From the sequence record DRR378314_251: 64,000 nucleotides of DNA; one strand, given 5' to 3'. How positions within the stretch are numbered: the first letter of the stretch is position 1; every line of letters begins with the position of its first letter. Positions 1 through 64,000 of the stretch are shown one piece after another. The position numbers and the translations under genes were made by a program. A model generated the notes under the pieces. The model saw only the letters and a program-made list of their open reading frames with translations, did not search any database and was not told where the DNA came from.

Positions 1-6
1 GCCTTT

Positions 7-879
7 TTGACGCTCTACTTCAACAGTATTGACAGAGCCGGGCATCGGGATGGACCTGAAGGAGATGAAATCAACGCCGCTCTGCGCGAGCTTGATCGTC
101 ATATAGGTCTGTTCATGGAAGGACTGACCGAACTGAATGTCCACGCCAATCTGGTTATTGTGTCAGACCACGGCATGGCACCGGTCAGCTCTGAACGCGT
201 GATCGTGCTGGATGAGGTGACTGACCCAAGCTTTTACAGAGTATTTGAAGACGGCGCCTATGCGAGCCTCGAACCTCTTGAGGCGCACATGAAAGCAGTT
301 GAATCTGCCCTTCTTGCCCATCACCCACATATGCAATGTTGGCACAAATCGCATATTCCGAGCCAGTATCAGTACGGATCCCATCCGCGCATTCCAGCCT
401 ATTTCTGCCTCGCCGACCCAGGTTGGACAATTGTCCAGTCTCGTCCCGAAACGCCTTGGGAAGGTGGGTCCCACGGTTACGATCCGTCTTCTCCGTCGAT
501 GGCAGCATTGTTTATTGCGAACGGACCCGCATTTCGTGCCGGAGCGCGGATAGAGACATTTCAAAATACGGCTATCGCACCCTTACTGCGTTTTCTGATT
601 GGTTTGGACAAGGAGCCCTCTGACGTCGTTCTGGACACATTGTCCCCTGCCCTCACGACCCATTCGACCGGCACTTGCACTAAGTTTCTGCAACCAGGAT
701 TTCGAACCGGGCTGCCGCCGAAAGCGTGCCAGCCTGTTCCATCTGGGTCTGCCCCTTCAAATCGGAAAGATAGTCCAGAAAAGCGTCATACGCCCGAACC
801 GGATCTCCCTGTGCAGCGGCAGCCTGTTTCTGAACCTGAACTTGATCAATCAGATCAAATCGCTGATGTGGGTCCATAG
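7..879 (+). CDS. Alkaline phosphatase superfamily / nucleotide pyrophosphatase-phosphodiesterase (5'-truncated by window edge)
   Basis: Motifs D-x-x-GH (IDRAGH), IVSDHGM, GSHGYD, ALFIANGPAF; homology-like sequence ends near 660 and the tail to 879 overlaps the opposite gene. Confidence 0.85.
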   Translation: MTLYFNSIDRAGHRDGPEGDEINAALRELDRHIGLFMEGLTELNVHANLVIVSDHGMAPVSSERVIVLDEVTDPSFYRVFEDGAYASLEPLEAHMKAVESALLAHHPHMQCWHKSHIPSQYQYGSHPRIPAYFCLADPGWTIVQSRPETPWEGGSHGYDPSSPSMAALFIANGPAFRAGARIETFQNTAIAPLLRFLIGLDKEPSDVVLDTLSPALTTHSTGTCTKFLQPGFRTGLPPKACQPVPSGSAPSNRKDSPEKRHTPEPDLPVQRQPVSEPELDQSDQIADVGP

Positions 880-1162
880 GGTTTCCGCCAACAGCCTCCG
901 CAATTCCCGCCCGAAACGCGGCGCCTTTGGTTTCCAGCATAAGCAACCCTTCGGAATCACCAACGCCCGCTGCGCGCAGTTCGCCGACAAAAAGGTCTAT
1001 GTCTTTTGGGGATATCTGGTTGAAATCATATCTGGCTGCGATGCGTTGCGGTGAGCTTTCCTCCCCTGTCTTGCTTTCTTCTCCCCTGACCATGCTCGGC
1101 TTAGATGGCTCAGTACGCAAAAATTGGGGTTGCACCTGATAAGTATTTGTCATGATCTTCAC
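680..1162 (-). CDS. Hypothetical protein (about 157-160 aa)
   Basis: Protein-like ORF with CAGGAG RBS upstream on minus strand; ATG start at about 1153. Confidence 0.6.
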   Translation of the reverse strand: MKIMTNTYQVQPQFLRTEPSKPSMVRGEESKTGEESSPQRIAARYDFNQISPKDIDLFVGELRAAGVGDSEGLLMLETKGAAFRAGIAEAVGGNPMDPHQRFDLIDQVQVQKQAAAAQGDPVRAYDAFLDYLSDLKGQTQMEQAGTLSAAARFEILVAET

Positions 1163-1538
1163 ACTGATTACTCCTGTTTTCCTGGAAGTATCTCAGTGCG
1201 TTGGTAAAGGCATCCCTAATCGCCCCCCGCCAGCTGGACGAAACCAAAGGCTGAGTGGCGCTTCACGTCAGCTTAAGTGTACAAGTATTCTGCCCAATAG
1301 TCCCGAGACCAGGAATCGCTCATGCTCCAAGACGCTGCGCTTGCCTGGCGGAAACGCATTCGGAAGGATGCGACACATCCTGGATGAGTTCAGAATATCT
1401 GACATTCGGCTACCAGCCGATGAGCGCCCCCAAATGTTCGATAACGTGGAATTGATAGTCCAAGATGTTTCAGATTGGTCCGTGCTTGCATAGGCTAAGC
1501 TGAAACATGCGCGATCAAGTCACGACAGAGGACCCATT

Positions 1539-2018
1539 ATGCAAAAATCCAAACTCAAATATGTGGCGCTTGGGTTCACCTCATTGGTTTCCTTCGCCCT
1601 TGTCAGCGGTTGCCAGTCCCCTTTGGCCGCTCAGGAAACCCTGGAAGATGCGAATCTCGCCAAGGCCATCCAGTGTATGGAAATCGTGGAAGTCGATCTG
1701 GACGTTGCCCGTTTCGGAGACGAGTGCGTGGCTGAGGGTTATATTCAGCACTCGCCTCATGTGCCTGACGGAAAGGACGGTCTTCTCACCTATTTCGAGG
1801 GACGCGTGGAACGCTATCCGGAGATGCATGGCGAGATAAAGCGGGCGGGCGCTGATGGAGACCTGGTCTGGCTCCATATGCATTTTAAAGCCGAACCAGA
1901 AGCCCCTGGTAATGCGGTCATGCACATCTTCCGGATGGAAGACGGAAAGTTCGCAGAACACTGGGGCGTCGGCACACCTGTCCGCAAATCCGAACTACAC
2001 GACAATTCAATGTTCTGA
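1539..2018 (+). CDS. SnoaL/NTF2-like lipoprotein
   Basis: Lipobox LVSGC; YIQHSPHVPDG, ADGDLVWLH, HIFRMEDGKFAEHW motifs; GAGGA RBS. Confidence 0.85.
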   Translation: MQKSKLKYVALGFTSLVSFALVSGCQSPLAAQETLEDANLAKAIQCMEIVEVDLDVARFGDECVAEGYIQHSPHVPDGKDGLLTYFEGRVERYPEMHGEIKRAGADGDLVWLHMHFKAEPEAPGNAVMHIFRMEDGKFAEHWGVGTPVRKSELHDNSMF

Positions 2019-2198
2019 CCGGGCAATGGATCTGGTTCAGGCTTCCCGCAATCGTCTATCGACACGCGGTGCCCCGTCAGAGCGCCTCCAGCTACCCTGC
2101 GGACCGGGAAGTGGGATACCGGGACGATATGAACGCCAGACGAGCGCCTGTCCCTTTAAGGGTCACAACCGAGTAAAACAAACCAAATTGGAGCTTTA

Positions 2199-2678
2199 AT
2201 GCGATCTTACTTTTTCAAGCGCCTGACGCCGCTTACCGGCACACTTGCAAGCCTCAGCCTTCTTGGCGCCTGTCAATCGCCTGCGACACTTGAAACCGCC
2301 AGGGAAGAAGCCAATCTGGCTAAAGCCATCCTCTGCATGACAATCATGGAAGTCGACCTCGATGTGGACCGCTTCGGAGACGAATGTATTGCCGAAGGAC
2401 ATATTGAGCATGCCCCACATGTACCAGATGGCAAGGACGGTCTCATAACCTATTTCGAAGGCCGCGTGGAACGGTTTCCGAAAATGCATGGTGACATCAA
2501 GCGTGCCGGCGCTGATGGTGACCTCGTCTGGATGCATATGCATTTCAAAGCCGAACCGGACGTTGCCGGCAATGCAGTCATGCACGTCTTCCGGATGGAA
2601 GACGGAAAGTTCGCCGAACATTGGGGCGTCGGCACCCCTGTTCGTGAATCCGAACTGCATGACAACTCGATGTTTTAG
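2199..2678 (+). CDS. SnoaL/NTF2-like lipoprotein, tandem paralog of 1539..2018
   Basis: Lipobox LLGAC; near-identical C-terminal two thirds; GGAG RBS. Confidence 0.85.
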   Translation: MRSYFFKRLTPLTGTLASLSLLGACQSPATLETAREEANLAKAILCMTIMEVDLDVDRFGDECIAEGHIEHAPHVPDGKDGLITYFEGRVERFPKMHGDIKRAGADGDLVWMHMHFKAEPDVAGNAVMHVFRMEDGKFAEHWGVGTPVRESELHDNSMF

Positions 2679-2715
2679 CCTGGCCAGAATACTTCTTCAC
2701 TCTGGAGTTCGATGG

Positions 2716-3633
2716 ATGTCTTTCCTGTTTCGCGTCGTTCTAGCTGCGCTCCCGCTTGCCATTTCTGCACCATGGGCAATAGCTCATGATCACGGCGCCA
2801 CCTCCATTGTTCAGGTCACTGATCTTGGTCATGGCGTCTATGAGTTACGTACAGACCAATCAGGCAATGTCGCTATCCTGATTGGAGAAGATGGTGTTTT
2901 GATGGTCGACACCCAGATGGAACATCTGGTCGAAGCGATCGACGATTCTCTTATGGAATTGTCCGGGGGACGCGGCGTGGACCTTATCCTGAATACTCAT
3001 TTGCACCGGGATCATGTCAGGGGAAACGCCTATTATGCAAGGCGGGGCGCCCAGATCATGGCCCACCCCAATGTCCGCAAATATCTTGAGCAGCCACGGG
3101 CCATTGTCGCCTTGGGCCGAGACGCACCCAGCATCGGCAAAGACTACCTTCCGGCCATCAATCTCGTCGAAGGCAGCAGCATAACAATGAACGGTCAGAC
3201 AGGCCGTCTCTACCACACTCCTGCAGCTCACACCGATGGCGACCTTTTTATCCATTTCGAAGAAGCCAACATCATTCACGCAGGAGACCTTCTGGAGTCC
3301 GGCCGTTTCCCATTTGTTGACATCGACAATGGTGGCACCGTCGCCGGCTATATTGCCGGCATGGAAAAAATCCTTGAAGTCGCCGATGAGGACACTGTCA
3401 TTATTGCAGGACATGGTCCGACCTCTACGGAAAAGGAGGTGGAAGCCAGTATCGCGATGCTTGAAGAAACCTATTCCATTGTGGGCGATCTGGTAGAGCA
3501 GGATCTGACCCTCGATGAGATCCTCAACATCAACCCACTTTCAAATTACAGCGATGCCTGGGACTGGGAATTTATCGATACGCGCCGAATGACGACGATT
3601 CTGTATTATGACTTGACCGGAAAACTGGACTGA
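2716..3633 (+). CDS. Secreted MBL-fold metallo-hydrolase (cyclase-like)
   Basis: THLHRDH, AHTDGD, HAGDL, IAGHG motifs; signal peptide from ATG 2716 with GGAG RBS. Confidence 0.9.
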   Translation: MSFLFRVVLAALPLAISAPWAIAHDHGATSIVQVTDLGHGVYELRTDQSGNVAILIGEDGVLMVDTQMEHLVEAIDDSLMELSGGRGVDLILNTHLHRDHVRGNAYYARRGAQIMAHPNVRKYLEQPRAIVALGRDAPSIGKDYLPAINLVEGSSITMNGQTGRLYHTPAAHTDGDLFIHFEEANIIHAGDLLESGRFPFVDIDNGGTVAGYIAGMEKILEVADEDTVIIAGHGPTSTEKEVEASIAMLEETYSIVGDLVEQDLTLDEILNINPLSNYSDAWDWEFIDTRRMTTILYYDLTGKLD

Positions 3634-3945
3634 GGCCCAGATCGCAGCGAGAGATTGATCCGCCCTTTTATGGGATCGCTGGGTAGATCAAGCTTACGGG
3701 ACGCTGTCAGGAATTCTTCAAACGATACCCAGAATTATTGACAACGCAGTTGTGCCGTAAACTGGATCTACGATCCAGAAGGACGGTTACGCTCACCCGC
3801 TGCAGAGCATCTCGGCCCGGCACTGATGCTGCACGACGCTTGTTCCCGGACGCCTCAATTCAATCAGCAGCGCCTCCCACCTAATATGGCTGGGTCAGAG
3901 TATGGCAGCTCGGTCAAAAACCGGAATCAAAACATGCCTATCCGT

Positions 3946-4221
3946 TCACTCATCGATCATCGCCACCAACACTGACAGGTCAGCAAAGAAGGCATCCTCA
4001 TCATCGGGATTGTCTGGCAGGAGCGACCAACCCACCTGGCTCAGCCGTTTCTCTCGGGATGCTGGCGTCATGACGCTGATCCATTCCAGATCTGTTATCA
4101 GCTTTTGCCTTTGTGCCACGCTCATCGATTGTTCAACGAATAAAAGCGCCTGCCCCAAACTCGCGGCGACGTCGTCCGTCGTTTCCGGCAACTGGAGCGC
4201 AAAAAGTTCTAGTTCATCCAT
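3946..4221 (-). CDS. Putative immunity protein (CdiI-like, 91 aa, acidic)
   Basis: AGGAG RBS, ATG 4221, 14 nt after the toxin stop; small, acidic, helical, no signal peptide. Confidence 0.65.
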   Translation of the reverse strand: MDELELFALQLPETTDDVAASLGQALLFVEQSMSVAQRQKLITDLEWISVMTPASREKRLSQVGWSLLPDNPDDEDAFFADLSVLVAMIDE

Positions 4222-4235
4222 GATAAATCTCCTGC

Positions 4236-4910
4236 TCAGTAGAGCTTGGCAGAAACCGGATAGACGCGGTTCGTCCCCGGAATGGTTTTCAGAAAGAAGG
4301 CCCCTTTGGTGGCAATTGAGTATGTATTGTGCCGACGCGAATAGACCGTCCCTACAGGGGACTTGGCATCGAACTTGACTGACAATGGACCACGCTTTGC
4401 AGGAGGTGTTTTCAACCAAGCACGAATTTCGGCCCTGTTCGCGCGCAGCGCCCGAGCGTACATCGTATCGGCTTGTCGTCCGGTCCTGAATGTTGAAGTC
4501 TGTTTCGGGCTCATATTGTAGTTTCTGAGTTGCCGATTGGCTTTCCGGGCGTCGCGGCGGAACCCTTTGGGGACTTTCTGCATGTCGGTTTTGGTCAACT
4601 TGCGTCCGGACACACCGAGACGCGCGGCCTCGAAGTTCAGGCGCATGCCTTTCTGAGCAGCTCTTTGGGCGAGTGCAGAACGAGATTGCGCGACATGCTG
4701 GTTAAGATGCCCGCCATTCTGCCGGCTGCGCTGAACGGCGCGGGACTGATACCCTGCTCCGTTCCGGGTCTGCGACCGTCCGCCAGTTCGGTTCGATTGG
4801 CGTGCAGACGTTTGCGCCCCCTTTCCCGCAATGGCCGTCGGAGCGAGCATCGTTATCAGAAACGATGCACCAAAAGCGTGAAGCATCTGTCTGCGTTGAA
4901 TGGGACTCAT
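4236..4910 (-). CDS. Putative Tat-exported toxin with bacterial RNase A-like (CdiA-CT type) domain
   Basis: N-terminal QRRQML + hydrophobic stretch + AIA; GGHLNQHV...TSTF...ALRANRAEIRAWL...VG...FLK pattern of the RNAse_A_bac domain; very basic. Confidence 0.7.
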   Translation of the reverse strand: MSPIQRRQMLHAFGASFLITMLAPTAIAGKGAQTSARQSNRTGGRSQTRNGAGYQSRAVQRSRQNGGHLNQHVAQSRSALAQRAAQKGMRLNFEAARLGVSGRKLTKTDMQKVPKGFRRDARKANRQLRNYNMSPKQTSTFRTGRQADTMYARALRANRAEIRAWLKTPPAKRGPLSVKFDAKSPVGTVYSRRHNTYSIATKGAFFLKTIPGTNRVYPVSAKLY

Positions 4911-5644
4911 GGATACATCTCCTCATCATCGTGGAAACTGATCTGGATGAAACTGTAATCGAGCCGGCACTCGGGAGCCGGAAAGGCGCACTCTTGAATG
5001 GGCTTCACCAGTATTGGTCCGGCGATCCGTCCACGCTCAATATCTCCGCCTTTTCCCAAGGGTGCATTATCACGGACATGAAAACGCATTGCCTGAGCCA
5101 ATTCATCGACGTCCGCGCTTCGGCGATCTTCACTGAAGATCACCGCATCGATAAATTCCATCCTCTGCTCATTCGCTTGCTCAGCGCGATCTGCCTGCCG
5201 ACGCGCGAAGCGTTTCAACGCTCGCACCGCATCAGATGCAGACGCCCCCTCATCAGTCCACTCACGGGTCTGCTGAGTCGCGTTCTGCACCGTATTGTAG
5301 GCTGCCGATTCCAGATCATATACGAGGACACCGAACGGGCCTGACATACCCGCCAGATCCTCGAATTCGCACCAGTTTCGGTCAGGGCAAACCGACAAAT
5401 ATTGTTTCGTGTCCCGCAGAATGCACCGATGGCCAGCCTGACCAAACAGGCAGATCGCAAGATCAGGGGGGGAGGCCGTGGTCACCGGCGTCGGCAGGAC
5501 ATAGAACGACCTGCCGTCCCATCCCTGCCCCGAAGGGGTGTCTCCCGTAACCTCAATACGGATATTCATCTGAGCACTGGCTCCGGAAGGGAGCGAACCA
5601 GCAAGCACAATCAAACCCACCAAATTCAACAATTTACAGATCAT
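4907..5644 (-). CDS. Secreted Cys-containing protein, possible C2-like domain
   Basis: AGGAGG RBS, ATG 5644, Sec signal (ASA|Q); G-x-x-WD...PD...VYDLE pattern; stop overlaps toxin start (ATGA). Confidence 0.65.
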   Translation of the reverse strand: MICKLLNLVGLIVLAGSLPSGASAQMNIRIEVTGDTPSGQGWDGRSFYVLPTPVTTASPPDLAICLFGQAGHRCILRDTKQYLSVCPDRNWCEFEDLAGMSGPFGVLVYDLESAAYNTVQNATQQTREWTDEGASASDAVRALKRFARRQADRAEQANEQRMEFIDAVIFSEDRRSADVDELAQAMRFHVRDNAPLGKGGDIERGRIAGPILVKPIQECAFPAPECRLDYSFIQISFHDDEEMYP

Positions 5645-5699
5645 GTTTTCCTCCTGGGAATGTGCCGGGCCGACAACTCGCGGCCCGGCTGGAAACGAC

Positions 5700-6269
5700 T
5701 TAGCGATGAACCAGCGACTGAACATTGCGGACAACTTCTTCCACCATTGAGTCGAAGACTTTGACCCCACGCTCGATGTCCTGATCGATCCGGCTTTGGA
5801 GGTCTGCTGTAGACTGACGGAATCGGTCTTCACTCATCCGGCCGGCCTGAAGCGACTCCTCAAGCATTTTGTACCGACGCATTTCTTCTTCGGCGAACTC
5901 AAAGCGGAACTTGAAGATATGCTCCGAGTTCCGGCGGATCGCCTCTTCGACCATGCTGACAACCTTGCTCTTGAGTTCGCCGGCACGTTCGTGATCAGCA
6001 ACCATGATCCGGCTCTTCAAATAGGTCTCATCGAGGCGCAGTTTCGACAGCACGATTGACGTACCAATCTCAATGGCCTCCTTCTGCACCTCTTTTTGAG
6101 CCTTGGCCTTCAGACGGCTCTGGTGCAGCGCAGTTCTCAAATTATCGATGACATTGATCTCATTGCTGCCCGCCGCGTCGCTGATGCTTGGCATCCTGTT
6201 GATATCCTCGCTGACGACAGGCGAATTAGCGGAGTAAGGCCGAATACGTGATGGATTGGAGTTGGACAT
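5700..6269 (-). CDS. Cytoplasmic coiled-coil hypothetical protein (189 aa)
   Basis: GGAGG RBS before ATG 6269; E/K/R/Q-rich helical sequence. Confidence 0.7.
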   Translation of the reverse strand: MSNSNPSRIRPYSANSPVVSEDINRMPSISDAAGSNEINVIDNLRTALHQSRLKAKAQKEVQKEAIEIGTSIVLSKLRLDETYLKSRIMVADHERAGELKSKVVSMVEEAIRRNSEHIFKFRFEFAEEEMRRYKMLEESLQAGRMSEDRFRQSTADLQSRIDQDIERGVKVFDSMVEEVVRNVQSLVHR

Positions 6270-6315
6270 GATGAGCCTCCTTTCTTGAGGGCTTTTGGGG
6301 GGGGAGTTGGATGGA

Positions 6316-7848
6316 TCAACCAAAGTCAAACTGACCCTGGCCGGCCCGGTTGAACGCTTGCCGCTTGATCTTCGAGAACATGGCGGCCTCCTGGAAATCA
6401 TCATCCTCAGCAAGGCGTTGCAGGCGCCGGCGCAAGAGCCGGCTGGCTTGCTCCTGATGACGTTCTTCAATTTCTGCCAACCGGGATTCCGACTGGGCAG
6501 ACTGCATGAAGCTGATCTCCGCAGGTGCAGCGCCGAGCGCGTGCTGGACCAGTGCGGCCAGGTCGAGGGTTATGATCAGAAATTTCAGACCAAACCCCAT
6601 GACAATGTTCAGAAAGCTGGAAAAGTAGACCACTTCGAGTGCGCGCAGACGTGCGCTCAGGCTCAGGTCAAGTGGCTCGTAGCGTGGATCCGCCTGCATC
6701 TGCGCTGAGACCCAATCATTGCGCTCGTCGATAAAGCGCACATGTTCCTGACGCAGCTGATCCTGCCGGTTCAAAAGTACAGCCAGCTGCGCTTCATAGT
6801 CTTCACGCAGCTCAGCCTTGCGACGCGCTTCAGACACGCCCTCCTGGCTTGCTTCCGTACGCAAGTTATCAATTGAGGCCTGAAGTCGTTCGGCTTCCTG
6901 GCTCAGACGAACAATTTCCGCTTCGGCTGCTTCGGCCTGCTGGCGGTGGAACAGGCAACGATCATAACATCCGCGCCGACCGCTCGCCCCTTCCATATCA
7001 ATCCCACGCGCCTCCGCAGCCTCAAGGGCGCGATGATGACGAGCACGATTGCGAGCATCTGCGAGCTCAGTCTCAATCCGCTCCAACTGCTGCCGCGCTG
7101 CAACCAGATCTGCATTGGTTACACTCGTTGTTGCCGCATCGGCCTCATGCTGGCGCTTCAGTCGCTGAATATCTCCATCCAGACCACTGATCTGCCCCTG
7201 CAGGCCCTCAACGCGTTTGTCAGCCTCGTCCATATAATGCTCACGGACGATCGAATTTTCAGTCTCGTTCCAGCCCTCGAGCACCTCTTTGGAGTCCGAG
7301 CTGTAGAGGATTGTGCCCAGGATCAGACCGAACACACTTGCAAAGATGACCGACAATCCAGCCCGGAAAACAAAAACCCAACGCACTTTGGAGTGGGGAC
7401 CATCGCCCATTTTGCGAGCTTCAAGCTGACGGGCGCCTGAAACGGCAAAGGTGTGCGATATGAAGGCAAAATCAAAACAGAGAATAATCGACGCCACCAG
7501 GAGGGAAATGGAGACCCGCACCAAGGTCGATGCGTCCGACGACACCTGCCCCAGACCCAGAAAGACTGCCGAAAAAACGATGGTCGCTCCGAGAAACGGA
7601 GACAGCGCGTAGCGCACAACTGCGACGCGTTCGCGGAAGGTCGCTTGTCGAAAATCGACCGGATCTACGCCAACCATGGCTAGAAAAAAGGCCAGGATAC
7701 CACCCCAGAACCCGGAATACGGGCCCATAGGCGGGTCTCCAGCTGCGCCTGAAGGCGGCGTAGCCGATGCTCCATTCCTAGTTGCATTATTGTCTGCCGC
7801 CGCGCTGTGACCATCACTTTCTGACGGAACTTCGAACTTCTGAACCAT
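6316..7848 (-). CDS. DUF4407-family membrane protein with long coiled coil
   Basis: Several N-terminal TM segments (…IILCFD…FRAGLSVIFASV…), long coiled coil with a CYDRC turn, then LSARLRAL + C-terminal TM; AGGAG RBS. Confidence 0.75.
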   Translation of the reverse strand: MVQKFEVPSESDGHSAAADNNATRNGASATPPSGAAGDPPMGPYSGFWGGILAFFLAMVGVDPVDFRQATFRERVAVVRYALSPFLGATIVFSAVFLGLGQVSSDASTLVRVSISLLVASIILCFDFAFISHTFAVSGARQLEARKMGDGPHSKVRWVFVFRAGLSVIFASVFGLILGTILYSSDSKEVLEGWNETENSIVREHYMDEADKRVEGLQGQISGLDGDIQRLKRQHEADAATTSVTNADLVAARQQLERIETELADARNRARHHRALEAAEARGIDMEGASGRRGCYDRCLFHRQQAEAAEAEIVRLSQEAERLQASIDNLRTEASQEGVSEARRKAELREDYEAQLAVLLNRQDQLRQEHVRFIDERNDWVSAQMQADPRYEPLDLSLSARLRALEVVYFSSFLNIVMGFGLKFLIITLDLAALVQHALGAAPAEISFMQSAQSESRLAEIEERHQEQASRLLRRRLQRLAEDDDFQEAAMFSKIKRQAFNRAGQGQFDFG

Positions 7849-7957
7849 GACACGCTCCTGACTTGCCTTTTCGTGGCTCGGTCAGACTGCGCTGGGATGA
7901 TCCATTTCCCATCACGGGTAACGTGCAGCTGAATTTTTTTAAGTCAGAAGGTTGCCG

Positions 7958-8003
7958 AAAACGTGAATTTCGTCAGAACTCATTAACAGGGGATTCACGT
8001 TTT
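7958..8003. promoter_or_regulatory. Perfect 11-bp inverted repeat in divergent promoter region
   Basis: AAAACGTGAAT (7958-7968) and ATTCACGTTTT (7993-8003), 24-nt spacer. Confidence 0.45.
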
Positions 8004-8023
8004 TGTGGATGAGCGGAGGTGTT

Positions 8024-11000
8024 ATGCTAACACACGAAGATGTGTGGGAAGCGCTTGAACAAGCGGGGATTTTCCAACTCGACTTCACCAACCAGCTAGA
8101 TGCATATCGAGCTGTCAAAGCCAAGGGCGGCGACAACTACACAGGGCATTTCTGGTATGAGGTCGACCAGAACGGTCTGGGCATGTTGGTCAGGCTGGAT
8201 ACTGCAGGTCGGGTGCTGGAGCAAGAGGCGGCAAGAACCGGCAAGCAGTTCTCTCGTCTGAACGCGTACGAACATTTACTGGCCTATGCCCAAAAACGGG
8301 GACGCAAGGGGCGCCCCGGTCGCCCCTATGATCCTGGCAGTCCCAAATATGCGTTTCTGCCGGCCCAGGAGGTTGCGCAAAAGCTGGACGGACAGGATTA
8401 TGACGCGCTACGCAGGCCGCGTCATGAGCGCAATGTGAAACTCCAATACCTGGTCATTCAGGAATATGCGCAGTTCTATTGCGATCAGCTGCAAACCCAT
8501 GTGCGCCCAAAAGACAGCCCCCCATTGTCCGCCTGGGAATTCCTGCACAAGCCGTTTACGCAGAAAGGCGCAATCAGCGCCTTCGAAGACTGGATCTGTG
8601 GACGAGCCCCGATCCGCACCGATATTCTGAGCGCCTATCGGCGCATTGGAAGCCCTGATGAAGACTGGGACTTCCACAGTCAAACCGATGACAGGACCGA
8701 ATTGCTGGACGACTTGTCCTCCTGGTTGAGCAAGACAGGAAAGTCGACCCGCATGCTCTGGAACATTCATGCGCCAACCTCGTGGTCAGGTTTGTCAGCC
8801 CTTGCCAATCACATTCTTCGCCAGGACTGGAAGGCAGGCGGCAAACTGCTACGCCCGCTCTGTGTTCCGGTCATCCTGGAAGGACATCGCAGAGCACAAT
8901 TCAGTCACTCGCAGATATTGTCCCTGCTCTTGTCATTTACTCGCGAAGAGCCTCATCCGGGTATTGTTCCGCCCCTTCCTCCTGGCACAGACCCAGGACA
9001 GGTCATGCTGGAGATACGTCAGAGACTCGCCAGTAAGCCTGCTCTGATCGTCTTTCTGGGCTTTGGAGAGAGACGCAATGGCGTTTACGAGACCCTGAGG
9101 GTTATTCGGGATGACTATACAATATCTACCATCATCCCAAATCTCCTGGAACCACCCAGCCGTGCCATAGACGGTCCGCTGGATCTGGGTACTTGGCGCC
9201 GCAACCGAATTCTCCTGCTGAGCAATGATGACATTTCAAACGTCGCCGACGGGCGTCATGCGCTTTCAGACACACATCCCGAATTGAGCCGATATCGGGA
9301 AGTCATGTTGAAACGGCCAAAGATCACTCGCCTTACAGATGCTCCCGATGATGACCAGACAGCAATAAAGATCATCAAAGGTCACAATTATATTCATGGT
9401 CGCGCCATCCTCTCAACCCGCGAGCGCAGGCATAGTTTTTGGCAAAAAGCGATCTCGGAAAACGTCTTTCGTACGATTGATGCACTCATTTCCCTGCAAG
9501 GGGCTCTGGCTGTGGACCATTCGCCGTCCGGCATCGGCATGGATGTCGATCGGGATCTTTTTGCGCATCTTGAAACGCTTCACGACAATACGGCAGGAGA
9601 TGATCCTCGTCTGGAGGTAAGCGTTCGCCACCTGCTCACTCTGTTGGAGAGACACAAGCCCGTCTGGGCTTTGTGCCTCAAGATGATTGCCGAAACACCG
9701 GGTGGGTTGAGGTCCAGAACACTCTGTGACCTGCTCATGCGATTTGCCGACTGGGCCGATGACAAGATGGGCGCAACTCTTGCATCTCATCTTCAGAGCC
9801 ATCTCGACCGGCACGAAAGGCAGAAATGCGCCGAGAAAGAAATCGAGACGATGCTTGATACGCTCTCGCCAATTCTGTCATTCGGCCGCGTCCAGGATTT
9901 TCCTGATCTGAAGCGACCCGCGGCCCACTTCGGCCTGAGGGGAGCGCGGTTCGCAAGTATCGCGCAAGAGGATCTGCAAGCAATCGAGTTCACCCTCCCT
10001 GGAGTTCGAGATCAAATCATCTGCGCACTTCACGATTCAAAGGATGGAAAAGATCTCGCCCAACTCATTCATCTGTTACTTTGTGATGAATCCCTACGCC
10101 AGCATACAGACGCCACAGTTGCGTCAAATGCATGGGACACTCAAATCACAAGACCCTATCGACGCCTGGTGCAGGCTATATTTCACGGGCTCAATGCCCT
10201 TCGTCCAAATGACACACGCGACGGGTGGGTCAGTCCCAGACTATCTGGGTGGGATGGCATTATTCCAAGTGACCCAGACTTGCTCTGGCGGGAACTCTAC
10301 CTGATACATTTCCGAGAGACACTTGAACGTCCGGGTGAATGGCGCCTCGCGAGAGTTTTCGCCAACGACCAATTGAAAATGGAGCTGCTCTTCGGCTTCG
10401 TAAGACCCTGGTTGCTGAACTGGTATGCCGATACGCCCTACCCGGAAGATCTGACAGTATTTGATCTCCTTGCTTCAAGAGACATTGTGCCCGAAGCAGT
10501 CAAAAGCCTGATGGTGGCCGATTGTCAGGCTTGCGCGGCACTCAACCTGTCTCCCAAGCTCATTCCGGATCGGCAACACTCATTTGTTAAGCAAGGCGAT
10601 TCCAACCGCAAACTCGATAAATACGCTGCTGACCGGGAAATTCTGGCTGCCAACACGAAATCCGCTGCGCATATCTGGAGGCGTATGCTCAATAGCGCGT
10701 TACCTGACCTGCTTACAACACAGAGTTTGGTGGCTTCGTCCTCTCACGAAGCCCAGAACACAGATGACCATAAGGTCTTTCTGACACGGCGTGCGCGGGA
10801 GTTGATTACGCTTATCAGCGCATTCGCGGGAAAGGCGCGCGACCTGATCTCTTCGAAGAACTTTGATACCCGGCCCAGCTTCCTGATTTCAGCTGAGGAC
10901 GCCGCAGTCCGCATGTTCCTGCGCGGGGTCTCTGCCCCAGAACGCCGTCATCTTGTCAACGCACTGAACCGACGGGCTGAATGTCTCGCCGTAAGGGCAG

Positions 11001-11734
11001 ATCGCCGGAGAGGACTGCGCGCACTCGATCCCTCGGCACTCCGCCAGCAAAGCGGCACGGAAAGCCAGGACCCATCCGACGAAGACGTGCTACACATGTT
11101 TGCCCATGCATTTGCAACCTATGAAGTTGCTGAACTCATACGCAAAACGACATTCGAGATGTCACCATTCTCGGGCGAGCATGCTGTTTCGGGACATGCA
11201 ACGCGCGGCGCTATTCGTCTCTCTCTGATCCTGGAGCGCGAAGCCGGACGCACCCTGCCGTCAGAGGCCTTGAAAGAGCGGTATGCAGCATTGCGAGGTC
11301 CCGGCATGTTTGGTCAGTATGCGATACGCATGAAGGATGAATTGACACGAAGTCTCGGACGATTTCCCCGGGAGCGGGCCTCCATTCTCATCCTTGAAGC
11401 CGCAATGATCCGTATCATGGAAGCTCATATTTCAAACCCGGAAGAACTTCAGCGCGCCATGGGCCTGTTGCAGGAAGCCGAGAGCCTTGTTCTGGGTGTT
11501 TCAGCAACGGCACGCCTGCGCCTTCGCTTCCTGCTGGAGCGCGCAAAGCTGCATCGGCAGATTGCCCTCGTTCAGCGCAATGGATCCACAGAATTGGCAA
11601 AAAGGACATTCGATGCAAGCAAGCATGATCTTGACACGGTGGAATCGCTCTCGAGAAAGCTCAAACTGCCGCTCTGGGAAAGCATTGCTCAAATCCAGCT
11701 GCAGAAGCTTCAGAAAGTTCGCAATAGCGCTTGA
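8024..11734 (+). CDS. Large hypothetical protein with degenerate STAND/NB-ARC-like NTPase and helical C-terminus
   Basis: GGAGGT RBS, ATG 8024; R-x-E-L..L..WL, HAPTSWSGLSALA (Walker A-like, no Lys), ALIVFLGFGE (Walker B-like, no Asp), RILLLSN (sensor-1-like). Confidence 0.65.
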   Translation: MLTHEDVWEALEQAGIFQLDFTNQLDAYRAVKAKGGDNYTGHFWYEVDQNGLGMLVRLDTAGRVLEQEAARTGKQFSRLNAYEHLLAYAQKRGRKGRPGRPYDPGSPKYAFLPAQEVAQKLDGQDYDALRRPRHERNVKLQYLVIQEYAQFYCDQLQTHVRPKDSPPLSAWEFLHKPFTQKGAISAFEDWICGRAPIRTDILSAYRRIGSPDEDWDFHSQTDDRTELLDDLSSWLSKTGKSTRMLWNIHAPTSWSGLSALANHILRQDWKAGGKLLRPLCVPVILEGHRRAQFSHSQILSLLLSFTREEPHPGIVPPLPPGTDPGQVMLEIRQRLASKPALIVFLGFGERRNGVYETLRVIRDDYTISTIIPNLLEPPSRAIDGPLDLGTWRRNRILLLSNDDISNVADGRHALSDTHPELSRYREVMLKRPKITRLTDAPDDDQTAIKIIKGHNYIHGRAILSTRERRHSFWQKAISENVFRTIDALISLQGALAVDHSPSGIGMDVDRDLFAHLETLHDNTAGDDPRLEVSVRHLLTLLERHKPVWALCLKMIAETPGGLRSRTLCDLLMRFADWADDKMGATLASHLQSHLDRHERQKCAEKEIETMLDTLSPILSFGRVQDFPDLKRPAAHFGLRGARFASIAQEDLQAIEFTLPGVRDQIICALHDSKDGKDLAQLIHLLLCDESLRQHTDATVASNAWDTQITRPYRRLVQAIFHGLNALRPNDTRDGWVSPRLSGWDGIIPSDPDLLWRELYLIHFRETLERPGEWRLARVFANDQLKMELLFGFVRPWLLNWYADTPYPEDLTVFDLLASRDIVPEAVKSLMVADCQACAALNLSPKLIPDRQHSFVKQGDSNRKLDKYAADREILAANTKSAAHIWRRMLNSALPDLLTTQSLVASSSHEAQNTDDHKVFLTRRARELITLISAFAGKARDLISSKNFDTRPSFLISAEDAAVRMFLRGVSAPERRHLVNALNRRAECLAVRADRRRGLRALDPSALRQQSGTESQDPSDEDVLHMFAHAFATYEVAELIRKTTFEMSPFSGEHAVSGHATRGAIRLSLILEREAGRTLPSEALKERYAALRGPGMFGQYAIRMKDELTRSLGRFPRERASILILEAAMIRIMEAHISNPEELQRAMGLLQEAESLVLGVSATARLRLRFLLERAKLHRQIALVQRNGSTELAKRTFDASKHDLDTVESLSRKLKLPLWESIAQIQLQKLQKVRNSA

Positions 11735-11799
11735 CCCAGGAGGCCGACTTCGCTCAGCTTCGCCTTGCGAATGTGTTGCAGGATGCGTTCACCAATGCG

Positions 11800-12843
11800 C
11801 TACTCAGTTTCCTCACGGAGCCTGAAACCATTGCGAATATCCACACTGAATATCCGGGTCGGTACATCAAGGTATGCATAGACTGCTGACAAGCGTTTCC
11901 GAAATCGTATATCATTTGTGATGATCGCGTCGCACAGGCTGGCATAAGCGGCATGGGAGAGGTCAGAGTGACTGGAGATAAACTTGCCGGACCGCGAGAG
12001 TCTCTTGTCGGACTGATATCCGATGAGGTTCAGGATCAGCATCATACTCCTGACCTTGTCCGGGATAGTGTAGGGCCTGCCTGTATACGGGCTCTCTCCC
12101 TCGACATGACAAAAAGTTTCAAATGACCAGCCGCTCACCGCGTTATTCGTCAATTGGATTAGCGACCAGATCTGCTCGATCACATTGTCACCCTGAATGG
12201 AATTCAGTGCCTCAATGTCGAGCCCCAAATCTTTGCGGAAATCGACACTCGTCACCTGCCTGCCGCTTGGCTGGAGATTTGCCGCCAGGGTCTGAGCCGT
12301 CGACGAGACCGCACTGGAGGCTATGGCGATGATAGAGTCATGCAGTTGGTCGAGGAGCTCTCGGAAGTCCTCAGGCAAGTCGAACTGGTCCAACTTGTTT
12401 TTCCACGCCCTTCGCATCTCCGTCATCTGGGCAGCCGAGATGTCTTCAAACGTGCGCTCTGTCTCGCCTCCAAACAGCTTGTGAAGCATGCCCAGGCCCT
12501 GAAGGTCGGGTGAGGCCAGTAACCCTTCTCCAAGCGTTTCCTGATAGCGCTCTTGTGGACTCTCTATCCGCATTTTAAACCGACCCGTCGGCATGAACCG
12601 GTGATCCCGTTCATCGAAAACCCGCGCTGTCACGAATTTTGAGAGATTGCCGAGAAACTGAGGTGCGAGGCCTTCTGATCGCACAATCTCGTTTATGGTC
12701 TCATCGGAATATACAAGCACAACCGTGTCGCGCCATGCCTCGAAGACCTCTGACGAAATAAGCGCCTCAAGCGGCGCCCCTAATATGTTCTGATCGACAT
12801 AAATCACAGGACGTGGAAGGTCGTTTAGATTTTCTTCTGCCAT
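11800..12843 (-). CDS. PIN-like domain protein
   Basis: IYVDQNIL, YSDETINEI, SDLSHAAYA and IITND acidic PIN pattern with a large insertion. Confidence 0.65.
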   Translation of the reverse strand: MAEENLNDLPRPVIYVDQNILGAPLEALISSEVFEAWRDTVVLVYSDETINEIVRSEGLAPQFLGNLSKFVTARVFDERDHRFMPTGRFKMRIESPQERYQETLGEGLLASPDLQGLGMLHKLFGGETERTFEDISAAQMTEMRRAWKNKLDQFDLPEDFRELLDQLHDSIIAIASSAVSSTAQTLAANLQPSGRQVTSVDFRKDLGLDIEALNSIQGDNVIEQIWSLIQLTNNAVSGWSFETFCHVEGESPYTGRPYTIPDKVRSMMLILNLIGYQSDKRLSRSGKFISSHSDLSHAAYASLCDAIITNDIRFRKRLSAVYAYLDVPTRIFSVDIRNGFRLREETE

Positions 12844-13052
12844 GTTGACGGATTTAGTACCGTTTTTTTCTAGATTTCGAACCAGAAGGGTCTACGACTC
12901 TCGCAACCAGCTGATCCGACTCCGCCGGTTACAGGCTAGAAGATGTTCCCGTAGAATATCGCCAAGATGCTCGCGTGGTCCTCAGCCCCGGCAAAACAAA
13001 CTCGCGCTAACCGGGCATTGTCAGACAGGATGAAATCCTCAAGCTCCCTCGC

Positions 13053-13280
13053 TCAGGCTGCAGCACGAGGCCGCGTATGCCGGGCCGCGATCAAATGCAG
13101 AGCAGCCGCTTGCATCACCGCCTCGTCCATACCCAAAGGAACATTTTGAAGTTCAAGAGCCCGCTCTGTAAGCGTGATGGCGATCTCCGGGAACTGCGCT
13201 TTCAGCTGCGACGCAGCGATCGGCACCCTGACCGCCTCTTCATGAGTGTAGGGAAAGATGATCATCTTGGTGCCTTCCAA
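13053..13280 (-). CDS. Small hypothetical protein
   Basis: GGAAGG RBS before MIIFPY; protein-like composition. Confidence 0.45.
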   Translation of the reverse strand: MEGTKMIIFPYTHEEAVRVPIAASQLKAQFPEIAITLTERALELQNVPLGMDEAVMQAAALHLIAARHTRPRAAA

Positions 13281-13425
13281 TTGGTTGGCATTTTAGCGCG
13301 ATTCCCTTCAGAGATGGAGCTGTTTTGACCGTGTAGGTATCTGCGAAGCGGAAGTGGGATCTGCCTCGGGACTCAAATCGTGTAGGGCTTCCCGCTCTTC
13401 GTGGACCCTAGGGGAGATATTGGGC

Positions 13426-16400
13426 GTGAAGCACAATGACTTTGTAGACCTCGACCGCCGGTTCGAACCGGTTGGCGCACGCGACCGACACGAAAGCGAC
13501 GAGACAGGACTTCGCATGTTCCTGCCGGACTCGGCCTCCGGACTTGCCTGGCAGGAAGTCTTGGCATTTCGCACCGTTGTCATCCTGGGTCGTGCTGGCT
13601 CAGGCAAGACAAGGGAGCTCTTGAATCAGACACAACGCCTTTCAGAACAGGGCAAGGCCGCCTTCTATGTCAGGCTGGAGGCATTGACCAGTTCCAGTCT
13701 GGAAGAGGCCCTCGGTGAGAAAGGCGATCGCGAACCTGTCGAGCAATTCCGCAAATGGAAGCGTGGCAAGACTGAAGGATACTTTTTCCTCGATGCCCTC
13801 GATGAAGCGCGGCTACCTCGCGGACGAAACGGCATCATCCTCGATGCGGCACTTGCCGCCTTCAAGCATGCCATCGGGCCAGCCAGGAACCGGGCATCCC
13901 TCATTCTGTCTACCCGAGGAAGTGAATGGCACGACGAGACAGACAGGCCAAAACTGCAGGACATTCTTGTCTGGCTGAACCGGCAGGATGCCGCACAGTC
14001 AAAAGCGGACGGTCGTGGCCCCACCGCTACGGACACGCCAACAGACCCGGCACATCTGAAAATCCTTGCCCTGTCGCCACTTAGCCGCTCGCAGCTTGTC
14101 AAACTCGCTTCGGCACATGGTATAGAAGCTGAAAGCTTTGTCGGTGCCGTAGAGACAGCAAAGGCGGTTGTTCTGGCCCAGACACCGCTGGAAGCCCGGA
14201 TGTTGATCGATGTCTGGAAAGGCAATCTCGATGCGGGCCTGCCCGGTGCAGCCGGATTTGAAAGCCGGCGCCGGCTCTTCCAACGGGCAATCGATTATGC
14301 GCTTCGCCCGCGCCCCGATGCAGAGCGCCGTTCCGATCTCAGCCAGCCTGCTGCCATCGAAGGACTGCAAGCGCTCGCTGCAGCCTGCACATTGAGCGGA
14401 AAGCGTGACTTCGCGCTTGCTGCAGGCTATGACACCGATTGCCTCGATCCACACGCTATCCTGGGTGCGCTCAGCGATGAATGGACAGACGCCAGTATCC
14501 GCCAACTTTTCAGCTACGGCTTTTTCGATCCGGCTTCGGCCGGCCGCATTCGGTTTGCCATCAGGGAAATCCAGGACTTCCTCGCGGCCGAATTTTTCGA
14601 CCGCGCGATAGACAATCTCGGTGGCAATCTCGCCCCCCTCTCGCCTTTACTCGGTGTGTTTCTGGACCGTAGCTACGTCCCACCAGACCTTCTGAATTTT
14701 TTCGGGTGGCTTGCCACGATGAACCCCGCTGCCAGGCGGCTCGTGATCGATATTCATCCTACGCTGCTCATGGAAACCGGCGATCCTGGTCTCTATAGCA
14801 TTGACGAACGGGCAGGCGCGCTGCGCAGTCATGCAGCGCAGTACGAAACTCAGATCTTCCGGGGAGAACACTTCTACCGCGATGACCTTGAGGCCTTTGC
14901 ACATCCAGACCTTGCCCCTACCGTTGCAGACCTGCTTTCGACAGCCACGTCTCGCGAACTGCGAGAAAACCTTGTCGCGCTCGCCCAACATGGCGACATG
15001 GAAAGCCTTTCCGGTCTACTCTGCGACATTGCCTGTAATCAGAATGAAGCCCGCAGGATCAGGACGCAAGCAAATCTCGCGCTCCAGGCGTTTGGCGGGC
15101 AGGACTTGCGCGACCGTGTCCGCCGCAGCATGGATGAGGACATCGCTACCGCAGGCGAGATCGACCCCGAAGCGGCATCCACCTGGAATGGCTGGCTCCT
15201 TACAGGTCTCGGCTTCGTGGCGCCAGGCCTCAGCGCGATTGGCGACGTCGCAACCTATCTCGAACATCTCGCCCGGGAACCGAAGAATCTTGCCTCTGCC
15301 AGCGGCTATTATGCGAGTGATCTTGTCGCTGCAGCACAGGCCTCCATCCCCGGCGACTGGCTCGGCGCACTTCTCGGTCTCATTCTGGATCCAACTGCCA
15401 ATCAGAACGATCACCTGCCGGCGCCCCTGCCCGCGCGCCTTATGCTGCTCCAGCCGATATCCAATCTCGTCCTTGATGAACTAAGTACCGGCGCAAATGC
15501 GGCGCCGACCGAAGATTTCATGACGGCGATTGAACTGTTCTGCGGTCTTACGCACCGGGAGGGCAGTTTTGCCTTCTCAAAGAGTGTGAGTGAAATCGCC
15601 GACAGGCTGCGAGCCGCGTCGGACGCCAAGTTCGCTCTCATTCGGCGCCGACTTCACCTCGTGAGACCGGATCGGATCTGGTCTTATGATGCGCTCGGTC
15701 CGCTCAAACTGTCGGAACGACATGGTCAGGAGGGCCTCTGGACGACAGAAGATGTTATGCGTGCCCTCGATGAGGCCGAAACGGCGGAAACGACAGACGA
15801 AATTCGGACCTGGTATGCAATTGCCCGCGGCCTGATCTTCGAAGCAGGACCGTTGGAGCACCGGAAGTCCGTTTTCAAGCGTTTGAACCGGTTCGAGCGC
15901 AGGAGCCATGATCCTGAAATCCGGCGCTTTGCTCCAAAACGACCAGAGGCCTGGCATAGGGCAAAGTACAAATTCGTGCATGGCGGTAGCAACAGGCTCA
16001 AGCGCGCACTTGTGGACAGGATTTTTTGGCCGTGGCGGCAAGTTCACCGCGCCTGGCTCTTGCGCCAGAGCTTGCCGAAGATCCGCTCAGGGACCCATCT
16101 CAATTTTCTCCACACTTCCATGTTCGAAGCAACCCGAAATAATGAGGCCTGGAGTGTGCAATCCGTACTCCGACATATTGCTGAAACCGATGGCCGCTTG
16201 GCCCGGAGGGCGGCAGACGCCGGCTACCGCGCGGTCTGGCGGTCGTTGGACCCGTCCATTTTGACACATTCCGATGGCTGGGCCATTGCCGATGTCGCCT
16301 ATGCCGGCCTGCAGCTGGACCGGACGTCCGGCAAGCTCCTCCATGATCGAAATGAAACCGCCCGTTGGTGTACAATCGCGCTTCTCAGTGAACACTGCAA

Positions 16401-17787
16401 CCTCCCAGACCTTGCTGATTTCTATCTCCCCGCACACAATGAAGTCGTCCGGCAAACTCTTGAGGCTCCACTCCGGGCTGCGCTTGCCGCAAAGCCTCCC
16501 CCTCAGGATGGACCTCACCGGCTTATTTCTGCCCTCGCCTACGGACCCGGCCTGGTCAAAGCTGCGGCAGCGCCACTTATCGCAGACCTGCTTGCCGAAC
16601 AGCCCATCATTCCTGCCGCCGACCTTGCCTATCTGCTCCCCATCCTCGCACATGATGGCGAAGCCGGGCTGATCGGCCCGGCCTTCCTGCGTCGGCAATT
16701 TTCAGAATCCGCTGCAGAAGGCCAGTACAAAAGGGCCTGGATCTGGCTTGAGCTTCTGTTCAGGACCGATCCGGACGACGCCGTGCGAACGCTCGCCCCC
16801 TGGACACCACACGTCTGGCCGGAAGATAGGACAAGCCCGCTCATGGGTTTCATCGCTGACTTCGGCAACCTGATGAACCGGTCACGACACGATCCTGACC
16901 GACGCTCTGATGCCCTTCACGGCTCTGCTTCGGCGCTCGGCGTTCTTGTCCGACTCGCCTGGCTGATCGCGCCGCCCGAAACCGATATCCGGCACGAAGG
17001 CGTTTACTCTCCAGGCATGCGGGACAAGGCCGGTGACCAGCGCCGCCATTGGACGGACAGTCTGGTCGGGCTGGCAAATGAAGCGGGTTATCAGGAACTC
17101 ATGCGCCTCGCCGACCTCCCTGAACTGGTCGGCCAGAGAGATCTCTTCCACTATCACGCCGAACGACTTGTCCGGCTGGGAGCCAGCCGTCATCTGCCGG
17201 GAAATGATGACATTCCCCGCCTGATGTCCGGGCTCCGCTCCACTCCCCGCACCCGGGAAGAGTTTGCAACCTATGTGAACGGTATTCTGGACGGCCTCCT
17301 TGAACGGTTCGTGAACTCCAACCACGATGAGGCACGCCCCTATCGCCAGTCGGCAGGAACGCCGTCCGAGCGGGATGAGGCGGATTTCCGGAACTGGCTG
17401 AGCGCTCGGCTCGAAGAAACCGGATACGAGGTCTTTTCGGTCACGCGTGAGCCTGAGGCGGCTAGTGAAAACAGGACCGACATCCTTGTGACAGCAAGAC
17501 GTACAGACCTTGGCTGCGTGGTTATCGAAGTTAAGCTCGCGGACCGTTCACACTGGTCCGGTGACGCACTGGTAAGCACGCTCGAGACGCAGGTGCGGGA
17601 CAGATACCTGCGCGAAGCAGAAAAGCATGCGGGCACGCTGGTGCTGCTGAATACGAGAGGGCCAGCGTTCAGGAAGCGGGTTGAGGGCCGCCTTGTGGAG
17701 TTTGAGGCACTGGTTGCAGCGTGCACGGCGCGTGCCGGCTCGATTGGAGGCGACAAGCGGTACAAAGTACTCGCCCGTGAAATTTGA
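13426..17787 (+). CDS. NACHT/STAND NTPase with helical repeats and C-terminal PD-(D/E)XK nuclease (Avs/bNACHT-like defence protein)
   Basis: Walker A GRAGSGKT, Walker B YFFLDALDE, LILSTR; C-terminus E..FRNWL…RE…RTDI…VIEVK; GTG start at 13426 after GGGAG. Confidence 0.85.
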   Translation: MKHNDFVDLDRRFEPVGARDRHESDETGLRMFLPDSASGLAWQEVLAFRTVVILGRAGSGKTRELLNQTQRLSEQGKAAFYVRLEALTSSSLEEALGEKGDREPVEQFRKWKRGKTEGYFFLDALDEARLPRGRNGIILDAALAAFKHAIGPARNRASLILSTRGSEWHDETDRPKLQDILVWLNRQDAAQSKADGRGPTATDTPTDPAHLKILALSPLSRSQLVKLASAHGIEAESFVGAVETAKAVVLAQTPLEARMLIDVWKGNLDAGLPGAAGFESRRRLFQRAIDYALRPRPDAERRSDLSQPAAIEGLQALAAACTLSGKRDFALAAGYDTDCLDPHAILGALSDEWTDASIRQLFSYGFFDPASAGRIRFAIREIQDFLAAEFFDRAIDNLGGNLAPLSPLLGVFLDRSYVPPDLLNFFGWLATMNPAARRLVIDIHPTLLMETGDPGLYSIDERAGALRSHAAQYETQIFRGEHFYRDDLEAFAHPDLAPTVADLLSTATSRELRENLVALAQHGDMESLSGLLCDIACNQNEARRIRTQANLALQAFGGQDLRDRVRRSMDEDIATAGEIDPEAASTWNGWLLTGLGFVAPGLSAIGDVATYLEHLAREPKNLASASGYYASDLVAAAQASIPGDWLGALLGLILDPTANQNDHLPAPLPARLMLLQPISNLVLDELSTGANAAPTEDFMTAIELFCGLTHREGSFAFSKSVSEIADRLRAASDAKFALIRRRLHLVRPDRIWSYDALGPLKLSERHGQEGLWTTEDVMRALDEAETAETTDEIRTWYAIARGLIFEAGPLEHRKSVFKRLNRFERRSHDPEIRRFAPKRPEAWHRAKYKFVHGGSNRLKRALVDRIFWPWRQVHRAWLLRQSLPKIRSGTHLNFLHTSMFEATRNNEAWSVQSVLRHIAETDGRLARRAADAGYRAVWRSLDPSILTHSDGWAIADVAYAGLQLDRTSGKLLHDRNETARWCTIALLSEHCNLPDLADFYLPAHNEVVRQTLEAPLRAALAAKPPPQDGPHRLISALAYGPGLVKAAAAPLIADLLAEQPIIPAADLAYLLPILAHDGEAGLIGPAFLRRQFSESAAEGQYKRAWIWLELLFRTDPDDAVRTLAPWTPHVWPEDRTSPLMGFIADFGNLMNRSRHDPDRRSDALHGSASALGVLVRLAWLIAPPETDIRHEGVYSPGMRDKAGDQRRHWTDSLVGLANEAGYQELMRLADLPELVGQRDLFHYHAERLVRLGASRHLPGNDDIPRLMSGLRSTPRTREEFATYVNGILDGLLERFVNSNHDEARPYRQSAGTPSERDEADFRNWLSARLEETGYEVFSVTREPEAASENRTDILVTARRTDLGCVVIEVKLADRSHWSGDALVSTLETQVRDRYLREAEKHAGTLVLLNTRGPAFRKRVEGRLVEFEALVAACTARAGSIGGDKRYKVLAREI

Positions 17788-17945
17788 CAGACACTTGGCA
17801 CGAAGTGCATTTCCGTAACATCGTTGGGTATCAGTGGAGGATCTGACCCACGCAGTTCAAATTCCGAAATATGCAGACAGTGCGCCCAATAAACACTGGA
17901 CACTGATGTCTACCGTATACAGCGTGTCGCTCGGTCGTAACTGCC

Positions 17946-18170
17946 TCAAACCTCGCCCTCGAGAAAGGAGGCGAGGTCAAGAATTTTGTCAGCCGCCAGC
18001 GTTTCGACCGCGCGTTTCAGTCTGGCAGGACTTCCCTTAAGCTGGTGTTCGCTTAGCCGGAATTCGACAGTTATCCGGGCGAGCGAAATTCTGTGCACAA
18101 GCTCCACGCTCACGTCTCTGTCTTCTAGATCTATGCTGACCGAATCGACGGCCCACAAACGTTGCCTCAT
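17946..18170 (-). CDS. Small hypothetical protein (74 aa)
   Basis: GGAGAAGG RBS before ATG 18170 (MRQRLWAVD…). Confidence 0.5.
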   Translation of the reverse strand: MRQRLWAVDSVSIDLEDRDVSVELVHRISLARITVEFRLSEHQLKGSPARLKRAVETLAADKILDLASFLEGEV

Positions 18171-18381
18171 TGCCTTCTCCGCTGGCTGATTTTGCGCGAA
18201 CGCCGTCACTCCGCGCCTCGGCCAGACTTTCCCCTTGAATCGACCGGGCCCACAGCGCAAAAATGACCTATGTCGAATGTTTGTCAGTATCCGGAGCGAT
18301 ACTTCTTGTCGAAATGACCCGAGCCCAAATTTTTCAGATCCGTTGCCGCAGCGCTCGCCTAAACTATTCAACTCGCGCAAT

Positions 18382-18420
18382 CTTTACATTGTGACACGCA
18401 ATTCTTGTGAAGTTTTACAA
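18382..18420. promoter_or_regulatory. Candidate RamB/ScfR operator upstream of aceA
   Basis: Repeated TTTACA / TTGTGA half-sites (TTTACATTGTGACA…TTGTGAAGTTTTACAA); a RamB-type regulator gene lies in the window. Confidence 0.4.
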
Positions 18421-18527
18421 GTCGACAGTTCGCCCCCTGCCCACCAGGTGTGACCGCCTCTATCTCACACCCAGATCGCCTCATTCATCAATTGGCGAAC
18501 CATCTGGAACTGAAGGAAGAGATCGAT

Positions 18528-20120
18528 ATGCCTTACTCTGAACACGAACAGACCGTAAGCGGCCTTATCGCCGCCCAGAAAGGTCGCTGGGACGATATCC
18601 AACCAGAAGCCGTTGCGCGGATGCGGACACAGAATCAATTCAAGACCGGACTTGATATCGCAAAATATACGGCTCAGATCATGCGACAGGATATGGCAGC
18701 CTACGATGCTGATCCTGTAAACTACACGCAATCCCTTGGCTGCTGGCACGGCTTCGTGGGACAGCAGAAGCTGATTTCCATCAAGAAGCATTTTGGCTCG
18801 ATGAAGGGAAGATACCTATACCTTTCAGGATGGATGGTCGCCGCCATGCGTTCAGAATTCGGTCCGCTTCCAGACCAGTCCATGCATGAAAAGACAGCCG
18901 TACCGGCCCTGATCGAAGAATTGTACACCTTTTTGAAACAGGCTGATGCGCGCGAGCTTGGGACACTCTATCGCCAGATTGACGCCGCACGGGCCAGCGG
19001 AAATTCTTCCCTGGAGCAAGACCTGATGGCCCAGGTCGATTCATTCCAGACGCATGTCGTTCCCATCATTGCAGACATTGATGCCGGATTCGGCAATGCC
19101 GAAGCAACCTACCTCCTCGCCAAAAAAATGATTGAAGCGGGCGCTTGCGCCATTCAGATCGAGAACCAGGTCTCCGACGAGAAACAGTGCGGGCACCAGG
19201 ATGGCAAGGTAACGGTTCCGCACGAAGACTTCCTGCAAAAGATCCGCGCTGTACGTTACGCATTTCTGGAACTGGGTATCGAGGACGGGGTTATCGTGGC
19301 CCGGACAGATTCCCTCGGCGCGGGCCTGACCAAACAGATTGCGTATAGTCGCGCGCCTGGCGATCTCGGAGACCAATATAATGGCTTCCTGGATTGTGAT
19401 GAAATTGACCCTGGTCAGATTGGAAATGGTGACGTTCTGATCACCCGCAACGGCAAGCTTCTGAAACCCAAACGACTGCCGTCCAATCTTTATCAGTTCC
19501 GTCCTGGCACAGGTGAAGACCGGGTGGTTCTGGATTGCATCACATCATTGCAGAACGGCGCAGACCTTCTCTGGATCGAGACTGAAAAGCCGCATGTCGA
19601 GCAGATTGCCGGCATGGTTGACCAGATCAGGAAGGTCGTGCCGGATGCAAAGCTCGTTTACAACAATTCACCATCTTTCAACTGGACGCTCAATTTCCGC
19701 CAGCAGGTCTTCGACACCTGGAAATCCCGAGGCAAAGATGTCTCGGACTATGACCGCGCCAGTTTGATGAATGTCGACTATGATGAAACGGAACTTGCGG
19801 CTGAGGCCGATAACCGCATCAGGAGTTTCCAGCTTGATGGCGCTCGCCGGGCAGGCATCTTCCACCATCTGATCACTTTGCCGACCTACCACACCGCTGC
19901 ATTGTCTACCGATAATCTGGCCAAACGGTATTTCGGTGAAGAAGCGATGCTTGGCTATGTCCGGGAAGTCCAGCGTGAAGAGATCCGTCAAGGCGTGGCA
20001 TGTGTGAAGCACCAGAACATGGCCGGGTCTGACATTGGTGATGATCACAAGGAATACTTCGCCGGCGAGGCCGCCCTCAAGGCAGGTGGTAAAGACAACA
20101 CGATGAACCAGTTTTCCTGA
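18528..20120 (+). CDS. aceA: Isocitrate lyase
   Basis: YLSGW, PDQS, DIDAGFG, EKQCGHQDGKV catalytic loop, LLWIET, YNNSPSFNW. Confidence 0.97.
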   Translation: MPYSEHEQTVSGLIAAQKGRWDDIQPEAVARMRTQNQFKTGLDIAKYTAQIMRQDMAAYDADPVNYTQSLGCWHGFVGQQKLISIKKHFGSMKGRYLYLSGWMVAAMRSEFGPLPDQSMHEKTAVPALIEELYTFLKQADARELGTLYRQIDAARASGNSSLEQDLMAQVDSFQTHVVPIIADIDAGFGNAEATYLLAKKMIEAGACAIQIENQVSDEKQCGHQDGKVTVPHEDFLQKIRAVRYAFLELGIEDGVIVARTDSLGAGLTKQIAYSRAPGDLGDQYNGFLDCDEIDPGQIGNGDVLITRNGKLLKPKRLPSNLYQFRPGTGEDRVVLDCITSLQNGADLLWIETEKPHVEQIAGMVDQIRKVVPDAKLVYNNSPSFNWTLNFRQQVFDTWKSRGKDVSDYDRASLMNVDYDETELAAEADNRIRSFQLDGARRAGIFHHLITLPTYHTAALSTDNLAKRYFGEEAMLGYVREVQREEIRQGVACVKHQNMAGSDIGDDHKEYFAGEAALKAGGKDNTMNQFS

Positions 20121-20147
20121 ACCGGGACATTCCTTCAAGAGTCATCC

Positions 20148-20177
20148 GCCCTTCCGGACCAATCTCTCCGGAAGGGC
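20148..20177 (+). terminator. Stem-loop after aceA
   Basis: GCCCTTCCGGA…TCCGGAAGGGC inverted repeat; no clear U-tract. Confidence 0.55.
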
Positions 20178-20212
20178 CCCCTCACCCAAGTCAAGATTGA
20201 AAGCTTTCATCC

Positions 20213-20434
20213 ATGAGCAACCCAGACCCAGATCGCATAACCATTATTGCTGAGACATTTTCGGCAGCAGCACTTGAGTTTCACCGTGGGCAGATGGCCT
20301 CCCGCGGTTATCTGATGGATGGTCCCATTGTGGAGCGGACTTTTCTTCTGGCAGAAGGAACGTCCAAGGCACGTGACCTTTTTGATGGCCAGCAAATGTT
20401 TTCGGCTAGTTTTGTGAAACGCACGTCCAGCTAG
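20213..20434 (+). CDS. Small hypothetical protein downstream of aceA
   Basis: 73-aa protein-like ORF, same strand as aceA. Confidence 0.6.
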   Translation: MSNPDPDRITIIAETFSAAALEFHRGQMASRGYLMDGPIVERTFLLAEGTSKARDLFDGQQMFSASFVKRTSS

Positions 20435-20561
20435 TCACGTGCCAGTCATTTGGAGCACACCGGGCAGACGGACAAGTCCCGCACGCGCCTTCAATGAGTT
20501 CCTGAACGTAATTCGGCACCCGGGCTCACCTGAATCCCCTGTCAATCCCGGGTTCGAATAG

Positions 20562-20600
20562 AGCATGCCCGGGGAAGCTCCATCTCCCCGGGCATGCTTT
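20562..20600 (+). terminator. Strong hairpin / probable intrinsic terminator
   Basis: AGCATGCCCGGGGA…TCCCCGGGCATGCT, 14-bp perfect stem ending in TTT. Confidence 0.6.
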
Positions 20601-20950
20601 CGCCGTCTCAAGGGGGAGCTGCCTTTCGGCGGGCCGCGCGCGCCAAGCGAGCAAGGCCAAACGCTCTGTCTGCTGGCTGGCGCCGCTGCAATCCTTGCGG
20701 GCAAGCGCCTGTTGACGATCCATAGTCCAGGGCACCTGCGTGACAAGGCGTAAATGAAAGCCTTTGCCTTCGAGGGTGCCTCGAATGCGCCCCTAGATGA
20801 AGGCTCGGTACGAACTCACGCTTATCGGGAGGAGCTAAATTTCGCACAAACTGTCCAACAATTTTTGGTTGCTAAAATGTCATTTTTATCCTTACAATTC
20901 GGTAGGATCAGCGAATAGATTCAAACATATCAGCAGGGGGTGGCTGAGGG

Positions 20951-23095
20951 GTGACAGTGCAGGCTTCCGATATTGTGGGAATGCTCGAGGCGTTTCTCGA
21001 CAACATTCTGAATGAGGACCTTGTCTATCCGGCAGAAGAAGTCTTTCAGAGGTTCGCGGATGTGCTGGCGGGAACACCGGATTTCGATCTGATTTTTCGT
21101 GAAAAGCGGCGATTTGAACGCAATGAGTTCGACACCCATACCGACTATCTGAACTTCAATTTCCTCTCATTCATGTGGGCGGACAATCACCTCATCCGCT
21201 TCCGGGACATTGACGAAGTCAACGGGCGCTATGACGAGCTGACGTCGAACCCGAACATGGTTCAGATTGGCGAAGGAAAACTTGTATGTTTTGTCTCGCG
21301 TCAGCATCTCGAAGAGGTCAGCCCGATTGCCAAAGCGACCGCAAGATGCCTCGGCGCTTTCTATTACACATGCGGATCTCATGACCACTTTGCCTCGAAT
21401 GTGGCGACCCGGTTTGTGCGGGACTATTTCAAAGAGCATCGAAAATTCGAGATCAATGACATTGTCACTGCCATCCAGGAGGAATGTGGTGTGCGCGCCG
21501 CATTCCTCAACGTCATTTCTTCGGCCGATGAATCTGGCATTGTCGCAGACCCGACAGGGCTCTTTGAAGAGCTGAATTCAGATGAGACATTTCAAGGCCT
21601 GTTGCAACTCTCGCTGAACAAGAAGGTTACGCTTGTTGGAACAACTGCCAAGGGCATCAATTACGTCATCCATACATTGACGCATGAATATTTCGACCAT
21701 TCCCGTCCTTTGATAGAAACAGCCGGCAGACAGGAAGCGCCATCTGAAAAACGCTTTGCTTATGCCCCTAGAGGGATTGTTGTCACGGCATGTGACACCG
21801 GCAAACTAAAACTGGATGTCTTGTCTTTCACGCCGCGTATATTCAGGGCCTATGTCAACGATCAGATTTTCGGCGCGCGAGAGGAGTTTTTCTATGGACT
21901 TTTGCGCGATGGCGGAAAGCTCGCCAACCAATTGCTCGTCGAACCTGCCGCGACCAACATAGACCTTCGGGAAAAGATCATCCCACTGCTGACCAAGGCA
22001 TGCGATGTCCTGACAAAACTGACCTTTGCCTCCTCTGTCTGTGTTCGAAGCTATGACCCTTTCGGGCAGAGGCTGGAATGTATTGCCGAAGCGCATGAGG
22101 AAGGCATTGGAGGGCCTGTCGCAGCCCCCATCGTGCCTCTGTCTGAGGCCAATCAATTTGCATCTGCCCGCGCATTCAATTCCGGCATTGCCGTCGGAAT
22201 GGACGAAGCCAAATCATCAGCTGGCGAAGACGACAACGAGATGGCTGAGCCAACCGAATTTTCGCAGGATTTCGGCGACGCCGATGGCCACGTGGTTTCC
22301 ATCCCAATTATTGTCGGTGCCATGCACCTCGGAACGCTCGATTTTTTCACCAATGACAGAAAGTTCTTTGCAAATGACCGGCAGTATCTTCATCTGGCCG
22401 CTGAAGCGATCGGTGAACTGATCCGGCGGATTGAAGCCTCAAACGATGCTGCCTGGTTATCCCGCCTGTCATTTCTGCACTCTGCCCGTCATCGGCTGGA
22501 GCGGTTCCGGAGGGATCTTTACCGCCAACAACCCGACATGGCGGAAAAGCTGTCAGAAATTCTGGAATTATACTCATCCCTGCACAACACGACGCGGGAC
22601 ATGGATTTCGACCGTTTTGTCGCAAACATTGATATGATCATACAGGACAATGACACGGAAGGCACACTGGATCCGGAAGAAACTCTGAGGTTCAAGCAAA
22701 GGCTGAACAGTTTGCTTTGCGCACCGGACATCCCCCCTTTAAGCCTTCTTCTGATCGAAGAGGTCTTCGACAACCTCCTTCACAATGCATCAGTGCATAG
22801 CGATGTGAATCTGAGTGATCTAACAGTTGATTTGGTGGGATCTACCGATGCCGGCCCCAGCTCCCTGCTCGTGAAATACCGCGCCGAAAAGACGCTTCGG
22901 CGACATGAGGTCCTCTCTCGCATTTGCGTGTCGCCAATACGTTCGCAACAGACCGGCCGCTCGTATCATTACGGATTATTCCTGCTTGCGACACAGTTGC
23001 GGATGGCAGGCGGCTTTGCGACGGCACGCCACGCCCCTGATTATCTAAAGGATGTTGCCCCCTTTGAAGTCGCCTTTGCCATTCCATTGAAATGA
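20951..23095 (+). CDS. Cytoplasmic GAF-domain histidine kinase-like protein
   Basis: GAF end (VSIPIIVGAMHLGTLDF…F..DR.YL), H-box-like LHSARH, N-box FDNLLHNA, G2-like HYGLFL; G1 DxGxG not evident. Confidence 0.7.
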   Translation: MTVQASDIVGMLEAFLDNILNEDLVYPAEEVFQRFADVLAGTPDFDLIFREKRRFERNEFDTHTDYLNFNFLSFMWADNHLIRFRDIDEVNGRYDELTSNPNMVQIGEGKLVCFVSRQHLEEVSPIAKATARCLGAFYYTCGSHDHFASNVATRFVRDYFKEHRKFEINDIVTAIQEECGVRAAFLNVISSADESGIVADPTGLFEELNSDETFQGLLQLSLNKKVTLVGTTAKGINYVIHTLTHEYFDHSRPLIETAGRQEAPSEKRFAYAPRGIVVTACDTGKLKLDVLSFTPRIFRAYVNDQIFGAREEFFYGLLRDGGKLANQLLVEPAATNIDLREKIIPLLTKACDVLTKLTFASSVCVRSYDPFGQRLECIAEAHEEGIGGPVAAPIVPLSEANQFASARAFNSGIAVGMDEAKSSAGEDDNEMAEPTEFSQDFGDADGHVVSIPIIVGAMHLGTLDFFTNDRKFFANDRQYLHLAAEAIGELIRRIEASNDAAWLSRLSFLHSARHRLERFRRDLYRQQPDMAEKLSEILELYSSLHNTTRDMDFDRFVANIDMIIQDNDTEGTLDPEETLRFKQRLNSLLCAPDIPPLSLLLIEEVFDNLLHNASVHSDVNLSDLTVDLVGSTDAGPSSLLVKYRAEKTLRRHEVLSRICVSPIRSQQTGRSYHYGLFLLATQLRMAGGFATARHAPDYLKDVAPFEVAFAIPLK

Positions 23096-23108
23096 TTGAG
23101 AGCCAGAC

Positions 23109-24713
23109 ATGACAGAATTGCGCGCCTTGTATTTTGACGATGAGACCGGCGAGCGCGACCAGTATGAACCCATCTGGCAAAAAATACTTGGCAGCTTTGG
23201 ACGCGATGTCGATATTCGGTACGACCCTGATATCAAGACATTCGCCGACCGCTTGAAAGACCGCCCTCATGTTGTTGTTGCGGACAATCTCCTCGCCCGG
23301 AAAGACTGGAAGGACGCGCGGCGCGAACAGGACAATGCAGGCATTAAATTCATATCCACACACAAGCCGTCTCATCCGGACACAGTTTTTATCCTTTATA
23401 CCGGCGGGGATTTTTCGATTGCTCAACTCGGACAGAGAATTCCGAATCCGGATATAATTGTCACCAAAGACTATCTCCATATGAAGGACTATCAGGACTT
23501 CATCCGGAAAGAAATCGAGCGACGGGTTTGCAGACTCCCTCTGCAACAGATCAACATCCCTGCAAACCAGGACGAAGACGCCCCCTCCAAACAGATCGTT
23601 CAGTCTTTGATCGAACAGGTCGTCTTCGACTTCAGTGCAGATAAATCAGAAGAGTCATTTTTCTCTGCTGCAAGTGTCACTGAAATCAGTGGCGGATTTT
23701 CAGGTGCGAGTGTGTACAAACTTGAGCTGGCCGGGGCTGATAGTGGCGTCTCGATACCGACCGTTCTCAAGATTGGTCCTAAAGAACAGATCAATCGCGA
23801 GCGCACAGCATTTCAGAAATATGCCAAATGGTACCTGCCTCACGACATGCGGGTCGACATTGTTGGCGCAGGTCACACAGGAAAATTTTCAGCGATATGC
23901 TACGCTTTTGCGCTGGGCGGGGAGACCAAAGTCCTTACGCTTGCTGATGCGCTAATGCAGGGACAAACACGGCAGATCGAATCTGTCGTCCGCAAGCTGT
24001 TCAATTCCAAACTGCAGGGATGGTATCAGCCAAGCGGCCGCAAATCAGAATCACTCCAATCCTTTTTCAGCAATTTGAAGGAATATCCGAAAGAAAAGGA
24101 TGAATGGCGGCAAACCTGCCTGCGACGCACAATCCGGCGCGTCGCGGACCGGGAAGACCTTGATTGTGATATCCGTAACGGCGATTTCAGGATCGGAACG
24201 CTTTCATTTCCGGACGTACGCCGGACACTTCGCAATGTCGGCAATCATCAGGTTCCCTTCTGCGTCAGCCACGGTGATCTGAATGCCAACAATATTTTCC
24301 TGAACGGCTCGGCAAGCTCCATCGCGCTGATTGACTTCGAACAGACCGGTCACACGCATGTCTTCCGGGACTTTGTCTCTCTGGAATCGAGCGTCCGGAG
24401 CCTGCTTCCCTTGCAGAAAAAGACCCGTTTGAGCTTTCTCGACCGTATCGAGGCTGAAACTTATCTGTTAAACAACACGCCGCCGTCACGAAGGCTGGAC
24501 ATTGTCACCCGTCAGGTGAAAAAGATTCGGGATGCTGCCTTTCAGAAATTCCCCGATGCCGATCCGAAGATCTACCATACCGCACTGATCCTTCATATCT
24601 GGAAGCTTATTGGGTTCCAGAGTTCCGACGGCAAGAGCTTGTGGACGGATCAGGGGGAGGAAAGCCTGCTCGCAGGATTGATTGCATCAATCACACATCT
24701 TGAAGCGACATAA
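23109..24713 (+). CDS. Receiver domain fused to APH/TCAD9-like kinase domain
   Basis: REC: YFDDE, VVADN, LYTG, VTK; kinase: GGFSGASV, VLKIG…E, HGDLNANN, LIDF. Confidence 0.8.
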   Translation: MTELRALYFDDETGERDQYEPIWQKILGSFGRDVDIRYDPDIKTFADRLKDRPHVVVADNLLARKDWKDARREQDNAGIKFISTHKPSHPDTVFILYTGGDFSIAQLGQRIPNPDIIVTKDYLHMKDYQDFIRKEIERRVCRLPLQQINIPANQDEDAPSKQIVQSLIEQVVFDFSADKSEESFFSAASVTEISGGFSGASVYKLELAGADSGVSIPTVLKIGPKEQINRERTAFQKYAKWYLPHDMRVDIVGAGHTGKFSAICYAFALGGETKVLTLADALMQGQTRQIESVVRKLFNSKLQGWYQPSGRKSESLQSFFSNLKEYPKEKDEWRQTCLRRTIRRVADREDLDCDIRNGDFRIGTLSFPDVRRTLRNVGNHQVPFCVSHGDLNANNIFLNGSASSIALIDFEQTGHTHVFRDFVSLESSVRSLLPLQKKTRLSFLDRIEAETYLLNNTPPSRRLDIVTRQVKKIRDAAFQKFPDADPKIYHTALILHIWKLIGFQSSDGKSLWTDQGEESLLAGLIASITHLEAT

Positions 24714-24947
24714 TCAGCACCGCACAGAGACCTAAAGCGTTTCAGAAGATACACCATGTCAACCGGCATCAGACCCCAATGTCCTGGCATCGGAATCGAG
24801 CAGCCCCTATCCAATCCGGCCCACGCCCTGAGGGACGATTGGTGTCACCAGTCAGCTGAAACCGACAAATCAGTGCGCAAAAAATCTCTTTGTGCCTGGT
24901 GTCCACCCTGTCCGAAAACTCAATCGCGAAACACAGGCTGACAAGGT

Positions 24948-26453
24948 CTAGTCGCTATCTTCCGCCTCTGGACATTTGGTGCCACCACTATCGATGATGG
25001 TCTGGCATTTGCGTTGCGCATTCAGTTTGAGCTTAAGCTCAAGCAGATCGGATTCTGCCTTCAGCTCCTCATAAGGTGTGTCACCCTCCAATGACGTTCC
25101 CAGTGTTTTTGCCGCTTCCGCCGTGGAGGCCAGGCTGCCAGTCAGGTTGGCTGCCCTTGCTTCTGAGTTCCATGTAAATCCTGTCTTGCGTCCGAATTTA
25201 TCAAGTGTAACGGCAAGTGTTCGATTCCGCCCAAAACCGACATCTATTGGAACATAGCTCACCTGTCCCCATTGAGGCACAATGAGCGAGGCCTTTCCAA
25301 GCACCTCACCACGTGGGTGATCCTGGAATAGATCACTCTCGGATTTGACAATGAGGGTTGCTTTTGCAGGCTCAATGACCGCGATAGACGTTCGGCAATA
25401 GCTTGTGTCCACGAGGTGCCCCTCACCGTCCGGATCGAGTTCAGCCTCCGTCACCTGCATCCTGCAAAGACTGCTACTCGCCCGGTTTTCAGGCAAAGCA
25501 ACAGCACTGGATAGAATGCTGTAGGACATTGAGAAAAGCGTCGTCTCACTTTCACAAGATGGAGGCGGTGTCGCACCTGTATCAGGGTCGGGACTGCCTG
25601 GAAGGACAGATTGGAAGACGTTATCTTTCAACTCATGTGGCAGGCATTGACTGAGCCGCCGCTTGAGGTCTCCATCTTCATTCAGGTCCTCCGGCTCGCT
25701 ATTTTCTTCAATAACGGCGCGATCACCTTCTTCAGAGAGCCACTTCCCAAGATCGCTCAGAGTAAAACGGATGGGGATATCTGCCGCGCCTTCAACCAGA
25801 TCAATTGGCTTGCTGACTTTTATCGTGAGGTCTTTTTCGACAAGTGACGCTTTCTGAGCAATCAGATAATCTACAGTCGTTTTCAGTGTTTCTGCCTGAC
25901 CGGCTGCCAAATCGTCCGGATCTGCTTCAATAAGGTAATCTTTGTAAGAGGAAATCGCTTCGTCCAAGGCCTTGACCTGATACAAGGCGAGCATGGTCTC
26001 CATATTGCAGATCAACGGTGGCGGCTCTACGATCGAAGGGGCACACCCGAACAGGCAAGGAACACCTGCAAACGACGCAATCGTCTTTACGACGTTGGTA
26101 ATGACAGTTCCTGATTGATCGGCGGCGCTCGTATTGATGCTCTTGAGTGTACCCGTATCGTACAGTTCGACCGTCAAGCTCCGCTTTTCGAGGGACGCCT
26201 GGATATCTGCACCAGCAATCCTGAATGTCGCGTTGGTATCTGCCGATGCGGCAGATACGACAGAAAAATCCGCCGCAGCCTGAATGTCGTAATGCGTACA
26301 CTTGGAGAGGACCAGAGAGCCTGTGAGTTTTGCGCTCGCAGCAGGCGGTGCATACTGAATATATGCCGCATCCGGAACACCTGCCTCTTTTAAATGGCCG
26401 GTACCTGTGCAGCCTGCCAGCAGAATTGCACACAACAATAAGCGTAACGTCAT
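24948..26453 (-). CDS. Hypothetical lipoprotein (501 aa)
   Basis: Lipobox LAGC; GGGGG RBS; beta-rich segments and several Cys. Confidence 0.7.
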   Translation of the reverse strand: MTLRLLLCAILLAGCTGTGHLKEAGVPDAAYIQYAPPAASAKLTGSLVLSKCTHYDIQAAADFSVVSAASADTNATFRIAGADIQASLEKRSLTVELYDTGTLKSINTSAADQSGTVITNVVKTIASFAGVPCLFGCAPSIVEPPPLICNMETMLALYQVKALDEAISSYKDYLIEADPDDLAAGQAETLKTTVDYLIAQKASLVEKDLTIKVSKPIDLVEGAADIPIRFTLSDLGKWLSEEGDRAVIEENSEPEDLNEDGDLKRRLSQCLPHELKDNVFQSVLPGSPDPDTGATPPPSCESETTLFSMSYSILSSAVALPENRASSSLCRMQVTEAELDPDGEGHLVDTSYCRTSIAVIEPAKATLIVKSESDLFQDHPRGEVLGKASLIVPQWGQVSYVPIDVGFGRNRTLAVTLDKFGRKTGFTWNSEARAANLTGSLASTAEAAKTLGTSLEGDTPYEELKAESDLLELKLKLNAQRKCQTIIDSGGTKCPEAEDSD

Positions 26454-26762
26454 GATCCACCCCCAACCGAATAAACTGCAGGATATCAGCTCCCGCCTTT
26501 TCTGTCACTGGTAGAGAAGAAACTCTCGCCCGCGTAGAGGTTTCGACGCGGTGACGGTTCGAGATCTGTTACCTTTATCTGCCCCCTGTTCGTCGACAGA
26601 CCAGATGCAGAGGACAAGCAGGCTGCTTTCCTGCTACAGTTCAGACTCTTTGCGAGCTCATCGATGTTTCATTGAAAAATTAAATCTATGTCCTTCACGG
26701 ACTTCAGATGTTTTGCTGATATCAGATATCACAGACAAAAATCATATCGGAACCCATTCGTG

Positions 26763-27209
26763 ATGGATCTTCAACCAAGACTCGACGGACTGACAGGACA
26801 GGCAGACACGCTGCTGCGCTCTCTTCTGGAAGAAGCGTACAAACGCGGCGCAGAAGACATGCGCCAGGCGATCGTCAAAGCCGCAACTGGAGACGCTCTG
26901 CTGAGCAGGCAGACTGACAATGCTACGCCCGCCAGTACGGCTGCACCGGTGAAGAAGAAGTCCTCAAAAGAAACACCCGCAAAGAGGCACCGCAAGCGGA
27001 CTGAAAAAGGCCGTGCTCCGCGCGGCGCACTCGACAAGGCTCTCAGCGAAGCGCTTTCTGCCAAGCCCGGCCTGAAGATATCCGACTATGAGAAAATGGT
27101 CGCCGAAATTGATAACCGCATTTCCACCAATTCAGTGGGCAATACGTTGCGGCGCCTTGAGGGCACCAAATACCGCCAGACCAATGGAAAGTGGTATCTG
27201 AAGGGATAG
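26763..27209 (+). CDS. Basic putative DNA-binding protein (C-terminal winged-helix-like)
   Basis: Helical N-terminus, K/R/P-rich linker, RAPRG…SVGNTLRRL…GKWY C-terminus. Confidence 0.6.
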   Translation: MDLQPRLDGLTGQADTLLRSLLEEAYKRGAEDMRQAIVKAATGDALLSRQTDNATPASTAAPVKKKSSKETPAKRHRKRTEKGRAPRGALDKALSEALSAKPGLKISDYEKMVAEIDNRISTNSVGNTLRRLEGTKYRQTNGKWYLKG

Positions 27210-27230
27210 ACCCTTAACAAATTTACCCAG

Positions 27231-27263
27231 ACCGGCCCTGTCTTCAGACCAGGCCGGTTTTTT
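27231..27263 (+). terminator. Rho-independent terminator
   Basis: ACCGGCC…GGCCGGT stem followed by T-run. Confidence 0.8.
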
Positions 27264-27402
27264 TGTATGCAGACAGGCTTCAAGAGGGTCTCGTCTGCCT
27301 ACGAATAGGCATATTCCCGGAAGCTACGAATTTTCTCTTGCCGCAGCGTAAGCTTTCTGAGATCTTTCCATCTATGAGAGAATAAAGGGATGGGATGGTG
27401 AC

Positions 27403-28812
27403 ATGGTTTTCATTCGGCGGGATGTCCACAAACTGGCAGAGTGGGACGATGTTCTGCTCTGGTATTCAAAAGCAGTCGGTGCACTGCAAAACAGGCCTCT
27501 GACAGATCCGCTGGGATGGCGTTACCAGGGCGCGATTCATGGGTATTTCCGACCGGATGACCCTTTTGCGCAGGAAGGGGAAGCTCTGCCTTCTCCAGCG
27601 GAGCGGGCTCGTTTCTGGGATCAGTGCCAGCATAGCTCCTGGTATTTTCTCCCCTGGCACAGGGCCTATCTCACTTATTTCGAGCGACTGATACGCAAAA
27701 CAATCATAGACCTTGGCGGTCCGGATAATTGGGCATTGCCTTACTGGAACTACTCTGACGCGTCCAATCCGTCCGTACGCTTCCTGCCGCCTGCCTTCGT
27801 CCAGCCTCACCGGCCTGATGGCTCAGCCAACCCCCTTTTTGTCCCCCGCAATCTCGATGGGCCAGGCGGTACCAAAGCACTCACTGGGATCGAAGTCGGG
27901 GTCAATTGTTTGACATACCCAAACTTCATTGGTGTGGCATTTGGAGGAGCCCCGGGATTTGGGGGGCCGAAAACCGGTTTCAATCATGGCGGCGGATCGA
28001 TCGGTCATCTGGAATGGACACCGCATGGGACCGTTCACAACGGTGTCGGCAACTGGATGAGTTCCTTTGAAACGGCCGCGCTTGATCCGGTCTTCTGGCT
28101 GCATCATGCCAATGTGGACCGGCTCTGGGAGGTCTGGCTGGCGCGTGACAGCGGTCATGCAAATCCGGCCGATCCTGATTGGGGCGATGCCATCGGCGCT
28201 GTTTTTGAATTCCACGATGAGAACGGACACGTGGTCACCGCCCTGCCAAAGGATTTTGTCGACACGTCACAGCAGCCGATGAATTACAAGTATGAAGATA
28301 TTTCTGATCCACTGACCCCGGCTGCTGCGGCTGCAGGAGGAGGACCCATCATGCCCGGACCCGGTCCAGCGACACTTGTCGCGGCCTCCGACACCAATCT
28401 CTCACTTGGCCAGAGTGGTATGAGCGCCGACGTCCCTTCCGTCATCGGGGCCGCGGCCAGTCTCGGTGACACAGACATTTCTGACCGCCGCATCTATCTC
28501 AATGTCGAGAATGTCACCGCAGAGAGGGATGGCGGCAGTTTCGAAGTCCTGATCGGCGCCAAGGCTGCACCGGATGAAACCTACCGTTTGGCAGGCGCGC
28601 TTGTCATCTTTGGAGCACGCGTGCGCCCGGCGGCAGACGGCAGCATGCGGAGCGGTATCACGCAGATCATTGATGTGACACCTGACGATGATCTGCAGGG
28701 ATTCCTTCAGGCCTTACGGGAAGATCAGATCGAAGTTCGCTTCCGACCTCTGCGGGCAATCGCGGAGGCGGCGGATATCAAAGTGGGCCGCATCAGCTTC
28801 TATGTGGAATGA
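27403..28812 (+). CDS. Tyrosinase / polyphenol oxidase with C-terminal shielding domain
   Basis: CuA AIH…CQH…FLPWHR; CuB PHGTVH…DPVFWLHHANVDRLW; YKY motif; Ala/Gly/Pro linker; C-terminal beta domain; no signal peptide. Confidence 0.92.
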   Translation: MVFIRRDVHKLAEWDDVLLWYSKAVGALQNRPLTDPLGWRYQGAIHGYFRPDDPFAQEGEALPSPAERARFWDQCQHSSWYFLPWHRAYLTYFERLIRKTIIDLGGPDNWALPYWNYSDASNPSVRFLPPAFVQPHRPDGSANPLFVPRNLDGPGGTKALTGIEVGVNCLTYPNFIGVAFGGAPGFGGPKTGFNHGGGSIGHLEWTPHGTVHNGVGNWMSSFETAALDPVFWLHHANVDRLWEVWLARDSGHANPADPDWGDAIGAVFEFHDENGHVVTALPKDFVDTSQQPMNYKYEDISDPLTPAAAAAGGGPIMPGPGPATLVAASDTNLSLGQSGMSADVPSVIGAAASLGDTDISDRRIYLNVENVTAERDGGSFEVLIGAKAAPDETYRLAGALVIFGARVRPAADGSMRSGITQIIDVTPDDDLQGFLQALREDQIEVRFRPLRAIAEAADIKVGRISFYVE

Positions 28813-29572
28813 TCCGGATCTGCCGCGGGTCATACGTACCGGGCTCAGAACCGGGCGATTGCTCGGCCAGAGCCCGTATGCGCGCCTGATCCTTGTCCTG
28901 AGCGCATTCGCCTGGCTGGTGATCCTGCTTCCTGAGACGTCCGGAGAATGGATTGATGTGTGCCTCGGTCGCGGCGGAACAAGCCGGATCTATCTCGACC
29001 TTTCCGGATCCGACCCGCCAATTGGGCAGCATGCTGCCTTGATGAGTCTTGCCATGATGGCCCCTATCTCGCTCATATACCAGGCCAGTATCGAAGGACG
29101 TTTCACAAGTCTCTGGCGCCTGCCCGCGCGGATTGCCTTCCTCTTGCCTTATCTTGCGCTCTGGAGCCTGTTTGCGATTATCGTGAGCCATCTTCGCCTC
29201 ATGTTCATGGCCTTGGGTGCAGATCCGGTCTGGCTTCTAGTGGGCGTCACCCTTCTGGCCATGATCTGGCAGGGTACAGAGTTTAAGCGCCGGATAGATG
29301 GGCACCATCACAGGATTTTTCCTGTCCCCGCCGCCGGCCTGCCGGCACTTGAGGCGATGGTTCGCCGCGGCTTTGCCAAGGGGGCTTTGTGTCTTGCGAG
29401 CTGCGGCCCGATGATGCTGATCGCAATCCATGCAGGCCACCAGGCCGGCATCATGTTGTTGATTACCCTGCTCGCACTCATAGACCGGACCAGCTACCGG
29501 CCCAGGACCCCGGCGCTTCAATCCGGCCTCGCTCTGGCGGGTCTGAGCGGATGGATTGTGCTCACTCAATAG
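28802..29572 (+). CDS. DUF2182 metal-binding membrane protein (putative copper chaperone)
   Basis: AMMAP, YLALW, WQ…KR, CLASC, MML motifs with multiple TM segments; overlaps tyrosinase stop. Confidence 0.8.
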   Translation: MWNDPDLPRVIRTGLRTGRLLGQSPYARLILVLSAFAWLVILLPETSGEWIDVCLGRGGTSRIYLDLSGSDPPIGQHAALMSLAMMAPISLIYQASIEGRFTSLWRLPARIAFLLPYLALWSLFAIIVSHLRLMFMALGADPVWLLVGVTLLAMIWQGTEFKRRIDGHHHRIFPVPAAGLPALEAMVRRGFAKGALCLASCGPMMLIAIHAGHQAGIMLLITLLALIDRTSYRPRTPALQSGLALAGLSGWIVLTQ

Positions 29573-29588
29573 CGAAGGAGACTCGATT

Positions 29589-30965
29589 ATGGCTGACAAA
29601 ATCGGCCCGCTTCTGCGTGATGCCCTGGATCGTGAAAGCCGGACGCGGCTTTTCTCCCTGAATGAGGGCGACGCGCCGCCTGAAAGCATGGCTGAACTGT
29701 CTGAGCCAGTCCTGCCGGTCATTGCCTCAGCGCACCGGATCCGGCCTGAACCGGGCGAGCCGTTCGACCTCTATGCTGAACGCGTTCGGCGTGCCCTCGG
29801 CGATCTGACCGGCCTTGCCAGAGACATATCTCCCCTCGACAGCCAGCTTCTGATTACAGGCAACGCCGTATCCCTCGCCCTACCGGTGAGCCGTATCGAT
29901 CAACTTCAGGCCTCCAGCGCAGTCGTCCAGGTCGAGCTCGACGCGCGAATTCAGGCGGCCAGCCTGGACGATGCCATGCCGGGTGTCGGACAACCGCACT
30001 TCCAAATGGAGACCGGACTGACGGGCGCAGGGATAAGAGTTGCCCTGCTCGATTCCGGGATAGATGAAGATCACCCTCATCTTCATGTTTCAGGCGCAGT
30101 CAGTACCTGCGGTGAGCCGGTTCATCCACCCGGGCGCCATGGGACGCATTGCGCCGGATGCCTTGCTTCGCGGGACGCAGACTTCCCAGGCATCGCACCG
30201 CACATCGAGCTCTACAATGTCAAAGTGCTGGATCATCAGGGAAACGGGACACCCACCTCCATTGGTCTTGGTATTGATCGCGCCGCTGAATGGGAGGCGG
30301 ATATTGTGTCCATGTCACTTGGCTTCAATCAGCTCCCCAAATCGGCCCGGGGAGGCCATGGCTGGCTATGCGAGAATGGAACCTGCCAGCTCTGCAACAC
30401 TGTTGAAAACGCAATCGACCTCGGCATGATCATCATCATAGCCGCCGGCAATGTTCACGAGCTTGCGGAAGACCATCGCAAAAACAATCCTCTTTGGGAC
30501 GTGACAGAAATCACCTGCCCTGGTCATGCCAAGCATGCGATCACGATCGGCGCATTGACCAAGGGCATTCCGGAGCCGGCCGCGTTTTCCAGTCATGGTC
30601 CGACGCGCTATGGAGCCGAAAAGCCTGATCTTTCCGCCCCCGGTGTGAACATCACCTCGTGCGCTCCTGTGCCTCGTGATTGGCAAGGGGCGCCGCTTGC
30701 GGCGCCGAGCCGCGATCAGCTCTTCTTTCGCGAGAGTGGTACGTCCATGGCCACGCCCATGGTTGCGGGCGCTGCTGCCCTCATGCTGGAATATCTGAAG
30801 CAGCATGGCCGAACGGCCAATCAGGCAGAGATGAAGCAGATCCTGACCACCCTGTTCTGTAATCCGCTCCCTCATGATAGACTTCAGATTGGAGAAGGCC
30901 AATTAAAGCTGCCGGACAAGGCCGCGATCCCGCTGGCACCATGGCTGAAAATCCGTCGCCCCTAG
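29589..30965 (+). CDS. S8 subtilisin-like serine peptidase (cytoplasmic, with prodomain)
   Basis: Triad LLDSG, HGTHCAG, GTSMATP; AAGN oxyanion motif; AAGGAG RBS. Confidence 0.93.
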   Translation: MADKIGPLLRDALDRESRTRLFSLNEGDAPPESMAELSEPVLPVIASAHRIRPEPGEPFDLYAERVRRALGDLTGLARDISPLDSQLLITGNAVSLALPVSRIDQLQASSAVVQVELDARIQAASLDDAMPGVGQPHFQMETGLTGAGIRVALLDSGIDEDHPHLHVSGAVSTCGEPVHPPGRHGTHCAGCLASRDADFPGIAPHIELYNVKVLDHQGNGTPTSIGLGIDRAAEWEADIVSMSLGFNQLPKSARGGHGWLCENGTCQLCNTVENAIDLGMIIIIAAGNVHELAEDHRKNNPLWDVTEITCPGHAKHAITIGALTKGIPEPAAFSSHGPTRYGAEKPDLSAPGVNITSCAPVPRDWQGAPLAAPSRDQLFFRESGTSMATPMVAGAAALMLEYLKQHGRTANQAEMKQILTTLFCNPLPHDRLQIGEGQLKLPDKAAIPLAPWLKIRRP

Positions 30966-31291
30966 AGGAGCTTAAAACCCATCCCATGCCCGGCAATGGC
31001 TTCGATAAAGACCCTCACATGGTCAAAGTCTCGATCCGCAAGACCGAACGGTTGAGGGGGCTCACCTATGCTGAACGCAGAACCATGCTCGAAGCATGGA
31101 TGAACCAGCTCATAGCGGCGCTGGAAGGATATCAGGCTAAAATTTCCGCTGAGACACTCTCTCCGCTTGGCCAGTCTGTCGAAGCGCATATTCCTGAAAA
31201 ATATATCGCTGCCTTAAGCGATACGCTTGGTACCGCCTCGGTCAGCATCGATCCAATCGATACAAACAATGCCGAGCAGTCTGAGGACTGA
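30941..31291 (+). CDS. Small protein resembling the S8 prodomain (possible inhibitor)
   Basis: Overlaps S8 3' end; YAERRTML…GQSVEAHIP parallels YAERVRRAL…GNAVSLALP of the S8 N-terminus. Confidence 0.55.
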   Translation: MAENPSPLEELKTHPMPGNGFDKDPHMVKVSIRKTERLRGLTYAERRTMLEAWMNQLIAALEGYQAKISAETLSPLGQSVEAHIPEKYIAALSDTLGTASVSIDPIDTNNAEQSED

Positions 31292-31294
31292 TTG

Positions 31295-32698
31295 CTATTT
31301 GCCAATCTCTTCATCTCCGAACAGAAATGGGGCGGCAGTCCGGCGATATTCATCGCCCAGCAATTGGCGTCCGAGAGGAGGCTCTGCGCGCGCCAGGCAT
31401 TCTGACCGGTGACAAAGCCGGCAGGAAACCCCGATCGGGGTCGGTGTATCGGTCGCAACATCACGACCGTCAGCATAGACGAGACGATCTGCATGCTCGG
31501 TCCGGCAGCCGAGTGCCACAGCCCGCTCTGCAGTATGAGCCGCAAATGCGCCACCGCCCGCCATCACCGTTCGTGAGACAGACAGAAAGCGGTCGCCATC
31601 CGGCAATTCAAGCAATTGGATGACTATTTTTCCGGGTGTGCGGAACACCGAGTGTACGGACCAGAGCGGACAGGACCCGCCATGGCGCGCAAACGGAAAC
31701 CCTGACCCGTCGAGGCGTTTGGAAACATTCCCGGCCGCATCTACGCGGATAAAAAAGAAAGGCACACCTTCTGCGCCCTTTCTTTGTAACGATGTCAGCC
31801 GATGAGCGATCTGCTCAAAGCTTGATCCAAATCGGCGCATCAGAATTTCGATATCGTACCGGCATTCCTCGGCAGCCTCGAAAAATTGCCTGTAAGGCAA
31901 AAGGATCGCGCCGGCTGCATAATTACCAAGCGCCCTGCGGGCAATGAGGCGGGCATCGGATGAGAGCTCAGCAGCTCCATCAAGCACGTGATCGATTTCC
32001 TCATGGAGGCTCAGATACGCTATTTGCAAAGCGATTTGAAATACCGCAGCCGCCGGCTCCAGGGATTCATCCAGCACAAGTTCCCGCCTGTGCGGATCAT
32101 GCCGCCGAATAGCTCCGGCCATGACGTGTTTTGGCAGGTAGCGGGTTTTTATCCCGTGCCGGCTTTCCAGGAATTTCGCAAGTGCATCGCTGCCGCCATG
32201 CGCCAGGCCGATGCGCTCGGCTGATGCTTCGATCCCGGCAAAATGATTGTTCTGGCGGGCGATAAACCTGCGCGCTTCTTCGACCGGATCACCGGCTCTG
32301 GAGGTTTCTGCTTTATCGGCCAATGCAAGCTGGCTTTCGACATAAGCCCGATGCGCGCGCACAAAGGCCTCGGCAAGCCCTGGATGACCTATCGCCAGTT
32401 CCCGGGGCTCGGCGGGACCAAGATCCAGACCTGCAAATAGCGGATCCTTAAGGACGTCTTCGACACGCCGGGTCAGACCTGTGCCGCCATCGCCGATAAA
32501 GCGAGAGAGGTCGACGTCATAGATACTGGCCAGTTTCAGAAGAACGGAGGCCGTCAGCGGCCGCTGATTGCGTTCGATGAGCGCGATATAGGAGGGAGAA
32601 ATATCCAGTTCGGCCGCCATTGCAATCTGAGTCAGGCCGAGATCCCGGCGCAATCGCCGCAATCTCGGACCGACAAAGACGGCCTTCTCTCCTGACAT
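31295..32698 (-). CDS. ramB: Short-chain fatty acyl-CoA regulator (ScfR/RamB family)
   Basis: XRE HTH (GPRLRRLRR…SPSYIALIERNQRP), DAAGNVSKR, GGSCPLW, C-terminal CRLCHRSEC; next to glcB. Confidence 0.85.
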   Translation of the reverse strand: MSGEKAVFVGPRLRRLRRDLGLTQIAMAAELDISPSYIALIERNQRPLTASVLLKLASIYDVDLSRFIGDGGTGLTRRVEDVLKDPLFAGLDLGPAEPRELAIGHPGLAEAFVRAHRAYVESQLALADKAETSRAGDPVEEARRFIARQNNHFAGIEASAERIGLAHGGSDALAKFLESRHGIKTRYLPKHVMAGAIRRHDPHRRELVLDESLEPAAAVFQIALQIAYLSLHEEIDHVLDGAAELSSDARLIARRALGNYAAGAILLPYRQFFEAAEECRYDIEILMRRFGSSFEQIAHRLTSLQRKGAEGVPFFFIRVDAAGNVSKRLDGSGFPFARHGGSCPLWSVHSVFRTPGKIVIQLLELPDGDRFLSVSRTVMAGGGAFAAHTAERAVALGCRTEHADRLVYADGRDVATDTPTPIGVSCRLCHRSECLARAEPPLGRQLLGDEYRRTAAPFLFGDEEIGK

Positions 32699-32704
32699 GG
32701 GCGC

Positions 32705-34870
32705 CTAACCTTCCACCTTGTCGCGCGCCTTGGCCTCCAGCCGGAATTTGTGAAGCAGAGGTTCGGTATATCCGCTGGGCTGGTCAGCACCTTCCAGGAC
32801 AAGTGCAAGCGCCGCCCGGTAGGCGATCCCATCATAGGCTGGCGCCATCGGCCGATAATGAGGGTCGTTAGAATTCTGGGCGTCAACTTTGATCGCCATC
32901 CGCTGAAAGGCTGCTGCGACCTGGCTGCGAGTGCAGACCCCATGCCTCAGCCAGTTGGCCATATGCTGGGAAGAAATCCGCAAAGTCGCCCGGTCCTCCA
33001 TAAGGCCGACATCATCTATGTCGGGCACCTTGGAGCAGCCGACCCCCTGGTCGATCCAGCGCACAACATAGCCCAGAATTCCCTGCGCATTGTTTTCAAG
33101 CTCAGCCTCGACGTCCTGTTCCGGGTAATCCGGAGTGGCAGCAATGGGCAAGCTGAGAAGCTTATCAAGTGCCGGGACGCCTGCCTTGCTGGCCCGCTGG
33201 CGGCATTCGGTGATGTCCACATCATGATAATGGGTGGCATGAAGGGTCGCGGCCGTTGGACTGGGCACCCAGGCCGTGTTTGCGCCTGTCCCTGGATGTG
33301 CAGCTTTTTCTGCCAGCATATCCCCCATCCGGTCAGGGGCCGCCCACATGCCCTTGCCGATCTGGGCACGCCCGTCAAATCCGCATGCGAGACCAATGGC
33401 AACATTTCGGGCCTCGTAGGCGGCGATCCAGTCGGTCTTCTTCATTGCGGCTTTACGCACGACCGGTCCGGCTTCCATGGACGTATGGATTTCGTCACCT
33501 GTGCGATCAAGGAAGCCGGTATTGATGAAAACGATCCGGTCTTTGACCGCTGCAATACAAGCGGCGAGATTGGCTGATGTGCGCCGCTCCTCATCCATGA
33601 CGCCGACCTTGATCGTGTGACGGTCCAGACCCAGCACGTCTTCGACCGCATTGAACAAATCATTGGTAAAGGCGCATTCTTCAGGCCCGTGCATTTTCGG
33701 TTTCACAATATAGATCGAACCAGACGCTGAGTTCCGGCGAGACACCAGATCATGGCATGCGATCAGGCTGGTGATCAGAGCGTCGAGAATGCCTTCGGGC
33801 GCCTCACTCCCGTCTGACAGGCGCACCGCCGGCGTGGTCATCAGATGACCAACATTCCGGACCAATAAAAGGGAGCGTCCTTTCAAGACAAGATCCGGAC
33901 CGTCCGGGGATTTGTACCGCCTGTCAGGTGCAAGGGCCCGGGCGCGCATACTGCCGCCTTTTTTGAAGCGGGTTTCAAGATCCCCTTTCATGAGACCAAG
34001 CCAGACCCGATAGGCTTCGACCTTGTCTTCGGCATCTACAGCTGCCACCGAATCCTCAAAGTCGACAATGGTCGAAAGCGCGGATTCCAGAACGACATCG
34101 CTGACCCCAGCCCTGTCCTGACGACCGACTGCCGTCTTCGGATCGATGGTCATTTCAATGTGCAAGCCATGATGGCGCAGGAGGATTTCCGACGGTGCGG
34201 CCGGGTCACCATGATAGCCCGCCAAAGCGGCTGGGTCTTCCAGGGCCGGCACCAATTGGCCATTCTCGATCGAATATGCCGATACATCGGCATGCGAACC
34301 CGCAGCGAGCGGCACAGCCCTGTCGAGAAAGGCTTTGACCCACCCAATGACTCTCTCACCGCGTGCCGGGTCATATCCCGGCTTTTCACCCGGCAAATGA
34401 GCAATTGCGTCGCTCCCGTAGAGAGCGTCATAGAGAGACCCCCAGCGCGCGTTCGCGGCATTCAGGACATAGCGCGCATTGAGGACCGGTACGACGAGCT
34501 GAGGTCCGGCAAGACTGCTGAGTTCCGGGTCGACATGGCCGGTTGTAATCGAGAAGGGTTCCGGCGCCTCGACGAGATAACCGATCGATTCAAGAAATTC
34601 CCTATAGGCACTGCCATCCGTCAGGCTGGTAGAGGCGTGCCAGGCATCAATTCTCTCCTGAATCTGCTTGCGCTTGAGGAGAAGCTGCCGGTTGCGGTCC
34701 GTAAACTTTCCAAAGAGCTCTGCAAAGCCGCTCCAGAAGTCTTCTGATGTGAGTGTCAGCCCCGGCAGGATCTCTGCTTCAACAAACTGATGGAGCTGTT
34801 TGTCGACCTGAAGACCGTGCACAGGGACAAAAACTGCCAGATCAAGCATCGCGCCGGAAGCCGCCGTCAT
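32705..34870 (-). CDS. glcB: Malate synthase G
   Basis: NAANARWGSLYDALYG, DFEDS, KPKMHGP, DEERRTS, GFLDRTGDE, CSKVPD, MEDRATLRISSQ. Confidence 0.97.
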   Translation of the reverse strand: MTAASGAMLDLAVFVPVHGLQVDKQLHQFVEAEILPGLTLTSEDFWSGFAELFGKFTDRNRQLLLKRKQIQERIDAWHASTSLTDGSAYREFLESIGYLVEAPEPFSITTGHVDPELSSLAGPQLVVPVLNARYVLNAANARWGSLYDALYGSDAIAHLPGEKPGYDPARGERVIGWVKAFLDRAVPLAAGSHADVSAYSIENGQLVPALEDPAALAGYHGDPAAPSEILLRHHGLHIEMTIDPKTAVGRQDRAGVSDVVLESALSTIVDFEDSVAAVDAEDKVEAYRVWLGLMKGDLETRFKKGGSMRARALAPDRRYKSPDGPDLVLKGRSLLLVRNVGHLMTTPAVRLSDGSEAPEGILDALITSLIACHDLVSRRNSASGSIYIVKPKMHGPEECAFTNDLFNAVEDVLGLDRHTIKVGVMDEERRTSANLAACIAAVKDRIVFINTGFLDRTGDEIHTSMEAGPVVRKAAMKKTDWIAAYEARNVAIGLACGFDGRAQIGKGMWAAPDRMGDMLAEKAAHPGTGANTAWVPSPTAATLHATHYHDVDITECRQRASKAGVPALDKLLSLPIAATPDYPEQDVEAELENNAQGILGYVVRWIDQGVGCSKVPDIDDVGLMEDRATLRISSQHMANWLRHGVCTRSQVAAAFQRMAIKVDAQNSNDPHYRPMAPAYDGIAYRAALALVLEGADQPSGYTEPLLHKFRLEAKARDKVEG

Positions 34871-35751
34871 GCCCCTTCTCCCTTTTTGGCATAGTCATAC
34901 CAGCCCTTGCCGGTCTTTTCGCCATACTCGCCTTTGAGATAGTGAGCAGTCAGGCTTGGCGGCGGCAGATGCTCCTGCTCTCCTGAGGCCTGAAACGCCT
35001 CAACCATCATGATATAGGACAGATCGATGCCGGTCAGATCATTCAGGCGGAATGGGCCCATGGGGTGGCCGGCGCCAAAGACACATGCCTTGTCGATGTC
35101 TTCATGAGAGGCGACGCCCATTTCCAGAAGCCAGAACGCTTCGCGCTGGATGGCACCAAAAATCCGGTTGAGCAGGAAGCCATCGACCTCCTTTTTCAGG
35201 TGAACAGGTTCCTTGTTCAACGCCCTGCAAAGCGCCATCGAGATTTCAGCTGTTTCATCCGATACGTGCGGCCCCTGAACAACTTCAACCAGTTTCATGA
35301 CCAGGGCGGGGTTGAAGAAATGAAGATTGATGACCTTGTCCGGCCGGGTGGTCGCATCGGCAAATTTTGAACTGACAATGGCGGAGGAATTCGATGCGAG
35401 GATCGCGTGCCTCGGCGCCAATTGGTCAAGTTCTGCAAACAGATGCCGTTTGACCTCCAGCTTTTCTACCACGGCCTCGATGACATAGTCTGCCGCTTTT
35501 ACCGCCTCTGCCAGATTATCGGTGAAACGAAGCCGCGATGCGGCGAGATCGGCGGCTTCCTGCGTAAGCCGTCCTTTTTCAACCCGGCCAGGCAAGTAAT
35601 CTGCGACAAAGGCTTGCGCCGTACTGAGCGTTTCCCGGCTAATGTCTGTACACACAACATCAAAACCTGCTAGGCTTGCCGCCATGGCAATCTGGTGGCC
35701 CATATTGCCTGCACCGATAACAGCAATCGTTTTGATATCCTCAATGGTCAT
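34867..35751 (-). CDS. 3-hydroxyacyl-CoA dehydrogenase
   Basis: GAGNMG, IEAVVE, SNSS, HFFNP, GHPMGP; start MTIEDIK at 35751. Confidence 0.93.
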   Translation of the reverse strand: MTIEDIKTIAVIGAGNMGHQIAMAASLAGFDVVCTDISRETLSTAQAFVADYLPGRVEKGRLTQEAADLAASRLRFTDNLAEAVKAADYVIEAVVEKLEVKRHLFAELDQLAPRHAILASNSSAIVSSKFADATTRPDKVINLHFFNPALVMKLVEVVQGPHVSDETAEISMALCRALNKEPVHLKKEVDGFLLNRIFGAIQREAFWLLEMGVASHEDIDKACVFGAGHPMGPFRLNDLTGIDLSYIMMVEAFQASGEQEHLPPPSLTAHYLKGEYGEKTGKGWYDYAKKGEGA

Positions 35752-35792
35752 ACAATCTGGTTCCCTGATTGAAATCTTGTCCGGGCACTCGG

Positions 35793-37595
35793 TCAGGCCT
35801 GCCCGGTAAACTGGTCGGCTTCCATATCGAGGCAGGTCTGATCGAGACTTGCGATCAGAGACAGCCAGGAATGGATATGCGGAAGCTCGTAACGAAAGAA
35901 GTAGCGGCAGGCTGCAAGCTTGCCGCGATAGAAGGCGATCTCTGTATCTGCCGCTGTCTTCAGCCCCAATTCGGCCGCACGCGCCTGCCGCAACCACATC
36001 CAGGCAATGACAATGTGGCCGAGCGCATCAAGATAGAGGGTTGCGTTTGCCAGGCGGCGATTAAGATCCCCGCAGGCAAGTAGGGCGTCGGTCGTGTTGA
36101 CGAAGGATTGAAGCGCAAGATTGAGGTCCCCGGCAAATTCACTTAGCCCGTTTTCATAGACGCCGCTCAGCGTGTCTTCCCAGATAAGATCGACGAGAGC
36201 CTGCAGCGCACGCCCATCCGCCATAACGATCTTGCGGCCGACAAGATCCAGCCCATGGATGGCATGTGTGCCTTCATGAATGGGGTTGAGCCGATTGTCC
36301 CGATAATGACGTTCGACCGGATAGTCTCTTGTATATCCGTATCCGCCAAGAACCTGGATGGCGTGCTTGTTGGCTTCCAGGCAGAATTCTGACGGCCAGG
36401 ATTTGGTGACCGGGGTCAACAGATCAAGCAGGAGCCCCGCCGCTTCACGCTCGTCCTGGGATGCGGCGGTCTTTTGCTGCTCAAGCAGTGTGCAGCAATA
36501 GTAAACCAGCCCCAATGCCCCTTCGACAGCGGCCTTCTGCGCAAGCAGGAGACGTTTGACATCCGTATGCCCGATGATGGGGATCTGGGGCGTCTCGGGA
36601 GATTTGTTCTGCGGGGCACGTCCCTGCGGGCGATTTTTCGCATAGTCGAGGGCGTAAAGGTATCCTGCCAACGCGCTCATGGCGGCCCCATGGCCCACCC
36701 CGATGCGCGCTTCGTTCATCATATGGAACATGTATTTCAGTCCCTGGTGCGGCTCACCAATGAGGTAACCTTCGCAGGGGCCGGACTCACCGAAATTCAG
36801 GAGTGTGTTGGTTGTCCCGCGCATCCCCATCTTGTGGTTGAGACCTGCCAGGGAAATATTGTTTTTCTCGCCGAGCCTGCCATCCGGGTGAACGCGATAT
36901 TTCGGCACAATAAAAAGCGAAATGCCTTTCACACCTGGCGGACCGCCGGCTATCTTCGCCAGAACCATGTGCACAATGTTTTCGGAGATCTCCTGTTCAC
37001 CACCGGAAATCCACATCTTGTTGCCGGAGATGAGATAGTGCCCATTTTCGGCGGGAACCGCGCGGGTCCGGATATCCGAAAGCGATGAACCGGCCTGAGG
37101 TTCAGACAGGCACATTGTACCAAACCATTTGCCCTCCAGCATGGGAGGCAAAAAAGTGGCTCTTTGGAGATCGGATCCGAAGGCGGCCAGCATGTTTGCC
37201 GCGGCGATCGTCAAAAAGTGATAGCCAGCAATCCCCTGATTGGCCGCAGCAAAGATGCCACCTGCCGAGAGCGTGACATGAGACGGCAATTGCAGCCCGC
37301 CCAGTGCCTCGTCAAAACCCGCCGCAAAAAAGCCGGCCTCCGCATAAGCGCCGAGCGCTTCAGAAACCTCGGAAATAATGTGAACCCGCTCCCCATCGAA
37401 TGCGGGCTCCTGTGCATCGAGCTTGGCTGCGCAGGACAGGTATTTGTCCTCCGCAATCGATTGTGCCGTATCGAGAATGGCGGTGACCGCTTCACGGTCA
37501 TGATCTTTGTAGCGATCATGTTTGAAAAGGGCGCCGAGCTGTTCAACTTCATAAAGAAGAAAATCGAGATCGCGGCGATTGCAGACAAGTGACAT
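35793..37595 (-). CDS. Acyl-CoA dehydrogenase
   Basis: GTMCLSEPQAGS, GNKMWISGG, MMNEARIG, QVLGGYGY, IHEGT. Confidence 0.95.
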   Translation of the reverse strand: MSLVCNRRDLDFLLYEVEQLGALFKHDRYKDHDREAVTAILDTAQSIAEDKYLSCAAKLDAQEPAFDGERVHIISEVSEALGAYAEAGFFAAGFDEALGGLQLPSHVTLSAGGIFAAANQGIAGYHFLTIAAANMLAAFGSDLQRATFLPPMLEGKWFGTMCLSEPQAGSSLSDIRTRAVPAENGHYLISGNKMWISGGEQEISENIVHMVLAKIAGGPPGVKGISLFIVPKYRVHPDGRLGEKNNISLAGLNHKMGMRGTTNTLLNFGESGPCEGYLIGEPHQGLKYMFHMMNEARIGVGHGAAMSALAGYLYALDYAKNRPQGRAPQNKSPETPQIPIIGHTDVKRLLLAQKAAVEGALGLVYYCCTLLEQQKTAASQDEREAAGLLLDLLTPVTKSWPSEFCLEANKHAIQVLGGYGYTRDYPVERHYRDNRLNPIHEGTHAIHGLDLVGRKIVMADGRALQALVDLIWEDTLSGVYENGLSEFAGDLNLALQSFVNTTDALLACGDLNRRLANATLYLDALGHIVIAWMWLRQARAAELGLKTAADTEIAFYRGKLAACRYFFRYELPHIHSWLSLIASLDQTCLDMEADQFTGQA

Positions 37596-37697
37596 GGCAG
37601 GCAGGCATCCAGAACAAAAAAAGCGCCCCCGGACTGATGGCGTGTCGTCGAATGGGAGGAAACGAGAAACGCAAAGTCCGGGGGCAGTTGGAGGAAA

Positions 37698-38894
37698 TCA
37701 GTACACTTCGAACAGGCCGGCAGCCCCCATCCCGCCGCCGACACACATTGTCACGACCACATATCTGGCCCCGCGTCGTTTGCCTTCGATCAGGGCATGC
37801 CCGACCATGCGCGCTCCGGACATGCCGTAGGGGTGGCCGACAGAAATCGCCCCGCCATTCACATTCAGGATCTCATCCGGGATGCCGAGCTTGTCGCGCG
37901 AATAGATGACCTGGCATGCAAAGGCCTCATTGAGTTCCCACAAGCCGATATCGTCCAGGGTGAGGCCATTGGCCTTAAGGAGTTTCGGAACCGCATAAAC
38001 CGGGCCGATGCCCATTTCATCAGGCTCGAGACCTGCCACGGCGATGCCGCGATAGGCCCCGAGCGGGGCAAGACCCCGGCGCTCAGCCTCACGGGCTTCC
38101 ATGAGAACTGAGGCCGAGGCCCCGTCGGAGAGCTGGGAGGCATTTCCCGCCGTAATAAACTTGCCGGTCTCAACCTGTTGACCGCCTGGGAAGACTGGCT
38201 TCAATCCGGAAAGGCTCTCAGCGGTTGTCCCCGGCCGATTGCCTTCATCCTTTTCCAGCGTGACCGACACTTCGGAAACCTCCCGGGTTTCCTTGTCCAT
38301 CAGTTTCATGATGCTGGTCAGCGGCACGATTTCATCATTGAATTTCCCCGCCTCTTGCGCCGCGGCGGTACGCGCCTGCGATTGGGCAGAATATTCGTCC
38401 TGCGCCTCGCGTGACACACCATAGCGCTCGGACACGATTTCTGCTGTCTCCAGCATGGACATGTAGAGTGAGGGCTTGTGCTCGGCGAGCCAGGGATCTG
38501 GCTGACTAAAGGCCTGCGGCACCTGATTGGTTGAAATGGATTCTACACCCGCGCCAATGGCGACATCCATGCCATCTGAGATCACCTGTTTGGCCGCTGT
38601 CGCAATCGCCATCATGCCAGAGGCACACTGACGGTCCATTGACTGGCCCGAGACGGTAACGGGCAAGCCCGCGCGAACAAGCGACTGCCGGGCAACATTC
38701 ATGAAGGCAGTACCGTGTTGCAGCGCGCAGCCCATAACGACATCTTCGACCCCGGCCGGATCAATCCCGGCGCGGGCAACTGCCTCGGCAATGGCATGAC
38801 CCGCGAGCGTTGGTGCGGCGGTATTGTTGAAAGCGCCGCGATAGGCTTTCCCAATCGGCGTTCGCGCCGTGGAGACAATAACAGCTTCGCGCAT
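37698..38894 (-). CDS. Acetyl-CoA C-acyltransferase (thiolase)
   Basis: QCASG, NEAFA, GHPYG, CVGGGMG. Confidence 0.96.
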
Positions 38895-38897
38895 GGC

Positions 38898-39827
38898 TCA
38901 GACCTCCTCTTTCAGCTTGACGCCGCTTTCGCGCGCAGCGCGTTCGACAAATTTGTTCGTCTGCATGAACGCAGCATCGAGCTGGGTCTCCCCCTCCGGA
39001 GAGGCAATTTCCGGCCACTTCTCGGCAAAATCATCGACTGTAATACCAGGACCGCCGACCCAGGTTTCAGGCGACTCGTAAATCCGGATGGTCGAAAAGC
39101 ACCCCGCGCCTGCCCCGACAATTACCTTGGATGGGGCATTCTCACTGACAAGGTACAAGACAGCGGGCGAAACCGTGGACGGATCCATCAGCTCGGATGC
39201 TGTCTCGTCGATCAGCCCGTCCAGCATTCGGGTTGCGGCAGTTGGCGCGAGCGTGTTTACCCGGATGTCATATTTGCCGCCTTCATGGTGCAGGACATTC
39301 ATTAGTCCGATCATGGAGGCTTTGGCTGCGCCGTAATTGGACTGGCCGAAATTTCCGAAAATGCCTGAGGAGGACGAGGTCAGAACGATCCGTCCGTATT
39401 TCTGCGCCCGCATGAGCTCCCACACTGCTTTTGTACAATTGGCCGTCCCGAAGAGATGAACATCCACGACTTTGCGGAAGTCATCCATCGACATTTTTGC
39501 AAATGTCTTGTCACGGAGGATGCCCGCATTGTTCACAAGGATATCCACCCTGCCCCAGTGCTCCTTGACTGCCGCGACCATGGCCTTGACCTGGCGCATA
39601 TCGGTGATGTCCGCGCCATTGGCCATTGCCGCCCCGCCGGCTGCGCGGATTTCTTCGGCGACAGTTTCTGCCGCAGACGAAGCCGCGCCAGAGCCATCAA
39701 GCGAACCGCCAAGGTCGTTGACAACAACCTTGGCGCCCCGAGCGGCAAGTTGGAGGCAGTGCTGCCGCCCCAGACCATTTCCCCCGCCGGTCACAATTGC
39801 AACGCGGCCATCAAATCTAATCGTCAT
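38898..39827 (-). CDS. SDR oxidoreductase (MFE-2-like 3-hydroxyacyl-CoA dehydrogenase)
   Basis: TGGGNGLG, VNDLG, NNAGILRD, YGAAK; start MTIRF at 39827. Confidence 0.93.
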   Translation of the reverse strand: MTIRFDGRVAIVTGGGNGLGRQHCLQLAARGAKVVVNDLGGSLDGSGAASSAAETVAEEIRAAGGAAMANGADITDMRQVKAMVAAVKEHWGRVDILVNNAGILRDKTFAKMSMDDFRKVVDVHLFGTANCTKAVWELMRAQKYGRIVLTSSSSGIFGNFGQSNYGAAKASMIGLMNVLHHEGGKYDIRVNTLAPTAATRMLDGLIDETASELMDPSTVSPAVLYLVSENAPSKVIVGAGAGCFSTIRIYESPETWVGGPGITVDDFAEKWPEIASPEGETQLDAAFMQTNKFVERAARESGVKLKEEV

Positions 39828-40113
39828 GAAATCTAAAATCCTTCCCGTCACCGCACGCGAAACGCAGTAGACGCCAGTGTCCTCCGCCGCGGCCAAAAGG
39901 CCGCAATGGTCATCATTCAGCGGCGCACCTTACCCATCCGGAAGAGGTGAGCCATGGCGGATTAGCCCCCGCCATTTGGCAAAACCGGACACAGTGAAAC
40001 CGTCCGGCTGGCTGCAGGAGATGGCCCGCCATCTTATGTTAGACGTTCGAGGGACGCCTTTTTTCAGCGCCCGGAAAAATAATGCCGCTCATCGTATAAA
40101 TTGTCGGATATGG

Positions 40114-41646
40114 TCAGGCGGATTGGTAGGCTTTACGTAGGTCCCGCTTCAGGATCTTGCCAATCGGGCTCCGCGGCAAGGATGCGACTTCTACAATAGC
40201 TGAAATCCTCTGCCCTTTGCCAAGAACTCTATTCACTTTTTCCAGAAGCAGATCTGTCTCCATGGGTACAGTCCCTTGAGAGGCCACAACAAACGCGACA
40301 GGCGTTTCCCCCCAGGCTTCGCTGGGCGCTCCAATCACAGCGGCCTCACTGACCTCTTCGAAGGCCAGCAGCGCGTTCTCCAGATCTATTGCATAAATGT
40401 TGAACCCGCCGGAGATGATGACGTCCTTTTTCCGGTCGAGCAGGTGCAGGAACCCGTCCTCATCCAGCCACCCCATATCGCCGCTCTTCTGGAAGCGGCG
40501 GCCTGTCTCATCATACCAGCTGGCGTATTCAGTCGCCTCGGCCCGCTTATGATAGCCGCGCATCATCTTCGGCGACCAACCCGCGACTTCCCCCTTCTGG
40601 CCGGGAGGCAACACCCTGCCCGACTCATCCAGAATACGAACTTCGCAATTCGGACTGACCTGGCCGACAGTATCGAGCTTGTCCGGGTGTTCGTGTGCCA
40701 CGAGCGTGAATGATATCCCGCCCTCGGTCATTCCGTAAAACTCAATCAGGCCGCCGGCCGGCCAGCGCTTGAGAATATCCCGTTTGGTCTGGGCATTGAG
40801 CGGCGCGCTGGTAGAGAATTTTGCCTGATAGGATGACAGATCGGCCTGATTGAAACGGGGCAATTTCAGAAGGCGTTCATACTGGACCGGCACCAGAACC
40901 TGATGAGTTGGCCTAAATGTCTCCGACACATCAAGATAGGTTTCAGCGTCAAATTTCTCCATGATCCAGGCCGCGCCCCCAGCCGCCATGAGTGACATAA
41001 AAAGAAACAATGTTGTGTTCGAATAAAGCGGCGTCGAAACGATGGTCCGGCTCGAGGGTCCCATGTCAAACCCTTCGATCATGTCGTGGGCTTCCTGATT
41101 CCTGTATGCACGATCCTGCAGAATTCCCTTTGGCGTGCCGGTCGTTCCGGAAGAGTAGATCAGATTGAATCCCATGTCCGGTCTCACCTCGACGGCAAGG
41201 GAAGTGTCGGCGCCATCCTCACAAAAATGCGAGAGAGACGCTTCAGACAGGGTCAGAATGTCGTCACATGAAACGCCGGTCAAAGCCCCCCGATCAATCA
41301 GATCCTCATAGGCCTTCGACACAAAGAGCAATTTTGCGCCACTATCATTGACCATGCCGGCAAGCGCCGCACCAGACGCCAGAGTGGACAATGGGACCAT
41401 ACATCCACCTGCCCGAAGCACGGCGAAGAACAACAACACATACTCGATCGAATTGCGCCCCAGGGCAGCAACCGACTGACCAGGCGATATCCCCCGTTTG
41501 ATCAGCTCATTGGCAAGCCTGTTGACGGAGCGGTCCAGTGCCCCCCAGCTCACGGAACGCTCCCCATCGGTCAGTGCCAGATGGTCCGGATAGCTCAACG
41601 CGATCCGTTGAAAACATTCGTCAATGTCCGGCACTGAGGTTTGCAT
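40114..41646 (-). CDS. Acyl-CoA synthetase (class I adenylate-forming)
   Basis: YSSGTTGTPKG, YGMTEG, SGDMG, RKKD, PRSPIGK; AGGAG RBS. Confidence 0.93.
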   Translation of the reverse strand: MQTSVPDIDECFQRIALSYPDHLALTDGERSVSWGALDRSVNRLANELIKRGISPGQSVAALGRNSIEYVLLFFAVLRAGGCMVPLSTLASGAALAGMVNDSGAKLLFVSKAYEDLIDRGALTGVSCDDILTLSEASLSHFCEDGADTSLAVEVRPDMGFNLIYSSGTTGTPKGILQDRAYRNQEAHDMIEGFDMGPSSRTIVSTPLYSNTTLFLFMSLMAAGGAAWIMEKFDAETYLDVSETFRPTHQVLVPVQYERLLKLPRFNQADLSSYQAKFSTSAPLNAQTKRDILKRWPAGGLIEFYGMTEGGISFTLVAHEHPDKLDTVGQVSPNCEVRILDESGRVLPPGQKGEVAGWSPKMMRGYHKRAEATEYASWYDETGRRFQKSGDMGWLDEDGFLHLLDRKKDVIISGGFNIYAIDLENALLAFEEVSEAAVIGAPSEAWGETPVAFVVASQGTVPMETDLLLEKVNRVLGKGQRISAIVEVASLPRSPIGKILKRDLRKAYQSA

Positions 41647-42275
41647 AAGATACTGCTCCTGTAACAACGCTGATCTTGTCCTCTATAGACGTCTGATAGC
41701 GCTCATTTTTTCCAACAAACTCTGAAACCGATGGCGCGCTGCTTCTGACAACGGTCGAACATTGCAGCGCCTCGTAAGCATTTCCGCATCACGCTCGTCT
41801 TGAACCGGCACCAGAAAATGCTTCATCCTCATCGCGGCATCCGGGCATAGCCTAATGTTGACCAGCGCCCCATGCGAGGATCGCTTTTGTTAGGATTTCG
41901 GCTGCTTCCAATTGCAGTACCGCCTGTCCACCACCATGCGCCCGGAGCCCTTCTTCGACACGCAAGCTTCAGACAATTCGCTTCTGGTGGTCTTGTTGGA
42001 GCTGAAGCATCGACTTTGTTGCCGACACGTTCGAGACTACAAGAAGCTTCCTTGTCCTCGCCGTGATGGATGCCATTTAACGCGAGGCTTGCCACCAGTC
42101 GTTGCCATATCGGTCCTAGGGCTCGCGTGTGGCCCGCAATCTTGACCGTCTGATCCGGTTCCATGGAAGGCCGGAAGCCATTGTGAGTAATTATGACAGT
42201 GAACTGAGCGGTCGGGGTCGGGTCAGCTGATCCATAGAGGACCGGTCAGACCACTTTTCGAAATAATATCAGCGC

Positions 42276-43883
42276 CTACTCGATCTGCGGCGGCGCAAAG
42301 AGACCAATGTTCATGATGTCCCAAGAAACTGTTCCTTCGCGCTTCCTGCGCTCAATTACTTTCTCATGAAATTGGTAAGCTTTGGAGATAAGGTCGGTCT
42401 CAACACTCATACCATCTCCATTGAGCCTAACATACGCCTTAGTCTGCAAATCAAATGCAGGCCAGTCTCGTTCATTTCCGACTGTAGGGTGGCCACTCTC
42501 GGCGAACGAAATCCAACAATCCGAAATCAAGTCGGCCAGACTACCAACGACAGACTCAGTTGGCCAATCGGGCCAGTTCTCGGAGTATTTGGTATTGTCG
42601 CAGACGTTGTTGAATACAAAAGGCAGTTCGGAAGCATGAAACGCTCCCAATCCTCTCTTTTTCGCTTCTTTGGAGACGTAGTCAAAGAAGTACATGAATG
42701 TTGCCTGATTGTGGACAACTGACAATTCAGCCATTTTCAATGTGGCCCATCCATACAGGGCGTCACGCGCTGCATCGTAGACCGATTTTTCGGGGTTTGC
42801 TGCCGGATAGAGCTCCAAATATTCATCTGCTAATTCGCCATACCTTCGAACAACTTCATAGCGATAGGATTCACTATCTTGAGGAACCTCTGGAACCACG
42901 CCTAAAGTCGCAAATCCGCCAGCTTCACCGCTATTAAAGCCGAGAAGTAAGGGAACTTTATTGTATCTACCAGTTTTAAAAGCGTCCTCGACGTCTTCTT
43001 GAAAGACATAATTGTCAGTGACAGTTTCAGGAAAGAATTCGATCGTTCTCGCTGCCGCCAAAATCGAGGTAGCTGGCAACTCCCTCAACTCCTTAAGAGA
43101 CGTTACACCCGCTGCTTCCTGCAACTGTCTGCCGGTCTCTATGGCAGCTGCCCTCCCGTATCGCGTCTCACCCATGCTCAAGTTCGGCAACAAGTAGCCG
43201 CTCTCTACAATAGCCTTTTGGAACAATCCTTTTGCTAGAGGAGAGGCCATCAAATGAGACACCGATAATCCGCCAGCTGATTCACCAAATACTGTTATAT
43301 TTCCCAGATCACCGCCAAAGTTGGAGATGTTCTCTTGAAGCCAGCGCAAGGCCATAATTTGATCAAGAGTACCATAGTTTCCGGATGCCTTAACCGGCGA
43401 CTCTTCGTTCAACTCTGAATGCGACAAGTATCCAAATACATCGAGCCGGTAGTTGATTGTTACGACTACTACACCCTTCGCAGCAAGGCGCGCCCCATCG
43501 TACAATGGCTGACTGCCCCTGCCGTTCACTAGGGCTCCCCCGTGTACCCATACCATTACAGGCTTCATTTCTGTCGAGAACTCTTCTCGGCCACCTGGAC
43601 TCCAAATATTAAGATACAAGCAGTCTTCGCTCATGAGTGGAGTTGGATTGTAATAGAATGACGACTCCTCCTCAGTCGGCTGCATAGAGGCTGGTCCAAA
43701 CGCGTACGCACAACGCACCCCCTTCCATCTGGGCATAGTTTCTGGTGGCATCCATCGGCGTTGCCCAATAGGAGGAAGCGCATAAGGAATACCCTTAAAC
43801 ACTGATACCTTTTGTCCGTCTACTGATGTCTCGAACCCAAGTAGTTTTCCTGCGAGCGTGTCAATTAAAGTATTTTTGGTCAT
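42276..43883 (-). CDS. Type B carboxylesterase
   Basis: GIPYA, SEDCLYLN, HGG, FGESAG, FHASEL. Confidence 0.93.
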   Translation of the reverse strand: MTKNTLIDTLAGKLLGFETSVDGQKVSVFKGIPYALPPIGQRRWMPPETMPRWKGVRCAYAFGPASMQPTEEESSFYYNPTPLMSEDCLYLNIWSPGGREEFSTEMKPVMVWVHGGALVNGRGSQPLYDGARLAAKGVVVVTINYRLDVFGYLSHSELNEESPVKASGNYGTLDQIMALRWLQENISNFGGDLGNITVFGESAGGLSVSHLMASPLAKGLFQKAIVESGYLLPNLSMGETRYGRAAAIETGRQLQEAAGVTSLKELRELPATSILAAARTIEFFPETVTDNYVFQEDVEDAFKTGRYNKVPLLLGFNSGEAGGFATLGVVPEVPQDSESYRYEVVRRYGELADEYLELYPAANPEKSVYDAARDALYGWATLKMAELSVVHNQATFMYFFDYVSKEAKKRGLGAFHASELPFVFNNVCDNTKYSENWPDWPTESVVGSLADLISDCWISFAESGHPTVGNERDWPAFDLQTKAYVRLNGDGMSVETDLISKAYQFHEKVIERRKREGTVSWDIMNIGLFAPPQIE

Positions 43884-43975
43884 GCTTTCCAAGCCCATTA
43901 CTGGATGTCCGCGCGAAAAGGATCGCCACACCACAACAAATCAGTGGTGTGGCGCACCACAAATCTTCGTGAAAA

Positions 43976-46558
43976 CTAGAAATCGTATGAGATGCTTAGG
44001 CCATACATTCGCGGCTCTCCAATATTTGCGTTTCCCCTTAGAACGATGAGGTCCGTTGTATAGATGTTCGATATATATTGCTCGTCAAAGACGTTACGCA
44101 TAAACGCCGACGCCTCCCATCCCCCAGCTTCAGGAACCAGCGTTGCAGACAAATTCAACAGGCCGTACGGATCTTGAGAAATAGTTTCGTGGTTGTAAAA
44201 ACTAAAGTAGATCTTATCCTGCCATTGGTAGTCGGCTCTCAGCGTCAGCTCCATTTCATTGGAACTCAAAACGCTATATTCAGCACCAAGATTGTACTGC
44301 CATTCGGGAGCTCTCGCCAGCCTGTTCCCAGATAGATCGCGCACCCCCAGCTCTGGGAATACGATGTCCCGAGAGGACAACTCGTCAAATTCAGCGTCCA
44401 ACCAAGTAACAGCAGCATTGAGCTTGAAGTTATTCGTTAAATAGACGTCAGCTTCTGCTTCTACCCCAGCGACTGTAGCACTAGCCGCATTTTGTATTGA
44501 AGGGAGCGCGGAAATGGGACCTCCCTCATTCCCAAATACGCTCTGCTGAAGGTCGGTATAGTCTGCATAAAATGCCGTAACTCCCCCACGCGCCTTATTG
44601 TCAAAAAGCGTCCCCTTGACCCCTGCTTCATAATTCCAGACGAACTCTGGGTCGAAATCATCGATCGGAATAGCGAACGTGCTGAACCCACCCGCCTTGA
44701 ACCCTCGCGAAACATTCGCGAACGCCGTAATATCATCAGTCACGTCATAGTCGACCGCAAATCGAGGCGTTACCGCATCCCATGACCGTTCTCCCACAAC
44801 ATCACCCAGGTATGCACCATTAAAAAAAGACCCAAAGTCGGTGTATTTTTTCGTATCGTTCGTATACCTGATACCTGCAGATAGCCTCAGGCGTTCTGTC
44901 AATTGATACCGCAACTGTCCGTACAGTGAATAGCTTTCTAGATCTTGCTCCGGACTCACAAGGAATGAATCGATGCCTGATGGAATAGAAACAAACTCCA
45001 ATGGTTCCTTAGCGTTGTCTTGAAGATAGAGCCCGCCTAGAATTAGATCTAGCTTATTCGTGAGATCTGCGGTCAAAGTGATCTCTTGAGTCAGCTGTCG
45101 CGCGTCAATCTCTATATAGGGATTCTGCTCAAGAGAGATCACTGAACCGTCATTGTCTTGGGACGCAATGATGTTCAAATCCCAGTAACCCGTTGTAGAA
45201 ACGAGATTTACGTCAGGACTGATATTCCACGATAATCTTAGGACTGCGCCGTATTGGTCTTTCCTGGAATTAGAGGTCAAATCGCCCTGATAAGTGAAGT
45301 CACCGAAATCCAGTCCAGGCACCGCAAAAACGTCCTCGGACGATGGACGATTGGGATTTACTCGACCTATCGAGAATGCACCTTGTGGCGTAGACTTGTC
45401 CTTAATGCCCTCCACAATTAGCAATGCCTCAAATTGCTCACTCACATTGGCAAGCAAAGACCCTCGAACATGATACTTGTTTCGTGTTTCTAATTGCTCA
45501 TTGAGCAGCGTATTGGTTATCCATCCGTCAGCATCGTCCGTTCGAAAAGCGATGCGCCCCATGAGCTTGTCCTCCACAATGGGGCCACTCATATACCCCT
45601 CAGTAGAAAATCGATTGTAGTTGCCTATTGTCGTTTTAATTCCGGCCTCTGGTTCACTAGTTGGGAGGTTTGAGTAAATTTTGATTCCGCCGCCCGTTGC
45701 ATTTCTTCCAGAGATTGTGCCTTGAGGGCCCCGCAATACTTCGACACGCGCCACATCCATGAAATCGACGTCAAAGAACATATTTCGCCCAAGAGCAACG
45801 CCATCCTGGGATATGGCCACACCTGACTCACCACCGATGCTGGGAACTTCTGAGCCTATTCCGCGAATAGACACAAAAGTATTAGAAGAGAATCCCCCCC
45901 CCACCTGAAGGCTCGGAGCCAGAAGGGGGAGGCTGTACATGTCTTCCACCCCAGACTGCTCTAGCCCTGCCCCAGAAAACGCGGAAATTGCGATCGGCAA
46001 GCTTTGAGCAGACTCCTCTCTCTTTTCTGCTGTCACCAGCACTGGATCAAAGCGCGCTTCAGTGTCATTCTCGTTGGATTCTACCACCACCTCATTAGCA
46101 ATAGCCGGCTGACCGCCTCCAAGCAGAAATGCCGCTGCTGCCCCAAGCAATGTTTTCTTGTCGACCTTCATAGGTTCTTCAACCTCCCTTCCCTGCGGCT
46201 CGTCGCCGGTCTTTTGCGAGATCACGATGACCCCGCTTTTTGTCAGACCGCTGGAAAGGTTGGTGCCCGCCAATAATCTGGCGAGCGCCTCTTCAATCGT
46301 GTACGTCCCTTGCACAGAACCCAGTCCTGTGACGCCCTCCAGATCATGCGGGTAAAGCAACTGCACTCCCGTCTCCAGGACGAGTTGCTCCAATGCCTGG
46401 CCAAGCGTCTCCGCTTCGATATGAATCTCATATCGATCGGCCGAGGCTTCAGCTTTGGCAGGTAAAGACGTGACAAGAAGGGCAGCAATAACTGCCAATG
46501 TTAATCTTGCCTGATACCCTCTGCGCGTTCCCTCAAAATCTGGCCGGCTGTTCAGCAC
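43976..46558 (-). CDS. TonB-dependent receptor/transducer with N-terminal STN domain
   Basis: Signal peptide, STN-like domain, VTAEKRE TonB box/plug, VEVLRGPQGT, C-terminal YDF. Confidence 0.93.
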   Translation of the reverse strand: MLNSRPDFEGTRRGYQARLTLAVIAALLVTSLPAKAEASADRYEIHIEAETLGQALEQLVLETGVQLLYPHDLEGVTGLGSVQGTYTIEEALARLLAGTNLSSGLTKSGVIVISQKTGDEPQGREVEEPMKVDKKTLLGAAAAFLLGGGQPAIANEVVVESNENDTEARFDPVLVTAEKREESAQSLPIAISAFSGAGLEQSGVEDMYSLPLLAPSLQVGGGFSSNTFVSIRGIGSEVPSIGGESGVAISQDGVALGRNMFFDVDFMDVARVEVLRGPQGTISGRNATGGGIKIYSNLPTSEPEAGIKTTIGNYNRFSTEGYMSGPIVEDKLMGRIAFRTDDADGWITNTLLNEQLETRNKYHVRGSLLANVSEQFEALLIVEGIKDKSTPQGAFSIGRVNPNRPSSEDVFAVPGLDFGDFTYQGDLTSNSRKDQYGAVLRLSWNISPDVNLVSTTGYWDLNIIASQDNDGSVISLEQNPYIEIDARQLTQEITLTADLTNKLDLILGGLYLQDNAKEPLEFVSIPSGIDSFLVSPEQDLESYSLYGQLRYQLTERLRLSAGIRYTNDTKKYTDFGSFFNGAYLGDVVGERSWDAVTPRFAVDYDVTDDITAFANVSRGFKAGGFSTFAIPIDDFDPEFVWNYEAGVKGTLFDNKARGGVTAFYADYTDLQQSVFGNEGGPISALPSIQNAASATVAGVEAEADVYLTNNFKLNAAVTWLDAEFDELSSRDIVFPELGVRDLSGNRLARAPEWQYNLGAEYSVLSSNEMELTLRADYQWQDKIYFSFYNHETISQDPYGLLNLSATLVPEAGGWEASAFMRNVFDEQYISNIYTTDLIVLRGNANIGEPRMYGLSISYDF

Positions 46559-46652
46559 GCGATTGCGACACCCACAACGGCCTTAACAATAGGGACGTTT
46601 GTGATTGCGGTTTTCATCTATTCCTCCCAAATTTTTTTGTTTTTGATTTTTA

Positions 46653-47651
46653 TTATTCTGTATCGCGCGCGCTCAGGCGCACATGACGGGTACTGATGCG
46701 GTCAACTTTCACATCTCCTTCCAGCTCAAGCGCCTCCAGCATTGCGCCGATCTCGCCGGTCCGGAAGTAACCGGCGACCGGCTTTGCCGCCAGCGCATCG
46801 CCTTCGATCTCGATGGTAACATCTGTGTACCGCGCCATTTCGGAGACGACCTCGTCCAGTCGCTCGCCAGAAAATGCAAGCATGCCATTGCGCCAGGACA
46901 GCTTGCGATCAATGAGGTCGGCGGGGACTGGCTCAATTGCCTGGACTGTCTCCCCGAACCTGGCCCGTTGCCCGGCGGAAATTTCAGTCAACGCCGGCGG
47001 CCCATAGAGCCGGACACGGCCTTCTTCAACGGTCACATCAACAGATCCACCCTCGAGCCTGACAAGGAAGGCCGTTCCAACAGCGCGCACGCTTCCCGCT
47101 TCAGTCGCAACATTGAATGGACGCGAACTGTCTTTTGCCACATCGAAATAGGCTTCGCCCTGCTCCAGCCGGATTGCTCTTTTGTCAGCATCCATTCGGA
47201 CCGCGACGATGCTTGCTGTGTTAAGCTCGATCACCGAACCGTCAGGCAGACTAATTGTGCGGTGCTCGCCAAGCGCGGTGGAAAACCTCTCCTCGTAGAT
47301 CTGCTCTTGATAGGTGGATGTATAGGCCAGGATCCCTGCACCTGCCGCCACAGCGAACGCGGCCGCCAATCCCAGGAAACCGCGGCGCATATGACTTTCA
47401 GGCCCCCCGGAAATGGCAGGGCCCGAAGCATCGTAATCTTTCAACTCACTGAGTTGATCGAGCGCGCCCCATAGCTCAGCAATGCGGCGATAGGCCTGCG
47501 CATTCGTCTCGTTTGCGGCGAGCCATTGACGAAAGGCCAACTGCTCCTGCGCGCTCATATCTTCATCTTCAAACCGCACCAGCCAGTCTGCCGCTTCTTC
47601 TTCGGCGCGCCTGATATCCGGAAAGCCAACGATGTTACCCGGATCGGTCAT
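46653..47651 (-). CDS. fecR: FecR family anti-sigma factor
   Basis: EAADWL, TM segment, LPDGS..ELNT, GEAYFDV, AVGTAF, W..G.L.F. Confidence 0.92.
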   Translation of the reverse strand: MTDPGNIVGFPDIRRAEEEAADWLVRFEDEDMSAQEQLAFRQWLAANETNAQAYRRIAELWGALDQLSELKDYDASGPAISGGPESHMRRGFLGLAAAFAVAAGAGILAYTSTYQEQIYEERFSTALGEHRTISLPDGSVIELNTASIVAVRMDADKRAIRLEQGEAYFDVAKDSSRPFNVATEAGSVRAVGTAFLVRLEGGSVDVTVEEGRVRLYGPPALTEISAGQRARFGETVQAIEPVPADLIDRKLSWRNGMLAFSGERLDEVVSEMARYTDVTIEIEGDALAAKPVAGYFRTGEIGAMLEALELEGDVKVDRISTRHVRLSARDTE

Positions 47652-48241
47652 CGCAAAGTTTCCTTTCCGCTATCTGGCCCGTTGTCCGGCTCCTGCCGAT
47701 AAGCTGACAGATCGGTTATGCCGAGATCGCTGGCTTCATAGCCATGCTCTCGTAAATAAGCGCCACATTTGAGCAATGCCTGGGTTGTCCGCTTCTGGAC
47801 CGCACTCACCGACATATTCATCCGGATCGCTATCTGCCTGAATTTGAGATGCTCCATTTTGCGCATAAGCAATATCTTCTGATCATCTTCCGGAAGACTG
47901 CCAATCGCCCTGGTTAGCAAAAACAGTTTCTGCCGGCTATTGAGCTGCGCTTCCGGACAAATTTGGCCCTCATCTACCTTGACGTCCAGCAATGTAGAAT
48001 CTTCCAGATAATCCGTGGTTTTGTTTCTGTGGCGCCGTGTTTCGCTGATTGCGATGTTTTTTGCAGCGCGCATGAGAAACCGCTTTGGTTCCCGCACGGG
48101 CTGTCCGCGCTCAGCGGCATAGCATTTCAGGAAGGTTTCCTGTGTCAGTTCCTCAATATCTTCGGGGCGCGCGCAGTAGCGTGCAATCACCCTGCGGATC
48201 GCGCTTTCATGCTCCAGGAAAGTTTTGAAGATACTCGACAT
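47648..48241 (-). CDS. ECF sigma-70 factor (FecI-like)
   Basis: EDIEELTQETF region 2 and region 4 HTH; ATGA overlap with fecR. Confidence 0.9.
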   Translation of the reverse strand: MSSIFKTFLEHESAIRRVIARYCARPEDIEELTQETFLKCYAAERGQPVREPKRFLMRAAKNIAISETRRHRNKTTDYLEDSTLLDVKVDEGQICPEAQLNSRQKLFLLTRAIGSLPEDDQKILLMRKMEHLKFRQIAIRMNMSVSAVQKRTTQALLKCGAYLREHGYEASDLGITDLSAYRQEPDNGPDSGKETLR

Positions 48242-48783
48242 GGACTCTGGCTTGGCTACGACCAGATATTAGGCGCCGTCATTTTCGTCAGATCAAGGCA
48301 GCCCGACCTGAATGCCACATCAGGTAAGAAAGTGATGTTCGAATTATCCTATTTGCAGAGTCCAAACGTCCAATAGATACAGGTACGCAAAAATCTCAAA
48401 ACCCAATGCCCCATAAAGCCCAAAACTCTATCGACAAATAGAGACCTGTCCTGTCTCGATCAGAGGGCGTCCCGGACACCGGTTTCATCACAACACTGAC
48501 CATGCCTTGCATAAACACCCCAGTGAACGGGCTCCGGCCGGCATGCCCCCTGCTAATTGGATCAATTGGCGGAACACTATGACCAAATCTGAAGAACAAT
48601 TGATCTGAAGCCTATTTGATTTCATTGAACACAAATGGTTTTGAGATCGCCCTAGAGCCGTTGTGGCCGGAACGGCATCTGTAATGCTGACGCGCAAATT
48701 GACCGCGTGAGAATATGTGGAGCCCTCCCCAAACTGACTTCCCGTTTCAGGTCCGGAATGTGCGGACTCTAACGACGCAGATA

Positions 48784-49590
48784 TCAATCCCATTCAGGGG
48801 AACGCTTTGCAGCGAAGGCTGCGAGCCCCTCTTGCGCATCGTCGGTCGCAACACAATCGAAAAATTTGTTCTTCAGGAATGGCAATGCGTCGTCGAAACT
48901 CATGGTTTCCTGAACCCGAAGGGCTTCGAGCCCCATTTGCATGGACTGCGGAGAATAGCTCGCGAGCTCTTCGGCAAGGGCACATACGCGCGCATCGAGT
49001 TCAGCTATAGGCGCGGTTTCATTGATCAGCCCCAAGCGCGCCGCGTCGCTGGCCGGCATGCGATTGCCGCGCATGATGAAGTCGAGCGCCGCACGGCCAG
49101 GCATAATCCGAAAGAGGCCCGCCATGACCTGAAACGGCCAGAGGCCTCGCTTGATTTCCGGCGCGGAAAACCAGGCCTCATCCGAGGCGATCGCATGAGT
49201 CGCATTGCAGACGAGGAGCAAGGCTCCCGCAAGCACAGGCCCCTGGATTTTTGCAATGACCGGCTTATTCAGATGATAGAGTTTCACCACCATGTCATCG
49301 CTTTCGCCGAGATGAGGAATGGATGATTTCGGACCCGTCTCAGCCTCACCACCGATCGCCTTCAAATCGCCGCCCGCACAGAAGACATTGCCTTCAGCCG
49401 CCAGGACGACAACCCGGACGTCACGCGTCTTCTTCGCAAGATCGAAAAGATGGATCAGCTCATTGATCATGACGCCGTTAAGGGCGTTCTTCCGTTCGGG
49501 ACGATTGAGCTTTACGGTCAGGACATGGCTGGCATAACTCCAGCTCACCGCGACAAAGGTTTCCTTTTTCAGACTTTCCAGAAGCGACAT
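48784..49590 (-). CDS. Enoyl-CoA hydratase/isomerase
   Basis: LNRPERKNAL, FCAGGDL, PE..RGL, DAQEGLAAF. Confidence 0.93.
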   Translation of the reverse strand: MSLLESLKKETFVAVSWSYASHVLTVKLNRPERKNALNGVMINELIHLFDLAKKTRDVRVVVLAAEGNVFCAGGDLKAIGGEAETGPKSSIPHLGESDDMVVKLYHLNKPVIAKIQGPVLAGALLLVCNATHAIASDEAWFSAPEIKRGLWPFQVMAGLFRIMPGRAALDFIMRGNRMPASDAARLGLINETAPIAELDARVCALAEELASYSPQSMQMGLEALRVQETMSFDDALPFLKNKFFDCVATDDAQEGLAAFAAKRSPEWD

Positions 49591-51356
49591 CAGACAATTA
49601 CCTCCGGCATGTCGACATGTTTCGCGCGCAGATATTCGCCAAGGGATTTTGCCTGTCCATCAGTCCGGGTAGAGGCTGCAATGCCCTCCCCGAGAAGACC
49701 GCGGATCACAAAATTAAGCGCACGAATATTGGGAAGCTCGTATCGAACAATCGGATAGTGCGCCATGTCCGGAAGAAGCTCGGCGAGGCGCTCAGCGGTA
49801 AGGAAATGATAAAGCCAGGCATAGGCTTCATCACTTCTCGCCCACACGCCAACATTGGCATTGCCGCCCTTGTCTCCCGACCGGGCGCCGAACACCCGGC
49901 CCAGTGGTATTCGAACACCCCCGCCACCAGGGGCAACCGGCGGATCAAATGCGAGGGGCAGCACTTCAACCGGATGCAGCCCGAACTGGCTTGTCGGAAC
50001 GATCTCATGAACGGAACCATTCACATGGACACGCTCAACAATATGCCGGCTGCTCACAAGCGTTGGCCAATGTTCCACCACCGCTCCGGACGATGTCGCC
50101 GCTGGCCGCCCATAAAGGCCCGCATAATTGCCAAGCCCCAGTTCGACGGCCTTCTCGACAAAGCCGCGCCCGACCAGTTCGGCATTCTTTGACTGCGCGA
50201 TCACGCGCAGAGTGGCTGTCGCTTCATCATTCGACTGAGGGTTCGCCTTGTCCGTCCGCAGCAGGCGTTCGGTCACTTGATCAAACTGCTCACGCCCGCC
50301 AAGCGAGCAGAATAGACTCTCCGAATAGACGGCGGCTTTCTTCTCGATATCGAGCCCGGTCAATAACATTTCCAGGCTGATGCGATGCCCACCATCAAGG
50401 TTCATGCAGACCTTGTGGCTTGCCGGCGGACTCGATCCGGCCACACCACTTACACGCACACGGTCAGGACCCGTCTGCTCGAATACAGCCCGGTCAAAAT
50501 GGGCAACCACGTCCGGATTGAGATATTGGGGGGCGCCGATTTCATAAAGGGTCTGAGCCGTAATTGTGCCGACCGATACGATCCCGCCCGTGCCCGGATG
50601 TTTGGTGATCGTGAAACTGCCATCAGGCTCGATTTCCGCAATCGGAAAACCGATCTTGGTGAATGAAGGGACTTCATCGATGAAGGCATAATTGCCACCA
50701 AGTACGCTCGGGCCGCATTCGATCAGATGACCTGCCAGCAATGCGCCGGCAAGCGCATCATAATCGTCCCGCGCCCAGCCAAATTTCCAGGCAGCCGGAC
50801 CCATGACGATCGAGGCATCGGTGACGCGCGGACAGATGACGATGTCGGCACCCTCATCAAGCGCAAGCTTGATCCCCCACGCGCCGAGATAGGCGTTTGC
50901 CGTGAGGGCGGGCTTGCCAGCATTCGTGAAAGCAATGCCTGTATCAATATTCGCTAGCGTTTCGCCTTCCGCCTGTAACGCGTCCAATCGCGGCAGAAGA
51001 TCGTCACCCTCGATCCAGGCAACCTTCGCGTCGAGACCAAGCTCTTCCAGCAACGCCTCGACGGCCGCTGCACACCCACCCGGATTGAGACCGCCCGCAT
51101 TGACAACAATCTTGATGTTCTTTGCCAGGCACGGGGCGATGACCTCACGCAGCTGCTTGAGAAACGTCCCGGCGTAGCCTGCGGTCTCGTCCTTCACGCG
51201 CTTGCGATGCAGGATCGCCATGGTGAGTTCGGCGAGGTAATCGCCCGTCAGCACATCGATCGGACCGCCCTCGACCATCTCGCGCGCAGCCGAAAGACGG
51301 TCTCCATAGAAACCACTACAATTGGCGATACGCAGGATACGGTCCGCTGTCATCAT
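49590..51356 (-). CDS. atuA: Acyclic terpene utilization AtuA family protein
   Basis: ANCSGFYGDR, DYLAELT, GHLIECG, RSGDKG, DGQAKSLG. Confidence 0.88.
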   Translation of the reverse strand: MMTADRILRIANCSGFYGDRLSAAREMVEGGPIDVLTGDYLAELTMAILHRKRVKDETAGYAGTFLKQLREVIAPCLAKNIKIVVNAGGLNPGGCAAAVEALLEELGLDAKVAWIEGDDLLPRLDALQAEGETLANIDTGIAFTNAGKPALTANAYLGAWGIKLALDEGADIVICPRVTDASIVMGPAAWKFGWARDDYDALAGALLAGHLIECGPSVLGGNYAFIDEVPSFTKIGFPIAEIEPDGSFTITKHPGTGGIVSVGTITAQTLYEIGAPQYLNPDVVAHFDRAVFEQTGPDRVRVSGVAGSSPPASHKVCMNLDGGHRISLEMLLTGLDIEKKAAVYSESLFCSLGGREQFDQVTERLLRTDKANPQSNDEATATLRVIAQSKNAELVGRGFVEKAVELGLGNYAGLYGRPAATSSGAVVEHWPTLVSSRHIVERVHVNGSVHEIVPTSQFGLHPVEVLPLAFDPPVAPGGGGVRIPLGRVFGARSGDKGGNANVGVWARSDEAYAWLYHFLTAERLAELLPDMAHYPIVRYELPNIRALNFVIRGLLGEGIAASTRTDGQAKSLGEYLRAKHVDMPEVIV

Positions 51357-51617
51357 TGCTATTACGCCCCTGGTCTTCTGGTGCCCGCCTTTTGCGCCTG
51401 GAAAAGACTGCGCGGCCGCTTCTGCTCACGCCGAGCCAGACCACCTCAACGCACTCTCAGAGACAAGGCTTGTCGCTCGACAATGAAAGCGGCCCCGGCG
51501 TTCAACCATGGCGGAGCTGGCCGCAGTGTTTAGCAAATCCGATCAAACGCCTGGTTGCCACCCCATCGGCAGGCAAGCAGTAGACAGGGCAAATCCAGTG
51601 CAGAAACAGCAGGCCAC

Positions 51618-52418
51618 CTAGAACTTGTCACGTCCGCCTGCCGTCATACCGCCATCAGCAGCGATGTCCTGGCAATTGACATAAGCGCTGAGATCACTTG
51701 CCAGGAACAAAGCGACATTGGCGATATCAAGCGGCTGGCCAGCGCGCTGCAGGGGGTTGGCTGCTGCCAGATTGGCGTTCAGTTTCGTCATCTTTCGTGC
51801 CGCCTCGGCCGCTTCGAGCGTGCGCGCGCGTTCCGACCCGCCGAAGAAGACAGGCGTTGCGACGGCTCCGGGCGAAATCGCGTTAACCGCAATGCCATGC
51901 CGCCCCAGCTCCATGCCGGCGACCCGCGTCAATTGCGAGACGGCCGCCTTCGCCCCGCTATAGAGATAGTGCCCCATATGGGTTCGGATCGCTGCTACAG
52001 AGGAATTGTTGATGATCCGGCCCCAGCCCTGTTCCTTCATATAGGGCGCAGCATATTTCATCCCGAAGACGACGCTTCCAACCAGCAGATCCATGGCATG
52101 GCGAAACTGCTCTTGGGTGACATCTTGGATCCCGCCTGCTGTCGGTCCGCCAGCATTATTGAAGAGAATGTCGATCCGGCCAAATTCGGAAACCGTCTGG
52201 CCTACGGCTTTCTTGATGTCTTCTTCGACCATGACATCTGAGCGAACAAAACGAACTTGTGTACCAAGCTCCGAAGCGAGCGCCTCGCCCTGCTCCACGC
52301 CCCGTCCGGTAAAAACGACCCTGGCCCCCTCATCCCGAAAGAGCCGGACCGTCGCTTCGCCAATCCCGCTTGTTCCTCCAGTAATGAGCGCTGTCTTCCC
52401 GGCAAGAATATCCGGCAT
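51618..52418 (-). CDS. SDR oxidoreductase
   Basis: TGGTSGIG, NNAG, YSGAK, ADGG. Confidence 0.93.
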   Translation of the reverse strand: MPDILAGKTALITGGTSGIGEATVRLFRDEGARVVFTGRGVEQGEALASELGTQVRFVRSDVMVEEDIKKAVGQTVSEFGRIDILFNNAGGPTAGGIQDVTQEQFRHAMDLLVGSVVFGMKYAAPYMKEQGWGRIINNSSVAAIRTHMGHYLYSGAKAAVSQLTRVAGMELGRHGIAVNAISPGAVATPVFFGGSERARTLEAAEAARKMTKLNANLAAANPLQRAGQPLDIANVALFLASDLSAYVNCQDIAADGGMTAGGRDKF

Positions 52419-52526
52419 GCCTGCTCCTCCCTCATGTCAGTTTTGGATACAGGGAAAAACTGAGCGGGTTACCTGACCAAAGTGAATGGCAGTTCAGGCT
52501 TTCCGACTTAGCAAATGGGCCCGCCG

Positions 52527-52956
52527 TCAATCCTTTGACGGCTTGCGGAATACGCCGCCGAAAGGATCGTCTGCAAACTTGGCAAGATAGTCGGGAATAG
52601 CGCGCCGGTGCGCGAGGATGGCGCGCTCGTCCGAGATCGACAGCCTCTCGTCTTCTGTTGGTGGACGCATGAGCTCGCCTCGATAGGCGCCAGAAAGATA
52701 GGTTTGCTGCGCCTCTGTTGGTTCTGCTTCAACCACATCCCCCTGTAGCTGTTTCGCCATCCTGCCAATCCAACGGTGCGCCTCATCGAGTCGCCATTTC
52801 AGCGATGCACCAACGTGATCGCAATCCTGGAGAAGTCTGTACTCGTGGCCGATACGGTTTTCCCAAAGAATCCGGTGCAGAAATTCAGCACCATCCTGTG
52901 CATTGTAATAGTCATGATCGCCGCATTCGAGATAGAGTTTGGGGGCTGCCTTGCGG
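52527..52956 (-). pseudogene. 3' fragment of an esterase (paralog of 57004..58044), truncated by IS3
   Basis: AAPKLY(L/I)ECGDHDY…HEYRLLQDCDHVGASL shared with 57004 ORF; homology stops at IS end 52957. Confidence 0.85.
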
Positions 52957-52982
52957 TGACCTGAGACCCTCGCGTCCCTCAT

Positions 52983-53873
52983 TCATTTCGAGAGTCTAGC
53001 CCTTTCATAGTCCATGGTTTGAGGTGTGGCGAGCGCGTCGGGAGCGGCGCTCCCGACATGCACGAGCGACCGGCGCGCTGCGGGCGTCAGCCCGCCCAGC
53101 GATGAGTGAGGCCGGTGGTGGTTATAGTCATGTCGCCAACGCCCGAGGATCTTGCGGGCATGAGCGAGGCTGTCGAACACTTCTTCGTTCAGGCACTCAT
53201 CACGCAGCTTGCCGTTGAAGCTTTCGACGAAGCCGTTCTGCTGCGGTTTGCCCGGGGCGATATAGTGCCAGGCGATGCCGGTTTGGTTCTGCCATTCAAG
53301 TAAGGCACGTGACGTCAGCTCACTGCCATTGTCCGAGACAAAGGTTTCTGGCCCGCCATAGCGTCAGACACAACGATCAAGTTCCCGGACGTCACGGGCA
53401 CCTGACAGCGAGGTGCCAGCCACCAGGGCAAGACATTCGCGTGTATAGTCGTCGATGATGCAGAGCATGCGGAACCGGTGGGCCGGTGCGAACACGTCTG
53501 ACACAAAGTCGATACTCCACCGCGTCGACGGGCCGTCCGGCACAGGCACGGGTTCCCGCGTTCCCGTGGCGCGTTTGCGGCCACGGCGGCGCTTTACAGC
53601 CAGTCCCTCGTCTTTGTAGAGACGCCTCAGCTTCTTACGGTTCATGGTGATGGCCTCCCGTTCGAGCATGAGGCCAATGCGGCGATAGCCGAACCGGCGC
53701 CGCTCGGAGGCGACCTCACGCATGCGGCCCCGGATCTCAGGATTTTCCGGTTCCGGCTCGCGCCTGACAGTCTTCGGATCGACGCTGACCAGTCGGCAGG
53801 CCCGGCGCTGGGAGATGTCGTAAGTCTCCATCGCCTTCAGCGCCGCTGCCCGCTTCGCCTGGGGCGTCGTCAG
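52983..53873 (-). pseudogene. IS3 transposase OrfB (DDE integrase) with in-frame nonsense codon
   Basis: RFGYRR, WSIDF, then TGA at 53366-53364, continuing in frame SDNG…[15 protein letters not shown]…RPHSSL. Confidence 0.88.
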
Positions 53874-54133
53874 TTCTTTCCCAGCAGGTCTTTCAGGATC
53901 GACACATCCAGCATGCTGTCCGCCAGCAACTTTTTCAGCCGGGCGTTCTCCGTCTCGAGTGTCTTCAGCCGACGCGCGTCCGAGACATCCATGCCTCCGA
54001 ACTTCGCTTTCCACTTGTAAAAGGTGGCCGAGCTGACGCCGTGACGCCGGCAGACCTCCGAGGTCGCCATCCCGCGCTCCTGTTCCGCCAGGATCGCGAT
54101 GATTTGTTCTTCGCTGAATTTGCTCTTCCGCAT
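53870..54133 (-). CDS. IS3 transposase OrfA
   Basis: MRKSKFSEEQII…FYKWKAKFGG…LETENARLKKL; ends GGGAAAGAACTGA at the orfA/orfB overlap. Confidence 0.9.
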   Translation of the reverse strand: MRKSKFSEEQIIAILAEQERGMATSEVCRRHGVSSATFYKWKAKFGGMDVSDARRLKTLETENARLKKLLADSMLDVSILKDLLGKN

Positions 54134-54351
54134 TGTCTGTCTCCTTGCGACAGACTCTCCATTCAAATGCGGGACCAATCGGGGCTCAGGTCAATGAAAG
54201 AGCTATCTAGATTTTTCATTTAACAAACAATTCGCTTCACAAATTTCACCGCAGCATTTTGAGGCACACTAACATGACCTAAACTTGAAAACTCAGCACA
54301 GGAATGCAGACTGTAACGGGTAGCGAGCGGTGTTGTATTTTATATAACTTT

Positions 54352-56871
54352 CTAAGCCTCTGGTGAAAGGTAGACGTCTTTTGTCTGAAATGCAGGAAAG
54401 AAATCGCTTACAATTTTTCGTTTAATCAACTTTTCGATTTCGTGCTGGGAATATCCAATTTCTCTAAGAATCGATTTCGTGTGCTGTCCTGTTCGCGGGA
54501 ACGGCTCCAGGCTTTTTAATTGCTTTGCGCCATTTATCCGGACATGGCCTGGTGCAAGTAATGTAATGGCCTTTCCGCAAGGATGTTTGACATTCGTTTC
54601 CAACACAAATGTAGTTTCGCGTTCATCTACTTGCTCTACATCTGCCGTCAGAGATCTTTCATGACTATGCCAGTAATCATCTAAATCTTGTACTTGATGG
54701 GCTCCTATACCTAACGTGTCGAGCCGTTCGCACCAGACCGCACACGTTTCAGCTCTGAGTGATTGCTCTATTTCCTCCGGTTGTCCAACGATGGAGTAAA
54801 GGACATTCATGTTTTTGGCATCTGTTTCGAGATAGATCCATCCATCAGAGCACTGATAGATTCTCTTATTCAATCCTATCCCATATGAAAACTGCCCGAA
54901 GGGACCTTTTGGGGCTGGTTCGTCTTCCTCTACAACGAGAAACGGAAACTGCGCATATGTCATCACTCGTGCCAGAGAGGTGCTCACTTTTGCACCCTTA
55001 CCTGTGTTGTTCTTATTATAGACAGCGAGTAAAATGCCAAATGCCGCGGTTATGCCTGACGGCACATCGCCGCAAGTGATCCCGCCATGATCTTGAGGAC
55101 TCTCCAAGGTGCCAAATTCGGTCTGCAATCCCGTTGTTGCCTGCATGAGATTGTCAAACGATCCTCGATTCTCCCAGCCGCTTACCCCAACCCCTCCGTA
55201 GCCTGACAATTTGCATACGATGAGTTCACCATTTACACGTCTCAGTTTTTCGTAACTTATGCCCAAGCGATCTGCCGTCGCATTGAGCATATTGTGAACC
55301 AATACGTCGGATTGCTCGACCAATTTCAGAAATATTTCCTGTCCATCATCTGTCTTGAGATCCACCACGATACTTTTTTTACCTTGGTCGATGAGCAAAA
55401 CCATATCTCTCACATAAGGATGATAGTAGTCCGAATCCGGAGCGTCGATCTTGGTCACCTGCGCACCATATTGGGCAAGATTTAGACCGCAGGATGGTCC
55501 GGCTATTACATTGGCAATCTCTAATACTTTAAGGCCCTCGAGTAGCTCATCTGGTTTAGATTGCTGACAATCTTCTTCGCAATTATTATCTAAGCTTTCC
55601 GATGCTGAGAAAACCTCTTTAGCTTCTCTTAGGGAGACGCATTTGTGTTCTTTGCCATCGAATGGCGCGTTTCCCATGTTGCCAGGTGAAACATCAACGA
55701 TACGGCCAGGCGTAATCAGCTCTCGCTCAACCATTCGAGTAGTTGTAAGAATTCCGGCATTTCTTATTGGCATTAGCTCAAGCCATTCCTGCCGCGTCCT
55801 AACAAGCGCTGCAGGCACGCCAACTTTCCCTAATTCGTCTTCCCATTCTTCAGCGGTTCTGGCCAAAAACGCCGCACGGATGAGATCGCAAAGGTGCCGT
55901 TTTCTGTCCTCGGTCATTTTAGCCAGATTGTGAACATTATTGGTAAGTTCGGAATTCCAAGCACTCTCAATCACAAAACCTTCGTCTCGGACTTTATTGT
56001 AAATGCCAAGCGCCCGGAACAATCTGATTGAAAATTTGCGGTTAAAGTAGAATGACACATAAACTTTTCTTCCGTCGGCGCATTCATATGTCGTCGAATT
56101 AAGCGGAAAAATCAGCGATTTGAACGCATCTATTTTCTGTAGCGACTGGTTTGGACGATCACTGTCACGGTATCGCATAGACTGAATATATTCGTTGGAA
56201 CTCTGATCTGTGGTCCCAAGAGATTTTTGCAACAATTGCCCCTCAAAGGCAGCAAAACTCGCACTTGCCAGTGGCACCTCAATTTTTATTCCCTTGTTTG
56301 TCCTTTGACGACTAACCAGGCCTGCCATTATTGCTGTAACGCCGTGCAAAGCTCCATGAAACGAAGCCTGAGGAACCGGTGTATATAATGGAGGAAAATT
56401 GAGAGAGGAACGAATTGAATTTGTTTGAGTGAAACCGCAAGCTGCTGCTGCAATTACCCCTTCCCATGCGCGAATGTGCGCGCGCTTGGCATCATCGGAA
56501 GGAAAACCTGGCAGTGACAAGTAAATAATGTTTGGATTTATTTTGCGTATGTCAGTGTAGCTTAATCCCAGACGACGCATGACACCGGGGCGAAAGTTTT
56601 CTATTACGACATCGGCATAACTTAAAAGAGAAACGAGTTCGGCACGCTGTTCTGGCGCTTTTAGATCTAATTCCAATACGCATTTATTCCGATCCAGAAA
56701 ACAGCGAAGTTTTTCTGAAATTTCCGACGGTGCTGGACGCCTGATTTTTAGAACACTGGCACCCTGATCGGACAACATCATTCCGGCGAGCGGCCCGGCA
56801 AAATACCAACCAAGATCAATGACCTTAAGACCACTTAGCGGCCCATTTATTTCGCGACGACTATACGACAT
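54352..56871 (-). CDS. Tandem double-domain family III (CaiB/BaiF) CoA transferase, DddD-like architecture
   Basis: Two CaiB domains (AGP…ENFRPG; AGP…SFD); start MSYSRR at 56871. Confidence 0.88.
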   Translation of the reverse strand: MSYSRREINGPLSGLKVIDLGWYFAGPLAGMMLSDQGASVLKIRRPAPSEISEKLRCFLDRNKCVLELDLKAPEQRAELVSLLSYADVVIENFRPGVMRRLGLSYTDIRKINPNIIYLSLPGFPSDDAKRAHIRAWEGVIAAAACGFTQTNSIRSSLNFPPLYTPVPQASFHGALHGVTAIMAGLVSRQRTNKGIKIEVPLASASFAAFEGQLLQKSLGTTDQSSNEYIQSMRYRDSDRPNQSLQKIDAFKSLIFPLNSTTYECADGRKVYVSFYFNRKFSIRLFRALGIYNKVRDEGFVIESAWNSELTNNVHNLAKMTEDRKRHLCDLIRAAFLARTAEEWEDELGKVGVPAALVRTRQEWLELMPIRNAGILTTTRMVERELITPGRIVDVSPGNMGNAPFDGKEHKCVSLREAKEVFSASESLDNNCEEDCQQSKPDELLEGLKVLEIANVIAGPSCGLNLAQYGAQVTKIDAPDSDYYHPYVRDMVLLIDQGKKSIVVDLKTDDGQEIFLKLVEQSDVLVHNMLNATADRLGISYEKLRRVNGELIVCKLSGYGGVGVSGWENRGSFDNLMQATTGLQTEFGTLESPQDHGGITCGDVPSGITAAFGILLAVYNKNNTGKGAKVSTSLARVMTYAQFPFLVVEEDEPAPKGPFGQFSYGIGLNKRIYQCSDGWIYLETDAKNMNVLYSIVGQPEEIEQSLRAETCAVWCERLDTLGIGAHQVQDLDDYWHSHERSLTADVEQVDERETTFVLETNVKHPCGKAITLLAPGHVRINGAKQLKSLEPFPRTGQHTKSILREIGYSQHEIEKLIKRKIVSDFFPAFQTKDVYLSPEA

Positions 56872-57003
56872 GCTCGGATATCTCTCTGTGTGTCTCAAAG
56901 CACAAAAATTGAAGAAAATGGTCCAGGCTCGTTTTCGAGTGGTGCGCGGAGAGCTCCTGGACTGGACCCGCCACACTTTGAAAGACAACAAGTCATCAAC
57001 CCA

Positions 57004-58044
57004 TTACTCTTCAGGCTTGCGAAACATTCCCCCCATTGGATCGTCGGCATATTGCGCAAGAAAATCCGGCAAGGCTCTGCGGTGCGCAAGGATGGCACGG
57101 TCATCAAATAAACCCAGCGAATCCTCTTTTGACGGAGGATCTGTCGCAAGACCTTGATAAGCGCGCATCAAGTAGTCTTGTTGCGCTACACTCGGCTCAC
57201 TCTTTCGCTCCGGAGCAAGCAACCGCTTCGCCATTCGTCCCAGCCATATGTGCGCGTCAAGTGTGCGCCAGGCTAATGATGCACCAACATGATCGCAGTC
57301 CTGAAGCAGCCGGTACTCGTGGCCTATCCGGTTCTCCCAAAGCACCCTGTGAAGAAACTCTGCTCCGTCATGCGCGTTAAAGTAATCATGGTCACCGCAT
57401 TCGATATATAATTTGGGGGCTGCGTTGCGAATGGCTTGTGCATTTTCCACCGCGATATTGGCATGGTTGTTGGCGTGATAATAATCCCTGTCGACTGGCC
57501 AGCCCCATCTGCGGGCTTGTTCTTCTGGCGGTAAATTGTGCTGCATCCCGTAGTTACGAGGTTGCAAATCATCATAATCCAGGACCGGATTGATCACCCC
57601 TTCAAGTGCAGCAACTGCTCCAAATCGTTCTGGGTACTTTAACGCCAAACGAAGCGCGCCCATGGCTCCCATAGACACGCCGAACATATAGGTCTCAGAT
57701 GGCTCAAGGGATGTGCTAAACGTCTCATGCATGTGATGCATGAATTCAAAGGCGAAATTTTCCCAGCGCTCACTGCCATCCTTGTAATTGAGGTGCCAAC
57801 CGCCTCGCGCAGAATAGCAGGTAACGACCATTGGCGGCAGGAACCCATCGGCCCAAAGCTTTTCATAAATCCCGCGCACAGCTGGATCGGCAAGATAGTT
57901 ACAATCAAGCCCGCCGCCGTGCAAATTGAGAAGCAATGGCAATGTTTCCAGATCTGAATACCCATCTGGCAACAATGCTGTATACTCCACTTCTCCTGGC
58001 ACAAACTCTGTAACCAATCGTTCGTGCAGGATTGTTGAGGCCAT
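57004..58044 (-). CDS. Alpha/beta hydrolase esterase (tributyrin/S-formylglutathione esterase-like)
   Basis: LLPDGY, LHG, GVSMG nucleophile, CGDHD, DH; GAGGAG RBS. Confidence 0.88.
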   Translation of the reverse strand: MASTILHERLVTEFVPGEVEYTALLPDGYSDLETLPLLLNLHGGGLDCNYLADPAVRGIYEKLWADGFLPPMVVTCYSARGGWHLNYKDGSERWENFAFEFMHHMHETFSTSLEPSETYMFGVSMGAMGALRLALKYPERFGAVAALEGVINPVLDYDDLQPRNYGMQHNLPPEEQARRWGWPVDRDYYHANNHANIAVENAQAIRNAAPKLYIECGDHDYFNAHDGAEFLHRVLWENRIGHEYRLLQDCDHVGASLAWRTLDAHIWLGRMAKRLLAPERKSEPSVAQQDYLMRAYQGLATDPPSKEDSLGLFDDRAILAHRRALPDFLAQYADDPMGGMFRKPEE

Positions 58045-58094
58045 GATATTCTTACTCCTCATAAGCACTGCATGGGTTACCTGCGCCCACACAT

Positions 58095-60620
58095 TTAGAT
58101 TTCTGAATCAGCAAAATATCTGTCCTTGCTTCTCAATTCTGGCAAGAATTCATGAGCAACACGGAGTTTGATTAAGGTGTTAATTTCTTCGCAGGAGTAC
58201 CCTAGTTCCGACAAGATGACCCGAGTACTATCTCCGTATCTTAGTGCAGGAGATAAGATACGATAATTTCTCATTTCGCCAATTCTGACCCAGCTTGGCG
58301 CTAAATTGAATACTGGTCGACCGCTAGGATGTTTTTCTCTCAAGACCACTTCTATTGTGTCACCAGCGAAGCGATCAACAGGATCAGCATCAACTTCGAA
58401 TTCGTGTCCAAATGTCATGCTGTCTATGTTCGAAACGAGATGTGTGCCGATGTCTTTTTTTGACAATTTTTCGAACCAGTATGCAACATTTTGTTGGCGA
58501 AATGCGTGCTCAAGCTTAGGCACATCAATTTCGTGTTGACCAATCAGGAGCAAGGCCAACTCCGCAGCGCGATCAGACGATGTTTCAACGTAGATCCAAT
58601 CATCAAGACACTTATACAAGCGCGCCCATGGCGTCTTACCTAACGTAAATTGTCCATCAAAATCGCCAGCATCTATTTGCCCACCTTTCATAATCATATC
58701 GGGAAGCTGTATATAGTTGATCATCCGAGCAAGTGACGTTCTGGCTTCTGTCGATTGTCCAGTTTTGCGCTTGTAATACACGGCCAGAAGTGCCGCGAAA
58801 GCACCTCCTATGCCGCCCATAATATCTCCACATGTAATATGCCCATGAAATTGCGGGTACTCATTCGTACCGTAGCGTATCATTATTCCGCTGCTGGCTT
58901 GCGCCAGAGAATCAAACCCAGAAAACTTTTCCCAACCATCTGATGTTCGCCAAACTCCGCCGAGGTAGCTAAACTGGCAACTTACGACGTCTGGATTTAC
59001 CGCTTGCAACTGGTTTATCGAGACGCCGAGTCTTTCAGCAACTTCATCGACACAATTGTGCACAACTACATCAGCCCATCGAACAAGTCGTTCAAATACT
59101 TCTCTACCTGGCGCGGTCGTTACGTCTGTTAAAATGCTCCTTTTGCCTTGATTGACTTCAAGCATTGACGTCGAAATCAAGTTTGGATGCACAAATCGTG
59201 GCGGGTCGGCCTTTATTACGTCCGCACCATACTGGGCCAAAGTATATGTTGCTGTCGGACCGGCAACAAGATTTGATAAATCCAATACTTTAAGTCCCTT
59301 TAGTAAGTTTTCTTTCTTTTGTTCTCCAACAAAGCTATGAGAACCTTCATCTTTGCCTCTTGCATCAAGAAGTGTAAGCACTTCTTCAAAATCTAAATTT
59401 GTTGGGCTTTGAAAATTCGTTGGCGAATGAATTTGACCTGCGCTGCTGAGATCGTGGAACAGTCCAGGTTCGATACGACCATTGGTTTGAACAAAAACAC
59501 CAGCCTCAAGCATAGCGGGTAAATTCATCCACTCCTTCTGCGTGCGCACCACTGCAACCGCCACGTTCCGGCGAGCCAGAAGCACCTCCCAATCTGCCGC
59601 TGACTTCTCTCTTAGAGCACGCTCTACAATTTCGCTAACAGCGAATACCTCATCATCACCTAAAGTTCCGAGATTGTTACTAACGCCATCAAGCCAGGGG
59701 CCTTCATTGACAAACCCCATTCTCCTTATTTCGTTTGCAACGCCGATCAGAGTAAGAAATTGATCCAGTGCGGCGGTGCTTTGTGGCCAAACCATTAGAT
59801 ATCGGCCATCGCCGCACTTGTACGCCCTCATAAATGGCCCAAGAAGTTTGCTACTCGGCTTAGACAATTTTTCTAGCTGCGTACGCTGATCGTCGCCTGC
59901 AACGAATTGGCACTCTTTTAGTATATCTGGAATTTCAAAATCTGCTTCAACGATCTTATCAGCAGATGTGTTTGGACTTCTCCCGACAACACCTAGTAAC
60001 AATCCTAGTGCGGCAGAACTTACCAGAGGCGCTTCAATAAAAGCCCCGCGGCTTGATTGAGCTCTTCCCAAAAGAGCTGCCAATATCGCAATTGCTCCCT
60101 GCATACTCCCGTGCGCCGAACAAATGGGAACGTCAGTATACACGGGGGGGTAGCCAAGCATTTCACGCCACCAATGCAGTTCTTTAAAAGAACCGGCTGC
60201 TGCGTTCATTACGCCTTCCCAAGCCTGAATGTCGCGTCTTTGTTCGTCCGTCGATGCAAAACCGGGCAACGATAGATATATCAATCCCGCATTGTCCTTA
60301 GAAACAGTGCTGTATCCGAGACCCAGTCGGTCCATAACACCGGGCCTGAAGTTCTCGATAACAACATCAGCGAGCCTTATAAGTGATCGAGCCTTTTCTA
60401 TTCCTCCTTCTGTCTGAAGATCGAGCTCCAAGATCTTCTTGTTTCGATTAAGGAGGTTAAACTGACGCTCTGAAACCTCTTTTCTTCCAGGTCGAACAAT
60501 TTTAATGACAGTAGCGCCTTGATCGGCAAGCAAAAGACCGGTCATAGGCCCTGCATAATACCAACCAAAATCGACAACGACTAAATCCTTTAGTGGACCA
60601 CATTCCCGGCTCGCACTCAT
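58095..60620 (-). CDS. Tandem double-domain family III CoA transferase, DddD-like
   Basis: DFGWYYAGP, ENFRPG, LSLPGFAS; second domain DLSNLVAGP, GFD. Confidence 0.88.
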   Translation of the reverse strand: MSASRECGPLKDLVVVDFGWYYAGPMTGLLLADQGATVIKIVRPGRKEVSERQFNLLNRNKKILELDLQTEGGIEKARSLIRLADVVIENFRPGVMDRLGLGYSTVSKDNAGLIYLSLPGFASTDEQRRDIQAWEGVMNAAAGSFKELHWWREMLGYPPVYTDVPICSAHGSMQGAIAILAALLGRAQSSRGAFIEAPLVSSAALGLLLGVVGRSPNTSADKIVEADFEIPDILKECQFVAGDDQRTQLEKLSKPSSKLLGPFMRAYKCGDGRYLMVWPQSTAALDQFLTLIGVANEIRRMGFVNEGPWLDGVSNNLGTLGDDEVFAVSEIVERALREKSAADWEVLLARRNVAVAVVRTQKEWMNLPAMLEAGVFVQTNGRIEPGLFHDLSSAGQIHSPTNFQSPTNLDFEEVLTLLDARGKDEGSHSFVGEQKKENLLKGLKVLDLSNLVAGPTATYTLAQYGADVIKADPPRFVHPNLISTSMLEVNQGKRSILTDVTTAPGREVFERLVRWADVVVHNCVDEVAERLGVSINQLQAVNPDVVSCQFSYLGGVWRTSDGWEKFSGFDSLAQASSGIMIRYGTNEYPQFHGHITCGDIMGGIGGAFAALLAVYYKRKTGQSTEARTSLARMINYIQLPDMIMKGGQIDAGDFDGQFTLGKTPWARLYKCLDDWIYVETSSDRAAELALLLIGQHEIDVPKLEHAFRQQNVAYWFEKLSKKDIGTHLVSNIDSMTFGHEFEVDADPVDRFAGDTIEVVLREKHPSGRPVFNLAPSWVRIGEMRNYRILSPALRYGDSTRVILSELGYSCEEINTLIKLRVAHEFLPELRSKDRYFADSEI

Positions 60621-60625
60621 GGCAC

Positions 60626-63205
60626 TCAGTTTCCAGATCTTTGCGATTTTTGTCCTAGATGGTGGACACCCTCTTCACTCAAGCCAACGAGAAATTCATG
60701 CACAGATTTGTTGGCGATCATGTCTGAGACCTCATGTTCATCGAACCCGATCTCCTCCAGGATTTCCTGGGAGTGCTGCCCAAAGTAATTTCCTGAAGTT
60801 GGAACATACCAAGACGCCTCTTCACCCACTCGAATAAAGTTAGGGGCAATTTGAACGATTGGAAGCTCCCATGGATGATCCGACCAACTCAGAATTTCCG
60901 TTGTAACCGGGTGGGTCCCCACAAACTCGTCAGAATTAAGCTCACGCACTGGGTATATTTCAAAAACATCTTTTGCACCAACGACCCTGTGGGCACCCAT
61001 TCCGGCCTCAATCAGTAGCTCACACCATTCTGCGGCCGACTTTTGTGCAAACTGTGCCTCAAGTGCCTCTTCTAAAGACACCTCTTCAGCCTCAACAATA
61101 TCAACACCCGCAAGCTCGAGTAAGTCTGAGCTGCCCATTTGAGACGTTCCAACAAATATCCACTGTCCATCTGCACATTCATACATGCGCTGGTACCAGC
61201 TAAATCCTTTTGCGAACTGACCACGCGGCTCCCCCCAGTCGCTATTCCCATTTTCTGCAATCATGAACGGCAGTTGTACGTAGTTGATCATCCTGGCCAG
61301 AGACGTGCGCGCTTCCGATCCTGTTCCAGTTTTTGTGGCCTGGTAAGCACCAAGCAATGCCGCAACACAGACTGAGTATCCCCCCATGATATCGGTAGTC
61401 GCAACATTACTGTGCCATTGCGGATACTCAATCGTGCCGAACTGAGCCATCATTCCGCTTGCAGACTGGAGCGATAAATCAAAACCAACTCGCCGTTCCC
61501 AGCCCCCTCTATTTCGATACGTCCCGCCAAACGCAGATAGCTGACAAACCACAGCCTTCGGATTGATTTTATTAACCTGATCAAAAGACACGCCAAGACG
61601 CGCATCTGTTCCGTCTACAGAATTGTGCACAACGATATCTGCCCAGCCAAATAAGCGCTCTAGAACTTCTCGCGCTTGAGCAGACGATGGGTCTATCAGG
61701 ATGCATCTTTTCCCATGCATATACTGCGCGCTAATCGCCAACCCAGTTGGCCCCATAAAAAACTCTGGTGGATCGACTTTCACCACGTTCGCGCCAAATT
61801 GCGCCAATCCTGCACAGCCAATGGGCCCAGCTGCAACATTGGTAAAATCCAGAATCTTTAAACCAGATAGTAATTCGTGCTTTTTGACGTCCTGCGCTTT
61901 TTCAATCGATATGTCGGTTTCGCCCGGTGCCAATGCTTTGAAAAACTGTTCGGCGTTGACATATTCGGGCTCATAAAAACGCGGCTCAATCACCCGCCCG
62001 GAAGCGTCAGAAACATCAGCAAACCGCCCCACAGTCGTAAGCTCAGGTGACTGGCTACTCATTTGGGCTAGCACACCTGAACTCAACATAGCGTCGAGTT
62101 TAAGCCACTCGGACCGGGTTCGAAACATGCCTGTTGGAACACCTGCATCACCCAGAATTGTGTCCCATTCCTCTGAGGTTTTTTCCAGAAAAGCGTTTCT
62201 TATGAGCTCTGCAAGCCGCGCCTTTCGCTTGTCTGTGAGATTAGCCTGATCGCTGATATTGTTGTCATAGCTTTGTTCCCAACAACCAAAATCGACAAAC
62301 CCCTCATTAATTAGGACGTCATAGATCCCAAGCGCTTTCAGGAATTTTGTGTTGAACTTTTGTGCATTGTTGGTCCAATGCAAAATCTGCCTGCCATCTG
62401 AGCAATGGTGCGCCCTGTTTGTTGCGAGCATTCCAAATGCATCCCACGTCGCAGCCGTTAGTTTCCGCAACGTTTGCTCTTTTGTATCAGTCGCCGAATA
62501 CATTAGATGCTTTAGGTCATCTGGAACGGGCAGTGGGTCATTAACAGCCTCAACTCCAATGCTATGCATCCAAACTTTATAAGTCAGAATCATCATCGTA
62601 GCGTCTACCATTGGGATCTCAATGATTGTGCCAGAACCAGTCTGTTCTCTTTTCAAAAGGGCTGCCATAACTGACTGGATGCCAAGCATTCCTCCGTACA
62701 TGGAGCATTGCGGGACCCAGGTCACAACAGGCGGGTATCCAAACCTCTCTCGAAAGACACTCGTCTCGCGGTACAAACATGACGCTGCCCCCATTACCCC
62801 TTCCCAAGCCTGGATATGGGATCGTTGTTTGTCGGTGGACGCAAACCCCGGCAAAGAAAGATAAACCAGTCCCGGATTTAGTGTTTTGACTGACGCATAG
62901 TCCAACCCCAATCGCTTCATCACACCGGGACGAAAATTTTCAATCAATACATCCGCTGATTTGATGAGCCTAAGCGCCTGTGCTTTGCCCTCTTCCGATT
63001 TAAGATCAATTTTGACTATCTTCTTGTTCCGGTTAAACACTCGAAACTGTTGACTGGGGAGTTCTTCACCGCCTGGCTTGAGCACCCGAATAACTTCCGC
63101 CCCCTGATCTGCGAGAAGCATTCCCGTCAAAGGGCCCGCATAATAGTGCCCAAAGTCCACGACCTTGATTTCCGATAGTGGACCTGTAGCTCCCTGTTTT
63201 GCCAT
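60626..63205 (-). CDS. Tandem double-domain family III CoA transferase, DddD-like
   Basis: DFGHYYAGP, ENFRPG, LSLPGFAS; second domain DFTNVAAGP, GFD. Confidence 0.88.
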   Translation of the reverse strand: MAKQGATGPLSEIKVVDFGHYYAGPLTGMLLADQGAEVIRVLKPGGEELPSQQFRVFNRNKKIVKIDLKSEEGKAQALRLIKSADVLIENFRPGVMKRLGLDYASVKTLNPGLVYLSLPGFASTDKQRSHIQAWEGVMGAASCLYRETSVFRERFGYPPVVTWVPQCSMYGGMLGIQSVMAALLKREQTGSGTIIEIPMVDATMMILTYKVWMHSIGVEAVNDPLPVPDDLKHLMYSATDTKEQTLRKLTAATWDAFGMLATNRAHHCSDGRQILHWTNNAQKFNTKFLKALGIYDVLINEGFVDFGCWEQSYDNNISDQANLTDKRKARLAELIRNAFLEKTSEEWDTILGDAGVPTGMFRTRSEWLKLDAMLSSGVLAQMSSQSPELTTVGRFADVSDASGRVIEPRFYEPEYVNAEQFFKALAPGETDISIEKAQDVKKHELLSGLKILDFTNVAAGPIGCAGLAQFGANVVKVDPPEFFMGPTGLAISAQYMHGKRCILIDPSSAQAREVLERLFGWADIVVHNSVDGTDARLGVSFDQVNKINPKAVVCQLSAFGGTYRNRGGWERRVGFDLSLQSASGMMAQFGTIEYPQWHSNVATTDIMGGYSVCVAALLGAYQATKTGTGSEARTSLARMINYVQLPFMIAENGNSDWGEPRGQFAKGFSWYQRMYECADGQWIFVGTSQMGSSDLLELAGVDIVEAEEVSLEEALEAQFAQKSAAEWCELLIEAGMGAHRVVGAKDVFEIYPVRELNSDEFVGTHPVTTEILSWSDHPWELPIVQIAPNFIRVGEEASWYVPTSGNYFGQHSQEILEEIGFDEHEVSDMIANKSVHEFLVGLSEEGVHHLGQKSQRSGN

Positions 63206-63254
63206 TGATTTCAGTCTCTTCTCTTAGGGGTACAATACCTATTTTAGTTGCCCG

Positions 63255-64000
63255 TTATACGCGCTCTCCGAGCGCGCGTGCACGATCCAAAAGCGATCCT
63301 TCGTCTTGCTCGAACTTAGAAAAAACTCTCAGGGCAAGTCCTGCTCCTGTCGCGCCAATCAGAAGGCTCCACGCCATAGACAAACGCAGCGCCTCTCCGC
63401 TCTCGCGCCCCGCCGCGATATACTGGTCACTTAGGTAGCCGACAAAGTATGGGCCAATCGCACCGCCAATAAATATGACAACCATTGTCGAGAACGCGCT
63501 CGTCGTCGCCCGGCACCGCGGCAATACCAGATCATTCAATGTGGACACGTAGGGGCTCGCCGAGCAGGCCGACAGTGTCAGCATCACAAAATAGACCGCA
63601 AATGCGTGAACTGTGTTTTCGGAAAGCAAAAAGATCCCCGCACAAAGAACCGCGCCAACATGCCCGCCAAACCAGACAAGAATTTTGCCTTTGCGCGTAT
63701 ACTGCCTGAGATAATCAGAAAGCAGACCGCCCGCCAGCATTCCGAAGAAACCAGCCAGCGCCGTACCTACCCCTGTTATCATTCCTACTTGAGAGGCACT
63801 GACGTCGTGAACGCGTTGAAGATAGGGGATCGCCCAGAATGGAAAGGCTATCCCTATAAAGACCATCGGGCCAGCAGCAATGATCATCCGAAGAACCGTT
63901 GGGCACTGGAAGATCATTCCGAATGCGACAGCATCACGAATAGCCAGTCCTTGCATCCATGAGAAAGCAGCATACACGCCTATTCCCAATGCAGTCCATT
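63255..64000 (-). CDS. MFS transporter (spinster-like), 5' end outside window
   Basis: Multiple TM segments, GGLLSDYL, R(A)T..A, GPYFVGYLSD. Confidence 0.82.
   Translation of the reverse strand, partial: WTALGIGVYAAFSWMQGLAIRDAVAFGMIFQCPTVLRMIIAAGPMVFIGIAFPFWAIPYLQRVHDVSASQVGMITGVGTALAGFFGMLAGGLLSDYLRQYTRKGKILVWFGGHVGAVLCAGIFLLSENTVHAFAVYFVMLTLSACSASPYVSTLNDLVLPRCRATTSAFSTMVVIFIGGAIGPYFVGYLSDQYIAAGRESGEALRLSMAWSLLIGATGAGLALRVFSKFEQDEGSLLDRARALGERV

Follow-up and report, generated by a model that had tools for sequence, protein, structure and literature searches.

A five-gene operon of a marine alphaproteobacterium encoding a DUF4407 membrane protein and a putative Tat-exported RNase A-like toxin with a candidate immunity protein

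Operon layout and the products of g1, g2 and g3

We have identified five co-oriented genes, g1 to g5, on the minus strand at positions 3946-7848 of the window, i.e., of the whole 64,000-nucleotide stretch of record DRR378314_251 that was analysed; the host is a marine alphaproteobacterium. They encode, in this particular order, a DUF4407 inner-membrane protein (g1, 6316..7848, 510 aa), a presumably cytoplasmic protein (g2, 5700..6269, 189 aa), a Sec-signal protein (g3, 4907..5644, 245 aa), an RNase A-like toxin precursor (g4, 4236..4910, 224 aa) and a small acidic protein, putatively for immunity (g5, 3946..4221, 91 aa). The genes g1 and g2 are separated by 46 nt, g2 and g3 by 55 nt and g4 and g5 by 14 nt, whereas g3 and g4 share a 4-nt ATGA overlap. 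An AGGAG-like Shine-Dalgarno motif can be read 6-10 nt 5' of every ATG in all five genes, in agreement with the earlier note, which had assigned each of these co-oriented genes a ribosome-binding site or translational coupling. No terminator-like sites were found between the genes in a scan of the operon strand, which returned two sites, located upstream of the operon and within g1, respectively; shuffled sequences gave 4.9 on average. Judged from the sequence, g1-g5 are packed as one operon. The divergent intergenic region of 154 bp (7849..8002), which separates g1 from a gene of 1243 aa without known family, is presumed, from its position alone, to be the promoter region of the operon; a consensus scan found no sigma-70-like site in it.

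The frames of g1 and g3 are intact in independent metagenome contigs, and the 1-2-base indels of run X1 are missing in X2, X3 and X4 wherever those cover the sites. In contig X2, which covers 1500-5791 with g4, g5 and the larger part of g3, there are 50 differences over 4,292 bases. Pieces of X3 and X4 cover g1, g2, g3 and g4, and one X3 piece also reaches part of g5. None of 36 window proteins scanned against Pfam carries a CdiA/CdiB, Rhs, T6SS, T7SS or MafB domain; the usual toxin scaffolds are absent from these proteins, as had been noted before, and there is no outer-membrane component among the five operon genes.

The product of g1 matches DUF4407 (PF14362) above the Pfam cut-off (E=3.4e-9, 36.8 bits, cut-off 31.3) and has the architecture of that family, in which transmembrane helices are followed by a long coiled coil and then by one more transmembrane helix. 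An AF2 model (pLDDT 87.1, 31 sequences) contains transmembrane helices and a long helical hairpin, and the assignment as a DUF4407-type membrane protein with a long coiled coil thus stands. Four hydrophobic helices span residues ~80-103, 105-139, 155-185 and 406-441, and the C-terminal helix 443-505 is charged. The hairpin, as delimited by AF2 helix boundaries, comprises residues 183-386 (6691..7302, minus strand), with arms at 183-281 and 296-386 that would be ~15 nm long if fully helical. Membrane-protein topology generally follows the positive-inside rule. Loop 134-156 has five K+R against two D+E, and segment 183-215 four K+R against ten D+E; together with the rule, this charge bias would place the hairpin outside the cytoplasm, probably in the periplasm. 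Its tip (residues 282-295, 6964..7005, minus strand) is a conserved glycine-rich loop, non-helical in the AF2 model. Among the 31 aligned sequences, E279 and G282 do not vary and conservation of G290, G293 and G295 is 90% or higher; D126, R162 and N198 are also among the conserved residues. A search of 1.84 billion representatives yielded 64 relatives of g1 at E<=1e-3. The fold gave no Foldseek match at all at E<=0.001, and hence none to a solved secretion component. A PADLOC match of g1 to LmuB (E=0.0036) covers the coiled coil alone and was rejected as not real.

The protein g2 has no hydrophobic segment by hydropathy and no family in Pfam, NCBIfam, PADLOC or PHROG; it is presumably soluble and cytoplasmic, and the lack of a hydrophobic segment agrees with its earlier description. 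A 190-aa ORF directly following the DUF4407 gene of an unrelated genome, G511, resembles g2 (phmmer E=2e-4, the sole match among 844 ORFs). In Smith-Waterman comparison with g2 it scores 90, against 40 +/- 7 for shuffles, 0 of 1000 of which reach 90. The DUF4407 and g2-like pair stands there without a toxin and is followed by different genes.

The exported protein g3 has a hydrophobic N-terminus (residues 1-23), and residues 1-25 read as a Sec signal peptide ending ASA/Q. The mature protein is acidic (pI 4.7). Only two relatives were found, with 58% and 46% identity, and cysteines C65, C74, C86, C92, C219 and C226 are invariant in all three sequences. The Sec signal proposed for g3 previously is upheld, in contrast to its 'C2-like pattern', which was not confirmed: no Pfam family, C2 included, matches the protein, and AF2 run on the single sequence gave a model of low quality (pLDDT 38.7). 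Atlas look-alikes score 0.80-0.82, which is noise level; this also holds for the one cluster, at 0.81, in which 30% of the members carry PF00168.

The toxin and its putative immunity protein

The product of g4 matches PF18431 (RNAse_A_bac) over residues 133-217 (E=5.6e-11, 43.7 bits, cut-off 27). Its sole real sequence match in PDB is 5e3e_B, the CdiA-CT of Y. kristensenii (E=0.016), and its three homologs, with 55-59% identity, all carry PF18431. By these family matches, g4 is one of the bacterial RNase A-like toxins. The mature protein is cysteine-free, ~22 kDa in size and strongly basic (pI 12.0), as expected from its initial description as a basic toxin-domain protein. No receptor-binding or translocation domain is recognisable in it.

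Tat substrates carry an N-terminal motif resembling S/T-R-R-x-F-L-K, a stretch of moderate hydrophobicity and an AxA site for cleavage. Residues 1-28 of g4 (4827..4910, minus strand), with QRRQML, a hydrophobic stretch and AIA/G, fit this motif as a candidate twin-arginine signal peptide. R6 and R7 are invariant in all four family members (QRRQML, TRRRLL, SRRYVL and SRRKLI), and the h-region is mildly hydrophobic (maximum KD 1.56). This signal had been overlooked in the earlier note.

Conservation begins at residue 55, and the conserved toxin region extends from there to residue 224 (4239..4748, minus strand). The putative catalytic residues are H72, R83, T213 and Y217; the former three are invariant in 4/4 homologs, with Y/Y/Y/F at position 217. 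According to the excerpted text of PMC5435912, His175, Arg186, Thr276 and Tyr278 are important in CdiA-CT(Ykris). The g4 motifs HV[AG]xS, T...[YF]P and R at +11 have counterparts in Ykris, which were taken from mutagenic primers in that text: HVAQS compares with HVGKT, R83 lies at +11 in both, and TNRVYP (T213, Y217-P218) compares with TGYP. The His/Arg motifs fall outside the stretch of g4 aligned by Pfam and PDB (133-217), and the equivalence of these residues to those of Ykris was therefore matched by eye.

The acidic protein g5 (pI 4.05) has no signal peptide and no sequence relative in PDB or Pfam; its description as a small acidic ORF is accurate. A predicted complex of g4 (residues 55-224) with g5 reached an ipSAE of 0.68, against 0.13 for the best of three controls; this mark was reached by 51 of 78 solved complexes and by 2 of 108 mismatched pairs. 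Between model runs, 88% or more of the contacts recur, with a partner pLDDT of at least 80, and the confident contacts include R83, but not H72, T213 or Y217. Since 5e3e is a solved complex of the toxin family of g4, part of this result could reflect model memory, although g5 itself is without a PDB sequence relative. The modelling makes it highly likely that g5 binds g4. Family membership, the conserved motifs and the predicted complex that passed its controls all speak for the toxin-immunity reading proposed for this pair.

Gene neighbourhoods and possible roles of the operon

Homologs of g1 (P0013), g3 (P0007) and g4 (P0078) each lie on a 36,780-bp ENA contig; judged solely by this equal size, they appear to share one contig. 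They have diverged to 37-58% identity from the proteins described here, and the toxin of that contig is conserved, not variable. The earlier note had envisaged DUF4407 neighbourhoods with conserved second and third genes followed by variable toxins, and a membrane coiled coil and adaptor forming a dedicated delivery apparatus. The neighbourhood comparison lends support to neither: no relatives of g3, g4 or g5 occur at four other DUF4407 loci (0/4), and none of g1, g2, g3 or g5 at six other PF18431 loci (0/6). The toxin family counts four known members, which agree in their toxin domain from residue 55 on and in the Tat signal. The second relative of g3, P0008, resides on a contig of 1,088,655 bp and has no P0004-like partner among the toxin-homolog matches; none of the 30 DUF4407 matches whose contigs were looked up lies on this one.

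With some reservation, we favour the view that the operon joins two modules, a secreted toxin-immunity unit (g3-g4-g5) and an envelope module (g1-g2). The toxin g4 would fold in the cytoplasm, where acidic g5 would bind it and hold it inactive. The Tat translocon would then carry the folded g4 into the periplasm via the twin-arginine signal; export by Tat is likely, given the conserved motif. The disulfide-rich g3 would be exported by Sec, in a fixed ratio to g4 set through the ATGA overlap by which the two genes are translationally coupled, and would meet the toxin in the periplasm, most likely as an escort or holder; we see an even chance that g3 partners with the toxin, as their coupling and co-occurrence suggest. 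The g1-g2 module would consist of an inner-membrane protein with a ~15-nm, probably periplasmic, hairpin and of a soluble cytoplasmic partner. As this pair is also found without a toxin, we read it as a general envelope module co-inherited with the toxin here, and it is doubtful whether g1 and g2 are needed for the release of the toxin from the cell. A DUF4407 and g2 stalk that is anchored in the inner membrane, spans the periplasm and, with the Cys-rich g3 as escort, moves the Tat-exported, immunity-bound RNase from there to the surface or the outside of the cell seems quite unlikely; if true, this would be an undescribed two-step toxin secretion route and a first function for DUF4407.

Alternatively, all five products might be parts of one dedicated machine, in which g1 as stalk, g2 as its cytoplasmic base and g3 as adaptor are a conserved core that displays the toxin or delivers it to neighbouring bacteria, with toxin-immunity cassettes swapped between lineages. 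The tight operon with its Shine-Dalgarno sites, coupled g3/g4 and no terminator inside fits such a machine, as do the predicted periplasmic parts of three of the five products and the company that the homologs of g1, g3 and g4 keep on a second contig despite their divergence. The DUF4407 and g2-like pair of G511, followed by different genes, would suit a platform with variable cargo, and the cargo could also differ for P0008, with no P0004-like toxin beside it among the toxin-homolog matches. We nevertheless consider this machine rather unlikely: the 4/4 toxin relatives with one domain and one signal offer no variable cassette, and no ORF of at least 50 aa, i.e. no orphan cassette, follows g5 on the operon strand (3634-3945). 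The other DUF4407 loci have no relatives of g3, g4 or g5 (0/4) and the other PF18431 loci none of g1, g2 or g3 (0/6), the fold of g1 resembles no solved secretion component, and with a general export signal of its own g4 needs no new machine for the inner-membrane step.

Two further readings were considered. In the manner of barnase and barstar, g4 could be an extracellular or periplasmic RNase that scavenges nucleotides and phosphate and is no weapon, with an intracellular inhibitor, g5, that merely shields the producer until export, and g1-g3 unrelated envelope genes. The small size of g4, its general export signal with neither a receptor-binding nor a translocation domain, and an inhibitor without a signal peptide would accord with this. 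A gene for a type I phosphodiesterase/nucleotide pyrophosphatase (1..879) also lies 3 kb away, but on the strand opposite to the operon and with three genes between. One of the six PF18431 loci has Hcp- and ClpV-like ORFs as neighbours, recognised by eye in an ORF listing, and the operon itself adjoins a conflict island with NACHT HyoA-like and TCAD9 genes; both speak against scavenging, which we regard as decidedly improbable. The neighbouring NACHT protein matches antiphage HyoA at E=1.3e-176 with 589.7 bits, under the 1200-bit cut-off. These directly adjacent defence-type genes would in turn favour anti-phage abortive infection, with DUF4407 sensing envelope damage and the RNase killing the infected cell, and so would the sporadic occurrence of DUF4407 (3 of 401 Pseudomonadota genomes and, for the G511 copy, 1 of 201 from the order of that genome). 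This is extremely improbable: the Tat signal of all four toxin relatives takes the RNase away from cytoplasmic RNA, the five operon proteins have no real match to a PADLOC-DB 2.0 defence model beyond the rejected coiled-coil hit of g1, and no phage or plasmid relatives were found.

Comparison with known systems

On the two-module reading, g1-g5 would represent a variation on secreted toxin-immunity modules that has a possible link to DUF4407. Pfam DUF4407 comprises uncharacterised membrane and coiled-coil proteins, and the other loci examined here present them in toxin-free contexts. Polymorphic toxin systems are reportedly defined by a conserved N-terminal scaffold for trafficking that carries variable C-terminal toxins and frequently has orphan cassettes downstream of it; the common toxin domain of the four relatives and the empty stretch after g5 set the operon apart from them.

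Barnase-barstar and nuclease colicin operons pair a secreted nuclease with a small acidic inhibitor inside the cell, and the release of colicins is driven by an additional small envelope protein. The nuclease folds of barnase and the colicins are unrelated to that of g4, and their export proceeds by Sec or, in colicins, by a lysis protein, not by Tat. Unlike colicins, g4 is devoid of receptor-binding and translocation domains, and the operon has no lysis lipoprotein gene.

The CdiA-CT/CdiI pair of Y. kristensenii (PDB 5E3E), as covered by the excerpt of PMC5435912, shares the PF18431 family with g4, in which counterparts of the four key residues are kept, and has its immunity gene directly downstream, as is the case for g5 with its predicted binding to g4. 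In contrast to that toxin, g4 is a free-standing protein of 224 aa with a Tat signal and does not form the C-terminal end of a CdiA, Rhs, T6SS or T7SS effector. Some 40 additional basic residues lie between its His/Arg helix and the remaining domain, with a His-to-Thr spacing of 141 residues against 101 in CdiA-CT(Ykris). For g5, no PDB chain with sequence similarity could be detected.

The MafA-MafB-MafI system of Neisseria, within what the excerpted text of PMC4287609 describes, differs in the DUF1020 N-terminus and Sec signal of its toxin, in polymorphic C-termini and orphan cassettes, all absent from the operon, and in Maf islands without a DUF4407 protein; MafA is a lipoprotein and dispensable for MafB secretion. 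The gene order, with an exported accessory protein, a signal-peptide toxin and an immunity protein, is the same in both, and MafB is taken through the inner membrane by a general pathway (PMC4287609), as is proposed for g4.

Layout of the operon and integrity of its frames

The five minus-strand genes comprise a DUF4407 (PF14362) protein, g1 (7848-6316, 510 aa), a soluble protein, g2 (6269-5700, 189 aa), a Sec-signal protein, g3 (5644-4907, 245 aa), an RNase A-like toxin, g4 (4910-4236, 224 aa), and an acidic putative immunity protein, g5 (4221-3946, 91 aa). The g1-g2 and g2-g3 gaps measure 46 nt and 55 nt, g3 and g4 overlap by 4 nt (ATGA), and 14 nt separate g4 from g5; an AGGAG-like motif is located 6-10 nt upstream of all five start codons. 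The starts of g2, g3 and g5 used here are those with Shine-Dalgarno sites, the longest-ORF calls starting further upstream; the start chosen for g3 fits the lengths of both its homologs. No terminator-like sites were seen between the genes in a terminator scan, and no site was found by a sigma-70 consensus scan of the intergenic region upstream of g1.

Sequencing run X1, probably the source data, carries 1-2-base indels in the g1/g3 region, at window positions 5466, 5656, 6391, 6560, 6898 and 7500. These are absent from contigs of three metagenomes (X2, X3 and X4) wherever the contigs reach the sites, and the reading frames are trustworthy. The X1 indels also explain why the public copy of the same 3,516,122-bp contig has g1 in pieces (P0009, P0011 and P0021) and a shortened g3 (P0006). 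A marine-sediment metagenome contig (X2) runs from 1500 to 5791 and shows 50 differences over these 4,292 bases, two algae-associated metagenomes contribute pieces of 95-99% identity over g1, g2, g3 and g4, and part of g5 is covered as well, by one X3 piece; this coverage at high identity indicates that the operon is stable in this species.

To the left of the operon are a phosphodiesterase fragment, two SnoaL-like genes and a gene of the metallo-beta-lactamase fold. The SnoaL-like genes (1539-2018 and 2199-2678, plus strand) are tandem paralogs of 159 aa, each with a signal- or lipoprotein-like N-terminus. Divergent from g1 is a plus-strand gene for a 1243-aa protein (8003-11734), without a family in Pfam, NCBIfam, PADLOC or PHROGs; a strand-switch joint of X2 falls inside this gene, between 10525 and 11334. 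It is followed by a 347-aa protein on the minus strand (11800-12843), with no match in the same four collections, and by a 1477-aa NACHT protein on the plus strand (13354-17787). The NACHT protein is a relative of antiphage HyoA (NF058534, E = 1.3e-176), with 589.7 bits where the cut-off asks for 1200, and a weaker one of EruA; it has no Pfam match at E ≤ 0.001. Further along the plus strand (20951-24713), a 714-aa no-family protein precedes a 534-aa protein with TCAD9 (ternary-complex-associated domain 9) and a kinase-like APH region, a pair that looks like a second conflict-type system. The adjacent NACHT and TCAD9 genes thus place the operon at the edge of a conflict-gene island. A tyrosinase (with DUF7868), a PpoB2 copper chaperone and an S8 subtilase form a cluster at 27403-30965 (plus strand), and the remaining window is devoted to lipid and terpene metabolism. 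No tRNA genes were found in the window, nor any phage-family (PHROGs) matches for g1-g5 and two adjacent ORFs. The malate synthase of the window has at most 66% identity to any species representative, its best matches being from Alphaproteobacteria.

The toxin g4 and its putative antidote g5

The g4 product matches PF18431 (RNAse_A_bac) in Pfam with 43.7 bits, against a cut-off of 27. Its only meaningful sequence match in the PDB is 5e3e_B, the CdiA-CT of Yersinia kristensenii (E = 0.016), which a four-sequence g4 profile recovered again, more weakly (E = 0.25). Three homologs of g4 share 55-59% identity, and the alignment is conserved from residue 55 to the C-terminal end. PMC5435912 names His175, Arg186, Thr276 and Tyr278 (Tyr being often Phe) as contributing to the activity of the Yersinia toxin, and its mutagenic primers, once translated, give the motifs LIDR-H-VGKTE, AELLN-R-VSTGN and GYKII-T-G-Y-PTP. 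The counterparts in g4 are QHVAQS (H72), R83 at exactly +11, and T213-N-R-V-Y217-P; H72, R83 and T213 are invariant in all four family sequences, and residue 217 reads Y/Y/Y/F. The HMM-aligned stretch does not include the His/Arg helix, and about 40 extra basic residues separate this helix from the rest of the domain, so that H72, R83, T213 and Y217 are putative equivalents of the Yersinia active residues by motif rather than by structure.

All four sequences carry a twin-arginine motif at the N-terminus (QRRQML, TRRRLL, SRRYVL and SRRKLI), followed by residues of mild hydrophobicity and then an AxA-type site, the signature of a Tat signal peptide. This signal was overlooked in the earlier note's account of the g4 N-terminus. 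Its conservation suggests that the toxin would be exported folded and would need neutralisation in the cytoplasm. Mature g4 has a pI of 12.0 and no cysteine; g5 has a pI of 4.05 and no signal peptide.

The complex predicted for g4 (residues 55-224) and g5 scored 0.68 (ipSAE), against 0.13 for the best of three controls, although part of this score may be model memory, since a complex of the same toxin family has already been solved; of 78 solved complexes, 51 reach the mark used for such scores, as do two of 108 mismatched pairs. That g5 has no sequence relatives in the PDB counts against model memory. Contacts agreed to at least 88% among runs and partner pLDDT was at least 80; the confident contacts of the predicted complex include R83 and the C-terminal residues 220-224, with H72, T213 and Y217 absent. 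Together, the PF18431 match, the motif conservation and the complex prediction make it quite likely that g4 and g5 are a toxin-immunity pair.

Elsewhere, PF18431 was found in nine of 401 Pseudomonadota genomes, in eight of them with a score over the cut-off; the open frames measure 86-1580 aa. At all six loci fetched the domain is C-terminal in an ORF of 149-589 aa; in four of them a small ORF (98-122 aa) comes next, and one locus adjoins Hcp- and ClpV-like ORFs, as judged by eye from the ORF listing. Relatives of g1, g2, g3 or g5 were found at none of the six.

The upstream genes and other DUF4407 loci

The g1 protein passes the DUF4407 cut-off of Pfam, and an exhaustive HMMER search among 1.84 billion representatives yielded 64 relatives at E ≤ 1e-3, most of them 450-530 aa long and of the same layout. 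An AlphaFold2 (AF2) model built with 31 relatives (pLDDT 87.1) places membrane helices at about 71-102, 108-144 and 155-181 and a further hydrophobic segment at 397-437, shows a hairpin whose long helical arms (183-281 and 296-386) enclose a glycine-rich tip, and ends in a long, charged helix. Among the conserved positions are D126 and R162 within the membrane helices and E279, G282, G290, G293 and G295 at the hairpin tip. The distribution of charges places loop 134-156 on the inner side of the membrane and the beginning of the hairpin on the outer side, and on these grounds the modelled hairpin is probably a periplasmic stalk of about 15 nm. Foldseek comparison of the model with the PDB returned generic helical hairpins only and no match at E ≤ 0.001; in PHROGs and PADLOC, g1 had coiled-coil matches only.

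The g2 protein lacks hydrophobic segments and matches no family of Pfam, NCBIfam, PADLOC or PHROGs; its Atlas look-alikes (0.93-0.94) belong to unnamed clusters and, the query recognition value being low, are a lead only. With its Sec-type signal and a mature part that is acidic and has six invariant cysteines, g3 fits a periplasmic or secreted location; two relatives only are known. The C2-like label previously given to g3 found no backing: there was no Pfam match, the single-sequence AF2 model was unusable and the Atlas look-alikes were at noise level.

A g3 homolog (P0007), a g4 homolog (P0078) and a DUF4407 fragment (P0013) are each on a 36,780-bp ENA contig, very probably one and the same; g1, g3 and g4 would thus occur jointly in another organism, at identities of 37-58%. 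The g4 homolog there is the same toxin and no variant. For the other g3 relative (P0008, on a 1,088,655-bp contig), no P0004-like protein was among the g4-homolog matches, and none of the 30 DUF4407 proteins looked up, of the 64 g1 relatives, is on that contig.

DUF4407 is present in three of 401 Pseudomonadota genomes. The g1 profile had one match in 401 Alphaproteobacteria, a 734-aa protein of different architecture beside glmS (the fused form of genome G375); 26 matches in 401 genomes of another order were dismissed as coiled-coil noise, covering only positions 176-365 of 487 in open frames of 491-1478 aa. Four other DUF4407 loci (genomes G375, G511, G535 and G601) contain no relatives of g3, g4 or g5; in G535, the DUF4407 gene runs off the contig. 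In G511, a 190-aa ORF directly after the DUF4407 gene resembles g2: it was the sole phmmer match among 844 ORFs (E = 2e-4), and its Smith-Waterman score of 90, against 40 ± 7 for shuffles, was reached by none of 1000 shuffles. A g2-like profile run on the four DUF4407-bearing genomes found G511 itself and a weak, unlinked match in G375 (E = 0.0017). DUF4407-g2 looks like a recurring pair in one of three evaluable other loci, toxin-free there.

The G511 locus (10125-19140 on contig C1) continues with a 132-aa membrane-anchored ORF, a sigma-70 region-4 protein and, downstream, no-family proteins of 260 and 1403 aa; DUF4407 of this kind was seen in only one of 201 genomes of its order. The 1243-aa neighbour of the operon showed no similarity to this 1403-aa protein. 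In G601 (313-5018 on contig C201), a 347-aa membrane protein is encoded between two DUF4407 paralogs (448 and 464 aa), with two small overlapping ORFs upstream, all closely spaced and on the same strand.

No match came from a word-based search for homologs of g1. Pattern scans detected no relative in genome contigs (g1) or in metagenome contigs (g3 and a JGI DUF4407 cluster), and there was no match in viral contigs (g1 and g4), plasmids (g1, g4 and g3) or phages (g1).

Mechanism and comparison with known systems

A secreted toxin-immunity module is the best-supported mechanism. The toxin g4 would fold and be neutralised by g5 in the cytoplasm, then be exported via Tat and meet g3 in the periplasm, the module being either an addition to a general envelope pair, DUF4407-g2, or inherited jointly with it. 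The earlier note had proposed a stronger role for g1-g3, as a dedicated delivery apparatus on which toxin and immunity cassettes vary. This strong form we consider unlikely; neither variable cassettes nor the DUF4407 loci in general lend support to the idea.

Two further readings are weaker than the secreted module. Were g4 a scavenging RNase, g5 would be its barstar-like inhibitor, which appears distinctly improbable; an abortive-infection role for the operon clashes with the conserved export signal and is very improbable.

Among the titles and abstracts listed, we found no description of a Tat-exported RNase toxin with immunity; no functional study of DUF4407 was found in the literature searched, in which the term occurs in three papers and in none of their titles or abstracts. 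The operon offers an experimental handle on DUF4407 and on the unnamed family of g2-like partners. Should g1-g3 prove irrelevant to protein release, the locus would come down to a small pair of secreted toxin and immunity protein, encoded next to envelope genes with no link to it.

The toxin g4 comes from a known family, but its carrier is unusual. According to PMC5435912, most RNase A-like bacterial toxins are borne on contact-dependent or injection scaffolds; g4 is free-standing with a Tat signal, instead of being mounted on a CdiA, Rhs, T6SS or T7SS scaffold. These two features suggest another deployment, the export of a folded, possibly immunity-bound, nuclease. The order g3-g4-g5 (exported accessory, signal-peptide toxin, immunity) is like that of mafA-mafB-mafI, where MafA is dispensable for secretion according to PMC4287609.

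Follow-up and report, generated by a model that had tools for sequence, protein, structure and literature searches.

A tyrosinase gene, a PpoB2-type copper chaperone gene, an S8 subtilase gene and a small subtilase partner gene probably form a composite operon, built from two independently conserved gene pairs and co-transcribed in the lineage of the window, i.e., the 64,000-nt stretch of sequence record DRR378314_251 analyzed here. Each pair is constant among its relatives, and their union is rare. The ORF check confirmed all four genes at the positions proposed in the initial annotation, in the order tyrosinase, PpoB2/DUF2182, S8 and small gene. The features are as follows.

27403..28812, plus strand: type-3 copper tyrosinase of 469 aa with a lid, predicted to be latent, TGA at 28810-28812
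28318..28368, plus strand: Pro/Ala/Gly-rich core-lid linker of the tyrosinase (residues 306-322), candidate cleavage region
28609..28611, plus strand: codon of Phe403, the lid residue predicted to plug the active site (placeholder)
28802..29572, plus strand: PpoB2-type (DUF2182/COG5486) membrane copper chaperone, 256 aa, ATG at 28802, TAG at 29570-29572
29574..29580, plus strand: Shine-Dalgarno-like GAAGGAG, 8 nt 5' of the S8 start, read directly from the sequence
29589..30965, plus strand: S8 subtilase, 458 aa, ATG at 29589, TAG at 30963-30965
30941..31291, plus strand: small S8 partner gene, 116 aa, ATG at 30941
30986, plus strand: alternative ATG of the small gene, giving 101 aa, the start used in database record P0241

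The tyrosinase and PpoB2 genes overlap by 11 nt, the S8 and small genes overlap by 25 nt, and the 16-nt gap between PpoB2 and S8 contains the GAAGGAG motif. The tight linkage described earlier was therefore confirmed in both overlaps and in the gap, and this packing suggests that the four genes are co-transcribed as one operon. No RNA datasets were found among the sequencing runs listed. The same or a near-identical organism was represented by contigs in one probable source run and by 151-200-nt pieces in a marine metagenome, which give no independent sign of conservation or expression.

The tyrosinase matched the Pfam families Tyrosinase (3.5e-33), PPO1_DWL (4.8e-5) and DUF7868 (2.7e-17, residues 323-468) and consists of a core (1-303), a linker (about 304-322) and a lid (323-468). 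The six copper-binding histidines noticed at the outset were indeed conserved: H46, H77, H86, H208, H212 and the adjacent pair H234/H235 were invariant in 35 aligned homologues, and the profile alignment placed the copper ligands on His43/78/87/211/215/238 of HcTyr1, the tyrosinase of Hahella sp. CCB MM4 (PDB 8B74). The full-length family profile matched HcTyr1 with an E-value of 2.4e-128. The AF2 model was confident and two-domained (pLDDT 87.4, pTM 0.90), and Foldseek aligned it with 8b74 (E 8.8e-34, TM 0.76/0.82, 34% identity in the alignment). Latent apple PPO and an aurone-synthase PPO were also matched in fold and profile, including the C-terminal domain. The longest low-confidence stretch of the model was the linker PAAAAAGGGPIMP (residues 306-318, pLDDT < 50), and the linker region differed in length and sequence among the 35 homologues. 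In the crystal structure of HcTyr1, Phe397 of the lid protrudes into the active site (PMC11609597). Phe403 of the window enzyme was aligned with this plug in the HMM alignment and was invariant in the 35 sequences. The proposed C-terminal domain and latent character have a counterpart in HcTyr1, and the alignments and the model identify the protein as a lid-carrying tyrosinase with a predicted latent architecture.

HcTyr1 resembles the window tyrosinase in its six copper-binding histidines, its lack of a signal peptide, its C-terminal lid and its Phe plug at the aligned position. After lid cleavage, HcTyr1 is about 10-fold more active than its latent form (PMC11609597); the latency predicted for the window tyrosinase is extrapolated from this enzyme, the sole measured case of its type. 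Unlike the window operon, HcTyr1 was studied alone, and the available text of that work reports no protease partner with it (PMC11609597). A C-terminal extension that blocks the active site via a gatekeeper residue is also found in vsTyr of Verrucomicrobium spinosum and in fungal and plant PPOs, and its proteolytic removal leads to activation of these pro-tyrosinases (PMC10526336). However, vsTyr has a Tat signal and does not need a chaperone, and no cognate protease gene is described alongside vsTyr or the fungal and plant PPOs in the available text (PMC10526336).

The second gene had been regarded as a copper loader, and its family assignment supports this view. Its product matched the Pfam family 'Copper chaperone' (PF09948, 2.4e-15, 57.4 bits against a cut-off of 28.7) and contains several hydrophobic segments (19-residue hydropathy scan) together with His/Cys/Met motifs, including HHH and CxxxC. 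A PpoB2 homologue lay directly downstream of the tyrosinase in nine of 13 related genome loci, seven of which were confirmed by Pfam. In Marinomonas mediterranea, a PpoB2 family member passes copper to its tyrosinase (PMC2855505), and by analogy the window protein may load copper into the tyrosinase encoded next to it. In gene order, a tyrosinase followed by a COG5486/PF09948 membrane protein, the first pair resembles the PpoB1-PpoB2 melanin operon of that species, but the latter has two genes, whereas the window operon adds an S8 gene and its partner (PMC2855505).

The third gene product matched Peptidase_S8 (4.8e-43), with a prodomain-like N-terminus (about 38-122) and a catalytic domain (about 146-440). 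The catalytic triad D155/H187/S386, the oxyanion residue N288 and a Cys cluster were invariant in 24 homologues. Its profile alignment to unprocessed pro-subtilisin E extended into the propeptide of the latter; Pfam Inhibitor_I9 had no match at E 0.01 or better in the S8 N-terminus or the small protein. An Atlas search with the S8 returned only generic S8 clusters. In the 19-residue hydropathy scan, neither the tyrosinase nor the S8 showed a hydrophobic segment, and both lack signal peptides, as was noted earlier. The S8 may be cytoplasmic, a location that we infer rather than observe; its look-alike PopC of Myxococcus xanthus also lacks a signal peptide and yet is periplasmic and secreted (PMC6434023).

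The small protein was proposed to restrain the S8. As a neighbor it is constant: of 34 metagenome loci, 28 had a partner-family HMM match next to the S8 gene, and each of the six misses was a locus without one flank. In these 28 loci, the partner was downstream on the same strand (21), convergent (2), upstream on the same strand (3) or divergent (2). Clustered at 50% identity, the family has 244 representatives, most of them about 105-120 aa long and typically ~112 aa; the 10 clusters checked were labeled 'hypothetical', except for one evident mislabel and nameless clusters. The AF2 model (pLDDT 74) has a beta-alpha-beta-beta-alpha-beta, ferredoxin-like fold, and its structural matches were generic ferredoxin folds (Z 7-8.7). 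The propeptide of pro-subtilisin E reached Z 6.8 and the prodomain of LicP Z 6.9, level with many unrelated chains. In hhalign, its profile aligned weakly and collinearly with the N-terminus of the S8 (probability 32%, E 5e-4). The predicted complex of the S8 and the small protein scored 0.17 (mark 0.34), a value that speaks neither for nor against binding. Foldseek with the small-protein model gave nothing at E 0.001 or better, the PDB sequence search with its profile gave nothing below E 1, and a word-based homologue search returned only a variant of the same protein. The protein showed no hydrophobic segment in the 19-residue scan. No family was found for it in a Pfam set without PF27478, the family of PopD. 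The constant neighborhood supports the proposal, the topology may be that of S8 prodomains, and the restraint itself is suggested by analogy: most likely, the small protein binds and inhibits the S8.

This analogy is with PopC and PopD. PopC is a protease of the subtilisin type, about 50 kDa in size, whose N-terminal part is unannotated, and PopD is a small co-encoded protein that binds and restrains PopC until PopD is degraded (PMC6434023, PMC4320627). The window pair likewise has an S8 without a signal peptide, an extra N-terminal part and a small adjoining partner gene, and the Atlas language-model lead connected the small protein with a PopD cluster (rank 10, score 0.91, 146 of 256 features). 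The resemblance is one of architecture, drawn from descriptions and not from alignment. In contrast to a protease acting on a tyrosinase, PopC has CsgA p25 as its substrate, and secretion is controlled by PopD (PMC6434023, PMC4320627).

The conserved tyrosinase-S8 synteny expected by the initial annotation did not emerge from the survey. The S8 gene was present in none of the 13 related tyrosinase loci, and neither the tyrosinase nor PpoB2 was present in any of the 34 S8 metagenome loci, indicating that neither family needs the other. No S8 orthologue was found in five genomes with related tyrosinases, nor in 401 genomes of the class of genome G001 at 1e-50; 401 genomes of the family of G001 yielded four tyrosinases at 1e-30, none of them close. 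The nearest relatives are P0121 for the tyrosinase (66% identity) and P0002 for the S8 (61% identity), two JGI proteins for each of which the longest recorded contig is 4193 bp. The linkage was thus seen only in the window and, very probably, in one diverged relative. We found no description of the four-gene set in the literature on tyrosinase-subtilisin operons, PpoB2 and anti-phage S8 proteins.

The composite-operon reading accounts for these observations as follows. In the folded tyrosinase, the C-terminal lid would cover the di-copper site, with Phe403 as the plug; the enzyme would receive copper from the membrane protein PpoB2 and need to lose the lid at the disordered linker for full activity. 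The subtilase, with its own prodomain, would be held by the ~112-aa ferredoxin-fold partner until the partner is removed, as in the PopC/PopD analogy. We consider co-expression without obligatory cleavage by the S8 somewhat more probable than dedicated activation, and cleavage of the tyrosinase lid by the S8 is possible but doubtful. Because each pair is common elsewhere and the two are rarely together, activation of the enzyme by the protease is no more than a possibility. Several observations do not sit easily with this reading. The union was apparently kept in the relative despite divergence to 61-66% identity, which argues for a functional tie. The window S8 and P0002 formed their own clade (100/100), set off by a long branch from 32 further family members, as expected after specialization. 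Moreover, the S8 pair directly followed Dyp-type peroxidase-like genes in three of the 34 loci, in two separate S8 clades, hinting at a recurring tie to oxidative enzymes. In addition, the PopC/PopD part stands by analogy, with no alignment that shows homology.

The first three of these observations favor an activation cascade, in which a signal removes the small protein, the freed S8 cuts the linker, Phe403 leaves and quinone/melanin synthesis starts. A latent, lid-plugged tyrosinase with a disordered linker and an active-looking protease translationally close behind the tyrosinase pair would suit such a cascade, and lidded tyrosinases of fungi and plants are activated by external proteases (PMC11609597, PMC10526336). 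However, the cascade would require both that the S8 has the appropriate specificity and that it is co-localized with the tyrosinase, which are assumptions, and PopC-type proteases can leave the cytoplasm without a signal peptide (PMC6434023). HcTyr1 sheds its lid slowly in vitro without any protease (PMC11609597). With this and the missing cross-linkage (0/13 and 0/34), the claim that the S8 activates the zymogen is doubtful, and we regard the cascade as a tentative explanation.

The two pairs might also be unrelated neighbors: the S8 pair would be a PopC/PopD-like regulated, exported protease acting on targets of its own, and all it would have in common with the tyrosinase pair is a promoter or an insertion site. 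In other loci each pair does without the other, the surroundings of the S8 pair were highly varied across loci, and PopC acts outside the cell (PMC6434023). The tight packing with a Shine-Dalgarno motif in the 16-nt gap and the probable retention of the arrangement in the diverged relative argue against mere adjacency, which we consider unlikely.

A more specific form of the cascade, in which a captured PopC/PopD-like switch gates the lid-plugged tyrosinase, so that loss of the partner frees the S8, the linker is clipped and melanin or quinone is made, is rather unlikely. Its logic recalls the prophenoloxidase cascade of arthropods, where a latent type-3 copper oxidase is activated by a protease that is itself held by an inhibitor. 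In arthropods, the proenzyme is of the hemocyanin type and is cut close to its N-terminus, and serpins restrain the proteases, which are clip-domain S1 enzymes. In contrast, the window has an S8 protease, a ferredoxin-fold partner and a C-terminal lid as the block, and the likeness would be one of analogy, not of membership.

A defense or suicide module, in which the S8 pair would detect infection or stress and then set the tyrosinase free as a toxic effector in a gasdermin-like manner, is highly improbable: although PADLOC matched the S8 (model 'subtilase', 3.7e-30, and weakly IetS), it matched none of the tyrosinase, PpoB2 and the small protein, the gasdermin model matched none of 30 neighbor proteins from other loci, the S8 had no plasmid match at 1e-40 (tblastn), the four genes showed no integrase, tRNA or strong compositional break, and most tyrosinases of the window family lie among metabolic genes. 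On the other side, CHAT proteases and an AAA_16 ATPase lay beside the S8 pair in four of the 34 loci, a TCAD9 domain gene is located 2.7 kb upstream of the four-gene set, a fixed core with variable neighbors is a trait of conflict systems (PMC7159879), and a protease combined with an inhibited effector is known for gasdermins (bioRxiv 10.1101/2021.06.07.447441). The available text of the conflict-systems paper contains no occurrence of tyrosinase, peroxidase or TCAD9 (PMC7159879). The anti-phage 'melanisation' response suggested at first has no direct support, and no result spoke to an intracellular site of action.

If the link is only one of co-expression, then what we see is an ordinary melanin operon that adjoins a PopCD-like pair. 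If the captured-switch reading is true, bacteria would have evolved their own, independent equivalent of the prophenoloxidase cascade in this operon, and the S8 and its partner would form a portable activator of latent oxidative enzymes, including Dyp-type peroxidase-like proteins. The compact partner family defined here (244 clusters at 50% identity) is tied to one subtilase family, in pairs that follow Dyp-type peroxidase-like or CHAT genes in other loci, and is worth following up. For the question of how lidded bacterial tyrosinases become active in vivo, the window operon supplies a candidate protease and a candidate inhibitor, and because both are encoded in a tyrosinase operon, a direct test becomes possible with three purified proteins.

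ORF calling and direct reading confirmed the four same-strand genes described in the initial annotation:

27403-28812, + strand: tyrosinase (gene 1; Pfam Tyrosinase, 3.5e-33, PPO1_DWL and a C-terminal DUF7868 domain, the lid)
28802-29572, + strand: PpoB2, "Copper chaperone" (gene 2; Pfam PF09948)
29589-30965, + strand: S8 subtilase (gene 3; Pfam Peptidase_S8, 4.8e-43)
30941-31291, + strand: small partner gene (gene 4; an ORF that matched no Pfam family)

The ATG of gene 2 (28802) overlaps the end of the tyrosinase gene by 11 nt, the 16-nt spacer between gene 2 and the S8 ATG (29589) contains GAAGGAG, and the S8 gene, with its stop at 30965, overlaps gene 4 (ATG at 30941) by 25 nt. An alternative start of gene 4 at 30986 is the one annotated in P0241, a database entry for this small protein. 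This record begins at Met16, and its longest contig is 3516122 bp, as for the 100% identical S8 record, P0001. Its C-terminus differs from that of the window and equals the other reading frame of the window (31226-31291); a 1-nt difference would delete the last conserved strand of the small-protein family and may stem from misassembly or be a genuine variant. In a hydropathy scan, no hydrophobic N-terminal segment was found in the tyrosinase, S8 or the small protein, and PpoB2 showed several membrane-type hydrophobic segments.

The four genes form the end of a block of 11 kb in which most genes are unannotated, flanked by isocitrate lyase (18450-20120, +) and by an ScfR-type regulator and malate synthase G (31295-34870, -). 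It has possibly been inserted into a glyoxylate-shunt neighbourhood; the window showed no tRNA and no strong GC break. A gene pair approximately 2.7 kb upstream of the tyrosinase (20951-24713, +), encoding a 714-aa protein with no Pfam match and, after a 13-nt gap, a 534-aa protein in which TCAD9 (3.4e-25) is combined with an APH/kinase-like domain, resembles a portion of a conflict-type system. Further upstream, the minus strand encodes a CdiA-CT RNase A-domain protein (4236-4910) and a DUF4407 protein (6316-7848). The region 4236-17787 also contains two giant ORFs (1243 and 1477 aa) that matched no Pfam family; the second gave only faint NACHT/STAND hints (E ~0.05). Additionally, a marine metagenome run (X2) contained 151-200-nt pieces at least 99% alike to parts of window 28030-31513, covering the tyrosinase, PpoB2, S8, the S8/small-gene junction and ScfR. 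Judging by these pieces, this organism or one nearly identical to it is present at low depth in seawater data.

A search with 8000 candidates scored gave 2096 tyrosinase homologues at E <= 0.001, and the best 120 of these all combined Tyrosinase with DUF7868, mostly at ~470-500 aa. H46, H77, H86, H208, H212, H234/H235, Cys75 and Phe403 were invariant across 35 aligned members. The family profile matched PDB 8B74, which is HcTyr1 of Hahella sp. CCB MM4 (PMC11609597), end to end (E 2.4e-128). The AF2 model (pLDDT 87.4, pTM 0.90; main low-confidence stretch in linker residues 306-318) also matched 8B74 in fold (E 8.8e-34, TM 0.76/0.82), followed by latent apple tyrosinase, latent aurone synthase and Aspergillus pro-tyrosinase. 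In the published account of HcTyr1, the lid covers the active site with the placeholder Phe397, the cleaved form is ~10-fold more active than the latent form, and the lid is lost slowly without a protease (PMC11609597). The same zymogen concept is described for vsTyr (PMC10526336). Since HcTyr1 is latent and its Phe397 falls on the invariant Phe of the family (Phe403 in the window) in the HMM alignment, the "zymogen" part of the initial annotation is grounded in a characterised relative, and the tyrosinase is predicted to be a latent, lid-plugged enzyme of known type. In a Pseudoduganella sp. (L009:10019-10849), the DUF7868 lid (4.6e-20) had a 276-aa ORF of its own, located downstream of the tyrosinase match; this may reflect a tyrosinase that is split or frameshifted, or else a lid that exists independently.

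The namesake of PF09948 is PpoB2 of Marinomonas mediterranea, reported as the second gene of a tyrosinase operon and as required for passing copper to the tyrosinase (PMC2855505). Among 13 genome loci with related tyrosinases (33-47% identity), tblastn placed a PpoB2 homologue directly after the tyrosinase in 9, with 7 of the 9 confirmed by Pfam; at one of the other four (L003), the contig stops within the tyrosinase gene. Therefore, together with the M. mediterranea operon, tyrosinase and PpoB2 are a known, conserved pair.

The S8 family comprises ~450-aa proteins that are 41-47% identical across ~96% of their length. Across 24 aligned members, D155/H187/S386 (the triad), N288 and four clustered cysteines (C261, C266, C269 and C310) did not vary. 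Residues ~260-310 (window 30366-30518) carry the invariant GHGWxCxxGxCxLC plus C310, and C174 and C188 are invariant as well. These cysteines may constitute a metal-binding or redox site, in a protease that lacks a signal peptide. The S8 N-terminal part appears prodomain-like because the profile alignment with unprocessed pro-subtilisin E begins inside the propeptide; Pfam Inhibitor_I9 matched neither the S8 N-terminus nor the small protein.

A metagenome scan for the S8 family yielded 34 loci (L022-L055), and at 28 of them the small-protein HMM matched an ORF adjoining S8. All six partner-less loci are missing one flank because a contig edge lies in or near S8: four stop within the S8 gene, and L032 and L048 begin inside S8 or no more than ~130 nt from its start. 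The partner was downstream on the same strand (21), convergent (2), upstream on the same strand (3) or divergent (2), so adjacency is retained although orientation varies. Clustered at 50% identity, the partner family numbers 244 representatives, most of them 105-120 aa long; in 10 clusters examined, the names were "hypothetical" except for one evident mislabel, and several members were nameless. The small protein was modelled as a beta-alpha-beta-beta-alpha-beta sandwich (pLDDT 74) with generic structure matches, in which subtilisin and LicP prodomains (Z 6.8-6.9) tied with many unrelated ferredoxin folds. Its profile-profile match to the S8 N-terminus was weak and collinear (probability 32%, E 5e-4, 81 columns). 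S8 and the small protein are a second gene pair, separate from tyrosinase and PpoB2.

In the ESM Atlas, the small protein fell near clusters of hypothetical proteins, with a "PopD domain-containing" cluster at rank 10 (score 0.91, 146 of 256 features). The subtilisin-like protease PopC of Myxococcus xanthus (50.8 kDa) is described as lacking a signal peptide and as having an N-terminal part that carries no annotation; PopD, from the same operon, forms a complex with it and prevents its release until PopD is degraded upon starvation (PMC6434023, PMC4320627). By description rather than by sequence alignment, this architecture is like that of the S8 pair, and PopC/PopD appears to be the closest known system. 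The S8 protease had been termed a cytoplasmic subtilisin, and it indeed lacks a signal peptide; "cytoplasmic" is unsafe, because PopC is reported to be periplasmic and secreted although it has no signal peptide either (PMC6434023).

The initial annotation had made its activation cascade depend on a conserved tyrosinase-S8 linkage and called for a synteny survey. This linkage was mostly absent: S8 or the small protein matched at 0 of the 13 tyrosinase loci, and tyrosinase or PpoB2 at 0 of the 34 S8 loci. In five genomes with related tyrosinases, the best S8 match was only a distant paralogue (E 3.9e-25, 654-aa frame). One exception is taken to be a contig shared by the closest tyrosinase (P0121, 66% identity) and the closest S8 (P0002, 61% identity), both from JGI and each with a longest contig recorded as 4193 bp, a length into which the four genes just fit. 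In a tree of 34 S8 family members, the window S8 and P0002 formed a 100/100 pair (branch 1.44) apart from all others.

Neighbour ORFs of the S8 pair were taken with a simple longest-ORF script, which gave some antisense artefacts in GC-rich DNA. At 3 of the 34 loci, a Dyp-type peroxidase-like gene lay directly upstream of S8 on the same strand, itself preceded by a common 421-487-aa unknown protein. The cassette (unknown, Dyp-like, S8 and partner) spans:

L026:3512-7698
L030:2497-7049
L036:883-7715, which in addition has a Ferritin-like PF12902 protein

These loci split over two separate supported S8 clades. In the near-identical L032, L034 and L035, the genes after S8 encoded an unknown protein of 441 aa, a CHAT protease and an AAA_16 protein; a TPR-CHAT protein lay upstream in L037, and the remaining loci had a second S8 or unknowns. 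Gasdermin systems are described as proteases adjoining auto-inhibited effectors (bioRxiv 10.1101/2021.06.07.447441); the PADLOC gasdermin models matched 0 of 30 neighbour proteins. PADLOC weakly matched two CHAT proteins (SAVED_CHAT; TPR/BovA) and called a second S8 "subtilase", the model also matched by the window S8 (3.7e-30). Another protease class was seen beside a lid-type tyrosinase in a Rhodobacteraceae MAG (L003:2120-5967, -; 42% identical; contig ending in the tyrosinase gene), where two divergent genes upstream encode Trypsin_2-domain proteins of 715 and 567 aa.

The locus is a known melanin pair joined to a PopCD-like protease pair. No description of the four-gene set was found in the literature searched on tyrosinase-subtilisin operons, PpoB2 and S8 anti-phage systems. 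The proposed latency, copper loading and protease-restraining partner each find backing in relatives or analogues. A cascade in which S8 cuts the lid linker has the local gene order as its one argument, whereas the two pairs are generally independent of each other and HcTyr1 is processed without a protease; we consider it doubtful. That this cascade holds and that the S8 pair more widely serves latent oxidative enzymes as a portable activator is, jointly, less likely still. The constant protease-partner core with its varying neighbours would fit a portable regulatory or activating module.
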